Assembly (NCBI GenBank): GCA_963823335.1
Contig: CAWGLD010000005.1
Location: forward strand, 288,001 to 352,000
DNA from: an uncultured delta proteobacterium
GTDB lineage: Bacteria > Desulfobacterota > Desulfobacteria > Desulfobacterales > B30-G6
DNA: 64,000 nt
Direction of reading: 5' to 3'
The notes beneath the pieces are model-generated. The model was not told where the DNA came from and did no database searches. It saw only the letters and a program-made list of their open reading frames with translations. Positions 1 through 64,000 of the stretch are shown here, one piece after another. Each line of letters starts with the position of its first letter. Position 1 is the first letter of the stretch. Both the position numbers and the translations under genes were made by a program.

Positions 1-1519
1 GGATGCATTAGACAAAGTTACCGGCCGGGCACAGTACACAGCGGATATTCGTCTTCCGGGGATGGTCTATGCCAGGATTTTGAGGCCACCCGCTCATGGT
101 GCAAAACTGCTGAACGTGGATACCTCCGCCGCGGAAAGGATGAAGGATGTCCAGGTCGTTCACGATGGTGATTTGATAGCCGTTCTACACCCGCATCCGG
201 ACGGTGCCGAAAAAGCTCTTGTCAGTATTAAGGCCGATTTTGACCTACCAGATACGGGTATCAACGACGAAACCATTTTCAACCACCTTCTCGAAAATGC
301 TCCGGAACCGGTGGTCGCGTCCGAAGCAGGCAATCTCAAAGTAGGCGAAAAAAAGGCCGTTTCGATTGTCGAGGAGACTTACCTGAATAGCTATGTAGCA
401 CATGCGCCCATGGAACCCCATGCAGCCTTGGCCTCTGTAGATGGAAACAAAGCATCGGTGTGGGCCTCGACGCAGACGCCCTTCGGTGTTCAAAGACTCG
501 TTGCAAAAACGCTGGGCTTGCCAGTGGAAAACGTTCGCGTCATTACACCTTTCGTGGGAGGAGGATTCGGAGGTAAGTCGGCATCTTCCCAGGCCGCAGA
601 AGCGGCGCGGCTTGCCAAACTTTCTGGTAAACCCGTCATGGTTATCTGGACACGGGAAGAGGAGTTTTTTTTCGATACTTTTCGGCCGGCCGCAGTGGTT
701 AAAATTCGATCCGGCATTGACGACACAGGTCGCATGTCGTTTTGGGACTACCTTGTGTATTTTGCCGGCCAAAGAGGCTGCCAAAACTTTTACGAAATTC
801 CCCATCATCGTGAAGCAGTTTACGGAGAATGGCGAATTGAATCGGGCATTCATCCCTTTGCAGTCGGTCCTTGGCGTGCCCCCGCTGCAAATACGAACAT
901 CTATGCTAGGGATCTACAGATGAATATCATGGCATCCATGGCAGGAAAAGATCCCTTGGAGTTTCGCCTGAGCCATCTGAAAGACAAACGAATGCGCGGG
1001 GTTCTCGAAGCGGCCGCAAAACAATTCGGCTGGACACCATCAAAAACACCCAGCGGCCGTGGCTACGGGATATCCTGCGGCATCGATGCAGAGACATACG
1101 TAGCTTCCATGGCAGAGGTCGAAGTGGACCGCAGCAGCGGAATGATCAATGTGAAGCGGGTCGTTTGCGCACAGGATATGGGCCAGGTAGTTAATCCGCA
1201 GGGGGCTACCATACAGATGGAAGGCTGTATTACCATGGGACTGGGCTATGCCTTGAGAGAAGAAATTCACTTCAGCAATGGCCGACTTCTCGATGTCAAT
1301 TTCGACACCTATGCCATTCCGCAATTTTCATGGCTTCCCTTAATCGAAACCGTGATCGTGCCGAATCCGACCCTGGGGCCCAAAGGAGGTGGTGAGCCAG
1401 CCATTGTCTGCATGGGCGGCGTACTGGCCACGGCGGTGTACGATGCAACGGGGGCCAAAGTACTTCAGCTTCCCATGACACCACAACGTGTCAAAAGAGC
1501 CCTGAACAAAACGGGCTAA
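1..1519 (+). CDS. Xanthine dehydrogenase/isoquinoline oxidoreductase family molybdopterin-binding subunit, 5'-partial
   Basis: Frame open from base 2 (DALDKVTGRAQYTADIRLPGM...); motifs AHAPMEP, GGGFGGK, WRAP, GQVVNP..Q.EG, KGGGEP. Confidence 0.9.
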   Translation, partial: DALDKVTGRAQYTADIRLPGMVYARILRPPAHGAKLLNVDTSAAERMKDVQVVHDGDLIAVLHPHPDGAEKALVSIKADFDLPDTGINDETIFNHLLENAPEPVVASEAGNLKVGEKKAVSIVEETYLNSYVAHAPMEPHAALASVDGNKASVWASTQTPFGVQRLVAKTLGLPVENVRVITPFVGGGFGGKSASSQAAEAARLAKLSGKPVMVIWTREEEFFFDTFRPAAVVKIRSGIDDTGRMSFWDYLVYFAGQRGCQNFYEIPHHREAVYGEWRIESGIHPFAVGPWRAPAANTNIYARDLQMNIMASMAGKDPLEFRLSHLKDKRMRGVLEAAAKQFGWTPSKTPSGRGYGISCGIDAETYVASMAEVEVDRSSGMINVKRVVCAQDMGQVVNPQGATIQMEGCITMGLGYALREEIHFSNGRLLDVNFDTYAIPQFSWLPLIETVIVPNPTLGPKGGGEPAIVCMGGVLATAVYDATGAKVLQLPMTPQRVKRALNKTG

Positions 1520-1523
1520 CGGA

Positions 1524-1549
1524 TGCAGATATCATGCATGATATCTGCA
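1524..1549. repeat. Perfect 26-bp palindrome right after the oxidoreductase stop (hairpin, possible terminator or stabiliser)
   Basis: tgcagatatcatgcatgatatctgca equals its own reverse complement; no U-tract follows. Confidence 0.75.
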
Positions 1550-1673
1550 CGGGCCCAATTATTCAGATTGTTGTGTTTTCATGGTATCGTCCACACACAA
1601 ATTTAAGAGACCCCAAGTAAGATTATCATAGAAGCTTTTGATTATTGACTGATTCAGGAAAGTGAAGATTTGA

Positions 1674-1955
1674 TCAAGATTGGTGATAACCCACGATTGA
1701 AGATACTGTAACAGAGTTTCGGACTGCACCAGTCTTCAACAGGCGCATCAGGCTTTTAGGGGATTTAGCTGCTACTGTACCAAGGGCATCAAAACCGATA
1801 GTGGCGTTAATATAATCGCGCAAGATAGCTTTTCCGGTATCCATATCACCGACCAGAAGGCATTCAATTCCTTGCATAAGTAGTTCTTCCCGAAATATCG
1901 GATCGCGTTCAATCCGGTTTTTAACAGTTTCTTTAAAATTTCTTGTAAGTGCCAT
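1674..1955 (-). pseudogene. Truncated addiction-module antidote / HTH regulator
   Basis: MALTRNFKETVKNRIERDPIFREELL...GKAILRDYINATIGF...KSPKSLMR matches the antidote family. Similarity ends abruptly after SLMR, and larB rather than a toxin gene lies upstream. Confidence 0.65.
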
Positions 1956-2017
1956 TTCAAAACCTCTATGTAACGTCATTTCCAAAGAGATTACTTCCTG
2001 AAAAACACTGAGCAATA

Positions 2018-2767
2018 TTATTTCCGGTTGATGATGGCGGCCATATACCCCGCCCCGAAGCCATTGTCGATGTTGACGACAGCTACGTTTGAACTGCAAC
2101 TGTTCAACATGGCAAAAAGCGCTGTCAGGCCTCCGAGACTCGCGCCGTAGCCGATACTGGTGGGTACGGCAATTACCGGCCGACACACCATCCCGGCCAC
2201 CACGCTGGGAAGTGCTCCCTCCATGCCGGCAACGACGATGATAACCGCGGCTTTTTCGATGAGGTCCTGGTGGGCGAAAAGTCGATGGATGCCGGCCACA
2301 CCTACATCATAAATTGATTTGACCTTGTTTCCCATAGCCTGGGCTGTCAGGTGGGCTTCCCTGGCAACGGGGATATCGGATGTGCCTGCCGATATGACCA
2401 ATATCTCACCTTTGGCGCTGGATGAGGGCTTTTGTTTCCCCAGGAGAATCATTCTGGCCTCCAGGTCATATATGGCGTCCGTAAAAATGGGCATGATTTT
2501 GGCCGCTTTTTCCGCATCGACCCGGGTGACCAGGATCACGGACTCCTGCGGGATCATCCTTTCCATGATGCCGATGATCTGTGGGGCTGTTTTTCCGAGA
2601 CCGAAAATGACTTCCGGAAAACCTTTGCGAAGGGATCGGTGGTGATCGATATGTGCAAAATCGATATCTTCGTAGGGGAGTTTCTTGATTAAATCCGATG
2701 CCTCTTCAATGGAAGTCTTCCCATTAGCTACGGCATGTAACAGCTGATTGAGTCTTTCCTGATCCAT
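2018..2767 (-). CDS. larB: Nickel pincer cofactor biosynthesis protein LarB (PurE-like)
   Basis: DHHR..RKGFPEVIFG.GKT, SAGTSDIPVAREA, DVGVAGIHRL, AGMEGALPSVV, VPTSIGYG, VVNIDNGFGA. Confidence 0.93.
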   Translation of the reverse strand: MDQERLNQLLHAVANGKTSIEEASDLIKKLPYEDIDFAHIDHHRSLRKGFPEVIFGLGKTAPQIIGIMERMIPQESVILVTRVDAEKAAKIMPIFTDAIYDLEARMILLGKQKPSSSAKGEILVISAGTSDIPVAREAHLTAQAMGNKVKSIYDVGVAGIHRLFAHQDLIEKAAVIIVVAGMEGALPSVVAGMVCRPVIAVPTSIGYGASLGGLTALFAMLNSCSSNVAVVNIDNGFGAGYMAAIINRK

Positions 2768-2873
2768 AATTTATTACGTATCGAAAACCTGGTCTTCTGG
2801 GCCAGGTCAGAGAAGTTTGGCTGTGCCGATGTCGTTAGTTACTTAAATATTAATAAGCGACAACGTCGCGTCA

Positions 2874-2898
2874 AATAAAATCGTGCAACGATTTTATT
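2874..2898. terminator. Hairpin overlapping the stop of the 2897-3796 gene
   Basis: aataaaatcgt-gca-acgattttatt, 11-bp perfect stem. Confidence 0.5.
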
Positions 2899-3796
2899 AT
2901 TCAATGGTCTGTTCCACAATATCGCCAGATTCACTGGTGGCAGGTTTGTTTTTTTCACTTTCAGACACCGGAGCTTGTGAAACCGGCGGTGGCGGTTGCG
3001 TGGCGGGTGCAACGCCGGATGAGCCGCTATTGCTTTTCTGAAGATTTTTCATCTCTTTCCTAATGGTCTGAATTTCTTTTTCCAAGAGGGCTGTTTTATC
3101 TAAAAGTGATTGTCGATACCCGATTTCCTTAAGTTTGAGTGCCAGTTCGAGGTCGTCCTTATCGATGGCTTTCTCACTGAACATCTCAAGTTCTTTTCTG
3201 ATGGTATTGGTACGGATATCGATCTCCGCCATTTTTTCAGACAACATCCTTAAATTGTTAGACATCTGCCGTGATTCATCAACGATCTGGTCATTCACCA
3301 ATGCAAGCGCTTCAATTTCGGGCTTCAAACTCTGTGGAATTTCGGCAATTTTGCTCGTCAAGGTTTTGGTAACACGGCTCAATTCATCCCGGTTAATTGA
3401 CGAATCGCTTATCTGGGTCATTGACTCCTGAAGTTTGGTGATCCTGGATTTCAAAAAAGCAGCAGATTTTTCAAGTTCCGGAAGTTTTTTAGCCTGGATG
3501 TCATTTATCTTTGCCTGTTCGAGGGAAAGGGAGGAAAATTTTGATGCGAGATCCTTGGAAAGCTTTTGTACACCAATGGCCCCGGTGTCATAAGATCGCG
3601 TAACCCTGTCCTTGATATCGAGATAGGTGATAACCAGGATGACCCCGATCATGCAAGGGATGAGAATGGTCAACAGGGTTACCCGATGGCCGAGTTTTTC
3701 AATTTTGAGTTCTCGAAGCTCATCCTGGTGAATGGTCTCGGGCTCATCCTCGTCCGCGCTGAATTGAAATCTGGAATTGTCATTTTTTTCGATCAT
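2897..3796 (-). CDS. Membrane-anchored coiled-coil hypothetical protein
   Basis: One TM segment (VTLLTILIPCMIGVILVITYL), heptad-rich body, Pro/Ser tail; starts 3 bp after guaA. Confidence 0.8.
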   Translation of the reverse strand: MIEKNDNSRFQFSADEDEPETIHQDELRELKIEKLGHRVTLLTILIPCMIGVILVITYLDIKDRVTRSYDTGAIGVQKLSKDLASKFSSLSLEQAKINDIQAKKLPELEKSAAFLKSRITKLQESMTQISDSSINRDELSRVTKTLTSKIAEIPQSLKPEIEALALVNDQIVDESRQMSNNLRMLSEKMAEIDIRTNTIRKELEMFSEKAIDKDDLELALKLKEIGYRQSLLDKTALLEKEIQTIRKEMKNLQKSNSGSSGVAPATQPPPPVSQAPVSESEKNKPATSESGDIVEQTIE

Positions 3797-3799
3797 TGC

Positions 3800-5329
3800 T
3801 TATTCCCATTCTATTGTGCTCGGCGGTTTCGAGCTGATATCGTACACAACCCGGTTGACGCCACGAACTTCGTTGATAATCCGATTCGATATTTTTCCTA
3901 AAAATGCGTGGGGTAATCTGGCCCAGTCTGCAGTCATGGCATCTTTGCTGGTAACTGCGCGGATTGCCACAATATGCTCATATGTGCGGCTGTCCCCCAT
4001 GATACCGACACTTTTCAGGGGTAATAGTACGGCAAAGGATTGCCATACTTTTTTATAATAACCACCCGCCCGAATCTCTTCAAGCAGGACAGCATCTACT
4101 TCCCTGAGAATGGCGAGCCTCTGTTGTGTTATTTCACCGATGATCCGGATGGCGAGGCCCGGACCTGGGAACGGCTGGCGCCAGGTGAGATCTTCGGGGA
4201 GGCCGATTGCCTTACCGAGAGCCCGGACTTCATCCTTGAAGAGAAACTTCAGTGGTTCCACGAGTTTGAGCTTCATTTTCTTGGGAAGACCACCCACGTT
4301 GTGATGGGATTTTATGACCGAAGTGGGACCGCCAAAGGCGGATACCGATTCGATAACATCGGGATAGAGGGTTCCCTGAGCCAGGAATTCAGCTCCTTTT
4401 ATTTTTCGGGCCTGATCTTCGAATACTTCCATGAAGACCCTGCCGATAATTTTTCTCTTTTTCTCCGGATCTGAGACCCGGGCCAGGGCTTTCAGAAATT
4501 TTGATTTGGCGCTCACAAATTTGATGTTGATATTTAAATGTTGCTTAAGGCGCTGCTTGAGTTGAGATGTCTCGTTTTTTCGCAGCAGCCCGTTGTCTAC
4601 AAAGATACAGGTCAAATTTTTGCCCACCGCTTTGTGAATCAAAAGGGCCGTGACCGAGGAATCGACTCCGCCGCTCAAACCAAGGATGACTTTCTGGTTT
4701 CCGATCTGTTGCCTGATTTCTGTGATTGATGATTTTGCAAAAGATTTCATGGTCCATGACCGTCGGCAGCCACATATATCAAAAAGAAAATGCTGGAGCA
4801 TCAACTTGCCTTTGGGTGTGTGCTCTACCTCAGGATGGAATTGGAAACCATACAAACGCTTGCGATAATGTTGAGCTGCGGCAATGGGTGTGTTGCTGGT
4901 GGCGGCCGTCGCAACGAACCCTGTGGGGAGCTTCTGAATCGAGTCCCCGTGGCTCATCCATGTCTGGGTCTTGCTGTCCATGTCTTTAAAGAGCCCTGTC
5001 TGCTTTTTAATGGTCAGTTCGGCAAAACCATATTCCCGTTTCCGGGAACTGTTCACAACCCCTCCAAGAGCATCCACCATGAACTGCATGCCGTAACAGA
5101 TGCCCAGTACGGGGATCTTCAGATTGAAAATATTTGTATCGATACGGGGGCTGTTTTCTTCATAGATACTTGAAGGCCCCCCGGATAAAATGATGCCTTC
5201 AGGTTTCATGGCCCTGATATCATTGATGGAAATTCTGGGCGATTCAATCTGGCAGTACACATGGCACTCCCTGACCCGGCGTGCGATCAACTGATTGAAC
5301 TGTGACCCGAAATCGATGATCAGTATCAT
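3800..5329 (-). CDS. guaA: GMP synthase (glutamine-hydrolysing)
   Basis: DFGSQ, LGICYGMQ, QFHPEV, SGGVDS, IKSHHNVGGLP, PFPGPGLAIR, KPPSTIEWE. Confidence 0.98.
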   Translation of the reverse strand: MILIIDFGSQFNQLIARRVRECHVYCQIESPRISINDIRAMKPEGIILSGGPSSIYEENSPRIDTNIFNLKIPVLGICYGMQFMVDALGGVVNSSRKREYGFAELTIKKQTGLFKDMDSKTQTWMSHGDSIQKLPTGFVATAATSNTPIAAAQHYRKRLYGFQFHPEVEHTPKGKLMLQHFLFDICGCRRSWTMKSFAKSSITEIRQQIGNQKVILGLSGGVDSSVTALLIHKAVGKNLTCIFVDNGLLRKNETSQLKQRLKQHLNINIKFVSAKSKFLKALARVSDPEKKRKIIGRVFMEVFEDQARKIKGAEFLAQGTLYPDVIESVSAFGGPTSVIKSHHNVGGLPKKMKLKLVEPLKFLFKDEVRALGKAIGLPEDLTWRQPFPGPGLAIRIIGEITQQRLAILREVDAVLLEEIRAGGYYKKVWQSFAVLLPLKSVGIMGDSRTYEHIVAIRAVTSKDAMTADWARLPHAFLGKISNRIINEVRGVNRVVYDISSKPPSTIEWE

Positions 5330-5365
5330 GGGTATTCCCTTTTATAGGTTTGCGAAATCATGGTG

Positions 5366-5394
5366 AATATGTTAGAGACGGCTACAAAAGTCAA
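5366..5394 (-). promoter_or_regulatory. Candidate sigma70 promoter of guaA
   Basis: Minus strand TTGACT-N17-CATATT. Confidence 0.5.
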
Positions 5395-5415
5395 CTATTT
5401 TTAGAAGATTCAGGT

Positions 5416-5478
5416 ATAAGCCATAAGCGGTGAGCTGCTTAACAGCCTACAGCTTAACGCTTATGGCTTATTGCTTAT
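5416..5478. repeat. Degenerate heptamer arrays in inverted arrangement (taagcNN ... gcttaNN)
   Basis: ataagccataagcggtgagc ... agcttaacgcttatggcttattgctta. Confidence 0.6.
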
Positions 5479-5499
5479 CCAAATATAGAGAGGTGACCC

Positions 5500-6063
5500 A
5501 TGATAGAAAGCGGTGATTTGAGAAAGGGTCTGAAGTTAGAAATTGACGGAGAACCCTTTGTGATTGTCCAGTTCGAGTTTGTAAAACCCGGCAAAGGACA
5601 GTCGCTGTATAAATGCAAATTAAAAAACCTGTTAACCGGTGTTCAATTCGACAGGACATTTCGATCGGGAGATAAATTCAACGAAGCCGGTTTGGAAGAA
5701 CATGAGATGGAGTATCTCTATTTCGACGGCGAAAGCTACTGCTTCATGAATACATCTACATACGAGCAAGAATTCATGAATGTGGAACAGATCGGGGATT
5801 TAAAGAATTTTTTAAAAGAGAACACGACCGTCAACATGCTGTTCTATGAGAGGCGGCCCATTGATCTTACATTGCCGAATTTTGTCGAGTTGACCATTAC
5901 GCAAGCCGATCCCTGGGCAAAAGGGGACACGGCTTCGGGTGATTCAAAACCGGCGACAGTGGAAACGGGCTATGTGCTTCAGGTGCCGCCTTTTGTCGAG
6001 GAAGGGGAGGCCGTCAAGATCGATACCAGGACAGGGCAATATGTGGAGAGGGTGAAGCAATAA
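5500..6063 (+). CDS. efp: Elongation factor P
   Basis: KPGKG loop, YLYFDG, KGDTASG, LQVPPFVEEGE.VKIDTRTGQY; RBS gaggtg. Confidence 0.98.
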   Translation: MIESGDLRKGLKLEIDGEPFVIVQFEFVKPGKGQSLYKCKLKNLLTGVQFDRTFRSGDKFNEAGLEEHEMEYLYFDGESYCFMNTSTYEQEFMNVEQIGDLKNFLKENTTVNMLFYERRPIDLTLPNFVELTITQADPWAKGDTASGDSKPATVETGYVLQVPPFVEEGEAVKIDTRTGQYVERVKQ

Positions 6064-6134
6064 GCCCATTAGGCTGAAGACTGTTAGACTATTAGGTGTC
6101 TAAAGCCTACAGTCTAATAGCCTATTTGCCTGTA

Positions 6135-7376
6135 CTATGAAATGTCCGCATATCGGTTTTGAATAGATTTCAGGATGCTGAGTCTGGAGAAGAATATTTC
6201 GATCAGTTCAGGATCGAACTGAGCACCCGATTCTTTTTCAATGGTTGTGAGAACGTCACTTTCATCCCAGGCTTCTTTGTAGACTCTTTTAGAGGAAAGG
6301 GCATCATACACATCCGCCAGGGCGACAATTCTGCCGAAGATAGGGATTTCATTCCCTTTTTTCCCCATGGGTTTCCCCTCGGGGGTCATACGTTCAGCCA
6401 GAGACTCGCCTGTCATCACATCAATATGGCCCGGGTATCCATGGCCATCCCAGCGTTCATGGTGGCTCAGGGCAACATCGAAGGCAGCCTCATCAAAATC
6501 TGACTGGGTGTTGAGAAATAACCGGGCTCCTAGAAAGGTATGCTGTTTCATGGTTTCGAATTCATCCTCATTAAAACGACTCGGTTTATTGAGGATGACG
6601 TCGGGAATGGCAACTTTCCCTACATCGTGCAACATGGCGGCCATACGGAGGCTATCCCGGTTCCGGTCAAATTCTTCTTTGGGCAGATTGTGTTTTCGCG
6701 CCCACTGTTCGTAAATTTCGATGGAATAACCACCCACACGGTTGACATGTGGTCCGGTTTCCTTCGGGTCCCGCATTTCAGACATGCGGATCATGCGAAG
6801 CAAAATAGATCGTGTCATCTGGGCGCGTTCTAGCGCCACGGCAGCTGTACTGGCAAAATGGAGCATGCATTTTTCATCGCTATCCGAAAATGGAATAATA
6901 TTTTTGTTTTCATCCTGAGCGTTGATAATCTGCAGAATGCCGAGAATATCCCCCCTGCGTGTTTTCAACGGAACAGTGATAACGGACCTGGTTTGGTAAC
7001 CTGACTCCTCATCAAATTGTTTCCCAAAATGGTAGGGCGCTGTTGGTTCAATCTCATAAACATTCGGGATGTTGAGAAGCTGACCTGTGGTAGCCACATA
7101 CCCGGAGATGCTTTCTTTGTTTATGGGCAGGGTAAACGTGGCGTAAATGAGTTTCCCGCCTTTGGGGAGGCGTTCCTGCAGGGTATCGTTCTGGGTATAG
7201 GTGAATTGAAGTGTATTCTCATCCGTGTTTCTGATATAGATAGAGCCGGCATCCGCGTTTACAAAACTTCTGGCGCATTCCAAGACACGCTCCATCAGAA
7301 TGTCAAGATCACGGACCTGATTCAGTTCAATTCCCAGGTAGGTCAGCTTGTCAAGTTTCTCTTTTTCACTGAGCAT
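6135..7376 (-). CDS. GAF + HD-GYP phosphodiesterase
   Basis: GAF domain (ADAGSIY, ISGYVATTG, LQIIN); ETGPHVNRV, LHDVGK, HHERWDGHGYP, ADVYDALSSKRVYK. Confidence 0.92.
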   Translation of the reverse strand: MLSEKEKLDKLTYLGIELNQVRDLDILMERVLECARSFVNADAGSIYIRNTDENTLQFTYTQNDTLQERLPKGGKLIYATFTLPINKESISGYVATTGQLLNIPNVYEIEPTAPYHFGKQFDEESGYQTRSVITVPLKTRRGDILGILQIINAQDENKNIIPFSDSDEKCMLHFASTAAVALERAQMTRSILLRMIRMSEMRDPKETGPHVNRVGGYSIEIYEQWARKHNLPKEEFDRNRDSLRMAAMLHDVGKVAIPDVILNKPSRFNEDEFETMKQHTFLGARLFLNTQSDFDEAAFDVALSHHERWDGHGYPGHIDVMTGESLAERMTPEGKPMGKKGNEIPIFGRIVALADVYDALSSKRVYKEAWDESDVLTTIEKESGAQFDPELIEIFFSRLSILKSIQNRYADIS

Positions 7377-7484
7377 GGGGTCTCCCCTCAATCAGTATCC
7401 GTAACCCGGGTCTGTCTGTGTAATCAGGCTATTTTAGGGTATGACGATAGGAAAGTCCAGTCTGTGTGTCGACAGAGAGTTCCA

Positions 7485-8705
7485 CTAGGTGTGGTTTTTA
7501 ACGAGATACTTACTGATCCGGTTGCCTTCTCTTCTTTCTATGACAATGGTGAAGTTGGCAATGGTGAATTCTTCTTTTTCCTTGGGTATTTTACCGATGG
7601 TGTCCAGTACATAACCGGAGAAGGTGTCGTAGGCTGTGGTGTCCGGGATATTCATTCCGGTGGCTTCGTTGACATCTTCGATGTCTGACTTTCCGAGGAT
7701 CATCCATTCACCTTTTTTCAGAGGGATAATATGTTTTTCATCCTTATCGGTTTCGTCTTCGATTTCTCCGACGAGTTCCTCCAGCGCATCTTCCAGTGAA
7801 ATCAGGCCGGACACACCCCCGTGCTCATCTACGACGATGGCCATATGATTTTTTGCTTTTTTAAACTGATGCAGCAGGGTGTCCAGTTTTTTGTTTTCCG
7901 GGATGAAATAGGGTGTCCGCATGATTTTTCGAACATCCATCTGTGGTTCACCCGTGGCCATGTGCATGAAGAGATCTTTGATATTCAGAATGCCGATTAC
8001 ATGGTCGATGGAGCCTTCTATCAACGGAATTCTCGAAAATCCGGAATTGAGGATCGATTTCATGTCCAGCGGCTGGTCTGCATCCACCACAAACATATCG
8101 GCTCTGGGAGTCATGATTTCATAGGCATTGGTATCGTCAAACTCGAAGATGTTGTGAATCAGCTCTTTTTCCTCCTCTTTGATCTCCCCTTCTTCTTCCA
8201 CCACTTCCACGAAGGTTATCAGCTCTTCTTCGGTGACGGTGCTCGGTTTTTTTATGCGACCGGTGAGCCAGGGGATGAAATTGAGAAACTTGATTACAGG
8301 GAAAAAGAGCAGCGACAGCCAGTATACCGGATAGATGGCCATTCTGGCGATGAGAAGATTATTCCTGGTTGCAATGGATTTGGGAAAAACTTCGCCGAAA
8401 ACCAGAAGCAGGAAGGTCATGCCACCGGTGGCGACACCCACGCCGAAACTCGGAAAAGTTTTAATGGCAAGGGTGGTGGCCAGGGCTGCCGCACCGACAT
8501 TGACCAGGTTGTTTCCGATTAAAATGGTTGTCAGAAGCGTATGGGGGTCTGCCTTCAATTTCTTGATCAGATGGGAGGTTTTCTTACCATCTTTGGATAT
8601 GTGAATGGCCTTGGTTTTGCTGATGGAAAAGAGCGCTGTTTCGGCCGACGAAAAAAAACCGGACACGAGGACCAACAGCAATAGGATTAACAACTGATCT
8701 GTCAT
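7485..8705 (-). CDS. Hemolysin/CNNM family protein (DUF21-CBS-CBS-CorC)
   Basis: SGFFSSAETA, ILIGNNLVN, FGEVFPKS, IMTPR, SGFSRIP, VVDEHGGVSGL. Confidence 0.93.
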   Translation of the reverse strand: MTDQLLILLLLVLVSGFFSSAETALFSISKTKAIHISKDGKKTSHLIKKLKADPHTLLTTILIGNNLVNVGAAALATTLAIKTFPSFGVGVATGGMTFLLLVFGEVFPKSIATRNNLLIARMAIYPVYWLSLLFFPVIKFLNFIPWLTGRIKKPSTVTEEELITFVEVVEEEGEIKEEEKELIHNIFEFDDTNAYEIMTPRADMFVVDADQPLDMKSILNSGFSRIPLIEGSIDHVIGILNIKDLFMHMATGEPQMDVRKIMRTPYFIPENKKLDTLLHQFKKAKNHMAIVVDEHGGVSGLISLEDALEELVGEIEDETDKDEKHIIPLKKGEWMILGKSDIEDVNEATGMNIPDTTAYDTFSGYVLDTIGKIPKEKEEFTIANFTIVIERREGNRISKYLVKNHT

Positions 8706-8911
8706 GATGACTGTTTCCTTAGCTTGTCCTCACAGGAATGAGTGGACGAAAAGAACAATAGATGGCATGTTCTTCGTGCTGGCTGAGGTAAAAATGGGTC
8801 TTGCAAGTTTTGTGGCATCCTCTTGAAATGGCTATGGGATCATGTAATAGTTAACATATTATTATAACCCACATTTTCGAAAGATCAAGTTTTAATCGAA
8901 ATTTTGAAGGT

Positions 8912-11900
8912 ATGGCACCCTTAATGAAGAAAGCGCCTCATATGGAAATGAAAAAAAAAATCCAAGAATATGTCCGATCCTTGAAGGCCTCCAAACGCTT
9001 GGGAGGCCAGGTTGTTTTCCATAAAGTCATTCCAGAGGAAACAGGGACCTGGGGAGAGCCTGTAGAGGCGTGGCCTGAAAAAATAGGACAGATGCTCCAC
9101 GATGCAGATATCCAAAGACTCTTTGCTCATCAGGCCCGGGCCATCGATCTCGTGAGAGCCGGCGAGCATGTGGTGGTGGCCACACCAACTGCCAGTGGAA
9201 AAACCCTGATATACAATCTCGTGGTCATGGATAGGTTTCTGGTACGACCGGATAGCAAGGCCCTCTACATGTTTCCTTTGAAGGCGCTTGCCCAGGATCA
9301 GCTTCTCAATCTGAATAAATTCACGGCCGCTCTGGAAGGCCGGATACCGACCGCGGTTATCTATGATGGGGATACGTCTGCATGGCACAGAAAGCGCATC
9401 CGAGAGAAGCCGCCCAATGTCATCATGACCAACCCGGAGATGCTTCACTTGTCGTTTCTACCGCATCACCCCCGTTGGGCATCTTTTTTCTCGGGGCTCG
9501 AAACGATCGTGGTGGATGAGGTTCACACCTATCGCGGTCTGTTGGGATCGCATATGTCCCAGGTGTTCAGGCGCCTGATAAGGGTGTGCAGTCATTATGG
9601 TTCATCGCCGGTTTTTATTTTCAATTCGGCGACGGTGGCCAATCCGGACCAGCTGGCGCAGCAGCTCACAGGCCTTGAGGTGCGAACGGTTACAAAGAGC
9701 GGATCACCCAAAGGGAAGCGGCACCTTCTGTTTGTGGATCCTGTCGACAGCCCGGCCCAGACGGCTATATTGCTGCTGAAGGCGGCCCTGCGACGAAATT
9801 TGAGAACGATTGTCTACACACAGTCGCGCAAGATGACCGAGTTGATCGCCATCTGGGCTGGAACCCAGGCCGGAGAATATGCGGACCGGATCAGTGCATA
9901 TCGGGCCGGATTTCTACCGCAAGAACGACGAGAGATCGAGTCTAAACTGAGCAGGGGAGAACTACTGGCAGTTATTTCCACCAGTGCCCTGGAGCTTGGT
10001 ATCGACATCGGCGACCTGGATCTTTGCCTGCTGGTGGGATATCCAGGAACCATCGTGTCCACATGGCAGAGAGAGGGGAGGGTGGGAAGAAGCGGACAAG
10101 AATCGGCCATGATACTCATTGCCGGTGAGGACGCCCTGGACCAGTATTTCATGCGGAATCCGGAGGATTTTCTTCGGAGAAGTCCTGAAGCCGCCGTGGT
10201 TAATCCCTTTAACCCGAACATTCTTGCCCGGCATGTCGTCTGTGCGGCCAATGAGCTGCCGTTGTCAAAGGGCGAAGCCTATATGCAGCCGAAACAGATT
10301 GCGGCGGCGGTATCGACACTTGAAACAGACGGAGAACTGCTCCGGAGCGGGGAGGGGAATCAATGGTTTTCGAGCCGCAAGACGCCACATCGCCGGGTGC
10401 ATCTGCGGGGTAACGGTAATCAATATGCCATCGTGGGCAGCTCCGATGGTGAAAACAAGGGTGCTATCGACGGTCTGCGGGTTTTTAAGGAGACCCATCC
10501 CGGTGCAGTTTATCTGCACAAGGGGGATACTTATTTAGTGGACACCCTGGACATTGAAACAAACACCGTCAGGGTTACACAAGCTGAGGTTGACTACTAT
10601 ACACGGGTTCGGGCGCACAAGCAGACGGATCTTCTGGAAATCTATCATGAAAAGCAAGTTGCGGGCACCCGGGTGTTTACGGGCAAGCTCAAGGTCACGG
10701 AACAGGTAAGTGGCTTCGAGCGCTGGCGTATACGAGGCCGGAAATTCATGAACCGGGTGTCGTTGGATCTTCCAGAGTACACATTTGAAACCGATGGAAT
10801 CTGGTTCGAGATTCCCGCCCCTGTGCAGACGGAAGCGGAATCCCGGTACCTGCATTTTATGGGGGGCATACATGCCATGGAACATGCCGCCATCGGGATG
10901 TTTCCGCTGATCGTCATGACGGACAGAAATGATCTCGGGGGAATTTCCATACCGTATCATCCACAGGTGGGATCGGCTGCCGTTTTTATCTATGACGGTA
11001 TTCCGGGTGGTGCCGGCCTGTGCAGTCAGGCATTTTACAGAGCTGAAGATCTGTTGGATGTCACCCTGAAAGCCATTCAGACGTGTCCTTGCAGGACGGG
11101 ATGCCCGTCCTGTGTGCATTCCCCGAAATGCGGGTCAGGAAACCGTCCCATCGACAAGGCATCGGCAATATTTATTTTGAAAAAGCTTCTGCAGATGCCG
11201 GGGGATATTGTGGATATATCCGGCGATTTTGCTGCGGACCAAAGCAGACATTCAGCGCAATCCCGGGAAACTCACAGTCCAGGGAATTCATCAACCCTCC
11301 GGAGCGATGTGGGGATGCTGCCATCCATGCAGGAAAAAGAGTCCCAGGTATCGGGGCCCTGTGGAAACCCCAGCGGCGATGATGCAAAAGGACCAGAGTT
11401 GTCAGGGCCTTTGGTGGTGGACCGATCCCCTGCCAGAGGAACCAGCATGGATCGATTGGGTGTATTCGATCTCGAGACGCAACGATCGGCCCAGGAGGTG
11501 GGAGGGTGGCATCGGGCTGACCTCATGAAGGTCAGCTGTGCAGTGCTTTACGATGCCGGAGAGCAGGTGTATCACGAGTACCTCGAAAAGGATATGCCTC
11601 GATTCATCGAGCGCCTCCAGCAGTATGATTGTGTGGTGGGATTCAATATCAGTCGTTTTGACTACAAAGTCCTCAGTGGCTACTCGAATTTTGACTTCAA
11701 GAGCCTCTTCACCCTCGATTTGCTGGCAGAAATTCACAAGCAGTTGGGGTATCGATTGTCTCTGGATCATCTGGCCAAGGTAACCCTGGGGTCACAAAAG
11801 TCAGCCGACGGGCTGCAAGCCTTACGCTGGTGGAAACAGGGAAAGATCCGTGAAATCATCGACTACTGCAGGCAGGATGTGCGGATCACATGGGAAATTT

Positions 11901-11980
11901 TTTGTTACGGGAGAGAAAACGGTTACCTGCTGTTCCAGAACAAGGCCGGCAACACCGTGCGGGTGCCGGTCAGCTGGTAA
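8912..11980 (+). CDS. MrfA/YprA-type DEAH helicase with DUF1998, fused to a C-terminal DEDD (YprB/MrfB-like) exonuclease
   Basis: TPTASGKT, DEVH, SATVAN, ALELGIDIG, CPCRTGCPSC zinc motif; after a long linker FDLET, GFN..FD, LDLL, YC.QDV. Confidence 0.9.
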   Translation: MAPLMKKAPHMEMKKKIQEYVRSLKASKRLGGQVVFHKVIPEETGTWGEPVEAWPEKIGQMLHDADIQRLFAHQARAIDLVRAGEHVVVATPTASGKTLIYNLVVMDRFLVRPDSKALYMFPLKALAQDQLLNLNKFTAALEGRIPTAVIYDGDTSAWHRKRIREKPPNVIMTNPEMLHLSFLPHHPRWASFFSGLETIVVDEVHTYRGLLGSHMSQVFRRLIRVCSHYGSSPVFIFNSATVANPDQLAQQLTGLEVRTVTKSGSPKGKRHLLFVDPVDSPAQTAILLLKAALRRNLRTIVYTQSRKMTELIAIWAGTQAGEYADRISAYRAGFLPQERREIESKLSRGELLAVISTSALELGIDIGDLDLCLLVGYPGTIVSTWQREGRVGRSGQESAMILIAGEDALDQYFMRNPEDFLRRSPEAAVVNPFNPNILARHVVCAANELPLSKGEAYMQPKQIAAAVSTLETDGELLRSGEGNQWFSSRKTPHRRVHLRGNGNQYAIVGSSDGENKGAIDGLRVFKETHPGAVYLHKGDTYLVDTLDIETNTVRVTQAEVDYYTRVRAHKQTDLLEIYHEKQVAGTRVFTGKLKVTEQVSGFERWRIRGRKFMNRVSLDLPEYTFETDGIWFEIPAPVQTEAESRYLHFMGGIHAMEHAAIGMFPLIVMTDRNDLGGISIPYHPQVGSAAVFIYDGIPGGAGLCSQAFYRAEDLLDVTLKAIQTCPCRTGCPSCVHSPKCGSGNRPIDKASAIFILKKLLQMPGDIVDISGDFAADQSRHSAQSRETHSPGNSSTLRSDVGMLPSMQEKESQVSGPCGNPSGDDAKGPELSGPLVVDRSPARGTSMDRLGVFDLETQRSAQEVGGWHRADLMKVSCAVLYDAGEQVYHEYLEKDMPRFIERLQQYDCVVGFNISRFDYKVLSGYSNFDFKSLFTLDLLAEIHKQLGYRLSLDHLAKVTLGSQKSADGLQALRWWKQGKIREIIDYCRQDVRITWEIFCYGRENGYLLFQNKAGNTVRVPVSW

Positions 11981-12498
11981 ACAATATTTATTTCAAACCT
12001 TACCGTATCATTTTTCCATGATTATGACTTCGGTATGTAGTTTTAAGCAACTGCGAATTGATTTGTTTCTTCCATTTTTTCCAGCCACCATTTCAATCTA
12101 AGAAACGCATTTCATAAAACAACCACCGTGCAAGGTCGAGAGGCTTGAAATAAGAATGCGGCTCAATCTGCATAATTCAGAATAATAGGAACTCGGAGCA
12201 ACAAAACAAACTAATGGATCAAAAATTGTATTGACAGGCCAAATTTAAATTAATATTTATTATAAAATCTATAGTTAAATATAATCCTAAAATGGCTAGC
12301 ATACTATATGCCCTATAAAGGACTGTATTTAAACCGACAATGCTTACGCAGTATCCTTTTGTCCAGAAATGACAACCCCGGCATTGTTGTTTCAATTTCG
12401 ATTATCCATGGCTGCCCACTTTATTGGAGACGGATTTCGATACTTTTTGGATCCGAGACTTAGAAAAATATTCTAAATACATTTTGAAAGGAGTTATT

Positions 12499-13653
12499 AT
12501 GATTGATTATCAATCTCGCCTGGAAGGAATCAGGGGATTTATGGAAGAGCAGGGCATTGGCGGTTTCATGTTATCCCCTTCCGGAGACGCCGAATGGCTG
12601 ACCGGCATCCGCCGGCAGCGGCCTAACGCCACCCATAGCCACTATCCTGGTGATTGGCTCTATGGTCTATGGGGAAACCAGAAAGAAGCCGTCTATGTCA
12701 GCCCTTCTCTGCCTCTGGAATTTGTGAAAAGCCAGGTGGCGGACAAGGACTATGTCACTGATATCATGATCATGCCGGATGGACATGACTCCCATGAATC
12801 CGCACGCAAAATCGTCGAACGCCTGGGGTTGGCCAAGAGTCGATTGGCCATGCCAAAAACAGCGTTGTCAAAAACGCTGGTCAACCTGAAAGCGTTGTTT
12901 CCGGAAATGAGCTTCACTTGCACCGAAGACTACACCTTGAAACGGCGCATGATTAAAACCGATGAAGAACTGGCCCTGATGCGGGAGGCGGCGGAAATCA
13001 CCGATAAGGTTTTTTACGCCGTCTTCGACAAACTCAAGGTTGGTATGAGCGAAATCGAAGTAGCCAGCGAAGTGGATCTGCAGATGCTTATCCATGGGAC
13101 CGAAGGCTCGTCCTTCATTACCGGCATCATGGTGCGTGGCCAGGGCACGCCCCAGAACATCGAAGGCATCGGGCGGATCGGCGGAACAAAACTCGAACCG
13201 GGTAAAACGTTGTCCTTTGATTTCGGCGTGGTCCTGAATGGGTACGTCTCCGACTTTGGTCGCACCGTTTATATCGGGCAGCCCACCAAGCGAATGCTGG
13301 AAGTCCACAAACTGGTCATGGACTCTCAACGTGCGGGTATGAAGGCGCTGGTTCCCGGCAAGCACACCGCCCAGGAAATAAATCAAATCGCTCGTAAGAT
13401 CATTGAAGATGCAGGTTTGAAGAAGGAATTCTTTCATCGCCTGGGGCATGGCATAGGCGTAGACGTCCATGAGTATCCATTTTTGGATAAAGGTTACATT
13501 GAACCGATCCAGGAAAATATGACCTTTACCGTGGAACCCAGCATCCTTATCCCGGAAGAATTGTGGATCAGGGTGGAGGACGTCGTACATGTCACCCCCG
13601 AAGGGGGACGTTCTTTCAACCAGGTTTCTTGGGAGCCGCTGATAATAGAGTAA
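12499..13653 (+). CDS. Xaa-Pro peptidase family (M24)
   Basis: RMIKTDEE, DFG...GYVSDFGRT, HRLGHGIGVDVHE, TVEP, RVED; ATG at 12499 follows RBS aaggag. Confidence 0.9.
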   Translation: MIDYQSRLEGIRGFMEEQGIGGFMLSPSGDAEWLTGIRRQRPNATHSHYPGDWLYGLWGNQKEAVYVSPSLPLEFVKSQVADKDYVTDIMIMPDGHDSHESARKIVERLGLAKSRLAMPKTALSKTLVNLKALFPEMSFTCTEDYTLKRRMIKTDEELALMREAAEITDKVFYAVFDKLKVGMSEIEVASEVDLQMLIHGTEGSSFITGIMVRGQGTPQNIEGIGRIGGTKLEPGKTLSFDFGVVLNGYVSDFGRTVYIGQPTKRMLEVHKLVMDSQRAGMKALVPGKHTAQEINQIARKIIEDAGLKKEFFHRLGHGIGVDVHEYPFLDKGYIEPIQENMTFTVEPSILIPEELWIRVEDVVHVTPEGGRSFNQVSWEPLIIE

Positions 13654-13724
13654 CATAACCATTTCTGCTTGTTCGGCCGAAACCGGTCATAGGACGGACA
13701 AGCAGATTTCAGTTTGATGGTGGA

Positions 13725-13896
13725 TAGAAGCCATCTCAAAAAAAGGGTTTTGGTTCCCCGCAAAAAGAGCGGGATCTTCGTCAAGTTCAAGGCGGGCCCG
13801 AACTTCAACCCGCAGGCATACTGTAGTATTCCGAGGAGTTGAAGCAAGGGACCAACACAGAAATTGGGCCAAAATATTTTTTTGAGATAGCTTCTA
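13725..13896. mobile_element. Non-autonomous MITE-like element, 172 bp
   Basis: Terminal inverted repeats tagaagccatctcaaaaaa / ttttttgagatagcttcta (1 mismatch in 19); related short copy at 50615-50665. Confidence 0.7.
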
Positions 13897-13962
13897 GTAT
13901 TTATGAAGCAATACCCATTGAGGGTATATTGACAAAAACATTTAACAAGGAGGTTGGATGCT

Positions 13963-15573
13963 GTGAAAAAACTATCGATTTTATTGACAATTCTATTGAT
14001 GACGGCGTTCGCTTTTCCAGGTTATGCCGATCAACCTAAGGAAGGCGGAACATTGGTTTTCGGCCGGGGTGGAGACACCGTCGGTCTGGACCCGGCCTAT
14101 GAAACCGACGGCAACTCCTACATGATTTGCGATAATATTTACGAAGGTCTAATTGCCTACGAAGATGAATCGACCGTATTGAAACCCAGTCTGGCCGAAT
14201 CATGGTCCATCAGCGATGACGGCCTTACCTACACCATGAACATCCGCCGGGGCGTCAAATTTCACGACGGCTCCCAGTTGGATGCCAACGCCGTGGTCTT
14301 TTCCTTGGGTAGAATGATGAAAAAGCCCAATGTAAAATGGTTTGGGGAGGGTTATAAAATTCCAACCCAGGAACGCCCCCCGGAGTACTGGTCCAACATG
14401 TCCATGGACAGCATCATCGACGCGGTGGAAGCTGAAGGGGAATACACGGTGGTTTTTCGGCTGAAGGTTATCACCGCCCCGTTTCTCTCTAACCTGGGCA
14501 TGGACTTTGCCAGCATCATCAGCCCGACGGCTTTTTTAAAAAACCCCGAGGAATTTGTGCGAAATCCTGTGGGAACCGGCCCGTTCAAGTTCAGTAAATG
14601 GATTAGAGACGATAAACTTACCTTGGTCAAGAACGAAAACTATTGGGACAAGGCCAACGGCGGACCGTACCTGGACAAAGTGGTATTTCGGTCCATTCCT
14701 GAAAATGCAGTTCGGTTCCTGGAACTTAAAACAGGCGGTGTCAATATTTGCCAGTTCCCCAACGCGGCCGACATCCCCATGGCCAAACAGGATAAAAACT
14801 TGAAAATGGCGTCTCAGGCCGGAATGAATGTTGGATACGTCAGTTTCAATTTCACTAAAAAGCTTTGGCAGGATGTCAACATGCGCAAAGCAGTGGCGCA
14901 CGCCATCAACCGGAAGGCCATTGTGGATAATATCTATCAGGGCATGGGGCAAGTGGCCAAGAATCCCCTGCCGCCCAATATTTGGGGATGGAACAAGGAT
15001 GTCCCGGACATCACCTATGATCCCGAACTGGCCAAGGAATATTTAGCAAAAGCGGGGTATCCGGACGGCAAGGGTCTACCTGAAATTTCCTTATGGTCCA
15101 TGCCGGTCCCCAGGCCCTACAACCCGGACGGGCTTAAACTCGGGATCGCCATGTGCGGCGATCTGGCCAAGATCGGAATCAAGGCCAAGGTCGTCAGTTA
15201 CGACTGGGGCACTTACCTCAAGAGACAAAAGGAACAACCCGATGACATGGATCTTTTTCAGCTCGGGAACACCGGTGACAACGGAGACCCTGACAACTTT
15301 CTGGGACTTTTATTTGACGGACTTGTCTCGCCGGCCATTCGTACTCAATGGAAGAATGAGGAATACCACCGTTTGATGGTATTAGGCCGGGAGACGCTCG
15401 ACCAGGCCAAACGAGTCGAAATATATGAAAAGGCGTTGCAGATCATATATGAAGAAATGCCGGCCATCGCCATTGCCCATTCACGGGTCATCTGGCCCAT
15501 GAGCAATAACATGATGGGCTTCAAATTGCACCCGACCGGCTCCGTCTTTTTGAAGAACGTTTGGTTGAACTAA
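13963..15573 (+). CDS. dppA: Dipeptide/oligopeptide ABC substrate-binding protein
   Basis: Signal peptide; LAESWSISDDG, GVKFHDG, PVGTGPF, RPYNPD, DNGDPDNF; GTG start after RBS aggagg. Confidence 0.9.
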   Translation: MKKLSILLTILLMTAFAFPGYADQPKEGGTLVFGRGGDTVGLDPAYETDGNSYMICDNIYEGLIAYEDESTVLKPSLAESWSISDDGLTYTMNIRRGVKFHDGSQLDANAVVFSLGRMMKKPNVKWFGEGYKIPTQERPPEYWSNMSMDSIIDAVEAEGEYTVVFRLKVITAPFLSNLGMDFASIISPTAFLKNPEEFVRNPVGTGPFKFSKWIRDDKLTLVKNENYWDKANGGPYLDKVVFRSIPENAVRFLELKTGGVNICQFPNAADIPMAKQDKNLKMASQAGMNVGYVSFNFTKKLWQDVNMRKAVAHAINRKAIVDNIYQGMGQVAKNPLPPNIWGWNKDVPDITYDPELAKEYLAKAGYPDGKGLPEISLWSMPVPRPYNPDGLKLGIAMCGDLAKIGIKAKVVSYDWGTYLKRQKEQPDDMDLFQLGNTGDNGDPDNFLGLLFDGLVSPAIRTQWKNEEYHRLMVLGRETLDQAKRVEIYEKALQIIYEEMPAIAIAHSRVIWPMSNNMMGFKLHPTGSVFLKNVWLN

Positions 15574-15603
15574 CAACCGTAGAAGGAATGCTAAATTAAT
15601 ATC

Positions 15604-15630
15604 GGGGGAGCACTTTGAAAGAGCTCCCCC
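15604..15630 (+). terminator. GC-rich hairpin between dppA and dppB
   Basis: gggggagc-N11-gctccccc with AT-rich flanks. Confidence 0.6.
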
Positions 15631-15658
15631 TAATATTGTTTAGCGGGAGTCGGTATTA

Positions 15659-16663
15659 ATGCTCGGATACATTATTAGACGCTGTTTTTCAGTCATTCCC
15701 ACTTTGCTAGGCGTATCCATCATAATTTTTCTCATGTTGCGCCTTACGCCCGGCGACCCGGCCGAGTTGCTGCTCGGCGAGCGGGCCACTGACGAATCTC
15801 TGCACGCCATGCGCGAACACCTGGGCCTCAACGAGCCGATTTACATACAGTACGGCTTATTTTTAAAACGCTTGATGAAGGGTGATTTGGGGGTGACCAT
15901 CTGGAGTCGCCAGAAGGTCTGGCACGAAATCAAGGAGCGTTTTCCGGCCACGATGGAACTAGCCATCGCCGCCATGTTTATCAGTTCGATATTGGGCGTT
16001 CTACTCGGCTTGATATCTGCGGCCAGGCAGTATTCCGTTTTCGACTACATTAGTATGCTGGTGTCACTGATCGGGGTCAGTATGCCGGTATTTTGGCTGG
16101 CCCTTATGCTGATGCTTATTTTTTCCCTTTGGCTGGGCTGGTTGCCCATGTCTGGCCGGCTTGGCGTGAGTGAAACTTTGGAAGTCATTACAAATTTTTA
16201 TGTTCTGGACAGCATCCTGACTCGGAACTGGTCGGCGCTCTCTGATTCGATCAAACATTTGGTCTTGCCGGCAGTCGCTTTGTCTACCATTCCCTTGGCC
16301 ATTATAGCCCGTATGACCCGGTCGAGCATGCTGGAAGTCCTTCGGCAGGATTACATCAAGACGGCCAGGGCCAAAGGGCTTGGAACCATGATGATTTATT
16401 TCAAACACGCTCTTAGAAACGGCTTGATTCCCGTCATCACCGTCATCGGTCTTCAAGTGGGCGCTATGATGGGCGGCGCCATCCTGACGGAAACAGTTTT
16501 CGCCTGGCCCGGCGTGGGCAAGTGGATTTTCGACGGTGTGGCCAAGCGCGACTATATGGTCATTCAGGGCGGCACCCTGGTCATCGCCGCCACGTTCGTC
16601 CTGGTCAATCTGCTGGTGGACCTTTTATACGCCGTCATTAACCCGAGAATCAACGTAAAGTGA
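15659..16663 (+). CDS. dppB: Peptide ABC permease
   Basis: PGDPA, RFPATMEL, SMPVFW, DYIKTARAKGL EAA loop. Confidence 0.92.
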   Translation: MLGYIIRRCFSVIPTLLGVSIIIFLMLRLTPGDPAELLLGERATDESLHAMREHLGLNEPIYIQYGLFLKRLMKGDLGVTIWSRQKVWHEIKERFPATMELAIAAMFISSILGVLLGLISAARQYSVFDYISMLVSLIGVSMPVFWLALMLMLIFSLWLGWLPMSGRLGVSETLEVITNFYVLDSILTRNWSALSDSIKHLVLPAVALSTIPLAIIARMTRSSMLEVLRQDYIKTARAKGLGTMMIYFKHALRNGLIPVITVIGLQVGAMMGGAILTETVFAWPGVGKWIFDGVAKRDYMVIQGGTLVIAATFVLVNLLVDLLYAVINPRINVK

Positions 16664-16667
16664 CGGT

Positions 16668-17543
16668 ATGAAGAATCACGAAGACAGACATCCGATATTC
16701 GATCAAATGGAGAAACTGATCAAGAACCGGACCGGCTTGATCGGTTTGATCATTATCACCATTTTTGTTTTGGCGGCGATTTTCGCGCCCTGGATCAGCC
16801 CCCATGACCCGATTGAAAACGCTCTTTACGAACAGTTAAAACCACCTATCTGGGACGAACAAGGCGCCTGGAAGAATGTCCTTGGCACCGACGACCTCGG
16901 CCGCGACATTTTTTCGCGCTTGATTTGGGGGGCGCGGGTTTCTCTGATAGTCGGTGTGGTCAGCGTCGGAATCGGCCTTTTTTTCGGTTCATTTTTAGGC
17001 GCGATCGCCGGGTATTTCAAGGGCCGGCTGGATAACGTGATTATGCGCCTGATGGATATCATGCTGGCTTTTCCGAGTATTCTGCTGGCCATTGTTATCG
17101 TGGCCTATCTGGGGCCGGGCCTGATGAACGCCATGATCGCCATCGGCATCATGAGTATTCCCCGTTTCGCTCGAATCGTGCGCGCCTCGGTGATAGAGGA
17201 ATACGACAAGGACTACGTCCTGGCGGCAAAGGCCCTTGGCACTCGCAATTTTCGCATAATTTTCAACGCCATCTTTCCCAACTGTCTGGCGCCCATCATC
17301 GTGCAGGCGTCCTTGGGTTTCGGCGCCGCCATATTGGACGCTGCGGGCCTGAGTTTTCTCGGGCTGGGCGCCCAACCGCCGATTCCGGAATGGGGCGCCA
17401 TGATCGCCATGGGGCGAGGCTTGATACTCAGGGCTTGGTGGGTGATGACCTTTCCCGGCATCGCGATTTTATTTGGCGTGCTGGGTTTCAACTTGCTGGG
17501 CGACGGACTCCGGGACGCCCTGGATCCGAGGTTGAGAGACTAA
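16668..17543 (+). CDS. dppC: Peptide ABC permease
   Basis: [37 protein letters not shown]. Confidence 0.92.
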
Positions 17544-18520
17544 TGGCCAGCGAATATTTATTGAAAATAAAAGGCCTGAAAACCTATTTCGATGCTCGGG
17601 GCGGCGTGGTCAAAGCCGTGGACGACGTCAGTTTTTCCCTCAAACCGGGCCACACCCTCGGACTGGTCGGCGAATCCGGATGCGGAAAAAGCGTCACCGC
17701 CGCCTCCATCATGGGACTGATCCCGTCACCGCCCGGACGCAACGCCGGCGGAGAAATCCTGTTCGAGGGCGAAGACCTGCTCAAGCTCCCGGAATCCCGA
17801 ATGAAAAAAATTCGCGGCGCCCGTATATCCATGATCTTTCAGGAACCTATGACCTCCCTGAACCCGGTCTTTACGGTGGGCGATCAGGTGTCGGAAGTGA
17901 TTCGGCTCCACGAAAAACTTTCCAAACGGGATACACGTGATCGCGTGATCGAAATGTTTTCCCTTGTGGGCATCCCGGCGCCGGAAACCCGCATCAATGA
18001 TTATCCCTACCAAATGAGCGGCGGTATGCGCCAACGGGTGATGATCGCCATCGCCCTGGCCTGTTCGCCGCGATTGATGATCGCTGATGAGCCCACCACG
18101 GCCTTGGACGTCACAATACAAGCCCAGATTCTCGGCCTGATGAACAAGCTTAAAAGTGAAATTGGGGCGTCCATTTTGTTTATCACCCACGACCTGGGCG
18201 TGATTGCAGAAACCGCGCAACACGTGGCCGTCATGTACGCCGGGCAGGTTATGGAATACGCGGATGTCGGGCCGTTGTTCGAGGATCCCAAGCATCCATA
18301 CACGATTGGGCTCTTACGCTCGATACCGCGTGTGGGACGTAGCGAAAAACTGAAAAGGCTATCCACCATCAAAGGCACGGTGCCGTCTTTATTCAATTTA
18401 CCGAAAGGCTGTCTGTTTTCCGAACGATGTCCGGACGTCTTCGACCTATGTCAAAAGGCCAGACCGGATTTAATCGATTTGGGCGAAGGGCGGCAGGTGC
18501 GGTGTTATAAATATGTCTGA
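17543..18520 (+). CDS. dppD: Peptide ABC ATPase
   Basis: [25 protein letters not shown]-terminal Cys motif; TAATG overlap with dppC. Confidence 0.92.
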
Positions 18521-19502
18521 AACAGCCATGAATACGAATTTCAAGTTCCTTGTCGAAGTCAAGGATGTGGTGAAATATTATCCGATTCGGGGCGGGGTTC
18601 TGTTGCGGGAAGTCGCGCAGGTGAAGGCTGTGGACGGCGTATCCTTGGGCATCGCCCCCGGTGAAACCCTGGGTCTGGTTGGGGAATCCGGGTGCGGTAA
18701 GTCTACCTTGGGCCGAGTTGTTTTGCGCCTTGAAGACCCGACTTCAGGAGATGTGTTTTTTCAGGGCGAAAATATTTTAAAGTTCGGCAAGCAACGAATG
18801 CGCGGACTAAGAAGGCATATGCAGATTGTTTTCCAGGATCCGTTCTCCTCGCTCAACCCTCGAAAGAACGTCGAACATATTGTCGGTGAACCGCTTTTCG
18901 TTCACGGTATGACCAGCCGAAGAGAACGACGGGAAAAGGTTGTCGACCTACTGGATGTGGTTGGACTAAGGTCCGAACACCTGCGCCGGTTTCCACATCA
19001 ATTTTCAGGCGGTCAAAGGCAGCGGTTGAGCGTGGCCAGGGCCCTGGCCCTGAACCCGAAGCTAATTGTTTGCGACGAGGCGGTCAGCGCCCTTGACGTC
19101 TCCATCCAGGCTCAGGTGATCAATCTGTTTCAGGATCTTCAGGAAGAATTCGGCCTAACGTATCTCTTTATCTCCCATGACCTGTCCGTGGTCGAACACA
19201 TCAGCGACCGGGTGGCTGTAATGTACCTGGGGCGCATTGTGGAGCTGGCCGATTCCGACGAACTCTATGAATCGCCCATGCATCCGTACACCCAGGCCCT
19301 TCTGGCCGCGGCGCCTGTGCCGGACCCGAAAAACATCCCTGACCGGGTGGTGTTGACCGGCGACGTGCCCAGCCCCATCAGTCCGCCGTCGGGGTGCCAT
19401 TTCCACACTCGCTGTCCAAAAGCCATGAGTATGTGCAGTCAGAGCCCTCCGCGTATGAAAGAGCTGAAATCGGGGTACTTTGTGTCGTGCTTTTTGTATT
19501 AG
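18513..19502 (+). CDS. dppF: Peptide ABC ATPase
   Basis: [35 protein letters not shown]. Confidence 0.92.
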
Positions 19503-19824
19503 AGTTAATAATTTTTGGATATAGGGAAGTCATCTCCGTAATTGCGGATAAAGGATTCTTGTCTTGCTGTTTCAATGCCTGCTCCAGGGTCACAGCGACT
19601 CGATGAAGTCGAGTGAGCGATAAATTGCCGGAGGCGCCCTTGATGTCATGAATATTTTTTCCGGCGACTTCCCATTCACCGCCTTTTACGTGCACTCGGA
19701 TCGATCCCGAGGCCCCGGCGTATAAATATTGATAATCCTCGATTAACGACGCATAGAGTTCCATATCCCCAGCCAGGAGAGATGCGCCTTTTTCCATATC
19801 GATATCCGGCGTCTCCTCCTCCGA
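19500..19824 (-). pseudogene. Hpt-domain fragment of a hybrid histidine kinase
   Basis: PDIDMEKGASLLAGDMELY...HDIKGASGNL...LEQALK (Hpt HxxKGxxGNL motif); no N-terminal domains, and the frame runs into the end of dppF. Confidence 0.65.
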
Positions 19825-19907
19825 CTTTTCCCTCGAGCGCCGTTTAATGGGAAGTCAAGGTTTGCCGAGTCGCTTTGGGATGCATTCTTAACATCATCCG
19901 GAGATAT

Positions 19908-20069
19908 GCGAAACGTTGACGGAGACTTGCAGGCCGGGCTATTGAGCCGCGAAAGATGTGGCAAATCTCTGGGGCGTCGACGTCGTCCACAAGAACGGAA
20001 GGTAACATCGGCCACGTCGTTAACGCAAGACGTGGTCGAGCCGTGCGTGGTCAGAGACCCCGAGCATGT
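19908..20069 (+). ncRNA. Group II intron domain I remnant
   Basis: Ordered blocks gaaacgttgac..tgcaggccggg.tattgagccgcgaaa..cgacgtcgt..cggaagg.aaca..(hairpin ccacgtc/gacgtgg)..gcgtggtcagagaccccgagcatgt recall bacterial group II intron 5' domains; no RT gene or domain V seen. Confidence 0.7.
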
Positions 20070-20352
20070 TCTAATTTACTTATTTGTCATTGATTTTGAT
20101 GAGAAAACAGTAAGGCCAACCAAGGACAGCTTAGTAAGAAAAATCAGTAAAATTAGACATATTGGACATATCGAAAACAAACTTGTGCTCCAAGGTGTCG
20201 AGGAAGGCGTGGAAAATGTTGATGACGGACTGGCCTGGAGTATAGCCATTTCTAAAAAAACAGGTAAGGTTGTCCTATCGGCTTCGGGAAATGGCGTGGC
20301 GTATGTTGTATTTGGGACGTGTACCGCAGTTCAAGATGACTGGAATAAATGA
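20070..20352 (+). pseudogene. 5'-truncated conserved hypothetical protein (C-terminal part)
   Basis: FVIDFDEKTV...KLVLQGVEEG...WSIAISKKTGKVVLSASG..VAYVVFGTCT is protein-like; the first ~55 codons of ORF 19906 are translated intron sequence. Confidence 0.55.
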
Positions 20353-20400
20353 ATCTTAGAGCACTTTCGATCGAGATTGTACTTTCATCATAGCCGGCGA

Positions 20401-21834
20401 TTAACCAAAAGTAGGTAGTTTAGATGCCAAAAAGTGTTCCCCGTTGGAGATTATATCAGAACTATCCTCAGGACTGATCGGGTTGTTCAATAGCTCACAA
20501 GTCCTGTCTTTTAAGAGTTTATCGGCTCCTGGTTTTCCCAAATGCCTCCATTTATCAAGAGACAACTGCGGCCATATTTTGCTCGTAAACTGTGATTCTT
20601 TGAAGTATTTTCCGGTAAGGTTTGACAAGAAAAAATCTCCGCCAGCGCCGATGGAGGTTATTTCGGTCAATCCCACTTCTGCATCTTCCAGGGAAAATCC
20701 GGACGAGAAGATACGTGTCTGTTGAATTAAGTCATCGGCCAACACTACGATTTCGGGAGAGAAGACCAGTGAATCAAAACTGCTTCCCACGAATGGAACC
20801 AGGCCAACAGAACTCAATGCGCTGGTGAGATGGTTGATGCACATGGTCGTTGCGGTAAGCAAATCCGCACCCCACCCGTTTCCACAGCCGGATGTACCGC
20901 AATGGGGGATGTTGTAGGTGGTCATCATTTCAGCGCATGCCAGATTCAGCAACAATGACTTTGGAGAATAAAAACTGCCGGCTTGCTTCATGTCAAAGGC
21001 TGCCGGAAGACTTCCCAGGATGATGGGTGTTCCTTGCTTTACGAGCTGACTGTACACCAGTCCTGCCAGCAATTCCGCCGTAAGCAGTGCCAATGTTCCG
21101 GCTGGTGTGATCGGACAGGTCGCACCGGACATGCCGTAGTTTGAAAATATAAGTGGCAGCCCTCTTTTTATGGTTGCTTCCATTTTTATAGTGGTTTCAG
21201 AATTCAATACCAGCGGAGTGATCGGGTTCACATAGGGGATCACAAAAGGATGGGTGCTCAAATCACCGTGGAGGTGTTCACAAAGATCCAAGGCTGCATG
21301 AAAACAACCCGGATTGGAGATGAGCAACACGATCGGCTTGGTAGTATGAGCCACCATTTCCAAAACACCATAAAAATCAGCGGATTCAGGAGGAAGATCC
21401 TGGATAACGCCGGGGGTCGAAATCAAATCGAAGCCCTCAAGGCTGTGTCCAAGCCCAGTGGAAGCAGCCATATGTTTTCGGCAAAAAGGCAGGATTTCCT
21501 CCTTAAAGGGATCCTGGTAGTAAAGATTGGTAACACCGATGCCGAAAACAGCATCCAAACTCCCATCCCCTTTAAGTTCGAAGCAGGGTTTACCCAGACG
21601 GTCGTACACCTGTATACTGGATGGTGTGGAGGCAATCGCCCATTGAACGAGTTCTTTGGGCAGCCTTATGCAGTGATCCTTGTGGGTGGCTCCGATGGCT
21701 TTTTTCAGCACGGATCGGGCGCCTGGATCGTCAACGATCACACCTGTTTTCTCTAGAATTGATAGCGCATCCCGGTGCACTTTATTCACTTGCTCTTTCG
21801 TCAGAACCCTTATCTTCGGCTTCAGATCATACAT
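20401..21834 (-). CDS. mttB: Trimethylamine methyltransferase (MttB) superfamily, pyrrolysine-free
   Basis: VHRDALSILEKTGV, NPITPL, GATCPITPAGTLAL..AELLAGLV..QL..QG.P; no internal TAG. Confidence 0.88.
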   Translation of the reverse strand: MYDLKPKIRVLTKEQVNKVHRDALSILEKTGVIVDDPGARSVLKKAIGATHKDHCIRLPKELVQWAIASTPSSIQVYDRLGKPCFELKGDGSLDAVFGIGVTNLYYQDPFKEEILPFCRKHMAASTGLGHSLEGFDLISTPGVIQDLPPESADFYGVLEMVAHTTKPIVLLISNPGCFHAALDLCEHLHGDLSTHPFVIPYVNPITPLVLNSETTIKMEATIKRGLPLIFSNYGMSGATCPITPAGTLALLTAELLAGLVYSQLVKQGTPIILGSLPAAFDMKQAGSFYSPKSLLLNLACAEMMTTYNIPHCGTSGCGNGWGADLLTATTMCINHLTSALSSVGLVPFVGSSFDSLVFSPEIVVLADDLIQQTRIFSSGFSLEDAEVGLTEITSIGAGGDFFLSNLTGKYFKESQFTSKIWPQLSLDKWRHLGKPGADKLLKDRTCELLNNPISPEDSSDIISNGEHFLASKLPTFG

Positions 21835-22044
21835 GGATTACATTGCCTCATACGATGCCAAGCATTGCTATCTAAACCCCTAAGGATTTCCCAAAGGGTA
21901 AACAACATGGCTGAATGGAAGTCATTCTTATTTTTCACCTGCAGGGGCATCCAAAAAATAGCGCTTTTACAAGGATTTCTATTGATTTTTATTCGCTCGC
22001 TGGACCCCGTGCAAAGCCTCGCGGAATGCACTTGTTATCGCGGT

Positions 22045-22713
22045 TCAAGCAGTCAAATAGCCGTCTGGGAGAAGCCTTTCTAAATCAATGCCTCTCAAGC
22101 TGCTCTCCAAATGATTTTTTATTTCATTTCCAGCTTTTTCGGCTTCGTTTATCTCCAGGTATCGCACAATTTTGCGGTGTTCCTGTGGTGAAGGGTTGTT
22201 TGTCATTAGAAGTTGGTAAAACGGATCAAATAAGATAAGATAAATAGTTGTTTTCTGCAATAGCTCGGTCACGTAATGAACAAGCACTCGGTTGCCTGAT
22301 TTTTGTGCGATCTTTAAATGAAAAGCACTGTTGATTTGATAATATTTATCTAGTTTCCTGTCAGTAAAAACGCTTTCCTCCTCACAAATCAACGTTTGAA
22401 GTGCATCAATGTCTTCAGGATCAAATTTCCCAGCAGCCAAAGTGGTTGACATCTTTTCAAGTTGGGCCCGAACCTGAAATGACTCCTTAATATCCTCCAG
22501 AGACGGGTTGACAACGGAGACCCCCTTGTTCTGCCTATATTCCGCAAGACCTTCGTGGACAAGTCGTTTGAAAGCCCCTTTAACTGTGGCACGGCTCATC
22601 TTTAAATTCTTGGCCATTGGGACTTCTTTGAGTTTTTCCCCTTTTTTGATGTAGCCTCTGCTAATAGCAACCTTGATCTTTTCGTACGCCAAATCTTCCA
22701 AGTTATCTGTCAT
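22045..22713 (-). CDS. GntR/FCD transcriptional regulator
   Basis: wHTH MSRATVKGAFKRLVHEGL; FCD motifs NSAFH, SGN, EH, HL; RBS ggagg. Confidence 0.9.
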   Translation of the reverse strand: MTDNLEDLAYEKIKVAISRGYIKKGEKLKEVPMAKNLKMSRATVKGAFKRLVHEGLAEYRQNKGVSVVNPSLEDIKESFQVRAQLEKMSTTLAAGKFDPEDIDALQTLICEEESVFTDRKLDKYYQINSAFHLKIAQKSGNRVLVHYVTELLQKTTIYLILFDPFYQLLMTNNPSPQEHRKIVRYLEINEAEKAGNEIKNHLESSLRGIDLERLLPDGYLTA

Positions 22714-22828
22714 CGATACCTCCGGCATCCAAAGCAACAAACTAAAATGATTACGGTTTGAGACAATACGAGCCGGTTCTTCAGTTTTCGTGCATGCAAG
22801 GAATGCTTTGGATCGTTCTCGTTTCGCA

Positions 22829-25291
22829 TCAAATTTTGATTCTCTTCATTCCGGGATCATAGAACGGTTTTAAAGAAACGCTTGCTGGGTAGATGTTTCC
22901 AGCAATGTCGATTTCCCATAAGCCATCCGCGATATAAGCATCATTAATGACCTCATCAGCCTCGATCATAAACAAACCGACTGCACCGCCAAGCGTATAG
23001 CCATAGGAAGCAGATCTGACATATCCTGCTTGCTTACCATTTCGAGTAATAACCTCGGCATGGTATAACAGTGGTTCAGGATCATTGACCAACACCTGGG
23101 CGAGTCGCCGTTTCAGTCCACCCTGAGTTTTCTTTCGGAGACAGGCCTCTTTACCGATAAAGCCGGAAGCCTTATCCAATTTAAGCGTAAATTCCAAACC
23201 GGTTTCATATGGATCGTCCGTGTTATCCATATCATGGCCATAGTCGCGATATCCTTTTTCCATTCTCAAGCTGCCCAGAGCTTTGAGACCTGCATGGGAG
23301 AGGCCAAAGGCTTTTCCGGCCTCAACAATGATGTCGTAGATATGCGAGGCTTGTTCGGTGGGAATGTAAATCTCGTATCCCAATTCGCCCACATAAGTCA
23401 GCCTGACACAAATGGCACGACCGTACCCAATGGCGATTTCCTTGACGTGACGGTAGGGAAAAGTTTCGTTAGACATGTTTGTATCGGTTACTGCCTGCAT
23501 AAGTTCTCGAGATCTGGGTCCCTGGATATTGATTTGAGCATAAGCGGAGGTCATATCTGTTACAAAACAATGGGCGTCGCTGGGGATGTGCCGCTTCAGC
23601 CATGTTTCGGCATGCCGGTGCATGGTGTCTGTGACAACCACCATGTAGTTTTCCGCCGCCAGTTTGCTGACGGTAAGGTCCGCTTCAAGCTTACCGTCTT
23701 TGTTTAACCAAGGGGTGTAGGTGATCTGGTTCGATTTTCCGTCAACATCATTGGCTGAAATATAATTCAGCACCTTGCCAGCGTGCCGGCCCTGAACCAT
23801 AAATTTGGACATAAAAGACATATCCATGAGGACAACGTTTTCCCGCGCTGCATTGTGCTCCTCCTTCCAGAATTCGAACCACGACTCCCGATTCCAGGAA
23901 TGTTTTGCAATTTTGGCCTGTTTTCCATTAATAGCGAACCAGTCCGCGCCTTCCCAGCCGCTGACGTCTTTGAAATATGCACCCTGCTTTTTCAGGCGGT
24001 CATAGATCGCCGACCTTTTGGCCCCTCTGGCTGTATTCATGGATTTGTATGGATAGTGGCATGTATATACCTTGCCGAGGGATTCGACGGTCCGGTGTCT
24101 TCTGTATTCCGGGTTGTTCTGATAGGTGTGCAGTCGATCGATGTTAAATCCGGTAATATCGACATCCGGTTTCCCGTCCACAATCCAGTGCGCCATCATT
24201 CTGCCCAACCCGGGTCCCATAATAATACCGACGGAATTCAATCCGGCGGTCACAAAGTAATTCTTCAACTCCGGTGCTTCACCGACAATTGCTTGCAGAT
24301 CGGCAGTAAAACTTTCAGGCCCGCAGAAAAACTTCTTGATTCCCAGTTCCGTTGAAATAGGAACACGCGACATGGCTTTTTCAACAAACGGTCCCATGCG
24401 CTCCCAATCAGGTTCAATCTCTCCCATGGAGAAATCATCTGGTATGTGCTCGATATTCCATGGCGCACAGACCGGTTCAAACAGGCCAATCATCAACCCA
24501 CCCACTTCTTCACGATAATAGCCGTAATGAGAGGGATCCTCTAGAATTGGCATATTGGGCGGGATATCTTCGATCTCTTCAGTTATCAAGTAATAGTGTT
24601 CGGCTGCCTGGTTGGGAATGTTGACGCCAGCATCTGCACCAATCTGCCGTGCCCACATGCCGGCACAATTGACAACAACATCGGCCTTGATATCTCCGTA
24701 AAGTGTTTTAACACCGCTAACCGCACCGTTTTGCGTGATGATACCTGTGGCGGAAACTTTTTCAATGATCTGCACGCCTTGGTTGCGGGCACCTTTGGCC
24801 AGGGCGATGGTTGCATCAGCTGGGTTTACGCGCCCGTCTTCTTTTACATAAAAACCGGCTAACAAGTCATTGACACGGGCCAGCGGGAAGAGATCCTTGA
24901 TTTCTTTGGGAGAAATCTCATGCACATCCACACCACAGTAACGATTAAAAGCCGCTACGCGGCGGTATTCTTCCAATCTGTCTCGGTTACTAGCCGCTTC
25001 GATAAATCCAATTGGCGTGAATCCGGTCGATAATCCAGTTTCAGCCTCCAATCGGCTGTAGAGTTCGCGGCCATAAATTCTCATTTGGGTTGATGTTTCA
25101 GACATTGACCCAAAAGTCACCATCAAACCGGCGGCATGCCAGGTGGTTCCGGAAGTCAGTTCATCCCTTTCTATTAGCACCACATCCGCGCACCCCAAAA
25201 GGCCCAGATGATAGGCAATGGAGCAGCCGATAATACCACCGCCGATAATAACTACATTGGCTTGTTTGGGAAGTTCTACTTGTTTTGGCAT
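22829..25291 (-). CDS. GcvT-family FAD-dependent dehydrogenase (dimethylglycine/sarcosine/4-methylaminobutanoate type)
   Basis: GGGIIG, SGTTWHAAG, GPESFTAD, YVGELGYE, LRMEKGY. Confidence 0.92.
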   Translation of the reverse strand: MPKQVELPKQANVVIIGGGIIGCSIAYHLGLLGCADVVLIERDELTSGTTWHAAGLMVTFGSMSETSTQMRIYGRELYSRLEAETGLSTGFTPIGFIEAASNRDRLEEYRRVAAFNRYCGVDVHEISPKEIKDLFPLARVNDLLAGFYVKEDGRVNPADATIALAKGARNQGVQIIEKVSATGIITQNGAVSGVKTLYGDIKADVVVNCAGMWARQIGADAGVNIPNQAAEHYYLITEEIEDIPPNMPILEDPSHYGYYREEVGGLMIGLFEPVCAPWNIEHIPDDFSMGEIEPDWERMGPFVEKAMSRVPISTELGIKKFFCGPESFTADLQAIVGEAPELKNYFVTAGLNSVGIIMGPGLGRMMAHWIVDGKPDVDITGFNIDRLHTYQNNPEYRRHRTVESLGKVYTCHYPYKSMNTARGAKRSAIYDRLKKQGAYFKDVSGWEGADWFAINGKQAKIAKHSWNRESWFEFWKEEHNAARENVVLMDMSFMSKFMVQGRHAGKVLNYISANDVDGKSNQITYTPWLNKDGKLEADLTVSKLAAENYMVVVTDTMHRHAETWLKRHIPSDAHCFVTDMTSAYAQINIQGPRSRELMQAVTDTNMSNETFPYRHVKEIAIGYGRAICVRLTYVGELGYEIYIPTEQASHIYDIIVEAGKAFGLSHAGLKALGSLRMEKGYRDYGHDMDNTDDPYETGLEFTLKLDKASGFIGKEACLRKKTQGGLKRRLAQVLVNDPEPLLYHAEVITRNGKQAGYVRSASYGYTLGGAVGLFMIEADEVINDAYIADGLWEIDIAGNIYPASVSLKPFYDPGMKRIKI

Positions 25292-25317
25292 TGACGTTCC
25301 TTTTCAGATTTAAATCG

Positions 25318-25539
25318 CTATTTCTCAGAGTCTAAAACCAACTGACCATAATCAAAGGTGATGCCGCTTTCAAGCATCCCTGGCCCATAAATCATATTGG
25401 CACCTGCCAACGCGGGTATGAGCGCGGTTAATGTCTTTTCGTGGCCGGTCTGTGTATCGGATTGCTTGCTGTCAGCCTATCCACCAGCCATAGCCATGGA
25501 CAGGATATTGCAGACCACATTGTTTCTAACCGCCTCCAT
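25318..25539 (-). pseudogene. mttB: Remnant of a pyrrolysine-type MttB with in-frame amber codon (TAG at 25477-25479)
   Basis: Manual translation: [79 protein letters not shown], the Pyl-site segment of MttB. Confidence 0.85.
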
Positions 25540-25583
25540 CTAAGTTAACAACTTATTTTAATGCCTTACAGAACTGCCAATAT

Positions 25584-25612
25584 ATTGTCAAACAAAAATT
25601 GTTCGACATTAC
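25584..25612. promoter_or_regulatory. Possible tandem GntR-type operators upstream of the mttB-remnant operon
   Basis: attgtcaaacaa and aattgttcgacatt (TGT-N3-ACA dyads) in an AT-rich divergent spacer. Confidence 0.3.
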
Positions 25613-25699
25613 TGATCGAAAATTATCTAATTGTTTTGCGTTTAATCAAAATGCTGCGGTAAATAGCAATCATAGTTCTTAAAAATGGAAAAATGAACT

Positions 25700-26014
25700 A
25701 TGGTATTACATCAAGCTGCGCTGATCAATTTTACAATGAAAGTTCTCGAAAGTAAGGGTCATGTTAGTGACGGTGATATTGAGGCGTTTAAGGGTGCTGG
25801 ATTCACAGATGCCCATACAGCAGAGATAACGGTGATAATTGCCCATAAATCGCTTTCCAATCTTTTCAATCACATATACGATACAGATCTTGATCTGCCC
25901 TCAGTCCCTAGATATATAGGTAACAATTTACAGCATCGTGCCCAGGGGAGGGCTCAACATTTATCTTTGCCTGCCAAATCAATGGTGGATCATTTTTCAT
26001 GCATTCAGATATGA
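25700..26014 (+). pseudogene. C-terminal fragment of an AhpD/carboxymuconolactone decarboxylase family protein
   Basis: KGHVSDGDIEAFKGAGFTDA...SNLFNHIYDTDLDLP; the CxxC-bearing N-terminal half is missing. Confidence 0.7.
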
Positions 26015-26937
26015 AACCAGATAATTCTGCCCTGGCATTTATTGGAATTTGTCGGGTTCATATTCGTGCAGCGCTTGTTTTGGGATATATCACATGCAAT
26101 CTGGCTTTTTGGATCACGCCCCTGTTGGTGCTGGTGGTATTCAAATGGTTTGTGCCAATCTCTTCGGTGCGAACCGGTATTTATGGGATGATGGCATGGA
26201 TTTACAGGGCCGCAGTCCAGATGAACGACTGGATCTTATTTCAAGGTCTGAAAATTCAATTGGACCTAACGGGAATCAATCAAACTTATCCCGGCAATTT
26301 CTATTTAGCACTATGTAACCATCAGAGCTGGAGCGATATTTTTATCCTGCAACATCTTCTCAATCGCAAAACACCCATCATGAAATTTCTGGTCAAAAAG
26401 GAATTGATGTACCTTCCTGTGGTTGGTTTGATCTGCTGGGCATATGATTTTCCGTTTTTAAATCGTGGGAAACAGACAAAAAAAAGATTCGGGAAATTTA
26501 ATCGTGTGAATGATTCTCAAGCGCTAAATAAGTCACTTACCCAATTTTTGCGGTCTTCGGCAACCATCATAAATTTTGCGGAGGGGACCCGATTTACGTC
26601 ACTTAAGGCCAAAAGGCAACAATCCCCATACCAATATCTCCTGAGACCTAAGGCCGGTGGGCTTATTGCCATCTATAAAATGATGGGCCAAGAGTTGGCG
26701 GCTGTGCTGGATTTTACAATTGTATATGATGCACCCAAGCCGAATTTCTGGCGCTTTATCTGCGGCAAAATTCAGCGTGTGAAGATTCATCTTGATACAA
26801 TCTCATCAGACGAGCTTAAAGAGAATTTAGGCTTGCCGGAAGCCGACTTTAATTCTGACCGTGCAATTGAATGGATAAATCAGCGCTGGGAGCAAAAGGA
26901 TAGAAAAATTGAACATATCTCTTCCGATTTTGGTTGA
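26011..26937 (+). CDS. PlsC/YihG-like acyltransferase
   Basis: NHQSWSDI, KFLVKKEL..LP..G...WA.DFPF, FAEGTRF, LLRPKAGG. Confidence 0.9.
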   Translation: MKPDNSALAFIGICRVHIRAALVLGYITCNLAFWITPLLVLVVFKWFVPISSVRTGIYGMMAWIYRAAVQMNDWILFQGLKIQLDLTGINQTYPGNFYLALCNHQSWSDIFILQHLLNRKTPIMKFLVKKELMYLPVVGLICWAYDFPFLNRGKQTKKRFGKFNRVNDSQALNKSLTQFLRSSATIINFAEGTRFTSLKAKRQQSPYQYLLRPKAGGLIAIYKMMGQELAAVLDFTIVYDAPKPNFWRFICGKIQRVKIHLDTISSDELKENLGLPEADFNSDRAIEWINQRWEQKDRKIEHISSDFG

Positions 26938-27013
26938 CCAATCTCCATTACTCTTTGCGTTTGCAATGATAATAGTTTTTTTAACAAAAAATCCTTTATT
27001 CATTTTCCGATAT

Positions 27014-27823
27014 ATGACCACTGAAGAAAGGAAAGATATTCATCGACTTCTATTGATTCTTTTGGCTGGAATGGTACTGGCCGGCTGCACCGTCGGGGCA
27101 CTATCCGGTGGCGAGCATACGCGCAGCACTGACCCTAAGGATATTTTGGACAAGACCTGGCAGTGGGAATCGACCATCACCCCAGTCGAAAAGATCACGG
27201 TGCCGAATCCGGAGCGTTACACGATCCTGTTGACTGCCGATGGCAGGGCTCAGATTCGGTTCGACTGCAACCGCGGCGGCGGGGAGTTCAAAAATTCTCT
27301 TGGCAAGCTTTCCTTTGGTCCGCTGCTGTCCACACGCATGGCCTGCCCGCCAGGCAGTCTGGACAGCGCCTTCATGCGGGACCTGCAGCGGGTGGTTTCC
27401 TTTTTCGTTGACAGCGACATACTTTATCTGGAGCTGCCGCGTACCGCTGAGGCCGCGAAGCTGGTTTGTGAGGATGCTTTGGCCGTAAAAGAAGCCGGGG
27501 CCCTCATGCTGCTTGTCGAAGCGGTGCCGCCGGAAGTTTGTGGATTCATTGCGGGACAACTGGATATTCCGGTTCTTTCGATCGGCGCCGGACCCGAAGG
27601 CGATGGACAACTGTTGATTGTTTCAGATTTGATCGGTCAATTCCAGGCATTTACACCTAAATTTGTAAAAAAATATTGCAATGTGGCTGAAATCATAACC
27701 AATGCCATGAAAGAATATTGTGAGGAAATCCGTACCGGCCAATTCCCCCAAGAGGAGCATTGCTATCGGATGATACAGGGCGAAGAAGATAAGTTCGTAG
27801 AATTGATGAAAACAGCTAAATAA
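27014..27823 (+). pseudogene. panB: In-frame chimera: META-domain lipoprotein + C-terminal half of PanB
   Basis: LAGC lipobox, DCNRGGG, STRMACPPGS, LYLELP; then from ~27440 RTAEAAK..EDALAVKEAGA..LLVEAVP, IGAG..DGQLLIVSDLIG, PKFVKKY, FPQEEH. Confidence 0.8.
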
Positions 27824-27865
27824 TTGGTGACCGATTTACTTGCTTTAATTAAGGAGATATTTACC

Positions 27866-29131
27866 ATGCCAGAACTCAGAGAAAGTCTTAAAATAGCAGC
27901 TGAACGCGTGGATGTGATCAATGAATTCTTGTTAGACCCGAACAATGCGATGGTCAACCAACTTCTTGAAATTATGGAACGTTACGGTGGACCACAAGAG
28001 ATCAATCGCAAGGCTAGCGAAGCACGAAATCTGGACCACATTATGGATCAGCTCAAAACCCAGAATTCGCCTTATGTGCTGGATTTGGAATGGCTGATGG
28101 AGCAACGGAATGCCAAAGCATTTATCTCCATGGCGGAATATCGAAATCGGGTTATGGGTCAAAAGGTAACGGAGAGCGAAATCAACCAAGAAAATGCGGT
28201 CACGCTCGAGATCAGTGCGTTGCAGTACTTTCCTTGGCTGATATCTCAAGCCAAACAAGCCATTCAAAAGAAAGAATTGATGCCGGGGCGCTATATCAGG
28301 GTGCGCAATATGGCAGAACAAACTAACGATCAGGGAGACACACTTGCCGTAGCCGCAGGTATGCAGATTGTCGGGGCATCTTATGTCGAAACACTAGATA
28401 CCAAAGGAATAGATGGATCCAATGTACACTTAGGAGGTCCTGAAACCATCACCGGATATTTCGGTGGTATTGGTCAGCCCAACGAATACCCGCTCAAATG
28501 GATCGATGAATACCTTAAGTACTATACCACCTACGGTATTAAACAAGTGCTCAACATTAATGCCGGATCCATTCTGGCAGCCTATCTTCTCCACCGCATG
28601 GGAGTTGATAATGAATTCAAGATATCCGTGTTTATGGGTATCGACAATCCGTATTCCATATTCTGGACGCTGATGACCGCGCAGATGTTCTCGCGACCGG
28701 ACGGAAGCACCTCGTTAATTGGCTTCAATTTGTCCAATTCTGTAAACAACGCTACCATCAGGGAAGCCGCAAAAATCAGGAAAGCATTGGGTCTTGAGAA
28801 GGTTGTTCGCTTCGAGCATCATATTACGGAAACATATAGATCAATAGTGCGCCAGCCCTATAATCGAAGAGAAGAACTCGTGGAAATTGCCAAAGAGGTC
28901 CCCAATATCGCCGCCAAGCACGAGGGTGGAGAACCGGAGAGGGAAGCTACCTTGGAACATCCCTCCGATATTCTGGATTACTTTTTGCCAAAAGCCGAAG
29001 TTGTTGAAAATGGGTTAATGGATACGCTAATGCAAAATTATCTTGAAAAACACTATGCCTTGAACCTTACGGCTGATGCACTTACCAGGGCAGGTATCGG
29101 GGTGGTATGTGCGACCAACCTTCATCAGTAG
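27866..29131 (+). CDS. Conserved hypothetical ~420-aa protein, possibly a U32-like TIM barrel
   Basis: Uninterrupted ORF with RBS aaggag; motif-like blocks SYVETLDTKG, GYFGGIGQP, FKISVFMG, RFEHHITE, AKHEGG. Confidence 0.85.
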   Translation: MPELRESLKIAAERVDVINEFLLDPNNAMVNQLLEIMERYGGPQEINRKASEARNLDHIMDQLKTQNSPYVLDLEWLMEQRNAKAFISMAEYRNRVMGQKVTESEINQENAVTLEISALQYFPWLISQAKQAIQKKELMPGRYIRVRNMAEQTNDQGDTLAVAAGMQIVGASYVETLDTKGIDGSNVHLGGPETITGYFGGIGQPNEYPLKWIDEYLKYYTTYGIKQVLNINAGSILAAYLLHRMGVDNEFKISVFMGIDNPYSIFWTLMTAQMFSRPDGSTSLIGFNLSNSVNNATIREAAKIRKALGLEKVVRFEHHITETYRSIVRQPYNRREELVEIAKEVPNIAAKHEGGEPEREATLEHPSDILDYFLPKAEVVENGLMDTLMQNYLEKHYALNLTADALTRAGIGVVCATNLHQ

Positions 29132-29192
29132 GAATTATGCATTAGTTGTATGAACCTATCTTCATAGGAAAATTAACGAGGGCGAAACTAAA

Positions 29193-29453
29193 ATGAACAG
29201 GTCGATGGAAAAACGCTATTCGAAAACGACCGCATCCATGCAGCATTCCTATATCCGGGAGATATTGAAGGTAACCAAAGGTGTTCCAGGCATGATGTCT
29301 TTTGCCGGTGGCCTTCCAAGTCCAGCCTCATTCCCTAAACAGCTGTTGGCAGAGCTATTTTCAGATGTAATCACGCAGGAAGGTGACGATGTGCTGCAGT
29401 ACGGCGCGAGTGACGGGGATCTGGCATTTAAACAGATTATCAAGAAATTGTGA
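29193..29453 (+). pseudogene. N-terminal fragment of a class I PLP-dependent aminotransferase
   Basis: SYIREILK, MSFAGGLP...FP, LQYGASDG; stops at codon 87. Confidence 0.85.
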
Positions 29454-31050
29454 AATCATCACGGCGCGCAATCTATCTTACCTGGGGATAATCATCACAA
29501 CTTTAATAGGCGCATACGCGCTCAATCAACTGGTTAAAATTGGTGATAACTATGTCCGGCATTCACTGGGAGAAAAATTCATTTTCGATTTGCGGGTCCG
29601 CTTGTATGCATATCTTCAGAAAATGTCCCTATCATTTTTTGAACGCACATCAACCGGAGAGCTGATGTCCCGTGTCACCAATGATCTCAGCGCCTTGGAG
29701 AGCTTCGTCACCCACGGATCAGCATTGACCGCCGTTGACTGTATGCGCCTGATCGGCGGCGCAACCATTCTCTTTGTGCTGGATTGGCGTTTGGCCGCCC
29801 TGGTTATGATCCCGGTGCCGATTTTGGCCCTGGCATTTCGCCACTATAACACCAAAATACGTCCGGTTTATCGACAGGTGCGTGCGCGCCTGGGAAACAT
29901 CAATGCAAAACTGCAGGACAATCTTTCCGGTATTCGGGTCATTCAAGCCTTTGCTCGTGAAGACATTGAGTATAAGCGCTTTTCAAAAGAAAGTGAGCGC
30001 TACTATCAGGCGCGGGTGAAAGGTATCCGCTATTGGTCCATTTTTTTTCCTGCTATCGGGTTTTTCGGGGCAATGGGAACCGTCATCGTGCTGGGCGTCG
30101 GATCCATCATGGTGGTAAAAGACCAAATGTCTCTGGGTACCCTTGTGGCCTTTATCGCGTATATCGCTTCAATTTACGATCCCATCAATCGTCTGACGGA
30201 AGTGGACAATATATTTCAGGAAGCCATCGCAGCCGGTGAACGCATCTTCGAGTTACTGGATGAAGCGATGGAAGTTAAAGACGCTCCGGATGCGATTGGA
30301 TTACCCGTTATCCAGGGCGAGATGGTTTTTGACCAAGTCCAGTTCAAATATGGTAGCGGCGATCCGGTACTGCATTCCGTCAGCTTTACAATGGCACCGG
30401 GCGAGGTAGTAGCCCTGGTCGGTCCCAGCGGAGCCGGCAAAACCAGTATCGCCAACCTGATCTGCCGCTTTTATGACCCCGTCAAAGGTCATATCTCTGT
30501 TGACGGTTACAATCTGCGCAGAATTAAATTAACGTCGTTGCGAAGCCAGGTGGCGGTGGTGTTGCAAGACTCATTTCTTTTCAATAATACTGTAGCCGAG
30601 AACTTGCACTACGGCAAACCGGAAGCCACCAAACATGAGTTGATTGCAGCTGCCCGGGCCGCCAATGCACATGATTTTATCATGCAACTACCGGACGGAT
30701 ATGACACCGAAGTAGGCGAACGGGGAGTCAAGTTAAGCGGTGGGCAAAAACAGCGCCTCGCGTTGGCCCGGGCGATTCTGGCCGATCCGCGAATTTTGAT
30801 TCTGGATGAAGCCACCTCATCCGTGGATGCGGAAGCCGAGTACCTGATTCAGCAGGCCTTGGAAAGAGTACTCAAGGGTCGCACCGCACTGATTATCGCT
30901 CACCGCCTAAGTACGATTCGCAATGCGGATAAAATCATTGTGCTCGATCGCGGACGGATCGCCGAGACCGGCAACCACACGGAATTGATGCAGCGCGGCG
31001 GTCTCTACAACCAGCTTTATCAACGGCAAATGGAAATGACATCCGAATAG
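29450..31050 (+). pseudogene. ABC exporter (TMD + NBD) lacking its native N-terminus
   Basis: TGELMSRVTND, GPSGAGKT, LSGGQKQR, LDEATS; homology begins only at ~29455 and the ORF-track start lies inside aminotransferase DNA. Confidence 0.75.
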
Positions 31051-31574
31051 TTTCCGTGATAAACATCCAAGAGGTTCCATCGTTTTTGTAAACATTGTTT
31101 CGGGAGATCTCCTTTCTATCATGAAATTTCTGACAGGTCATTGGCTTATGGATGCGATAGAGGCTCAATAACAAGGCATACATTGGATTCCATGTCAGGG
31201 ATATAACTGGTATCATATTATTCCGGATATTATATTTAAAAAGCCATGGATCGTCTTTTCTCGACGGTATTGGCGAAAAACCTTGTTTGAACCTCAATAT
31301 ACTTCGATTCATTTCCTCTGGTAACTCAATTACGGTCTGATTTATAAGTATATTGCATAAATGGTAATCCCAGTTAAGATTTACATAAGAAGCCTTGGAA
31401 ATTTGATCACCTTACAAAATTGAAGACTTGGTCAATTCTGAAGAAGCCTTCCAATTGTAGACTTTGAAAAAATATAGATAGGAAGGTTTAATTTATCTAT
31501 AATAATTGGTGGTTTATATTTAACTGATCACAGATTTACTCAAACCTTTGATACGAGAATAATACCATCCTCAT

Positions 31575-32142
31575 AAACATCATTACCGATCGGGAAACCC
31601 TAAGGCTCTTGGCAGAGTTGACGCTGGCTCTGGTTCTGTTCACGGATGCTGCCGGCGCCGACCTGGCTGTTCTGAGAAGGACGGTGGCAGTGCCAACCCG
31701 TCTGCTGTTGGTCGGCCTGTCCTTAACCATATTGCTCGGTTTCGGGGTGGCTGCGCTCTTCTTTCGACAGCTGTCCTTTTTAGAACTGGCCCTGCTGGTA
31801 ACCCTGCTGGCACCGCCTGAATGTGGAAAGCGGCTTGAACGATGGTATCCGCGTACCGATTCTGTTCGTGTTTTTAACCCTTGCGACGGGAAAGGCTGGT
31901 GAAGGGGGGGGCTGGCACCTCGCCCTGATGCTGGTCGCCAGAGAAAGCTTTTTATGGGTTGGTTTCGCCCCCGGGGGCTTGCAAGCATTGTGTTCGGGGT
32001 CATTGTGATAAACGCCAACGTGCCAAACAGCGGCCCGATCGCCATGACCGTGGTTTGTACCATCCTTCTCAGCATTGTCGCCCACGGCGTGAGCGCCAAT
32101 CCCTGGGCCAAAGGGTTCGGTGAGCGCTCGCGAAGGCAATAG
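31575..32142 (+). pseudogene. NhaP/CPA1 cation:proton antiporter collapsed by internal deletions
   Basis: Three blocks with frame shifts between them: LAELTLALVLFTDAA...LLAP | LNVESGLNDG...LVARE | KLFMGWFRPRGLASIVF...AHGVSANP; junctions at ~31816 and ~31944. Confidence 0.85.
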
Positions 32143-32383
32143 GTGGTGCGCACGCAGGAATGGTCGTTTTCCGTTCAGGTTACGACAGCGGCGCGATGAA
32201 GTTTCGGCCTGAAAGGTAACATTGAAACGATTGAAGGAAGGTGACACCATCAGAATCTTGACAGTGAAAGTTGACAGCCTTGACCGCTTGCCGCAGCTCT
32301 TTTATATCGCCGGGAGAAGCGCCCTCACTCCCCAGAAAGGCCGCTCCATCAAAAATGGAAATATGTAGTGCTGTTATCATAAT

Positions 32384-33037
32384 TTATCCAAGCACCATAC
32401 CAATGGAAAAGGCGATCATGAACTGGGCCAGGTAGTAGAGCGGAAGCCCCAAAAGGCGATTGATAAAATCGTTTTTTAGAAATCGATCCCGGGCGACGAA
32501 GATATCGGATATATAAAAACTGGAAGCTCCCACGAAGATGAACAGCCGGGCCATAATCGGCTGCTGCGGCATACCCAGGACTGACCAGGCGCCGATGAAC
32601 ATGCAGCTGATGACAAGAATATAGGCCATGACCGGTATTTTCATGGTGCCCAGGTGCGGCTTCAGCCAGATATAAATAATAACACCGAGCAATAGGGTAA
32701 CGATAACGCCGATGAGTGTCATTTTGCCCGGCTCTGCAATCCAGACAAATCCAATCACATAGCAGACATGCCCCAGCAGAAATGATATCAGTCCGAATAA
32801 AAACATTCTGTCCTGGGGCAAAGCCAGAAAAATGTCCCCTCCCAGGCAGAACAACAACCCGATGATGATAAAAAGGGTATATGGCTGCATGAGATGGATC
32901 TGGGAAATGGCGGTTACGATGAAAAGCAGTGACAGCACTGTTTTGGTTGGCAACAGTCCTTTGCGGTTCTCATTTTTTTCAAAGAAGAGCAGGCTCACCA
33001 GCAGTACGACGGCCAGTGCGAGAAGTATCATGATCAT
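32384..33037 (-). CDS. YhhN/lysoplasmalogenase family membrane protein
   Basis: GDIFL, GLISFLLGH, FYISD, YYLAQ; RBS ggagg. Confidence 0.88.
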   Translation of the reverse strand: MIMILLALAVVLLVSLLFFEKNENRKGLLPTKTVLSLLFIVTAISQIHLMQPYTLFIIIGLLFCLGGDIFLALPQDRMFLFGLISFLLGHVCYVIGFVWIAEPGKMTLIGVIVTLLLGVIIYIWLKPHLGTMKIPVMAYILVISCMFIGAWSVLGMPQQPIMARLFIFVGASSFYISDIFVARDRFLKNDFINRLLGLPLYYLAQFMIAFSIGMVLG

Positions 33038-33267
33038 GGTTGTCCTCCAATCGTTTAGCTCATAACTCACAGGTACTAGGTCATAGCGCAGACTATGAGG
33101 CTTGGAAGCTGGGGCTGTGATGCTGCATACCGTATAAAAGGTTCAGGATCCAGCTCTCTGCTTAATGTCTACTCCCTACTTACCGCTTGGCTTACCCTCC
33201 AAACCTCCAACCCCGATCTTCTGTCCCCTCCGACCCTCTTATCACCCCTGTATCACCCTTGAACCTT

Positions 33268-33996
33268 TCAGGGGAAGCCTGGACCCTTGGACCCTGATTG
33301 AGTGTATTGCGTCGGATCATCCACCCCTGCTTCTGCAAAGCCTTTCTTCCTCAGAAGACAGCTGTCACATCGACCACATGCGTTTCCAAGAGTATCTGGG
33401 TCGTAACATGAGTGGGTCAGGCCGTAGTCGACACCCAGTTCAATACCATTTCTGATAATTTCTGCCTTGGTCATCTGTATCAGGGGTGTGTGGATCCGTA
33501 TTTTGAATGCCCCCTGGACAGTGGCTTTGGTGGCCAGGTTTGCCATCTGTTCAAAGGCATGGATATATTCCGGTCGGCAATCCGGGTATCCGCTGTAGTC
33601 GATGGCATTGACCCCCATGAAGATATCCGGAGCGTTCAGCACTTCGGACCAGGCCAGGGCATAGGAAAGAAATATGGTGTTTCTGGCCGGTACATAGGTG
33701 ACTGGTATCTCATCCCCACCGCTATCCATGTCCCTGTCCTTGGGTACTGAAATGGCATCGGTCAGGGCGGAGCCACCGATACCTGTCAGATCGGTTTTAA
33801 CCAAGAGGTGCGTCTTGACTCTGTAGGCACGGGCAATACTTTTTGCGGCTTCCAACTCGTAGAGATGCCGCTGACCATAATCGAAACTCATTGCATACAG
33901 GTCATACCCGTCATGTTTGGCCATGGCCATAACCGTTGTGGAATCGAGCCCGCCGCTAAGCAGAATGATTGCCTTTTTGTTATGTTCTTTAACCAT
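33268..33996 (-). CDS. queC: 7-cyano-7-deazaguanine synthase
   Basis: [29 protein letters not shown]...CGRCDSC..R. Confidence 0.97.
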
Positions 33997-34091
33997 AATT
34001 TATTCTGTCCAAGTCGTGATATTATCCATTTTATATGCTGGGAGGCTAGGACGCCGGGATGTCTGGATGCTGTCAACCGCTGATAGCTTTC

Positions 34092-34128
34092 AGCTACCCT
34101 CCAACCCTTGTATACCCCCTCGAACCCC
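34092..34128. repeat. Copy of dispersed 3'-end repeat
   Basis: agctaccctccaacccttgtataccccctcgaacccc, similar to the copies at 53638 and 63479. Confidence 0.7.
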
Positions 34129-34140
34129 GGCCCCTTTGTT

Positions 34141-34785
34141 TTAGACCCCTCTCTCGATATCCGGCCAGATAGTCCTGTGCAGCTGGAGCTGGAGTCTGGT
34201 TTGAAGGTGGTCTTCGAGAATCCATCCGGCAAGTTCTGCTGGGCTTAGTTTTTCTCTGATGGGCGAAAAAAGGAGATTTCCGCTCGGGACGATCGATGGT
34301 ATTCTGTTCAGCATATTCTTGGCGTACTCGTAATCCTGCCTGTCGCCGAGAACGAATTTTACCTGATCTCTCTTGCCGAGATGCCTGAAATTACGGAATT
34401 CGCATTTTTCATGCTCGCCACTGCCGGGGCACTTGACATCCATGATCCTGACACACCGGGGATCAGCCATGCGGATATCGAAGCTGCCATTGGTTTCCAT
34501 GAGAACCTGATATTTATTCCTGAGCAGGTCGGTGATGAGCTTCGGCGTTTCAGCCTGCAAAAGAGGTTCACCGCCCGTAACTTCAACCATGTGGCAATGG
34601 AAAGACCCAATACGGTCAAGGATCTCTGAAATCTGCATGGGGCGTCCTTGATCATACGCATAAACAGTATCGCAATAGGCGCAACGCATGTTACAACCGC
34701 TGAGGCGCACAAATACGCACGGGAGACCCGCATGGGTCGATTCTCCCTGTATGCTGTAAAATATTTCATTTACAATCAAAGACAT
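34141..34785 (-). CDS. queE: 7-carboxy-7-deazaguanine synthase (radical SAM)
   Basis: EIFYSIQGE, CNMRCAYCDT, TGGEP, ETNG, LQLH. Confidence 0.95.
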   Translation of the reverse strand: MSLIVNEIFYSIQGESTHAGLPCVFVRLSGCNMRCAYCDTVYAYDQGRPMQISEILDRIGSFHCHMVEVTGGEPLLQAETPKLITDLLRNKYQVLMETNGSFDIRMADPRCVRIMDVKCPGSGEHEKCEFRNFRHLGKRDQVKFVLGDRQDYEYAKNMLNRIPSIVPSGNLLFSPIREKLSPAELAGWILEDHLQTRLQLQLHRTIWPDIERGV

Positions 34786-35016
34786 GCGCCGTTTATAACA
34801 CGATTTTCTGTGAATTGAAATATATTGACAGCCTTTCCCGGAGCATATAAGTCGGACCTGAAGTGAGCGTTTTACAAAGCTGTAAGCACTAAGCTATAAG
34901 CAGCGCAAATCGTCATTGGATCACCCATTTCGCTCTATTGATGTCGAAAACCGATTAAAGCTTAAAGTTGAGCTATAATTGGCTTATGGCTTACAGCTTT
35001 TACTAAGGCTTCATTC

Positions 35017-36615
35017 ATGAAAAATATTCTTTTCATACACATATACCGAGGGTTGCAATGGTTTGCTAAAATGCCACCCCGTTCATCCTGCCAGAGAATC
35101 GTTGTAATAGGGTTCATTGCAGGCTTGTTGTCGATCTGTTCGGCCCTTGCTGCTTCAGAAGGCGGATTGATCAAGAAAAGAGACACCAACAACGATGGCA
35201 TTATCGACCAAGTAGCTGAATTTGATCCTCAGGGCAAGCTGATGTCGCTTACAATCGATGACAACCACGATGGGGTGATGGATACATTCCAGTACTATGT
35301 CCATGGTGAGATCGTGCGCCTGGAAAAAGATTTGGATGCCGGTCCCGGCATCGAGATGAGAACCTATTTCAAAGATGGCAGAAAGGTTCGACAGGAACGC
35401 CTGAATGATCAAGGTAATGTCTACCAGGAGATGGATTTGGATGCATCCGGAAACCCATTCGAGATTCGTGAGGATACCGACGCGGATCAACGGATGGATA
35501 CGGTTTACTATATTGAAAAAGGACAGATCACACGTATCACCCGCGATCCAGATGGCGATGGTGCCGGCAATGTTTTTGAATTATATCGGAACGGAGTGCT
35601 TGCGGAGCGCCGGAGCGATACAAATGGAGACGGCGTTATAGAAGAGCGGCTAATTTTTAATGCTGACGGAACACTGACCGAGCGTTATCTGGATACCGAT
35701 CAAAATGGTGATTTGGACATGTTGGAAATTTACCGGAACGGTCTGCCCCATCTGCAGCAATGGGATCAGGATCAGGACCAACGATTTGAGAAAGTGACGT
35801 ATCTTGAAAAAGGTGACATCATTCGAATCGAGGAAGATTCGGACAGGGACGGTATCCGGGAAACGGTGACGGCCTATCGCAACGGAAAGCCAAATGTTCA
35901 GACGGTGGATGCAAATCAGGACGGCAAGAAGGAACTCAGAATAGTCTTCAATGCCGGTGGCGAAACAGAGCGTATTGAAAAAGACATTTCCATGGACGGT
36001 AACATGGATACGTTCCAGAGCTATAAAGACAACCTGCTTGTACTTTCGGAAAAAGACACCAATGCTGACGGGGAGATCGATACGAAAATTTGGTATCATG
36101 CCGGTAGGCAACAACATAGCATGAGGGATCTGGATCATGATGGCCGGTTTGAGACGACCCATCGGTATGACAGACCGCCTTGGACACGGGTGACGGAGCT
36201 AGATTCTGATGGGAAAGGAAATGTGAATGTGCGGTCCTATTTCATGCATGATAACCTGCGTAGAAGGGAATTCCTGGAAAAGAGCGGAGACCGGGTTGAA
36301 TTGCGTGAAAATTTCGATGAGAAGGGTCTGCTCACGCACAGTCTGGAAGACAGTAATGCTGACGGCCGATGGGATATGACCTGGTATTTTGATGACCAGG
36401 GTAAATTACAACGGGCCGAAAAAGACAGCGATGCAGACAAACGCGTGGATACCTGGTATTATTATGAAAGTGGACGGCTGTCAGGGGTTTCCGAGGATAC
36501 CAATAATGATGGACGGCCAGACGTGTGGGAAGACTATGATACATCGGAATCCATGACCCAGCGGAAAAAGGATCTCGATTTTGATGGTGTAGTGGATATT
36601 GAGGAGCGGTTTTAG
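35017..36615 (+). CDS. Exported protein built from ~24-aa DxDxDG repeats (start may be 35071)
   Basis: Hydrophobic signal segment, then roughly 20 units such as DTNNDG, DDNHDG, DTNGDG, DSDRDG, DANQDG, DLDHDG, DLDFDG. Confidence 0.85.
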   Translation: MKNILFIHIYRGLQWFAKMPPRSSCQRIVVIGFIAGLLSICSALAASEGGLIKKRDTNNDGIIDQVAEFDPQGKLMSLTIDDNHDGVMDTFQYYVHGEIVRLEKDLDAGPGIEMRTYFKDGRKVRQERLNDQGNVYQEMDLDASGNPFEIREDTDADQRMDTVYYIEKGQITRITRDPDGDGAGNVFELYRNGVLAERRSDTNGDGVIEERLIFNADGTLTERYLDTDQNGDLDMLEIYRNGLPHLQQWDQDQDQRFEKVTYLEKGDIIRIEEDSDRDGIRETVTAYRNGKPNVQTVDANQDGKKELRIVFNAGGETERIEKDISMDGNMDTFQSYKDNLLVLSEKDTNADGEIDTKIWYHAGRQQHSMRDLDHDGRFETTHRYDRPPWTRVTELDSDGKGNVNVRSYFMHDNLRRREFLEKSGDRVELRENFDEKGLLTHSLEDSNADGRWDMTWYFDDQGKLQRAEKDSDADKRVDTWYYYESGRLSGVSEDTNNDGRPDVWEDYDTSESMTQRKKDLDFDGVVDIEERF

Positions 36616-36688
36616 GTGTTACGTTTCAGGTTTTAGGCACACCGTCGGCTCATGGTTGGCGGCTAATAGCAAAGTGGAAAAAATATAA

Positions 36689-36830
36689 TCACGAAAACAC
36701 GAAGTATAGAAAATACGAAATTGCACAAGGGATTTTGTTCCTGTTGTATATTGGAATGATGGCATACTGACCTCTCATAGGATTTAAAACAAAACCTGTT
36801 TCGTGTTTTCGTCCTTTCGTGATTTCGTGA
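36689..36830. repeat. Inverted cacgaaa-type repeat element
   Basis: tcacgaaaacacgaagtatagaaaatacgaaa ... tttcgtgttttcgtcctttcgtgatttcgtga (25/32 complementary). Confidence 0.7.
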
Positions 36831-36867
36831 CAATAGATCTTTTTATTTTTGTACTGGAGGAAGACAC

Positions 36868-37488
36868 ATGCTGGCGTTTCTATATAAAGGAGGTGTGCTG
36901 GTCATTCCGATACTTCTCTGTTCGGTATTTGCACTGGCAATTTTTCTGGAAAGATTGATCCGCTTTATTCGACTGAGGAAACAAGGGCGCGGTCTGGCCG
37001 AAAAAGTTGCCGCTTTGGTAAAGAATGGAGAAGACGAGCAGGCCCGGGCACTGGTGGATGCCAGCGATTCTCCCATGGGTAAGGTGTTGGCCCAGGCACT
37101 GGAGGTAAAGAACCAGAGTCAGGAAACCCTGGAGGCCATTATCGTGCATGCCACCGAAGAAGAGGTAAGGGGCATGTCCAGGTATCTGCAGGCACTGGCA
37201 ACCATCGGGAATATTGCCCCGTTGCTGGGTCTATTCGGTACCGTGGTGGGGATGATCAAGGCCTTTATGGTCATCCAAGAAATGGGTGGAAAGGTCAACG
37301 CCGCAGTTCTTGCGGGCGGTATTTGGGAAGCGATGCTCACAACCGCACTGGGACTGGCCGTGGCTTTACCGACGATCATTGCCCACAGCTATCTGGTTTC
37401 AAAGGTCAACCAATCTGAAGCGAGACTGCAACGCGGTGCCATTACGTTTTTAAAGGCGGTAATGAGTTTGGAAGGACCAAAGGGTTGA
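36868..37488 (+). CDS. exbB: MotA/TolQ/ExbB proton channel
   Basis: APLLGLFGTVVGMI, LAGGIWEAMLTTALGL.VA.P. Confidence 0.92.
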   Translation: MLAFLYKGGVLVIPILLCSVFALAIFLERLIRFIRLRKQGRGLAEKVAALVKNGEDEQARALVDASDSPMGKVLAQALEVKNQSQETLEAIIVHATEEEVRGMSRYLQALATIGNIAPLLGLFGTVVGMIKAFMVIQEMGGKVNAAVLAGGIWEAMLTTALGLAVALPTIIAHSYLVSKVNQSEARLQRGAITFLKAVMSLEGPKG

Positions 37489-37520
37489 ACCCTTTCTCCC
37501 AACTTATTGGGAGAAGATAA
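37486..37520. repeat. Palindromic REP-like unit
   Basis: tgaaccctttctcccaacttattgggagaa; inverted copy at 38791-38824. Confidence 0.7.
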
Positions 37521-37546
37521 AAATATACAAACAAGAGGTACCAGTC

Positions 37547-37957
37547 ATGCTGTTTCCAAAAAGAGAACGTGGTTACTATCAACTGCAGGCACCGCTGACG
37601 TCTCTTATCGATATCGTTTTCTTGCTCCTGATCTATTTTCTGCTGACAACCAATTTCATGGTGGATGAAGGGATTCAGGTTAAATTACCCCAGGCCAATG
37701 CCACGTCTCCACAGACGGAGAAAGAAATCACCATCCATGTCGACAGCACCGGCAAGGTATTCTTGGACAACAGGGCTGTTTCATTGAATGAGCTTTTTTC
37801 GATAATAAAAGGAAGACTTGGAGAAAAGAACGGTCGCCCGGTGGTCATTAAAGCTGACAAATCGGTGATCTTGGACAAGGCAGTGAGGGTCATGGATATG
37901 GTCAAGGCCGCTGGGGCCGAGCGTCTCGTGTTGGCTACCGAGAGGGATGCGCCATAA
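37547..37957 (+). CDS. exbD: Biopolymer transport protein ExbD
   Basis: LTSLIDIVFLLLIYFL, VKLP.A, IKAD...VMD.VK.AG. Confidence 0.93.
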   Translation: MLFPKRERGYYQLQAPLTSLIDIVFLLLIYFLLTTNFMVDEGIQVKLPQANATSPQTEKEITIHVDSTGKVFLDNRAVSLNELFSIIKGRLGEKNGRPVVIKADKSVILDKAVRVMDMVKAAGAERLVLATERDAP

Positions 37958-38019
37958 GGTTAAAAGGTATAACTGCCTAATGACCAATCTTTCATATTGG
38001 ACGTTTATTGTCATTCGCA

Positions 38020-38745
38020 ATGAACTCAATGAACCCAACAAACCCAATGAACGCAACAAACATAAAACCCAACTGGCTTTTTCGGGGATTGATCCTCTTT
38101 TCTGTAGGGGTTCATCTGTTGCTGTTCACGCAGATGAACCATCTCTATCGGCCCAGGGAAATTTCCAGAATTGAGCTGACATTGAAACAGATATCCAGTC
38201 CTTCTAAGCGGCAGATCCCCAGACCCGGGCCGCGTTTCAAACCGCTCACAGATCCGCATGAACAGATTGTGGCAGGGGCGTTCAATGAGCAATATACTCC
38301 CATGAAACCACTTCAGCATGTCATTCCAGCCCCTGTCGATTCCAATAGAATGTATGAAAAACAGCTGCCCGGGATCCCTGCTGTGGAAGACACTCCTGTG
38401 GCCGAATGGCAGAATGAGCTTGAATCTTTACCTGCGGGGCCTGCAACCGGCAGTGATGATGACGACATGACCCTGTACTACACGCTGATCAGCGGAAAAG
38501 TACGGGCAGAAGCCCTCAAACTCTATGAACGGATAGCTCGCAGCCGCAAGGTGCAAGGAGTGGTCGCGATTGAATTCACCATCGGGAGTAACGGGGAGAT
38601 GGTTTCCGTAGGTATCGTGAAGAGCTCTGGCAATCGGATTCTTGATCGAACTGCCATGGATGCTGTAAAAAAGGTATCGCCCTTTGCCAAGCCGCCAAAT
38701 GGCTCACTTGTCATCCAGTTACCCATCAAATTCAAACTGCTCTAA
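38020..38745 (+). CDS. tonB: TonB family energy transducer (start uncertain)
   Basis: TM with S-x3-H (SVGVH), Pro-rich linker, C-terminal QGVV.IEFTI..NG...KSSGNRILD..A. Confidence 0.85.
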   Translation: MNSMNPTNPMNATNIKPNWLFRGLILFSVGVHLLLFTQMNHLYRPREISRIELTLKQISSPSKRQIPRPGPRFKPLTDPHEQIVAGAFNEQYTPMKPLQHVIPAPVDSNRMYEKQLPGIPAVEDTPVAEWQNELESLPAGPATGSDDDDMTLYYTLISGKVRAEALKLYERIARSRKVQGVVAIEFTIGSNGEMVSVGIVKSSGNRILDRTAMDAVKKVSPFAKPPNGSLVIQLPIKFKLL

Positions 38746-38790
38746 GTCTGAAATATCACAAACCTGAAATGTTCAGGGTTAACGTGTCAG

Positions 38791-38824
38791 GTTATTCTCC
38801 CAATTTATTGGGAGAAAGGGTTCA
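38791..38824. repeat. Palindromic REP-like unit (inverted copy of 37486-37520)
   Basis: gttattctcccaatttattgggagaaagggttca. Confidence 0.7.
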
Positions 38825-38825
38825 T

Positions 38826-41210
38826 TTATTTGTCTGAGGAAACGACGCCCCAGCAGTTTTGATGCATATGTACAAATACGACACTAAACATGGCCTTGAG
38901 CAGGTCGAGGCTGGAGACAATGGAAACCGATTTCTTTAAAAGTGTGGTTGTCAGGATAAGTTGTTCGGATTGTCTTTTCATGAATACCAGATCATCCAGT
39001 ATCTTCAGCGCAACATCTCTTTCCTCAGGGGGTAGTTGCTTCCACTTATCTTCCTTAAATCTGATTTTGAAATGATGAATCTTTAAAGGGGGGGCGCTGT
39101 AGAGGCTTTTGCGGATCTTGTCACCTTTGAATGTTGTTTGTGACAGAATCAGACTTTGGATTGATTTTGAAATACACCGATGGGTATCTGCGAAAGTGTC
39201 CACCAGCATTGCCTTGGATTCCTGGCTGACGATGAAACGGATGAATCGCAATCTTTTTTCGTTTTCCTTTGTTTTCACGTTGAATTCGTCCAGGGCCACC
39301 TTCCAGAAAGAATGACTGACGTCTTTCAGCACTGGCTTGGGTTTCCCATTCTCGTGGGATTGTTCCCGGATGTTTTTTTTAAGACGCAACAAGTTTTTGG
39401 CCGTCTTTTCAAACAGGCGCACTCCAGTAACGGTCTGGTAGATCATGCCAACGGTGGCATACCAGTCCTGAAGGTGAAGGATCAGGGGGAGATCCTTGTA
39501 AACGCTCAGAATGGTGGTGTTTTTCAACTGGTGGGTAGGTGTTGCATAAGATGGTGTGCCACCCAGAGGTGGCTGCCGCACCATCTTTTTTTTAGAAATA
39601 TCATAGGATACAGTGGTTTCGACATCGATAAGGCCGATGGAATACATGTTCGCAGATTCCAGAAACTGTGGAAATTTCGATGGGTTCCCCGCGATGAGTA
39701 GATTGTCTGGTTTCAGATCCCGCATGGCCAGTTTTTTGTCGCCCAGCCAGTAGAGCAGATCGAGTAGATTAGTGATCATGCTTGAAATCTGTGAATTATG
39801 TCGTTTCAGATTTTTTGCAATGACAAAGGCATGCACCATTCGTTGGTAGTTTTGGACAGGCTGTCGTTTATCGTTAAAAAGTTTCAGGACGCTGGTGTTC
39901 ATCTCAGACGCAAGATGCGGCTTTGTAGGGAATTCCGTGGCGGAAAGTTTCCCGCCGGCCAGGTAGACCAGGAACCACTCCTTGATGTTGAATTCGGAAA
40001 CAGTACCGTCGATGTGATGCAGCTGGAGTAGATCATAACAACGAGTGTGAAAAGATGTGTAGACAAGATTGAGGCTGTCACAAATGTCCGCATGCTGTGA
40101 TCCATAACGAGCCTCAAAGTCCGCAGGGATCCAGAGAAGACCGGGTTGTTTCGATATCTCGCCGATAACCTTATCTTCAATGTTGTGTATGCGTTTGAGA
40201 ATATGTCCCAAAAAAAAATATTTGGATAGATCCATGAAATAGGCAAAACCATCGCCGATCTTGAGGTAGTTCTGAAGCTCGGTATTGCCCTCCAGTAATT
40301 GGATATATTTTCCCTCCATGAGTTCAAGCGGCAGTCTGGCACCCTCCTGAAGCGGGTGGATTTTTTTTAATATAACGGAGAGCCGGGGTACAAGGCACTC
40401 TCTGGGGGACAATTTATTTGCAATCCGGTTGTCACGGTTGATACTTTGAATATATCTGCTGAAATCGGTCAGCGGCTTGGGTGGTATCTTGATCACCATA
40501 TGGTCATCATAAATAACATAATAACAAGTACTTTTACTACCAGTGTCTTCACCAATGGGGCCGATGGTCATGCGCCTCGTAGCCCAGTCGCCATCGCAGT
40601 TGACACGCAATTCATATATAAAATTACTGTCCGGTCTGCGGGCATCCACAAGCCGGAATATGGCCTCAGCTGAAGGCTCTACACCTTTTTGAGCCTTGAA
40701 AACCGATAAAAAGAAATGTGCAATCTGCTCCTGTCCCTCATAAACCTTTTCATTTGCTACTGGATTTTCAGAATCCTCAACCCGGTTCTTTTTCTTTTTT
40801 ATAGCATTCGTCGCCTTTTTTAACAGGGGATATAAGGCAAAGCAAAGCAGGATGCCAATAATGACAGCGGCGATTACGGGGGTCCTTTTTTTTAACTGGG
40901 TCTGAGATACGATTTCCAGGGACTTGCGTTTCCATGGAAGCAGATGGTGTTTGATGATGACGACAATACCGTAGCCCTTGTTGAAGATGCCCCGTTGCTT
41001 GACGTCCGCAACGAGATCCATGTTGATGTAATGCGTGTCATCCGCGGTTTTGTAGAAAATACTGTCACCGACAATCCAGGCTTCTTTGGTGATCACGGCC
41101 CGGTTGTCTTTTAACAGGATAACCTGGTTTTTGTAGATATGCTGATAGGCAAAAGAACCGGCGGCTGCCAGTATGGCAAAGCAGATAAGAATGAGAAACT
41201 TCGTTTTCAT
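38826..41210 (-). CDS. Membrane-anchored atypical Ser/Thr kinase-like protein
   Basis: Two hydrophobic segments; VIKIP, MRDLKPDNLL, LIDVET, GGTPSYATP, QDWYA. Confidence 0.8.
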   Translation of the reverse strand: MKTKFLILICFAILAAAGSFAYQHIYKNQVILLKDNRAVITKEAWIVGDSIFYKTADDTHYINMDLVADVKQRGIFNKGYGIVVIIKHHLLPWKRKSLEIVSQTQLKKRTPVIAAVIIGILLCFALYPLLKKATNAIKKKKNRVEDSENPVANEKVYEGQEQIAHFFLSVFKAQKGVEPSAEAIFRLVDARRPDSNFIYELRVNCDGDWATRRMTIGPIGEDTGSKSTCYYVIYDDHMVIKIPPKPLTDFSRYIQSINRDNRIANKLSPRECLVPRLSVILKKIHPLQEGARLPLELMEGKYIQLLEGNTELQNYLKIGDGFAYFMDLSKYFFLGHILKRIHNIEDKVIGEISKQPGLLWIPADFEARYGSQHADICDSLNLVYTSFHTRCYDLLQLHHIDGTVSEFNIKEWFLVYLAGGKLSATEFPTKPHLASEMNTSVLKLFNDKRQPVQNYQRMVHAFVIAKNLKRHNSQISSMITNLLDLLYWLGDKKLAMRDLKPDNLLIAGNPSKFPQFLESANMYSIGLIDVETTVSYDISKKKMVRQPPLGGTPSYATPTHQLKNTTILSVYKDLPLILHLQDWYATVGMIYQTVTGVRLFEKTAKNLLRLKKNIREQSHENGKPKPVLKDVSHSFWKVALDEFNVKTKENEKRLRFIRFIVSQESKAMLVDTFADTHRCISKSIQSLILSQTTFKGDKIRKSLYSAPPLKIHHFKIRFKEDKWKQLPPEERDVALKILDDLVFMKRQSEQLILTTTLLKKSVSIVSSLDLLKAMFSVVFVHMHQNCWGVVSSDK

Positions 41211-41250
41211 ATTACCGTCTCAGTGGAGTATTCGTATAGCAGAATGAATA

Positions 41251-41279
41251 AACATAGGGAAAACAGTCCCCAGTGTCAA
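41251..41279 (-). promoter_or_regulatory. Candidate sigma70 promoter of the kinase gene
   Basis: Minus strand TTGACA-N17-TATGTT. Confidence 0.55.
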
Positions 41280-41422
41280 TTGAAGAATTTATTCGGTCAA
41301 AGATTGCGGCGTGGCTGGTTGGCACGAAGTGGAAATCCTGATTTGGCTGAGTTCCAGGGGCGGGGGTTTCCCGGGGCAGGGGGGTTGCATTGGAAACGTC
41401 TGCCCGCATGAACCGTGGCCGC

Positions 41423-44122
41423 TTAGCCGGACGGTGTCAATATACTGCCAACTTTCTGTGACAGCTCATGAATGCTGAAGGGTTTCTGGATAAATCCCTT
41501 GCAGCCCAGGAACAGGAGGTTTTTGACCTGTTCATTAATGCTGTAACCGCTCGACAATAGGACCTTTACATGAGCATCGACTTGTTTTAATTGTTCAAAT
41601 GTCCGTGGCCCTCCCATGACGGGCATGACCATATCAAGAATGACCATGTCGAATCTACCAGGCCGGCTGGCATACGCAGAAATGGCTTCTCTGCCGGAGG
41701 AGGCTGTCGCTACCCGGTATCCCAGTTTTTCAAGCATTTTTTTTGCGGTTTCGACAATCATTTCTTCATCATCAACCAGCAGAATTCTTCCTTGACCGTG
41801 AAGGATATCCGGCGCCGATTCTTGTTGTTCCACGCTCTCTTTTTCAGATACCGGCAGATAAAATGTAAAAGTGGCTCCCTTGCCGGGCTCGCTGCGAACA
41901 TTGATAATGCCTTCGTGGTTTTGAATAATTCCATAAACAGAGGCCAGACCCAATCCAGTACCTCTTTCCATCTCTTTGGTCGTGAAAAACGGATCAAACA
42001 CCTTCTGTTGGGTAGCTTTGTCCATACCGATACCCGTGTCGGTAACAGCGATTTCAACATACTGACCGTGAGGGAGATTGTGAACCTTGGTCGCGGTCTG
42101 GTCTAAGAAACAGTTCTTTGTCTCAACAGATAGGTTTCCACCCTGCGGCATGGCTTGCCAGGCATTGATAAATAGATTGAGCAGTACCTGTTCGATCTGA
42201 CCCCGGTCGACAACAACTGTCCAGATGTTTTCCTGAAATTTCGTATGGATTTGTATGTCTTTCTTGGTTCTCCCGTAGATATCAACAGATTCGCGAATCA
42301 GTCTGTTAAGGTTGATGGGCAAGGCTTGAAACTTACCTTGCCTCGAGAGACCGAGCAACTGACGGGTAAGGCTGGCACCGCGTTTGACGAGCTGTTCAAT
42401 CTGTTTCAGGCGATCATAGTGCATATGATTTTCATCCAGGTCAAACAACATGAGAGAGGTATTGCCCAGAATACCGGTCATGAGGTTGTTGAAGTCATGT
42501 GCGATACCGCCGGAAAGTGTTCCCAGGGCCTCCATTTTCTGTGCCTGTATCAATTTATTTTCAAGCCTCTTGTTTTCCTCTTCCGCATGCCGTCTTTGGG
42601 TGACATCATGAGCAACACCGGTTACCTTCCAGGGATTTCCATGTGAGTCATAGGAAAATCGTGAATGGATCAACACCCAGAACTCACGCTGATTTTTGCC
42701 CTTGATACGATATTCCACCGGATCAGGATTGCTGTCGCCCGCAGCAGCTTTTTCAAGGAGCTTTCCCAGTATCATAAGACTATCTTCACTCAGCAGGTCT
42801 ATGACATCCAGTTTCATGAACTCTGCTTCCGAGTAACCGGTGTATTCGCACATGACATCATTGACGCTTAGAAAGTGTCTATTTTTCATGTCAAATTCGT
42901 AAATACCGGCCGGCGCATGGTGAAAAAGCTGGCGGTAATTGGCTTCACTCTCATGCAGTGCCTCTTCCATTTTTTTTCGTTCGGTAATGTCGATGATAAT
43001 ACCTCTTAACCCAGCGGGCTGGCCATCGCGGATGATGGCCGCTGAATGAAACAGGGCCGGAAACGAACTGCCGTCTTTTCTGAGTGCGCGGTATTCTTTT
43101 AACCCAACATGCTTGCCACTGAGAATTTTCATGATATTGTTCATGCCTCTTTCTCGATCCTCGGGCACGATCATTTCGAGTGCATTAAGGCCATGGATAA
43201 ATTCCTCCTCCGTGTATTGAAACTGGGTAAAGGCGGACTGGTTCACGAAGGTCAAGTTGCCCTGGGCATCTATCTCATAAATGATTTCCGGGAGCATTTC
43301 CGCCATGTCCCTGAAACGTTCCTCGCTTTCCTGCAGGGCCTTTTCGGCTATCTTTCGTTCGGTGATGTCTTCTCCGGAACTCAGGGTGCCGGTAATAGCG
43401 CCATCTTTGTCCACAATCTGTGTGTTGTGCCATGCAATGATACGTTCTTTTCCATCGGCTGACAGGATAGCATTTTCAACATATTCGAAAGGGGCGATAT
43501 TTCCTGCCATCATCTGCTTGAAAACGACCCGGGTTTCTTTTTTAAACCGCTCGGGAATACGGTGCTCAAACCAGTTCTTACCCATGATCTCTTCCTTGGT
43601 GAGACCCAGCACCTGGCAACCTTTTTTGTTCAAGAGCTTTACGGCGCCGGTTTTATCGAGTGCGACAAAAATTACACTGGAAATATCCAGATACAATCGG
43701 GCCTTGTCTCTTTCGGCTCGCAATGCTTCTTCCGCGTGTATTTTTTCCGTTACATCTCTTAGGGCACCAACAATGGCGACAACCCGGCCGGATGGGTCCT
43801 TGACAGGTGATTCATCGACTTCGAGCAGGGCATGAGATCCGTCTTTTTTCCTGATCTCCACAAGATAGGGCGGCTGCCGTTCACCGGTTTGGATGGCCAG
43901 GTCGGTTATTTTGAGCCCTTTTTGATTGAGGGGGTTGTCGGTGGCGAAATTTGTCCAGTTGATCATCATTTCTTCCGGGGTGTATCCCAGAATCTTAGTG
44001 GATGTAGGGCTCACATAGGAGAGGATTTGATTGGTATCATGGATATAGAACAGCTCGTTGCTGTGTTCGATGATGATTTGCATTCTTTCCAGCAGGTCAT
44101 GATAAGTTGGTTCTTTTTGCAT
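41423..44122 (-). CDS. Multi-PAS hybrid histidine kinase with receiver domain
   Basis: Four PAS/PAC units; GIAHDFNN, NAWQAM, DTGIG, FFTTK, GTGLGL; receiver LLVDDE, LDMVMP, KPF. Confidence 0.95.
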   Translation of the reverse strand: MQKEPTYHDLLERMQIIIEHSNELFYIHDTNQILSYVSPTSTKILGYTPEEMMINWTNFATDNPLNQKGLKITDLAIQTGERQPPYLVEIRKKDGSHALLEVDESPVKDPSGRVVAIVGALRDVTEKIHAEEALRAERDKARLYLDISSVIFVALDKTGAVKLLNKKGCQVLGLTKEEIMGKNWFEHRIPERFKKETRVVFKQMMAGNIAPFEYVENAILSADGKERIIAWHNTQIVDKDGAITGTLSSGEDITERKIAEKALQESEERFRDMAEMLPEIIYEIDAQGNLTFVNQSAFTQFQYTEEEFIHGLNALEMIVPEDRERGMNNIMKILSGKHVGLKEYRALRKDGSSFPALFHSAAIIRDGQPAGLRGIIIDITERKKMEEALHESEANYRQLFHHAPAGIYEFDMKNRHFLSVNDVMCEYTGYSEAEFMKLDVIDLLSEDSLMILGKLLEKAAAGDSNPDPVEYRIKGKNQREFWVLIHSRFSYDSHGNPWKVTGVAHDVTQRRHAEEENKRLENKLIQAQKMEALGTLSGGIAHDFNNLMTGILGNTSLMLFDLDENHMHYDRLKQIEQLVKRGASLTRQLLGLSRQGKFQALPINLNRLIRESVDIYGRTKKDIQIHTKFQENIWTVVVDRGQIEQVLLNLFINAWQAMPQGGNLSVETKNCFLDQTATKVHNLPHGQYVEIAVTDTGIGMDKATQQKVFDPFFTTKEMERGTGLGLASVYGIIQNHEGIINVRSEPGKGATFTFYLPVSEKESVEQQESAPDILHGQGRILLVDDEEMIVETAKKMLEKLGYRVATASSGREAISAYASRPGRFDMVILDMVMPVMGGPRTFEQLKQVDAHVKVLLSSGYSINEQVKNLLFLGCKGFIQKPFSIHELSQKVGSILTPSG

Positions 44123-44161
44123 CAGTTCGGTCCTCTTAATATGAAAATTGAAATGTTCGGG

Positions 44162-45256
44162 TTACGCAGCACAGATACCATATCTGGGTAGGATATCGTG
44201 AATAATGCTGAAGCGATGTGCCAGCAGGGCATCGTGAAAGAGCTTCCAGTCACTGTCCAGGAAAGAGGGGTCGTATTCGAACAAATCAGGTTTTTTATCC
44301 CAGAGTTTTCGAGTTCCGAGGGCTATATATTTCCAGGAGCCGACACCTCTTGCTCTGTAGAACAGCTTGACGGGTGGAAATCCAAAGGTTCCCTTTTGAA
44401 TCTGTTTAACCCATGCCAGGTGACGTAGGGCCTTGTCTTCTTCGCGGTTGTTTTGAAACTGGGTCAGCAATTTGCTTCGGGTGTCGTGTGTCAAGCCCGG
44501 GGCGTCCATGTCAGCGTCACCTGATCTAAAGCGTTGCATGGCTTTGCACATGGCGTTTGCTGCCGATACAAATGCGGCAGGATTGTTGCGAACGACCATT
44601 TTCCCCCTATGGTCATGGTATGTCCACTTCAAAAATGGAAGGTCCGGGTAGCTCAAGGCCGCACCGTGCCCCAGCGGCATCACATCACCCACAAAAGAGC
44701 TGGCTGCCTTGTTAAAGGATGTGCCGAAGAACTGCTCAATTCGGGTGGTGAATGCAGTGCTCGATGCGCCTGCTTCGTCCAGGGCCCGTACATCGTTAAC
44801 ATGGCTATTGAAACCGGCGAACCCCTGGTGGGCCCACGAATCTGCCAGTACATGCAGTGTGATTCCCAACCGGTGAAGGCCGTAGGGTTTATTTCTGGTC
44901 TCGATACATGTGCGAACCATGTCATGGGCAATGTGGCTGCCGGGTCGGCAGATGATTTTGTCGATAAATTTTCCTGCAGGGTTTTCACCTGCCTTTTTAC
45001 CTCCGTTGCCGGGCAGGAAGTGAAAGGGAATCCACACATGATGATTGGCCAGTTTTTCAAAATTTCGGTAATCGAGCATTTTGTGAGCCGAGCTGATATG
45101 GGTATACATGGCTCCATTATGAAATCTAAGGGTGCCGTTGTTTATGGCATCGTCAACGTACTGAGCCGCGTAGGCGACCGTGTCGGCCTCACGATGTCCG
45201 AAACCGGCAGCTCTTGCCGTGACATAGGTTGCGGTATGGTGAAAGTCGATCTGCAT
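44162..45256 (-). CDS. Conserved hypothetical protein (DUF6765-like; possible Zn-dependent phospholipase C/nuclease fold)
   Basis: MQIDFH, AQYVDD, FHFLPG, LGITLHVLADSWAHQGF, LGHG.A...PD. Confidence 0.7.
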   Translation of the reverse strand: MQIDFHHTATYVTARAAGFGHREADTVAYAAQYVDDAINNGTLRFHNGAMYTHISSAHKMLDYRNFEKLANHHVWIPFHFLPGNGGKKAGENPAGKFIDKIICRPGSHIAHDMVRTCIETRNKPYGLHRLGITLHVLADSWAHQGFAGFNSHVNDVRALDEAGASSTAFTTRIEQFFGTSFNKAASSFVGDVMPLGHGAALSYPDLPFLKWTYHDHRGKMVVRNNPAAFVSAANAMCKAMQRFRSGDADMDAPGLTHDTRSKLLTQFQNNREEDKALRHLAWVKQIQKGTFGFPPVKLFYRARGVGSWKYIALGTRKLWDKKPDLFEYDPSFLDSDWKLFHDALLAHRFSIIHDILPRYGICAA

Positions 45257-45312
45257 GTTTCGATTGAACCCCGCAGAATGGGAAGAAAGGTAACAAAACA
45301 GGCCATCAATGT

Positions 45313-45783
45313 TCAGGCGATCAGATAGGTCCCTGTTCCCACAGCGATTAGCCGATGCTGGTCATTATGAAGCTCCATCCGGGTTACGGCAACTTTATTG
45401 CCGATACGCATAATTGAGGCGCAGGATGAAAAAGAACTGCCCTTTCCGGGTCTCAGATAATCGACGCGCAGATCGAGGGTGCCGACCCGGGCGATGTTCT
45501 CTGCAATTTGTTCTTTTGGGTGATTCTTTTTTTTTTGAATCATTCCTGCCGTAGCCATCAAACCGCCAGCTACATCCAGAACGGACGATATCACACCACC
45601 GTGCAGGGAACCCTGGACATAATTGCCGATGAGGGAATCGGTCAGATCAAAGGCAACTTTAACCAGATCAGGCTTCAGATCGATGATGTGCAAACCGAGA
45701 ACCTGGTTGAAGGGAAGTCTGTTTTCATAGATGTCTCCAAGGAAATGCAGCAGTTCATCCAGTTTTTCGGGTTGGCCTGGCAT
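45313..45783 (-). CDS. Hot-dog fold thioesterase (PaaI/YigI-like)
   Basis: LHGGVISSVLDV.GG, TLDLRVDYLRPG. Confidence 0.9.
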   Translation of the reverse strand: MPGQPEKLDELLHFLGDIYENRLPFNQVLGLHIIDLKPDLVKVAFDLTDSLIGNYVQGSLHGGVISSVLDVAGGLMATAGMIQKKKNHPKEQIAENIARVGTLDLRVDYLRPGKGSSFSSCASIMRIGNKVAVTRMELHNDQHRLIAVGTGTYLIA

Positions 45784-45810
45784 GGAGGGCTCCTCGATAT
45801 CTACTGTGTT

Positions 45811-47274
45811 CTACTTGAACCAAAAATTCTGTTTTTGTGATGCTTTCGCGTTGAAGGCTTCATCCGCTATTATCTGTCCTGTCTCAGACCTGAGAGTGTA
45901 CCACGACTGACGAAGGGCCACAAGTGCCAAGGCTGACCGGGTCTGTGTTGAAGTTAGCTCCCGTTGTGACTCGTTGAGGCGCACCAGGGAAACCTGGCCG
46001 GCCTTGTATTCCTTTTCGACAAGATCACGGTTTTCCTGGACGAGTCGGGCATTGGACTGCTGGAGCCTCAGTTGGGTCTGGAAGGTAATAACGTTTTGAG
46101 CTGTGGCACGGATTTCCGCGGTGATGTTTGTCTTCAAAGATTCCATTCGCTTTCTGGTTTCCATTTCTTTTTGCACAGCTTCCCTATACTGGGCGCGGTA
46201 CAGTCCTCCGGAAAACAGATTAAATGTCATGTTGAGACCGATGGTGTTTCCGAAATCATCGCTCTCGAATCTGGTATCATCCTGCCTGTCTCCGCTGACG
46301 GATGCCGTGAGATTTATGGTGGGTGCGTATTTTGAGTTGGCCATCTTTTTCTCGAGGGACGCATTTTGAATCGCCAGGCGGCTCTGATGTATTTCCGGCC
46401 GATGTTCTAGTGCGTAGACGATCAGCTGCTCGGTATCTGGTATCTGCATTTCTTGTGGGGACGCTTTTTCAAGGGGTGCCAGTTTTACATGTACCGGCAA
46501 CGAGGCGTCTGCAAGACCCAGTAATGCTGCCAGGCTATGCAGGGTGGCCCTGAAAACGCCCTCTGCTTGAATTCGGTCGGAAATGGCGGCGTTGACTTGA
46601 ACCTCAAAACTGAGTTCATCGCTCAGGGAGCCGGTACCGATTTTGCGTCGGTTGATGGCCTCTTCCAGAAGACTTTTGAAAAAAGATTCATCGGCTATGG
46701 CAATATTGATATTTTCCCGTGCCAGCTCAGCTGTTAAAAAAGATGCCGCCACCGAGGACAACAACAACCGTCTGGCATCGTCCCATGCAGAAATCATTTG
46801 CTCTTTTACATTTTGGGTCTGGCGCAGTTTGTACAGCCGTTCAAATCCATCGAACAGCAGCCAGGTGGCCGTGAGACCGGCGCGGTAACGGTCCTGGGGA
46901 TCATCGATGGTGGCGCCGGGATCAAATATCCTGGCGGAATCGAGGTTCTCCTGGTAATCATTTTCGGGCATCCAGATCCTGGAAACAGAGGCGTTTGCAT
47001 CGAGCCGGGGCCAGTAGGTGGAGCGAGCCTGGGCAATCCGTTCCATGGCCTGATTGATGCGTATCTCGGTCGCCTGAACGGAAGGATTGTCGGCCACGGC
47101 AAACCGCTGGGCTGTTTTCAGATCAAGAAACTCGATTTTTTCCCAGTCAAGGGGAAGGCTCTGATCCTCCAATGTATAACTGCTTGCACCGACATGGTGA
47201 CCAAGACCCTGAAACAGAACCAAGGCCAGTATCAAGCAGCAAATCATTTTGCCTGTTTTGCTGTTGTGATTCAT
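45811..47274 (-). CDS. TolC family outer membrane protein
   Basis: Signal peptide; NPSV, YWPRLD, LFDG, HRPEI, LFSGG; last gene of the RND set. Confidence 0.9.
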   Translation of the reverse strand: MNHNSKTGKMICCLILALVLFQGLGHHVGASSYTLEDQSLPLDWEKIEFLDLKTAQRFAVADNPSVQATEIRINQAMERIAQARSTYWPRLDANASVSRIWMPENDYQENLDSARIFDPGATIDDPQDRYRAGLTATWLLFDGFERLYKLRQTQNVKEQMISAWDDARRLLLSSVAASFLTAELARENINIAIADESFFKSLLEEAINRRKIGTGSLSDELSFEVQVNAAISDRIQAEGVFRATLHSLAALLGLADASLPVHVKLAPLEKASPQEMQIPDTEQLIVYALEHRPEIHQSRLAIQNASLEKKMANSKYAPTINLTASVSGDRQDDTRFESDDFGNTIGLNMTFNLFSGGLYRAQYREAVQKEMETRKRMESLKTNITAEIRATAQNVITFQTQLRLQQSNARLVQENRDLVEKEYKAGQVSLVRLNESQRELTSTQTRSALALVALRQSWYTLRSETGQIIADEAFNAKASQKQNFWFK

Positions 47275-47288
47275 AAGTTCTCCTATGT

Positions 47289-50200
47289 TTATGATTCTTT
47301 CAGAGGATCTACATGCCGGTTTCTGGCCGGTTCCACTGCTAGACGATCAGGCCAGATACCATGTCTGAATCTATAAATGAGCAACCTGAAATCACTCAGA
47401 ATCGTCAGCAAACTTGGAACCAGGACAAGTGTCAGGATCGTGGCAAACAAGACACCGGACGCCAGGGATAGTGCCATGGGGATGAGAAACCTGGCCTGAA
47501 GGTCGGTTTCCAGGATTAAAGGTGTCAAACCACCGATGGTGCTCAGCGAAGTGAGGGTAATTGCCCGAAACCGCCGTACGCCCCCCTTTAGGACGGCTTC
47601 AAAATACGGCATACCTTCCGCAAAATTTTCGTTGATGCGTTCGATGAGTACGATGGCATCGTTTACCACAACACCGGTAAGGGCCACCATTCCAAAGATG
47701 CTCATCATGGAAAGGTCATAACCAAATACCAGATGGCCTGCAACCGCACCGATGATGCCGAAGGGCACGGTAAACATGATTACAAAGGGTTGGATGTAAG
47801 ACTTGAACATGGTTGCAATGATAATGTAGATTCCTATCAGGGCCAGCGGGAAACCCACATAAAGGCTGCCGAAAGATTCCCGCATTTTTTTCTGCTCCCC
47901 CTGTATGGCGATACGTACTGCGGGATAACGATCTTGAAGTTCGGTGAAAAATCCGCTTGAAAGCTCCGAAAGGATTTCATTGGTATTGGCCTTGTTGGTA
48001 TCAACGCCAGCACTCACAGCGATGCGGCGCATGCCGTTGGTACGTCTGATGGTTGAAAAACCCGGTGAAAAAGAGATGTCGGCCACTGAAAAAAGTGGGA
48101 TTTCAAAACCGGTTCGTGTACGGATACGGATATTTTCAACATCAGCTAAGCGGATTCTTTCATCTGCCGTATAGCGAACCTTGACCCGAATGTTATCCCT
48201 TCCCCTTTGAAGACGAAGGGCCTCATCACCGTAGTAGCCGGCATACAGCTGTCGGGCCAGATCATCGACCGTCAAACCCAGGGTTCGTGCCTCAGGCTTG
48301 AGTTTTAGGCGCATCTCGTTTTTGCCCTTCGAAAAGTCGGATCGAATCTGATAAACGCCATCGAACTGTCGCAGTCTCTTCATAATATCCTGGGAAGCCG
48401 CCAAAATGACGTCCATATCATACCCCTGAACCCAGATTTCGATGGGCGCGCCGGGCGGGCCCATGGCCATACCCTCGAAGGTCAGTGATTTGACACCCGG
48501 TATGACACCGATTTCATTTTCCCACGCCACCATCAAGTCTTTTGTGTGCACGCCTCGTTTTTCGGATTCAAGCAGAATGACCTGAACGGCTCCGAGGTTC
48601 GACCCAGACCTGGGTATTTCACCGAGGGTTTGCCCTGCAAGGGCCAGCCTTGAACGGATCATGGGGTCGCCCGTGATCGTTTTGGTTTTTTCGGCCAGAC
48701 GCAATAGGGCAGCATCGATTTGTTTGACGGCTTGTCGAGTGGTCGCAGAGGGCGCTCCTTCTGAAAACTCCACCGTTGCAGTGATAATGAATCCATCGAT
48801 TTCGGGCATCATCAGAAATTTAATGAAACCGCTGTTCACGAGACCGATGGTGATAAAGAGGATGCTGATGGTCACACAGAGAGATACATAGCGCCAGTAC
48901 AATGCCTTGCTCAAAAACGGCATGTAAATCTTTTCGACAAACCATTCCATGCCTGAACGCGTGATCCGGTGAAAGGTTTCAAGTCGCCGTGTTAGGGGAT
49001 TCATCTGGCGTCCATTGGTATTCAAATCGGGCAGATCGCCCAGGTGTGCGGGTAAAAGAAACAGGCATTCCACCAGGGAGACAGCCAGGCAGGCAATAAC
49101 AACCACAGGCAGAATGGCAATAAATTTTCCCATGATCCCGCCTACAAAAGCCAGCGGGATGAAAGCTGCGATACTGGTGATAACGGCGGCAATCACCGGA
49201 AGACCTACTTCTATCACGCCATCCACGGCTGCTTTTATAGGTGGTTTCCCTTGTTTGCGGTGAACATAAATGGCTTCACCCACGACGATGGCATCATCGA
49301 CAACGATACCGAGCACCATAATGAGACCGAAAAGAGAGATAAGGTTGATGGTCCCGCCAACAGCCCACAAAACAGCCAGAGCGCCTGATATGGATACAGG
49401 AATTCCCAGTCCGGTCCAGAAGGACAGACGTGCATTTAAAAAAATCCATAACAGCAGAAAGACCACCATCAAACCGATCAGACCATTTTTTACCAGGAGA
49501 TTGATTCTGGCCCTTAATATTTCAGTGTTGTCGTAAAGTGTATCCAGATGAATGTTATCAGGGAGTTGCTGCTGCTTCAGATTGATGAACGTTTCCACAG
49601 AAGCTGAAATAGCAAGGGCATCTTCTTCTTTGGTCTTGTTGATGACAATGAGTACTGATGGTTCTCCATTGATAATGGCCTGGATGGGGTCTTCTGTAAA
49701 TCCATCCTTGATCGTGGCGATGCGATCGAGGGTGATGATGTTTCCGGACGGATCGGCCAAAACCACGATCTGGGCCAACTCCAGGCCGGTATATTTTCTG
49801 CCCATGGTTCGGATACGGATCTCTTCACCGGTGGTCCGGATGGTACCGCCGGCCAGGTTGAGATTGCTTTGACGAATGGCGTTTGAAACAGCTGAAAATG
49901 TGAGACCGTATTCACGAAGGCGTTCTTCGGAAACTTCCACTGAAATTTCATATTGTCTGGATCCGAAAATATCGATCTGGGACACACTGTCCAATTCCTG
50001 CAGCTCATCCTTTATTTTTTCGGCGTACTCCTTGATGCGGCGTTCTGACATGGCGCCAGAGAGATACAGCAGTACCACCGGATCTTTTACTATCAGTTCC
50101 GTGATAATCGGTTTCTCGGCATCCGCGGGAAAGGTTGAAATGGCATCGATGTCGGACCTGATGCGGTCAAGGACCTTGTCCACATCATAGTCCTCGCGGA

Positions 50201-50486
50201 TTTCGATGAGGGCTGTACCGGAGTTTTCGCTGGAATACGTCGTGTAAAGCTTGATACCCTCAATGCCTTCGATGGCCTCCTCCAGTTTTCGGGAGATGCC
50301 CTCTTCAATTTCTTCGGGGTCGGCACCTGGGAAGGGCACGGTTATGGTGACCATCTCGAGAGAAAATTCAGGGAAATTTTCCCGCACCATGGATTTGAGG
50401 GCAAAACCACCTGCAATAAAAATGAGCAGAAGGACAATGTTCGCGAAAACAATATTTTTTACAAATGCCGCCAGGACATGTTTCAT
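47289..50486 (-). CDS. RND efflux permease
   Basis: PGADPEEIE, GIVVDDAIVVGE, GVVVNDAIVL, RFRAI.LT. Confidence 0.95.
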   Translation of the reverse strand: MKHVLAAFVKNIVFANIVLLLIFIAGGFALKSMVRENFPEFSLEMVTITVPFPGADPEEIEEGISRKLEEAIEGIEGIKLYTTYSSENSGTALIEIREDYDVDKVLDRIRSDIDAISTFPADAEKPIITELIVKDPVVLLYLSGAMSERRIKEYAEKIKDELQELDSVSQIDIFGSRQYEISVEVSEERLREYGLTFSAVSNAIRQSNLNLAGGTIRTTGEEIRIRTMGRKYTGLELAQIVVLADPSGNIITLDRIATIKDGFTEDPIQAIINGEPSVLIVINKTKEEDALAISASVETFINLKQQQLPDNIHLDTLYDNTEILRARINLLVKNGLIGLMVVFLLLWIFLNARLSFWTGLGIPVSISGALAVLWAVGGTINLISLFGLIMVLGIVVDDAIVVGEAIYVHRKQGKPPIKAAVDGVIEVGLPVIAAVITSIAAFIPLAFVGGIMGKFIAILPVVVIACLAVSLVECLFLLPAHLGDLPDLNTNGRQMNPLTRRLETFHRITRSGMEWFVEKIYMPFLSKALYWRYVSLCVTISILFITIGLVNSGFIKFLMMPEIDGFIITATVEFSEGAPSATTRQAVKQIDAALLRLAEKTKTITGDPMIRSRLALAGQTLGEIPRSGSNLGAVQVILLESEKRGVHTKDLMVAWENEIGVIPGVKSLTFEGMAMGPPGAPIEIWVQGYDMDVILAASQDIMKRLRQFDGVYQIRSDFSKGKNEMRLKLKPEARTLGLTVDDLARQLYAGYYGDEALRLQRGRDNIRVKVRYTADERIRLADVENIRIRTRTGFEIPLFSVADISFSPGFSTIRRTNGMRRIAVSAGVDTNKANTNEILSELSSGFFTELQDRYPAVRIAIQGEQKKMRESFGSLYVGFPLALIGIYIIIATMFKSYIQPFVIMFTVPFGIIGAVAGHLVFGYDLSMMSIFGMVALTGVVVNDAIVLIERINENFAEGMPYFEAVLKGGVRRFRAITLTSLSTIGGLTPLILETDLQARFLIPMALSLASGVLFATILTLVLVPSLLTILSDFRLLIYRFRHGIWPDRLAVEPARNRHVDPLKES

Positions 50487-50614
50487 GTCGGTTTTCCTTA
50501 CAATAGCTGTAAGTGGTTAGCCTTAAGCGGTAGGCAGCTTATAGCTTATTGTTCTTGTACTTTTCCATCGAACTTTTGGAACTTCAATCACTAAATTCTC
50601 TGGACAGGGGAAAC

Positions 50615-50665
50615 TGGAAATTATCTCAAAAAAAGGGTTTTGGTTCAAGTTCGAGATAATTTCTA
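50615..50665. mobile_element. Internally deleted relative of the 13725 MITE
   Basis: gaaattatctc-aaaaaaagggttttggttcaagttc-gagataatttc shares atctcaaaaaaagggttttggttc with the 13725 element; contains the stop codon of the adaptor gene. Confidence 0.65.
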
Positions 50666-52003
50666 CTTTATGGTCACTGCCAGTAGCGAATTCTCCAGTG
50701 GATCGCTCAGCCTGGTGGTGACAACTGTCTGCCCGGGTGTCAACCCCTGGGAAACGAACACATCCTCTCCCTTGGTGTATACGATCGTCACAGGTACTGT
50801 TTCCAGACGACTCTCTTCAGTTGCCAGATAAACCGTATTCTCGAAGCTTACAGACCAGCGGGGTAAACGAACGACATTCTGTAATGTTTTCCCTGGAATA
50901 TCGACGATACAAAACATACCTTCCACCAGGGGAAATAGGCTCTGTTCTTCCTGTTGTGAGTCGCGGGTGTCCAGTTTTACGGCGACTGTCAGTGTTCGGG
51001 TTTGTGGATCGAAATGGATGACCCTGTCCATAATGCCTGACCAGAGATGGGTTTCAGGATTCTCTGTCCAGCGAAGCTTACAGGACACGGGAGTCGGTTT
51101 AGAAAACCAGGTGGTCTGATTTACTGAATCATTTTGGTCAAACAAGAGCCATTGCCGTGCGTCCCCGGCATCCAGGGAAATCTCAATCTCGCGAAGGGTG
51201 TCGTCCGCCAGGGTTACAAGGGGTTGCCCGGGTGTTACATACTGGCCGATTTCGACAGAGACGTTTTTTATCCGTCCCCTAAACGGCGCTGCCACTTGGC
51301 ACCGGAACAGATTGACTTCTGCAATGGCATATCTGGCTTTTGCAGCTTCTATAGCACTGTGAGCTTCCTGGATTTGAAACGGGTAAAGGGCCAGCGCCCG
51401 GGACATCTGGTCGGCCTGGTCCATGGCTGCGTTGTAGGACTGTTCCGCTCTGTCCACACCTGAGCGGGTGCCAACATTGCTGGTATCGTACAGTTGTTTT
51501 ACGCGTTTGAATTCCAGTTCGGCAAGATCTTGGGTACGCTCGACTGTTTTTTGACGTTCCCCATCGATGGTGAATTGTTTTTCAAGTCTCAAAACAGCAT
51601 TTTTAAACTGCTGCAGGGAAGCGTTTGCCTCCTGCAGCGTGGCGGCGTATATTCTGGAATCGATTTTAAACAGGGTTTCGCCCCGGGGGATGATTTCGCC
51701 GGTTTCAAGACGTGGATGGACATCCATTACACGACCGGAAATTTCCGGGGAGATGGAGACGGCGTTGCGTGTCTTTATTTCGCCATACCCGGTCAAGATG
51801 ACTCTGACGTCTTCCGTTTTGACAATGGTGCCTTCGACCTGCAAGACCTGCTCGGTGCGTTTGGCTTCCGCCGGTGGTTTTTTCAAGGCTGAAAGCTTGT
51901 TCATGACCAGCACTCCGAACAGCAGGACGATCAGGCAGATAATAATCCGAATGAGGATTTGTTTTGCCCGAACCGGTGTCTTTTTCGACGGGTGAGATTC
52001 CAT
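50663..52003 (-). CDS. RND periplasmic adaptor (membrane fusion protein)
   Basis: N-terminal TM; ISGRV, APFRGRI, GQYV.PG, DPQTRT. Confidence 0.92.
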   Translation of the reverse strand: MESHPSKKTPVRAKQILIRIIICLIVLLFGVLVMNKLSALKKPPAEAKRTEQVLQVEGTIVKTEDVRVILTGYGEIKTRNAVSISPEISGRVMDVHPRLETGEIIPRGETLFKIDSRIYAATLQEANASLQQFKNAVLRLEKQFTIDGERQKTVERTQDLAELEFKRVKQLYDTSNVGTRSGVDRAEQSYNAAMDQADQMSRALALYPFQIQEAHSAIEAAKARYAIAEVNLFRCQVAAPFRGRIKNVSVEIGQYVTPGQPLVTLADDTLREIEISLDAGDARQWLLFDQNDSVNQTTWFSKPTPVSCKLRWTENPETHLWSGIMDRVIHFDPQTRTLTVAVKLDTRDSQQEEQSLFPLVEGMFCIVDIPGKTLQNVVRLPRWSVSFENTVYLATEESRLETVPVTIVYTKGEDVFVSQGLTPGQTVVTTRLSDPLENSLLAVTIK

Positions 52004-52161
52004 TTTATTCACTCCAATATTTGAAGAACCTCGCAGAAAACTACGAGGAATGTTCTGCCGTTGGTAGAACCCGCGGGGTTAGCAGGCGCTGTGGCAGTTC
52101 AATTGGGGTCAAACCCCGTGTGCGTTTACTGCATTGCGATTCATCGTATGCAACTATCTGG

Positions 52162-52629
52162 CTATGACTCTTTTTCCAGTATTACCTTGACTTTTTCCAG
52201 AACATCGCACCACGTGGCTGTTGTCTCTTGACCCAGTTTCTCCACCAGATCCACAAAACGAAGAAGGATGGTTTCTTCAATCGCCTGGATGTTGGATTTA
52301 AATGACGGTGCGATTTGAACCATCACTTTTCGCCGATCCTCCTGACTGTGTTTTCTCACCAGAATGCCCTTTTCCACAAGCCGACTGACCATGGCCGATG
52401 AAGAGGGTGGAGACACACCCATTTGTTTTGAAAGTGCAGTCATGGAGATCTGTACGTGACCGTAGACGATCATGATGGTCTGAATCTGTGAAAGGGACAG
52501 GTTTTTGAGCACCTGTTTGCTTTTCCTGGATCCGAAATGGGGAATGTGCATCATGACGATTCGATCTCGGATAAGCTTTCCGGTTGTCATGATGTATCCG
52601 GCCAGCTGGCGTGCCTCATCGTGTTTCAT
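52162..52629 (-). CDS. MarR family regulator
   Basis: LSLSQ, VSPPSSSAMVSRLVEKGILVR..SQEDRR. Confidence 0.92.
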   Translation of the reverse strand: MKHDEARQLAGYIMTTGKLIRDRIVMMHIPHFGSRKSKQVLKNLSLSQIQTIMIVYGHVQISMTALSKQMGVSPPSSSAMVSRLVEKGILVRKHSQEDRRKVMVQIAPSFKSNIQAIEETILLRFVDLVEKLGQETTATWCDVLEKVKVILEKES

Positions 52630-52645
52630 AGAGAGTTGCTCCCAC

Positions 52646-52686
52646 AATATTTAGCTTTGATAATATTTAGGCTATCTAAATATTAT
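52646..52686. promoter_or_regulatory. Probable MarR operator
   Basis: ataatatttag-N5-ctaaatattat (52660-52686) plus a third half-site aatatttag at 52646; lies between a minus-strand TTGACA and the marR RBS. Confidence 0.7.
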
Positions 52687-52722
52687 GATCGTTATATTTT
52701 GTCAAGTCAGCATGGAAGGATA

Positions 52723-53592
52723 TTATTTGACGGACGGATAATTCCCGGAGTGAGCCGCTATCTGATGGAAGGACGTTTCGAGCTCTCTGACTTCTTTCAT
52801 TCGCTGGGGGTCGAGATAAAAGCGATACAGGATATCGCCTGTGTCTATGGGCCGGCCGAGAATCTGTGTCTCTATCTGGAAAAGGGCTTGGATTGATTTG
52901 TCAGAAACCGGATACCCTTTATCATCTACATGAATATGATGATTCATGGTGAGTCTCGATATATTATTGATATCGACGAGCTTGACACCACCCAAAGACG
53001 TCATGATCAGGTTGCCCACACCGGCAAGGTCTGGAATGGCACCTGTCTTCATGATGATGCTTTTGATACAGTTGACAAAGGATGCCAGGTTTTCAAGAGC
53101 GGTCTTCAGTGCCGCTTCATGCGTGCCCTTTACAATACCTTCTATTTTCAGTAATGCATTCTCATGCCAGGGGTCGACAGCTTCTCCATGAACAAACTCC
53201 TGAAGACCGCACAGCAGAATGCTTTTCTCGCGCCCTCGGGTATAATCCACTAAAAATTCCGAGGATACAGCATAATGGGATCTCGACAGCCACTGTTGGA
53301 GAATATTGTAATTATCTATTTCTTTTTGGATATCACGGAGTGAAGAGAATCTCTTCTTGAAAATTCTGAGCATGGCAACCGGTTGCGCAATCGGGAACAT
53401 GCAAACACCCTGCTGAATAATGCCTCTGGTTTCGATGATGACGTCTGACATTTCCAGGACCTGGATCAAACGGGATCGCAGGCCTTCCCTGAAGTGGTTG
53501 CGAAAAAAATACCGGGAAGGGTGTTTGATGAAATTCAGTGCTATGATGTCATCATGCGACAGGGTCGGCTTTTCTCTGATGTCGGTTGTCAT
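52723..53592 (-). CDS. Hypothetical protein with kinase-like motifs
   Basis: LQEFV.G, IPDLAGVGNLI, VKLVDINN. Confidence 0.7.
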   Translation of the reverse strand: MTTDIREKPTLSHDDIIALNFIKHPSRYFFRNHFREGLRSRLIQVLEMSDVIIETRGIIQQGVCMFPIAQPVAMLRIFKKRFSSLRDIQKEIDNYNILQQWLSRSHYAVSSEFLVDYTRGREKSILLCGLQEFVHGEAVDPWHENALLKIEGIVKGTHEAALKTALENLASFVNCIKSIIMKTGAIPDLAGVGNLIMTSLGGVKLVDINNISRLTMNHHIHVDDKGYPVSDKSIQALFQIETQILGRPIDTGDILYRFYLDPQRMKEVRELETSFHQIAAHSGNYPSVK

Positions 53593-53637
53593 GGCTTTTA
53601 GCTCTGAGCCTTTAGCTGGTGACCGTCAATAACGGTC

Positions 53638-53675
53638 AGCTACTCTCGAACCCTTGTATCACCTTCGGACCCTTG
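53638..53675. repeat. Copy of dispersed 3'-end repeat
   Basis: agctactctcgaacccttgtatcaccttcggacccttg, 35/38 identical to 63479-63516. Confidence 0.8.
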
Positions 53676-53687
53676 AACCCAGGGATT

Positions 53688-54515
53688 CTATTCTAGCATC
53701 TCCTCTTCAAGGTTTTCAATCCAGGCGGCGTTCACATTTGCCTTTTGGATGAGGTAGTCTCTTGCGGAGCCATATTTCTTGTTGATATGTTCTATCACGG
53801 CTACGATAGCACTTTTGGGGGCAGTCAAATAGTCGATCAGCTTATCAGGGTCTACCCCGATCTTCCGCAGGTTGTCTTGAATATTCTGTGTCTGCTTCGC
53901 ATTGTAGATATTTGACAGGGCGTGGTCATGAATCACCCACTTTTCAGATACGCCCAGGCATAAAAGAATCAAGGCTGCACCTACGCCGGTGCGATCTTTC
54001 CCGGCTGTGCAGTGAAACAGGAGCGGTCGATAAGATCGCTGGCATACGTATTTGAAGAATAAATGCCAGATATCATGGAATGCTTCGATTTTTTCAATAT
54101 AGGATTTTAGCATGAAGTCCGGTGTAAACCAAGCAATGTCGCCTTTCATAATCCTGGTGACGGCTTCTGTGGGCTCCATTGTTTTGTTCACGATGGGAAG
54201 ATGCAGGACCTGTAGAGATGCTTGTTCAGGCAGGTGGTTTGGCTGACGCGTTATTTCCTCTGCTGACCGAAAATCACAAACAGACTGGATGCCGATCTCC
54301 TGTAAAATCTTATGGTCGTTTTCCGTCAACGATGCAAGATTGCCCGAACGAAAAATTTTGCGCCATTTGACCCGCTTGTGTCCGTTGGTTGGATATCCGC
54401 CGATGTCCCGAAAATTTGCGGTACCATCCAACACGATTCGACGCTCAAAATCGCCGGTGTCAACATCTTCACTATTCTGACTGCTTTTTTTCATTTGTGT
54501 ATCCTGGACTACCAC
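53688..54515 (-). CDS. Protein tyrosine/serine phosphatase (IphP/PtpB-like)
   Basis: NFRDIGGY, FRSG, DFRS..E, HCTAGKDRTG. Confidence 0.93.
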   Translation of the reverse strand: MVVQDTQMKKSSQNSEDVDTGDFERRIVLDGTANFRDIGGYPTNGHKRVKWRKIFRSGNLASLTENDHKILQEIGIQSVCDFRSAEEITRQPNHLPEQASLQVLHLPIVNKTMEPTEAVTRIMKGDIAWFTPDFMLKSYIEKIEAFHDIWHLFFKYVCQRSYRPLLFHCTAGKDRTGVGAALILLCLGVSEKWVIHDHALSNIYNAKQTQNIQDNLRKIGVDPDKLIDYLTAPKSAIVAVIEHINKKYGSARDYLIQKANVNAAWIENLEEEMLE

Positions 54516-54581
54516 ATCTTACGACAGACAGGTCTTTGGGTAAGAAAAACGCGGTCACGTTCTTCGGAAACGTGCCTATGT

Positions 54582-55253
54582 TTATTTCCCAAGCACAACC
54601 AGTGCATCAACAGCTACAGGTTGTCCCTGGATCAGTTTGATGGGGTTGATATCAATTTCGCTGATAGCATCATTTTCCAACCCGATTCTACCCAGAGAAA
54701 TCAGAATATTCGCCAAGGCTTTGCGGTTTACCGGTGGCTTTCCCCTAAAGGTGTTCAGAATTTTTTTCCCCCGTATATTATCCATCATGTCCATGGCATC
54801 GAGGGTGGTGATGGGTGCTACCCGGATCGACACATCTTCCAGTATTTCTGCCAGGATGCCGCCGAGTCCGAACACCACACACGGGCCGAACTGGCTGTCG
54901 CGTTTGAGACCCGCCAAAAGTTCGCGATTGCCCCTGAGCATCTGTTGTATCAGGACTTCATTTATCGGGACTGTGCTTTCCGCTAAAAGCCCTTTATAGG
55001 CCAGTCTTACCTGGGATTCATCCTTGAGGTCGAGTCGTATCAGGTCGTGTTCGGTCTTGTGCTGTATTTTTTCTCCAGACGCCTTCAGCACGACCGGGTA
55101 GCCAATGGAATTTGCGACTGCAACAGCCTCTTCGATGGTGGTTGCAGTTTTTTCATTGGTGACAGGGATCCCATAGGCTGAAAGTACCTGTTTTGATTGA
55201 AACTCCGACAGGTTCTCAGCTCCTCTGTTGATGGCGGCTTCGATAATTTTCAT
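54582..55253 (-). CDS. Acetate-CoA ligase (ADP-forming) beta-type ATP-grasp subunit
   Basis: LSEFQSK..L.AYGIPV, GYPVVLK, HKTE, FGP..FGLGG, EIDINP, VAVDAL. Confidence 0.9.
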   Translation of the reverse strand: MKIIEAAINRGAENLSEFQSKQVLSAYGIPVTNEKTATTIEEAVAVANSIGYPVVLKASGEKIQHKTEHDLIRLDLKDESQVRLAYKGLLAESTVPINEVLIQQMLRGNRELLAGLKRDSQFGPCVVFGLGGILAEILEDVSIRVAPITTLDAMDMMDNIRGKKILNTFRGKPPVNRKALANILISLGRIGLENDAISEIDINPIKLIQGQPVAVDALVVLGK

Positions 55254-55267
55254 CGGTTTTCCTTATT

Positions 55268-55741
55268 TTATTGACTCTCGATTTCAGCATTGAAGGCATC
55301 TACCTTGGATTGAAACATGTTTCGTTGTTCTTCGTAGGACTTTATCTTTTCATTAAATGCCTCCACACGTTTCTTGTGAGCTTCAAAAGCCTCTGTTTCC
55401 TGGGGGTTTGGCGATGATTCCAGAAGAGATGTTCGTTCCGCGTCCAAATCTTTAAATAATTGTTCCAGGGATTTCCATTCATTGTTGAGTTGCTCGATCC
55501 GTCTGTTCTCGACGCTTGATGTAGTTTCCTCTTTTAGCTCATCAGAAGTTTCAAGTTTTGGTTCGGGTGTAACAGCCTCTTTGTAGGCCTGAACGCTTTG
55601 CCGTTGATCTTTGGGGACATTGAGAAGATTGTCTGTAAATCTGATCATCCCGTTGGCATCTTTGTACTTATAGTATTCAGCGCAGACAGGTATCGGGATC
55701 AGTGACAGAACCGCCAATATTATAAGTGTGTTAGCAATCAT
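55268..55741 (-). CDS. DUF4124-type exported protein
   Basis: Signal peptide, AEYYKYKDANG..RFTDN...VP, coiled-coil C-terminus. Confidence 0.8.
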   Translation of the reverse strand: MIANTLIILAVLSLIPIPVCAEYYKYKDANGMIRFTDNLLNVPKDQRQSVQAYKEAVTPEPKLETSDELKEETTSSVENRRIEQLNNEWKSLEQLFKDLDAERTSLLESSPNPQETEAFEAHKKRVEAFNEKIKSYEEQRNMFQSKVDAFNAEIESQ

Positions 55742-56002
55742 TTCCCGTCTCCTTGAACCGGCATCAAGTCTCTTTCTGGATAGTGTTAAAGCTTTACTTC
55801 GTGTCCCGCATTCGCGGGAGCATAAACGATTTTCTTACTATATAGAACATGCATTGCCAAATCAAACAAATTTCTGAATATGAACTGCCCAATTGGTGGT
55901 ATCTACTACATACAAGGATTTGTTGACTAAAAGCAATCAATTGGTTAGGTAAAAGGTTGGAAAACAAAAGTTGGGATAGAGCTTATTGCTTTCAATTTTA
56001 AC

Positions 56003-56572
56003 ATGGACAAACTGAAAATGGACACATTGAAGGGACAGTTTCTGATCGCCATGCCATCCATGCTGGATTTCAATTTTTCTCACACGGTAACATGTATGTC
56101 TGAGGATACCGAGGATGGAGCTTTGGGAATTGTTGTCAACCGTGTGATACCTTCACTCACGGCCGGTTCTATCTTTAGAGAGTTGAAGATAGACTATACC
56201 GCTTCGGCAGCTATGATACCGCTTCATATCGGTGGGCCGGTTCACGAGAATGAAATATTTATTCTCCATGGTGAACCGTTCTCGTGGGAGGGGTGTATGA
56301 TGATTACACCGACGTTGGCTATGAGTAACACCATGGATCTTATTGAGGCCATTGCAAAGGGTGAAGGGCCGCAAGCCTTCCTGATCGCACTGGGTTGTGC
56401 TGGTTGGGGGCAGGGGCAACTGGCCAGCGAAATATTGCAGAATGTGTGGCTTACGTGCCCTGTTGATGATAAAATTATATTTGAATCCAAAGTCGATGAG
56501 CGATGGCATGCCGCGGTGAGATTGCTGGGAATCGACCCGATGCTCTTATCCACTACGGCGGGTCATGCGTGA
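56003..56572 (+). CDS. YqgE/AlgH family protein
   Basis: FLIAMP...D.NF, GALGIVVNR, GGPV, GWGQGQL..E, LGIDP..LS..AGHA. Confidence 0.93.
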   Translation: MDKLKMDTLKGQFLIAMPSMLDFNFSHTVTCMSEDTEDGALGIVVNRVIPSLTAGSIFRELKIDYTASAAMIPLHIGGPVHENEIFILHGEPFSWEGCMMITPTLAMSNTMDLIEAIAKGEGPQAFLIALGCAGWGQGQLASEILQNVWLTCPVDDKIIFESKVDERWHAAVRLLGIDPMLLSTTAGHA

Positions 56573-56687
56573 ACCGCAACGGTGCGTGCATTCCTTATGG
56601 CTTGCTGCGAGCTTCTTCAATAAAAAAAGCCTCCTGCCGGAGACCTTCGACCTGATGGACCGATTCGTGGTGAGAGGTTTGTTGGGC

Positions 56688-56846
56688 TTAGGCTGTGGAT
56701 TCGACTTTTTTCTTCGGTTTCGTCTTTGGTTTCTTCTTTTTCAGACACACTTTATCTTTCCTTACAAATGCACAGAGTTTCGGATTGTAATACTCCTTGC
56801 AGTTTAAAGGATTGTAGAGTGGGCATTCCGGATGTTTTTCTGACAT
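56688..56846 (-). CDS. 52-aa Cys4 protein with basic tail (absent from the ORF track)
   Basis: MSEKHPECPLYNPLNCKEYYNPKLCAFVRKDKVCLKKKKPKTKPKKKVESTA; purine-rich aagggga upstream. Confidence 0.7.
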   Translation of the reverse strand: MSEKHPECPLYNPLNCKEYYNPKLCAFVRKDKVCLKKKKPKTKPKKKVESTA

Positions 56847-56997
56847 GAATCGTATTTCCCCTTTAGATGATCATTTATCTAATTTTCTTCCATACCACAA
56901 ACCCACAGAATTTACAAGCCATTCCCTTTGACAATCGGATTCACTCCATGTAAATATGACATACAGAATCCAGGCCATGCAGGAACAGGACACTACT

Positions 56998-59262
56998 ATG
57001 ACTTCATTTCAGACGATAAAAGACGATCTTAAACAGCTTTGCACCGATATCGCTAGCTATCTTGTTTCCGCTAAGGAGTTGCCAAACCTTGGCGTGGCCT
57101 CATTTGGAGAATGGGAAGCCATATGCCGGGCAATCAAGAAGCAGATGGATGAGGAAATCATTCGGGTTGCTGTGGTAGGCGCCATAAAATCAGGTAAAAG
57201 CACATTCGTCAACTCGTTGTTTAAAGCCGACTACCTAAACCGGGGTGCCGGTGTGGTAACCTCCATCGTCACGAGAATTCGGCGGGGTCCTTACTTGAAA
57301 GCAAAACTTTATTTCAAAACATGGGACGAGGTGAACGAAGAACTGTCTCAGGCTTTGACTCTTTTCCCAGACCATGCCTGGGAGTCGGAAGAAACCCAAT
57401 TCGACATTCGCAGAGAAGATGACCGGCGGGTATTGGCCACATCTCTGAATAATATCCAATCGAATCTCCTGATTACCAATGGTATCCGCAACACCAATAG
57501 TATCCTTATCGACTCTTATTTAAAAGGGTATGATTTGGTGAAAGACATCATTACATTGGACGGTATTTCCAAGGTGTACGAGGACGACCTGTTTGGCGAA
57601 CAGAAAACGTTTGTGGGGAGCGACCACCTGGCTGTATACCTAAAGGATGTGCTCCTGGAAATCATGGGTGGGGACATGGGAGATGATATTGAAATCGCAG
57701 ACTGCCAGGGGAGCGATTCACCCAATCCACGCCATCTATCCATGATTCAGGATTACCTGTTGAAGACCCACCTCCTTGTTTACGTTATCAGCAGCCGCAC
57801 CGGATTGCGCCAGGCCGATATGCGCTTCTTATCAATTATCAGAAACATGGGCATTCTTGAAAATATCCTTTTTGTCCTCAACAGCGATTTCAGCGAGCAT
57901 GAAACACTGGAAGGACTTATCGCATTGGTTGATCGTACAAGGGAAGATTTGTCGGTTATTTCGCCCGATCCTGAAATTTATGTCTTTTCGTCACTTTATA
58001 ATCTATTCAAATCATCCTTCAAATCCATGTCGCGTAAAGATGAAATGCGGTTTTCTCAATGGGAAGCGGAGGAACGCTTTGTCGAGTTCTCAGATAGTGA
58101 GACAAAGCGGTTTAAAGCTGATTTTTCTACCAAATTGGGAGCAGAACGCTATTCTCTGCTGGTGAAAAACAATATCGAGCGCCTGCGGCTTGTCTCCGAG
58201 GCACTAACACACTGGTCTACCGTCCACCAGGAGATTTTGGGCGGGGATGCAAAAGAGGTTGCAACACTCATCAGCAAAATGACTGACCACCAGCAGCAGA
58301 TGACTCAGATTGCATCGCTTGTCAAAAGTACACTTGAGGGTACATCGCGGGATATTAAGTCGAATCTAAAGAAGACCATTGACAGGTTTTTTGATGCCAG
58401 GAACGGTGCGGTGGTAAAAGACGTGATTGTCTTTATCAGGAATTTTCAGCTCAATCTTGAAACCTATGAAACAGCCCTTGAATCAGCTCGGTTTACCGAG
58501 ACGCTTTACCTGGTTTTTCAGGATTTCAAGGCGGCGGTTGACAGGCATCTGGTTGAAACGATTCACCCCCGAATCGTCAAATTTATCCGGGAGGAAGAGG
58601 AGAGGATCAAGTCTCACCTTGAATCGGTTGCAACACCCTATGCCACCATGATGAAGGAGACCGTGTCTGATTACAAGGCATCCATGGCAGATACGGGTGC
58701 ACCTCAGTCCGACAGCCTTGGAAACAGGATGATTTTGGTGGATCTGAAGATCCTCAAATTGAGAGACAATCTGAATCTGCCCCCGGTGGAAACAACCATG
58801 CGTTACTCTGCCAGAATAAAAACAGAGGCGGTTATGCGTCTTGGACTCTATTCAGCCGTAAAGCTTTTCCGAAAACTGCTGAAAAAAACAGACATTCGAC
58901 AGAATCGCAGAAGAAACAAGGCCCTGGAAGATGGATTCAGACGTATGAAGCTGGAGACGATGCGATCCATCAGCGCGCAGTTCAGGGATTATCAGGAGAA
59001 TGTCAAGTTCCAGTACCTGTTTCGTTTGACGGATGCCATTGTTCATCAACTCAATGATGATCTTCAAGAACGTTTCAAGGTCTATTTTACAGATACTTCA
59101 AAAATGATCGAGATGGTCAAAGAGGAACGCATAGATAAGGAACGGATCAAAGCAAGCTTGCACCAGATAGGTGCAACCGCCAGGGGTTATCTGACACGCC
59201 TTGAACGGTTCAGGGAAGATGTCGAATCGGTTTTGAACCGCAATTACCCATCAGAGTTGTGA
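56998..59262 (+). CDS. Dynamin-like GTPase
   Basis: G1 GAIKSGKST, G2 VVTS, G3 DCQG, variant G4 NSDF, long helical C-terminus; start could be 56956. Confidence 0.85.
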   Translation: MTSFQTIKDDLKQLCTDIASYLVSAKELPNLGVASFGEWEAICRAIKKQMDEEIIRVAVVGAIKSGKSTFVNSLFKADYLNRGAGVVTSIVTRIRRGPYLKAKLYFKTWDEVNEELSQALTLFPDHAWESEETQFDIRREDDRRVLATSLNNIQSNLLITNGIRNTNSILIDSYLKGYDLVKDIITLDGISKVYEDDLFGEQKTFVGSDHLAVYLKDVLLEIMGGDMGDDIEIADCQGSDSPNPRHLSMIQDYLLKTHLLVYVISSRTGLRQADMRFLSIIRNMGILENILFVLNSDFSEHETLEGLIALVDRTREDLSVISPDPEIYVFSSLYNLFKSSFKSMSRKDEMRFSQWEAEERFVEFSDSETKRFKADFSTKLGAERYSLLVKNNIERLRLVSEALTHWSTVHQEILGGDAKEVATLISKMTDHQQQMTQIASLVKSTLEGTSRDIKSNLKKTIDRFFDARNGAVVKDVIVFIRNFQLNLETYETALESARFTETLYLVFQDFKAAVDRHLVETIHPRIVKFIREEEERIKSHLESVATPYATMMKETVSDYKASMADTGAPQSDSLGNRMILVDLKILKLRDNLNLPPVETTMRYSARIKTEAVMRLGLYSAVKLFRKLLKKTDIRQNRRRNKALEDGFRRMKLETMRSISAQFRDYQENVKFQYLFRLTDAIVHQLNDDLQERFKVYFTDTSKMIEMVKEERIDKERIKASLHQIGATARGYLTRLERFREDVESVLNRNYPSEL

Positions 59263-59303
59263 TAATTTCATAAAGGACCGAACACAGGTCAGAGGAGGAA
59301 AAG

Positions 59304-60092
59304 ATGAAGGATAAAAAAGCTGCAATCATCGCTGTGGCTAACGAAAAAGGAGGTGTCGGGAAAACAGTGACGGCCATTAATCTTGCGGCAGCCTTGTCGT
59401 TGAAGGGAAAAGCGGTCCTGGTGGTAGACATGGATCCCCAGGCCAACGCAACCCGCGGTTTGGGAATTGGTATGGATGCAATACGCAAAACAGCCTATGA
59501 CATGCTGTGTCAACCTGAATCTGTCGCTGCCGAAGATGCTGTTGTTAAGACAAAATGGGAAGGGCTGGACCTGATTCCTTCCCATGTCGATCTGGCGGGG
59601 GCAGAAGTCGAACTGGTTGACGTAGTAGGCCGTGAAAACAGACTGAAGCAGGCCATCGAACCCATACGGAAAGCCTATGATATCATGATCGTGGACACGC
59701 CCCCAAGCCTGTCGCTGTTGACGGTAAACGTGTTTGCTTGCGCCGGGTCCGTGATCGTACCTTGTCAGACCCACCCGTATGCTTTTGATGCCCTGGCGGA
59801 GCTTTTCGACACCATCGGTGCGGTCCAACGTGAAATTAATACTGATCTGAAGGTCTCGGGAATTCTCGCCACTATGTTTGACCAGCGGACACGCGTAAGC
59901 CACAACACATTGACCAGACTTCGGAGCGACCCTCGCACAAAAGAATACATGTATCGCACCGTCATCCGTTCAAACACCACCATTGCCGATTCCGCCGAAG
60001 TAGGAAAGCCCGTGGTGTTCTACCGGACCACTTCCTTTGGTGCCCTTGATTACAAGGTGTTTGCCGATGAATTTATAAGAAGTGTCAAATGA
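59304..60092 (+). CDS. ParA/Soj family ATPase
   Basis: NEKGGVGKT, DMDPQANAT, DTPPSL; RBS gaggagg. Confidence 0.93.
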   Translation: MKDKKAAIIAVANEKGGVGKTVTAINLAAALSLKGKAVLVVDMDPQANATRGLGIGMDAIRKTAYDMLCQPESVAAEDAVVKTKWEGLDLIPSHVDLAGAEVELVDVVGRENRLKQAIEPIRKAYDIMIVDTPPSLSLLTVNVFACAGSVIVPCQTHPYAFDALAELFDTIGAVQREINTDLKVSGILATMFDQRTRVSHNTLTRLRSDPRTKEYMYRTVIRSNTTIADSAEVGKPVVFYRTTSFGALDYKVFADEFIRSVK

Positions 60093-60105
60093 TCCAAAAT
60101 TAACG

Positions 60106-60325
60106 ATGAACGTCCAACATCCAACGCTGAACATCGAACATCGAATGAAAACAAATAGGAAAGACTACCCCTGCAACAAGACTTGTCGGCGAACTCCTTT
60201 CGGTCTGAGCTCAAGGTCAATAAGTTGAGTCGCTACGGGAAATGTGTTCGCTATTGCTGTTTAATACCAACGTCTGTTTCTTCATTTTTCAAATTCATCA
60301 TTCGATGTTCGATGTTCATTCGTTT
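60106..60325. repeat. Element bounded by inverted aacatcg heptamer arrays
   Basis: tgaacatcgaacatcgaatga (60128-60148) is the perfect reverse complement of 60298-60318. Confidence 0.8.
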
Positions 60326-60400
60326 TTAGACACTTATAGACGATAGATCAAAATTATTCCATTCAGGGAGAAGCCAGGACTAGACCCCTTCAGCCTATAT

Positions 60401-60964
60401 CTAGGCTTGCTCTGCCGGACCAAATGAACGCACAAAAAGATCGTAAAGGGCCTTTTGGCCGTCCTCTGAAAGAAAGCGGGTTCCAGTGCCGGCAAACGTG
60501 TTTGAAGTAATAACCGGTGTGTTTTCAACCCATTGGCTTCTCTCCCAGGAAAACCAGCCCTTTCGCTCTTGATCATAGACGCTCAACGGCCGGTTAAATA
60601 GTTTGGCTAATTCAACCCCCCAGCCGGTGCCCCCCTTGACAGTGTTGTCAGCCTGTATCCAGCCGACGGCAATGACATGGTAGCCGCTATTGACCATGTG
60701 AAAAAGAGACTGGATGACTTTTCGGATTTTATTCGTGCGGGAGTAAGTTCGATTCATACGCTTGGATACGATTTCCATGCTGACATCGCCCTTTTCAAGC
60801 TCTTCAGGGTTCAATACCCGAACACCACGGTTACGCTCGGTATTGTGGCCTTCAAACGATATCGTTACCTCTTTCATGTTCCAGGCCTCGGCAAGTTTTC
60901 CGAATTCCGCCTCAGCTCCCTTGTGGCCGCCACTGTAAAGTGTGATTTTTGAAATGTCTGTCAT
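60401..60964 (-). CDS. Conserved hypothetical protein, SLOG/nucleotide-binding-like
   Basis: LYSGGHKGAE, GGTGWGVELAK, FAGTGTR; 10 bp after copA. Confidence 0.75.
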   Translation of the reverse strand: MTDISKITLYSGGHKGAEAEFGKLAEAWNMKEVTISFEGHNTERNRGVRVLNPEELEKGDVSMEIVSKRMNRTYSRTNKIRKVIQSLFHMVNSGYHVIAVGWIQADNTVKGGTGWGVELAKLFNRPLSVYDQERKGWFSWERSQWVENTPVITSNTFAGTGTRFLSEDGQKALYDLFVRSFGPAEQA

Positions 60965-60974
60965 TTTTATTCTC

Positions 60975-63431
60975 CTATTTGATTTTTGTTCTATACAGTC
61001 TCAGGCTGTTCGTGACAACCGTGACACTACTGACGGACATGGCCAGCGCGGCCATGATGGGGTGCAATTCTCGCAGAAAACCAGGCGCGGCCTGAAACGG
61101 ATAGAGGATACCGGCGGCAATGGGTATCAAAGCGAGGTTATAGAAAAAGGCCCAGAACAGGTTCTGGCGGATAGTTCGCATGGTGGACCTGCTGAGATGT
61201 ATGGCCCGGGACACACCAATGAGACTGTTGCCGGAGAGGATAATACCGGCGGTTTCTATGGCAACGTCCGTACCGCTGCCGATGGCCATACCCACATTTG
61301 CAGTGGCCAGGGCAGGGGCATCATTGATACCGTCTCCCACCATGCCGACTTTGTGACCCTTGGCCTGAATCATTTCTACGGTGGATGCTTTTTCATCGGG
61401 TCGTACTTCCGCATAGACATTATGGATCCCGCATTGGGATGCAATCACCTCTGCCGTCTGTTGGTTGTCACCGGTAAGCATGCCCACGTCGATGTGCATA
61501 TCCTGCAACGTTTTAATGGCTGTCCTGGATTCGGATTTGATGGTGTCGGCAACGCTAATGAGGCCGTAAATCTTCTGGTCGGCGACCACAACCATGACGG
61601 TTTTCCCCTCGGACTGCAGGGTCTGGATCGTGTCGGACGATGCTGCCAGATCCATTGACACCGCAGTATTTTGATTGAGAAACCATTTGGGTTTACCGAC
61701 CTTGACCATTTTCCCGTCGATGTCGGCTTCAACACCCAGACCACCGGATGCCTTGAAGTTTTCAGGTGACGAAAGTTCAATGGATCGATTTCCAGCTTCC
61801 TTTACGATCGCTTTTCCCAGGGGGTGCTCAGAGCCTTTTTCTACCGATGCCGCGAGCCTGAGCAACGCATCTGCTGTCTTGCACATGGGTTCGAAAGGCA
61901 GCACATCAACCACGGACGGCTTGCCCATGGTAATGGTGCCGGTCTTGTCCAGAAGAATGGTGTCAAGGCTGGATGCAGTCTCCAGGGCTGCACTGTCCTT
62001 GAACAGGATATTGTTTTCAGCACCTTTACCGGTTCCCGCCATGATGGCTGTCGGCGTAGCCAGACCGAGAGCACAGGGGCAGGCAATCACCAGCACGGCC
62101 ACCATGCGGATCATGGCCGGCACGAATTCGCCGCCTGCCCACCACCAGAGAAAAAAGACCAGAAAAGCGATGATGATAATGGTCGGGACAAAGATGGCGG
62201 CCACCTTGTCAGCCAATGCCTGAATAGGTGCTTTGCTTCCTTGGGCCTCCTGCACCAGTTTGATGATCTGAGCCAAAGCGGTTTCCTTGCCCACGCGGGT
62301 TGCTGAAAATTGCAGCATGCCCTGACCATTGATGGTGCCGCCAATGACGGTGTCTCCGATCTTTTTATCCACCGGCAAGGGTTCTCCGCTCAACATGGAT
62401 TCATCTACGGCTGAAGCTCCTGAATGGATGGTACCGTCCACCGGTATTCGTTCCCCCGGGCGAACCACGACGATATCATCTTTTTTTACGAGCGTCAGAG
62501 GGACCTCTTTTTCAGTGCCGTCTTCAATGATGGTGGCGGTCTTGGGTCTGAGCCCCATGAGTTTGCGGATAGCGCCGCCGGTTTTCCCTTTGGTCCGGGA
62601 CTCAAGCAGTTTGCCCAGTTTAATGAGGGTGATGATGACGGCCGATGTTTCGAAGTAGACATGATTCCCCAGAGAGGAAAACAGAAGCAGAGCCAGTGAA
62701 TACACATAGGCCACCGAAGACCCCATGGCTACCAGAACATCCATGTTGGCGCTCTTGTTTTTAAGGCTCTTGAAGCCCCCCACGTAGTAGTCCCAGCCGG
62801 TATAAAACTGCACCGGCGTGGCCAGGGCCAGGAAAAGCCAGTTGACCCAGGTTGCATGACTCCAGGGTCCTGTCAGATGGAAATCCCTGGCCATGCTGAG
62901 GAGAAAAAGAGGCAGGGTGAAGATCACACCGATGAGAAATTTACGGGTCTGGTTTTGGATTTCCGCATTTCGGGCAGCTTGCTCTGCGTCTTCTTCCCCG
63001 GTATCTTCGGGAGGAATGACACCATAGCCGGCGTTGGTTACCGCAGCATAGATGTCATCCGGCGTGGTGATTCCCGGTATGTATTCCACAAACGCTCGAT
63101 CGGTGGCCAGATTGACGGAAGCCTTGGTAACACCCTGGACCTTTTTGTTTAGAGCGCGTTCGATATTGGCCGAACAGTTGGCGCATGTCATGCCCGTGAC
63201 CGGGAAATCGATGTCAGCCCTGGGGACTGAAAATCCTATACTATGTATCTTGGATAGAATCTCTTGGAGATCGACCTGTTTGGGGTCGAACTGAACCGAG
63301 GCATGCTCCGATGCAAAATTGACGCTAACACCATCCACACCATTCAGCTTGGCCACGTTGCGCTCGATATTCATGGCACAGTTGGCGCATGTCATGCCGG
63401 TGATGGGAAGTATTAGTTTTAATGTACTCAT
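60975..63431 (-). CDS. copA: Cu(I)-translocating P1B ATPase
   Basis: Two GMTCANC HMA domains, [29 protein letters not shown] and MxxSS. Confidence 0.95.
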
Positions 63432-63476
63432 TTAATTCAGCCTTTGGGGAAAACGATCATGCACCAATTATAACTG

Positions 63477-64000
63477 TTAGCTACTCTCGAACCCTTGTAT
63501 CCCCCTCGAACCCTTGGCTCTTTCTATTATAAACCAGGGATTGAGCAGATTCTCTTTGTTGTAGGTGAGTGTATTTCCTGATTCGTATTCATAAATCCGG
63601 GCACCGGCACAGGAAGCGACAGCATGTCCTGCTGCCGTGTCCCATTCCATGGTAGGCGCTAATCTGGGATAAATATCTGCTCGACCTTCCGCCACAAGGC
63701 AAATTTTCAATGAACTGCCGGCCGGGATAAAATCAACCTCTCTGAAGAGCTCCCTTTTATCTGCTACGAACTTCTCCAGATCGGGTGTTGCATGCGAACG
63801 GCTTCCCACGATGGTGTAGGGTCTTTCCTTCTGGTCGACCAGCGGGAGCTGCCGGGCATTTTTCAAAATATCTTTCAGGGTGATGCGGTCGGTTTTTATT
63901 CCATTCTGATATTCGTGGATAGTTTCCGGATCAGATATTTTATAGGCACCCCGGTCCTGCATGGCAAAATAAAGCAGATCCCTGTCAGGTGCATAAACGA
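63477..64000 (-). CDS. cysQ: 3'(2'),5'-bisphosphate nucleotidase, 5'-partial
   Basis: VYAP, SRSH, GSSLK.CLVAEG.ADIYPR..PT.EWDTAAG, YNKE.LLNPWF. Confidence 0.93.
   Translation of the reverse strand, partial: VYAPDRDLLYFAMQDRGAYKISDPETIHEYQNGIKTDRITLKDILKNARQLPLVDQKERPYTIVGSRSHATPDLEKFVADKRELFREVDFIPAGSSLKICLVAEGRADIYPRLAPTMEWDTAAGHAVASCAGARIYEYESGNTLTYNKENLLNPWFIIERAKGSRGIQGFESS
63479..63516. repeat. Copy of dispersed 3'-end repeat translated as the CysQ C-terminus
   Basis: agctactctcgaacccttgtatccccctcgaacccttg; encodes KGSRGIQGFESS. Confidence 0.8.

Follow-up and report, generated by a model that had tools for sequence, protein, structure and literature searches.

The minus-strand stretch from position 25539 to 25318 of the window, by which the whole 64,000-nucleotide stretch of DNA that was analysed is meant, is very probably a non-functional relic of the pyrrolysine (Pyl)-dependent trimethylamine:corrinoid methyltransferase gene mttB, located at its ancestral position in an uncultured bacterium of Desulfobacterales and sulfate-reducer type. 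The use of Pyl is patchy across bacteria and archaea, which is usually put down to transfer and loss, while direct relics of Pyl loss have, to our knowledge, rarely been pointed out. The remnant proves that an ancestor of this Desulfobacterales lineage carried a Pyl-type mttB at this site, and it gives the exact breakpoints of the loss of the gene. The biology is otherwise expected, with a known gene, a lineage known to use Pyl and decay by deletion resulting in an ordinary but clean pseudogene relic. The features of the locus are:

25481..25539, minus strand: remnant segment A, ~20 codons (MEAVRNNVVCNILSMAMAGG), equivalent to codons ~234-253 of intact Pyl-type mttB (blastn and protein alignment)
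25477..25479, minus strand: in-frame amber codon (TAG) at the Pyl position, directly after the internal deletion junction (position 334 of 7xcl_A; TAG of the relatives)
25324..25479, minus strand: remnant segment B, made up of the amber codon and the 51 codons behind it, equivalent to codons ~333-385 of intact mttB (tblastn, blastn, Pfam MTTB)
25380..25479, minus strand: match to Rfam RF02510 (PYLIS_3, 'pyrrolysine insertion sequence mttB'), full model, beginning at the TAG
25318..25323, minus strand: AAA-TAG, non-homologous bases past the 3' breakpoint that close the frame (3' boundary alignment with L035, L058 and L057)
25292..25306, minus strand: conserved spacer and ribosome-binding region (AAAAGGAAC..ATG) of the downstream gene (blastn, spacer alignment)
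22829..25291, minus strand: intact gene for an 820-aa FAD-dependent oxidoreductase with a GcvT-type aminomethyltransferase part, dimethylglycine/sarcosine-dehydrogenase-like (Pfam DAO, FAO_M, GCV_T, GCV_T_C)
22045..22740, minus strand: GntR/FCD regulator gene, downstream of and co-directional with the oxidoreductase gene (Pfam GntR and FCD)
20401..21834, minus strand: intact gene for a 477-aa non-Pyl member of the MttB superfamily, without an internal stop (Pfam MTTB, E 2.7e-49)

With TAG read through as pyrrolysine (O), the stretch holds 73 codons of Pyl-type mttB in a frame that opens after a TAG at 25542-25540 and closes at the TAG at 25320-25318. Since a table-11 ORF listing contains only two 30-aa ORFs in this frame, the stretch looks intergenic. 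The preliminary description had read it as MttB-like on the minus strand, with an in-frame TAG at 25477-25479 and ~70 of ~480 codons surviving; this reading agrees with the Pfam and PDB matches, the TAG is in place and the count comes to 73 of ~490 codons, ~15% of the gene. Thus, the alignment of the peptide with MttB that the description had proposed as a check does succeed, with a match to Pfam PF06253 (MTTB) at E=6.9e-8 and 31.4 bits (cut-off 25) covering profile positions 335-391 of 500, and with phmmer matches to the PDB chains 7xcm_A and 7xcl_A of trimethylamine methyltransferase at E=1.2e-20 and 8.3e-20, respectively. In the Methanosarcina barkeri MttB structures (7xcl/7xcn/7xcm), residues 329-385 are matched by residues 19-75 of the read-through peptide at E ~1e-20; unlike this functional enzyme of 503 residues, the remnant has an internal 79-codon gap and lacks the N- and C-terminal parts. 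The remnant equally falls into PF06253 together with the non-Pyl MttB superfamily, including glycine betaine methyltransferase, but the structures 9yce, 2qne and 4yyc are matched at E 2e-3 to 6e-3 only and have a sense residue where the remnant has TAG. While the similarity characteristic of the family (PF06253; NCBIfam TIGR02369, trimeth_pyl) is present, a full-length frame of ~490 codons with the whole fold is replaced by 73 codons in two pieces, which makes the stretch a pseudogene remnant and not an MttB member able to function; with 85% of the protein missing, it encodes no methyltransferase.

The best protein matches are C-terminal fragments of 150-166 aa from Desulfamplus, Desulfobacter and Desulfobacula, 93-96% identical, as expected where gene callers stop at TAG, while the best match among the searched genome contigs has 85% identity, the window's own genome not being among those matched. 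A tblastn search with relatives' read-through MttB, for which the proteins of five of the 80 loci were used with X in place of the TAG, recovered 25491-25324 at 84-89% identity over 56 residues. The same search across the whole window found no mttB pieces beyond the two segments; a 23%-identical paralogue aside, all other matches had E>0.8.

The remnant TAG aligns in the phmmer comparison with position 334 of the M. barkeri MttB chains, where 7xcl has X and 7xcm has K; X334 is pyrrolysine. The remnant thus has an in-frame UAG where the enzyme has its catalytic Pyl, and whether the best homologues carry a canonical residue there, a question the preliminary description had raised, was answered by the closest genomic loci, with TAG at the aligned codon in 80/80 (best 80 of 188 matches). 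On the other hand, the databases contain five full-length proteins with 62-75% identity over the remnant in which S, A, W, L and L occupy the Pyl position; sense-codon relatives of the clade of the remnant may exist, farther off than the 80 TAG-bearing loci. Beginning at the UAG, the remnant matches RF02510 over model positions 1-100/100 with 78.8 bits (E=2e-14), above the gathering score of 38 and within the range of 83.9-76.8 bits of the intact genes of L058, L001, L057, L035 and L049. The PYLIS_3 model has few base pairs, so that a match mostly mirrors the conserved coding sequence, and its role as an insertion signal is only putative. A PYLIS_3 or MTTB match is not to be equated with an organism that now decodes UAG as Pyl, and the amber codon would be a fossil that attests Pyl decoding for the lineage but not current decoding.

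The breakpoints are defined by alignment with the relatives. Homology to the relatives starts at 25539, with segment A (25539-25481) matching the relatives' mttB at 76-89% nucleotide identity by blastn (nt 691-749 of the L019 gene) and, in a weak second phmmer stretch, residues 238-291 of the 7xcl chain. An in-frame deletion of 237 nt (79 codons), flanked by short look-alike stretches coding (M/V)-A-G-G with a repeat of ~8-11 nt at the junction, joins it to segment B, which shows 80-86% nucleotide identity to the relatives' mttB by blastn and in which the amber codon is undamaged, as are the 100 conserved nt behind it. Homology ends at 25324 and resumes at 25303-25306 in L058, L035, L057, L002 and L040 (blastn); ~340-356 nt of the 3' end of mttB and the spacer are absent (~356 nt relative to L058), as is all of mttB 5' of codon ~234. 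The remnant begins at a conserved ATG and contains no frameshifts.

The 80 closest loci, each from a separate genome record, are all Desulfobacterales-like (best 80 of 188 matches), and in 76 of these best 80 of 188 matches at least 482 codons are open around a single TAG; the remaining 4 show 335-444 codons, the fetched DNA stopping close to the gene. Aligning the locus to its relatives, as had been recommended, recovered full genes. The oxidoreductase/GcvT protein is 82-83% identical over 817 residues to its counterparts in L057, L049, L071 and L063, and its gene adjoins the 3' end of intact mttB(Pyl) on the same strand, with a median gap of 44 nt, in 43/43 loci that have it among the best 80 of 188 matches. 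In the window, the gene and its ribosome-binding spacer are intact and the remnant ends 27 nt upstream of the start codon. Judged from this gene order, the remnant is at the ancestral mttB site, as the same oxidoreductase/GcvT gene (82-83%) lies downstream behind the conserved ribosome-binding spacer. A quick tree with an arbitrary root places the oxidoreductase within a clade of 33/44 rows (support 100) that includes Desulfosarcina and Desulfobacula/Desulfobacter rows; one row of this tree, L036, whose branch is ~5 long, may stem from an erroneous extraction. The best named matches of the GuaA protein of the window are Deltaproteobacteria/Desulfobacterales MAGs at 92-93% identity. The preliminary description had left it between the lineage and a DNA donor as to which used Pyl; the GuaA matches and the orthologous position upstream of the oxidoreductase/GcvT gene resolve this towards the lineage.

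Further downstream, the window retains two more members of the relatives' locus. The GntR regulator is 67-70% identical to those of L049, L050, L062 and L040, and the non-Pyl MttB protein is 72-74% identical to the paralogue in L049, L050, L057 and L048, but just 23-24% to read-through Pyl-MttB; its best PDB matches are 2qne and 9yce (glycine betaine methyltransferase; E ~1e-28). Compared with the Pyl locus of Deltaproteobacteria/Desulfobacterales as represented by L049 and by L035 (Desulfospira joergensenii DSM 10085), the window has 66/73 identical codons, the same amber position, an equal PYLIS_3 score and the same oxidoreductase, GntR regulator and non-Pyl MttB paralogue. Unlike that locus, it keeps 15% of mttB and has the GntR and non-Pyl MttB genes downstream and co-directional, whereas GntR lies upstream of and divergent from mttB in 23/23 loci that have it among the best 80 of 188 matches. 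Equally, the ABC-transporter genes, etfBA, tRNA-Pyl, mttC and pylBCD/pylS of that locus are absent from the window, while L049 continues past the oxidoreductase gene with etfBA, tRNA-Pyl, mttC, pylBCD and pylS, all within 10 kb.

The search for these genes covered the 64-kb window. A tRNA search found 0 tRNAs and so no tRNA-Pyl, and none of the 49 window proteins belongs to the pyl, mttC or etf families. No credible match in the window was obtained by tblastn with EtfB, EtfA, MttC and PylB/C/D/S of L049 or by blastn with its tRNA-Pyl; matches at chance level were those of pylC (E 0.08-0.5) and of 10-11-nt tRNA words, and queries from the L049 locus otherwise gave generic ABC-ATPase/permease similarity to the dpp genes. 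The B12-binding part of L049 MttC had no tblastn match in the window at E<=1 and no B12-binding family occurs among the 49 proteins, leaving the remnant without a nearby mttC, which was found in 15/44 relatives whose downstream flank spans 9 kb or more, among the best 80 of 188 matches. As 17/44 relatives with a downstream flank of at least 9 kb (again among the best 80 of 188 matches) have no pyl gene or tRNA-Pyl near mttB, their lack in the window speaks only weakly for a lack in the whole genome.

Stop codon usage was no better a guide. The genes for HD-GYP, dppF, tolC and copA (6135-7391, 18513-19502, 45811-47274 and 60975-63431) do end in TAG, as had been noted, and their NCBIfam matches reach the profile ends. 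From such ordinary TAG stops it had been concluded that amber decoding is limited or lost; this does not follow, as TAG ends 12/45 long ORFs in the window (27%) and the same share, 123/445 ORFs (27.6%), in 34 relatives' loci that carry pyl genes (among the best 80 of 188 matches), a figure that removal of one mttB N-terminal ORF per locus would by arithmetic lower to ~89/411 (22%). TAG stop frequency was accordingly rejected as a test of Pyl use.

It is quite possible, though short of probable, that Pyl is still used, with an intact mttB(Pyl), mttC and pyl cassette moved or duplicated elsewhere in the genome and the remnant being a decayed copy at the old site. The lack of a linked cassette in 17/44 relatives (flank and best 80 of 188 matches as above), a TAG share equal to that of pyl-carrying loci and a clear rearrangement of the locus, which could have shifted genes without destroying them, would fit this scenario; however, no genome record gave two of the best 80 loci (of 188 matches), the remnant occupies the orthologous site of the relatives' copy, and pyl, mttC and tRNA-Pyl were not found within 64 kb. 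Equally tentative is the opposite suggestion that the genome was caught shortly after abandoning Pyl altogether: the single mttB(Pyl) would have been destroyed, the linked tRNA-Pyl/mttC/pylBCD/pylS block deleted and the oxidoreductase gene re-joined with the GntR and non-Pyl MttB genes as a Pyl-independent methylated-amine module, plausibly for glycine betaine to dimethylglycine to sarcosine, leaving the 222-nt fossil with amber codon and PYLIS as the only trace.

Whichever of the two applies, the loss of mttB at this site appears young. Residues identical to the best relatives make up 66/73 of the remnant, and 1/41 columns invariant among 79 relatives is altered, while leave-one-out among the relatives gave 0 altered columns in 72 and 1 in 7. 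For dN/dS, the median is 0.050 when the window is paired with relatives (58 pairs) and 0.064 when relatives are paired with each other (2891 pairs). This minimal sequence decay, with a dN/dS of ~0.05, indicates that, measured against the divergence from the sampled relatives, the loss is recent; a low dN/dS is expected as most divergence would predate a recent loss and synonymous sites are saturated (median dS 1.37).

For junk, the remnant is oddly tidy, with an ATG start, an in-frame deletion, no frameshifts and a dN/dS as in working genes. This tidiness fits a recent loss and equally some retained role, either as a short translated ORF, which would yield 20 aa up to the amber codon and 73 aa if this is read through, or as a leader or regulatory element of the oxidoreductase gene. 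Such a role is very improbable. The intact frame with its ATG and a deletion that is a multiple of three, the single alteration in 41 invariant columns at dN/dS ~0.05 and an oxidoreductase start only 27 nt downstream speak for it, but the ATG is an ancestral internal Met codon of mttB and no new start, a purine-rich ribosome-binding site is not found in the sequence before it, 85% of the enzyme is absent and the low dN/dS is expected after a recent loss with a median dS of 1.37. Furthermore, a scan of 25200-26100 found 3 promoter-like sites versus 2.9 expected by chance, next to 3 terminator-like sites versus 0.8 expected. As a relic, the stretch would now at most be leader or promoter-proximal DNA of the oxidoreductase gene.

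That the structure is an artefact of assembly or binning, a chimeric join or the collapse of reads from a population with intact mttB, is very improbable as well. The source is probably a metagenome-assembled genome, the closest named relatives being MAGs, and three separate breaks inside ~250 nt are unusual. However, the flanks are coherent, with downstream spacer and gene collinear with the relatives, the database lists the identical GuaA on a contig with a length of up to 498,830 bp, the junction repeat of ~8-11 nt is in our judgement short for assembler collapse, and the gene order around the remnant is rearranged over several kb too. Hardly credible, finally, is a nonsense mutation in a non-Pyl MttB-family gene or a fragment transferred from an unrelated Pyl-using donor: non-Pyl homologues are common, with one 3.5 kb away, and the five database relatives do carry sense residues, but TAG occupies the position in 80/80 closest loci (best 80 of 188 matches), the match is ~1e-20 to Pyl-MttB versus ~2e-3 to non-Pyl structures, identity to the neighbouring non-Pyl paralogue is 23-24% only, and flanking genes and GuaA give the same Desulfobacterales relatives as the remnant.

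If the stretch is a relic of mttB, a plausible history starts from an ancestral locus like that of the relatives, with divergent ABC-transporter, GntR and non-Pyl MttB genes followed by mttB(Pyl) and the oxidoreductase gene and, as in some relatives, further by etfBA, tRNA-Pyl, mttC, pylBCD and pylS. The GntR and non-Pyl MttB genes would have come to lie behind the oxidoreductase gene by one or more inversions or translocations, and deletions would have taken most of mttB and, from the locus, the corrinoid-protein and pyl genes. This sequence of inversion and deletion is derived from gene order alone, and no intermediate arrangement was found among the relatives' loci.

For marine Deltaproteobacteria/Desulfobacterales, a conserved locus has been described in which the gene for a Pyl-dependent trimethylamine methyltransferase occurs with those for a binding protein, a regulator, a non-Pyl methyltransferase and the cognate corrinoid protein, as well as with pyl genes (Kivenson et al., 2021, PMC8318568). 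For 'Ca. Methanovorans' (ANME-3) archaea, Pyl and methylamine-pathway genes eroded by truncations and insertions have been reported (PMC12180501). The cases are alike in that a lineage descended from Pyl users keeps relics of the pathway; in contrast to the window, the 'Ca. Methanovorans' relics belong to archaea, involve mostly the pyl biosynthesis genes and are linked to a switch to methanotrophy, and TAG stop frequency, which provides no discrimination in the window, served there as a signal (PMC12180501). Besides this archaeal case, the searched open-access papers and preprints yielded no report of a bacterial relic of Pyl loss. If the genome has indeed abandoned Pyl, the remnant would represent a datable bacterial case of a genetic-code expansion reversed and show which parts of the conserved locus serve without Pyl. 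The fragment is equally a warning for annotation, since such fragments escape gene callers.

Among the other ORFs nearby, 25700-26014, 19906-20352 and 27824-29131 gave no Pfam match at E<=1, and an AhpD-like resemblance of a 104-aa ORF is unsupported at the same threshold. Extensions past the 12 TAG-terminated long ORFs of the window gave no sign of other Pyl genes: the in-frame extension amounts to 1-20 codons in 11/12, while that of the twelfth, the TolC gene, runs for 165 codons and enters the next gene, a complete thioesterase.

The minus-strand stretch 25539-25318 of the window most likely represents a non-working pseudogene relic of a trimethylamine methyltransferase gene, mttB, of the pyrrolysine (Pyl) type, with its amber codon as a fossil. 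On re-reading of the frame, the preliminary description of 25318..25539 proved exact in its coordinates and reading: the stretch forms a single open frame of 73 codons, sense or amber, between TAG codons at 25542-25540 and 25320-25318, with the in-frame amber codon at 25479-25477 (-). The region looks intergenic because translation table 11 gives just two ORFs of 30 aa each in this frame. The peptide matches positions 335-391 of the 500-position profile of the Pfam family MTTB (PF06253), with E 6.9e-8 and 31.4 bits where the cut-off is 25, and its top sequence matches in the PDB are two chains of Methanosarcina trimethylamine methyltransferase, 7xcm_A (E 1.2e-20) and 7xcl_A (E 8.3e-20), with peptide residues 19-75 on chain positions 329-385. 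The amber codon aligns to chain position 334, which is K in 7xcm and X, standing for pyrrolysine, in 7xcl; the non-Pyl family structures 9yce, 2qne and 4yyc are matched at E 2e-3 to 6e-3 only. The Pfam match, the PDB matches at E of about 1e-20 and the TAG at position 334 uphold the assignment to MttB of the pyrrolysine type, which the peptide, judged by its sequence, is. A second, weak PDB stretch, peptide residues 7-23 on chain positions of about 238-255, gave the first hint of an internal deletion in the fragment.

The window was searched by tblastn with read-through MttB (X at TAG) from five of the 80 related genomic loci carrying mttB(Pyl), L001-L080, and two pieces were recovered.

Features of the mttB remnant and its neighbourhood (window coordinates)
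25539 to about 25480, minus strand: mttB piece, found by tblastn
25491-25324, minus strand: mttB piece, found by tblastn at 84-89% identity
22829-25291, minus strand: oxidoreductase of 820 aa (domains DAO, FAO_M, GCV_T and GCV_T_C), start 27 nt downstream of the fragment
22045-22740, same strand as the oxidoreductase and after it: GntR regulator
20401-21834, same strand as the oxidoreductase and after it: non-Pyl MttB

No further mttB piece was found in the whole window by tblastn with these five of 80 loci, the sole other significant match being the intact paralogue at 20401-21834 (23-24% identity) and the remaining matches having E>0.8. At the DNA level, at which the fragment is 76-89% identical to the mttB genes of relatives, nucleotides 691-749 of the gene in L019 correspond to window 25539-25481 and nucleotides 979-1143 to 25488-25324. 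The internal junction reads ATGGCTATGGCTGGTGGA directly followed by TAG, and its ancestral flanks both encode (M/V)-A-G-G with about 8-11 nt in common; short-repeat flanks and aligned coordinates thus indicate an in-frame internal loss of 237 nt (79 codons) at a short repeat. The 5' edge of homology is abrupt at 25539, where the ATG codes for an internal Met that is conserved (I-M-E-A in relatives), and mttB homology ends on the 3' side at 25324. Past this edge follow 19 unalignable bases and then, from about 25306-25303, homology again, namely to the conserved spacer and ribosome-binding region of the next gene (AAAAGGAAC..ATG), with a missing 3' stretch of about 356 nt versus L058. About 15% of mttB survives, 73 of about 490 codons; the extent first reported for the remnant, ~70 of ~480 codons, is right.

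The amber codon itself is shared. A search with the fragment peptide, confined to longer proteins, gave 607 matches at E<=0.001 from 730 candidates; among the 120 of these listed, 115 have lengths of 150-187 aa and five of 489-494 aa. Those short proteins among the matches listed that bear a name stem from Desulfamplus, Desulfobacter, Desulfobacula and other Desulfobacterales with 93-96% identity past the amber codon, and three that were retrieved start just after the Pyl position, as gene callers stop at TAG. A scan of genome contigs gave 397 pattern matches, 188 of them encoding a relative, and the best 80 of the 188, L001-L080, are 75-85% identical to the fragment and all carry Desulfobacterales-type or broader labels. 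Had the best homologues carried a canonical residue, the amber codon could have been a plain nonsense mutation; the aligned codon is TAG in all 80 of these best loci. In 76 of them it lies within a frame otherwise open for 482 codons or more, and in the remaining four the frame has 335-444 codons and the retrieved DNA ends near the gene. Pointing against a universal amber codon, the five full-length proteins P0003, P0004, P0006, P0036 and P0100 (489-494 aa) have S, A, W, L and L, respectively, at the Pyl position in their protein sequences. At 62-75% identity over the fragment, these close relatives of Pyl-type MttB stand further off than the 80 TAG loci and may be genuine variants with a sense codon within the Pyl-type clade or else artefacts of translation; one of them is named from a Dehalobacterium MAG.

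Starting at the amber codon, 25479-25380 covers the whole Rfam model RF02510 (PYLIS_3, 'pyrrolysine insertion sequence mttB') and scores 78.8 bits, where the gathering score is 38; intact genes used as controls reach 83.9 (L058), 82.8 (L001), 81.6 (L057), 80.8 (L035, Desulfospira joergensenii DSM 10085) and 76.8 bits (L049). The model has few base pairs, and we read the match as probable conserved coding sequence 3' of the UAG and no proof of an insertion signal.

Judged by its neighbour, the fragment sits at the ancestral mttB site. The oxidoreductase is 82-83% identical over 817 residues to the gene in L057, L049, L071 and L063; counted as present at >=45% identity, it occurs in 43 of the 80 loci, in all 43 as the next gene after mttB(Pyl) and co-directional with it, at a median gap of 44 nt. 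In the window and in relatives (e.g. L049 10556-13021, L057 9845-12295) it is dimethylglycine/sarcosine-dehydrogenase-like, with DAO and GcvT domains. Locus L049 carries on one strand non-Pyl MttB, GntR/FCD, ABC ATPase, permease and binding protein, and on the other mttB(Pyl), oxidoreductase, etfB, etfA, tRNA-Pyl (CUA) and a B12-binding corrinoid protein, beyond which follow, in order, radical-SAM, ATP-grasp, PylD-domain and class-II synthetase-like proteins. We read the genes of the latter four as putative pylB, pylC, pylD and pylS, the ATP-grasp protein matching the PylC-like N-domain below threshold (23.6 bits, cut-off 27). An intact locus with binding protein, regulator, non-Pyl methyltransferase, corrinoid protein and pyl genes has been described for marine Deltaproteobacteria in passages of PMC8318568. 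In the 43 present loci with the oxidoreductase it stands directly behind mttB(Pyl), followed in L049 by etfB/etfA before tRNA-Pyl; in the main text of that paper 'sarcosine' and 'electron transfer flavoprotein' are absent and 'dimethylglycine' occurs once, in another context.

ARAGORN found tRNA-Pyl in six of the 15 loci given, and blastn found sequence similar to the L049 tRNA-Pyl in 22 of 80. Of 44 loci whose downstream flank of mttB spans >=9 kb, pylB lies near mttB in 23, pylS in 22, tRNA-Pyl in 17 and mttC in 15, and 17 are without any pyl gene or tRNA-Pyl near mttB. The ARAGORN tRNA-Pyl genes of L049, L035 and L001 are absent from the Rfam scan at gathering thresholds, so that screens by Rfam only could miss tRNA-Pyl. 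In the 64-kb window ARAGORN detected no tRNA, and NCBIfam identified no pyl, corrinoid-protein or ETF family among its 49 proteins; EtfB, EtfA, MttC and PylB/C/D/S of L049 gave a best tblastn E of 0.08 against the window, and L049 tRNA-Pyl gave only 10-11-nt words by blastn.

TAG is indeed an ordinary stop here, as first noted, ending 12 of 50 ORFs >=90 aa and 12 of 45 ORFs >=150 aa (27%). The bearing on amber decoding that had been drawn from this does not stand: by the same procedure, the share of ORFs ending in TAG is 27.6% (123 of 445) in the 34 pyl-bearing loci and 30.3% (131 of 432) in the remainder, a similarity which makes TAG usage uninformative on Pyl decoding in this organism. None of the window's 12 TAG-terminated ORFs has a meaningful read-through extension. 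A TolC-family gene (45313-47274 region, -) ends in TAG and its frame stays open for another 165 codons, across the adjoining gene, which encodes a complete thioesterase family protein (45313-45783); since both match their families end to end, the shared frame looks like coincidence, not read-through.

Whether this lineage or a DNA donor used pyrrolysine had been left as alternatives. The window GuaA has an entry of 100% identity, on a contig recorded at up to 498,830 bp, and its best named relatives in 'Deltaproteobacteria bacterium' (93%) and 'Desulfobacterales bacterium' (92%), followed by Thermodesulfobacteriota and Desulfobacteraceae at 77-79%. Equally, the oxidoreductase tree (quick maximum likelihood, 44 rows, arbitrary root, long-branch row L036 doubtful) places the window within a 33-row clade of support 100, which holds Desulfosarcina and Desulfobacula/Desulfobacter rows, with Desulfotignum rows and a Desulfamplus row outside. 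Housekeeping gene, flanking genes and fragment agree on the group, which makes vertical descent of mttB in the window lineage the simplest reading; no foreign donor need be invoked.

The loss appears recent. The fragment shares 66 of its 73 residues with its best relatives and departs once (A4V) in 41 columns invariant among 79 relatives (one of the 80, without both segments, was dropped); leaving out one relative at a time gives no departure for 72 relatives and a single departure for 7. Median dN/dS (Nei-Gojobori) is 0.050 between window and relatives (58 pairs with dS 0.3-5; 22 of 80 pairs, saturated or undefined, set aside) and 0.064 among relatives (2891 pairs), at median dN of 0.085 and 0.064, respectively. 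Nearly all divergence thus arose under purifying selection, and by order-of-magnitude arithmetic the neutral period since inactivation would be short, with no more than a few substitutions per hundred sites. Although these figures would also suit a fragment kept for some retained role, such a role is unlikely, with 85% of the enzyme gone, no ribosome-binding site before the fragment ATG and a promoter scan at chance level.

The finding first described is thus real and its interpretation essentially right, given the MttB matches and the shared TAG: the gene is a known one, its presence in the lineage is known too, and the fragment is an ordinary pseudogene remnant of it. No report of a bacterial mttB relic with retained amber codon was found in open-access papers and preprints; passages of the respective papers describe erosion of Pyl and methylamine genes in ANME-3 archaea (PMC12180501) and, in evolutionary scenarios, assume multiple losses (PMC3941956). 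The genes kept around the relic would make sense without Pyl. Among solved structures, the window's non-Pyl MttB is nearest to 2qne, a putative methyltransferase (E 3e-28), and to the glycine betaine methyltransferase 9yce (E 5.5e-28), and it could supply dimethylglycine to the oxidoreductase, under the GntR regulator. In relatives, GntR lies upstream on the opposite strand in all 23 loci possessing it, and the changed order of GntR and non-Pyl MttB in the window implies at least one inversion or translocation besides the deletions, a history suggested by gene order, with no intermediate arrangement seen.

To the left of the non-Pyl MttB gene, 19866-20060 (+) matches Rfam RF02005 (group II intron D1-D4-6) in full length at 87.5 bits (gathering score 49), within the gap of about 900 nt between the dppF end (19502) and the 3' end of non-Pyl MttB (20401). 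No reverse-transcriptase ORF or other intron domain was found in 19300-20500, and an overlapping 148-aa ORF (19906-20352) belongs to no family; the element may be an intron, ORF-less or truncated, that marks an edge of the rearranged block. The genes at 25700-29131, to the right of the fragment, lack counterparts throughout the 80 loci at E<=1e-10. Among them, a 104-aa ORF at 25700-26014 (+), which overlaps the start of a YihG-family acyltransferase gene, and a 435-aa ORF further right at 27824-29131 (+) match nothing in Pfam/NCBIfam even at E<=1. The 304-aa ORF at 26909-27823 (+) is composite: after a META domain (residues 82-175), its residues 178-282 match PanB over the C-terminal third only (positions 155-259 of the 259-position Pfam profile), and the window's proteins include no N-terminal PanB part. 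Lying about 1.4 kb from the mttB relic, this ORF may be another gene that was truncated or fused.
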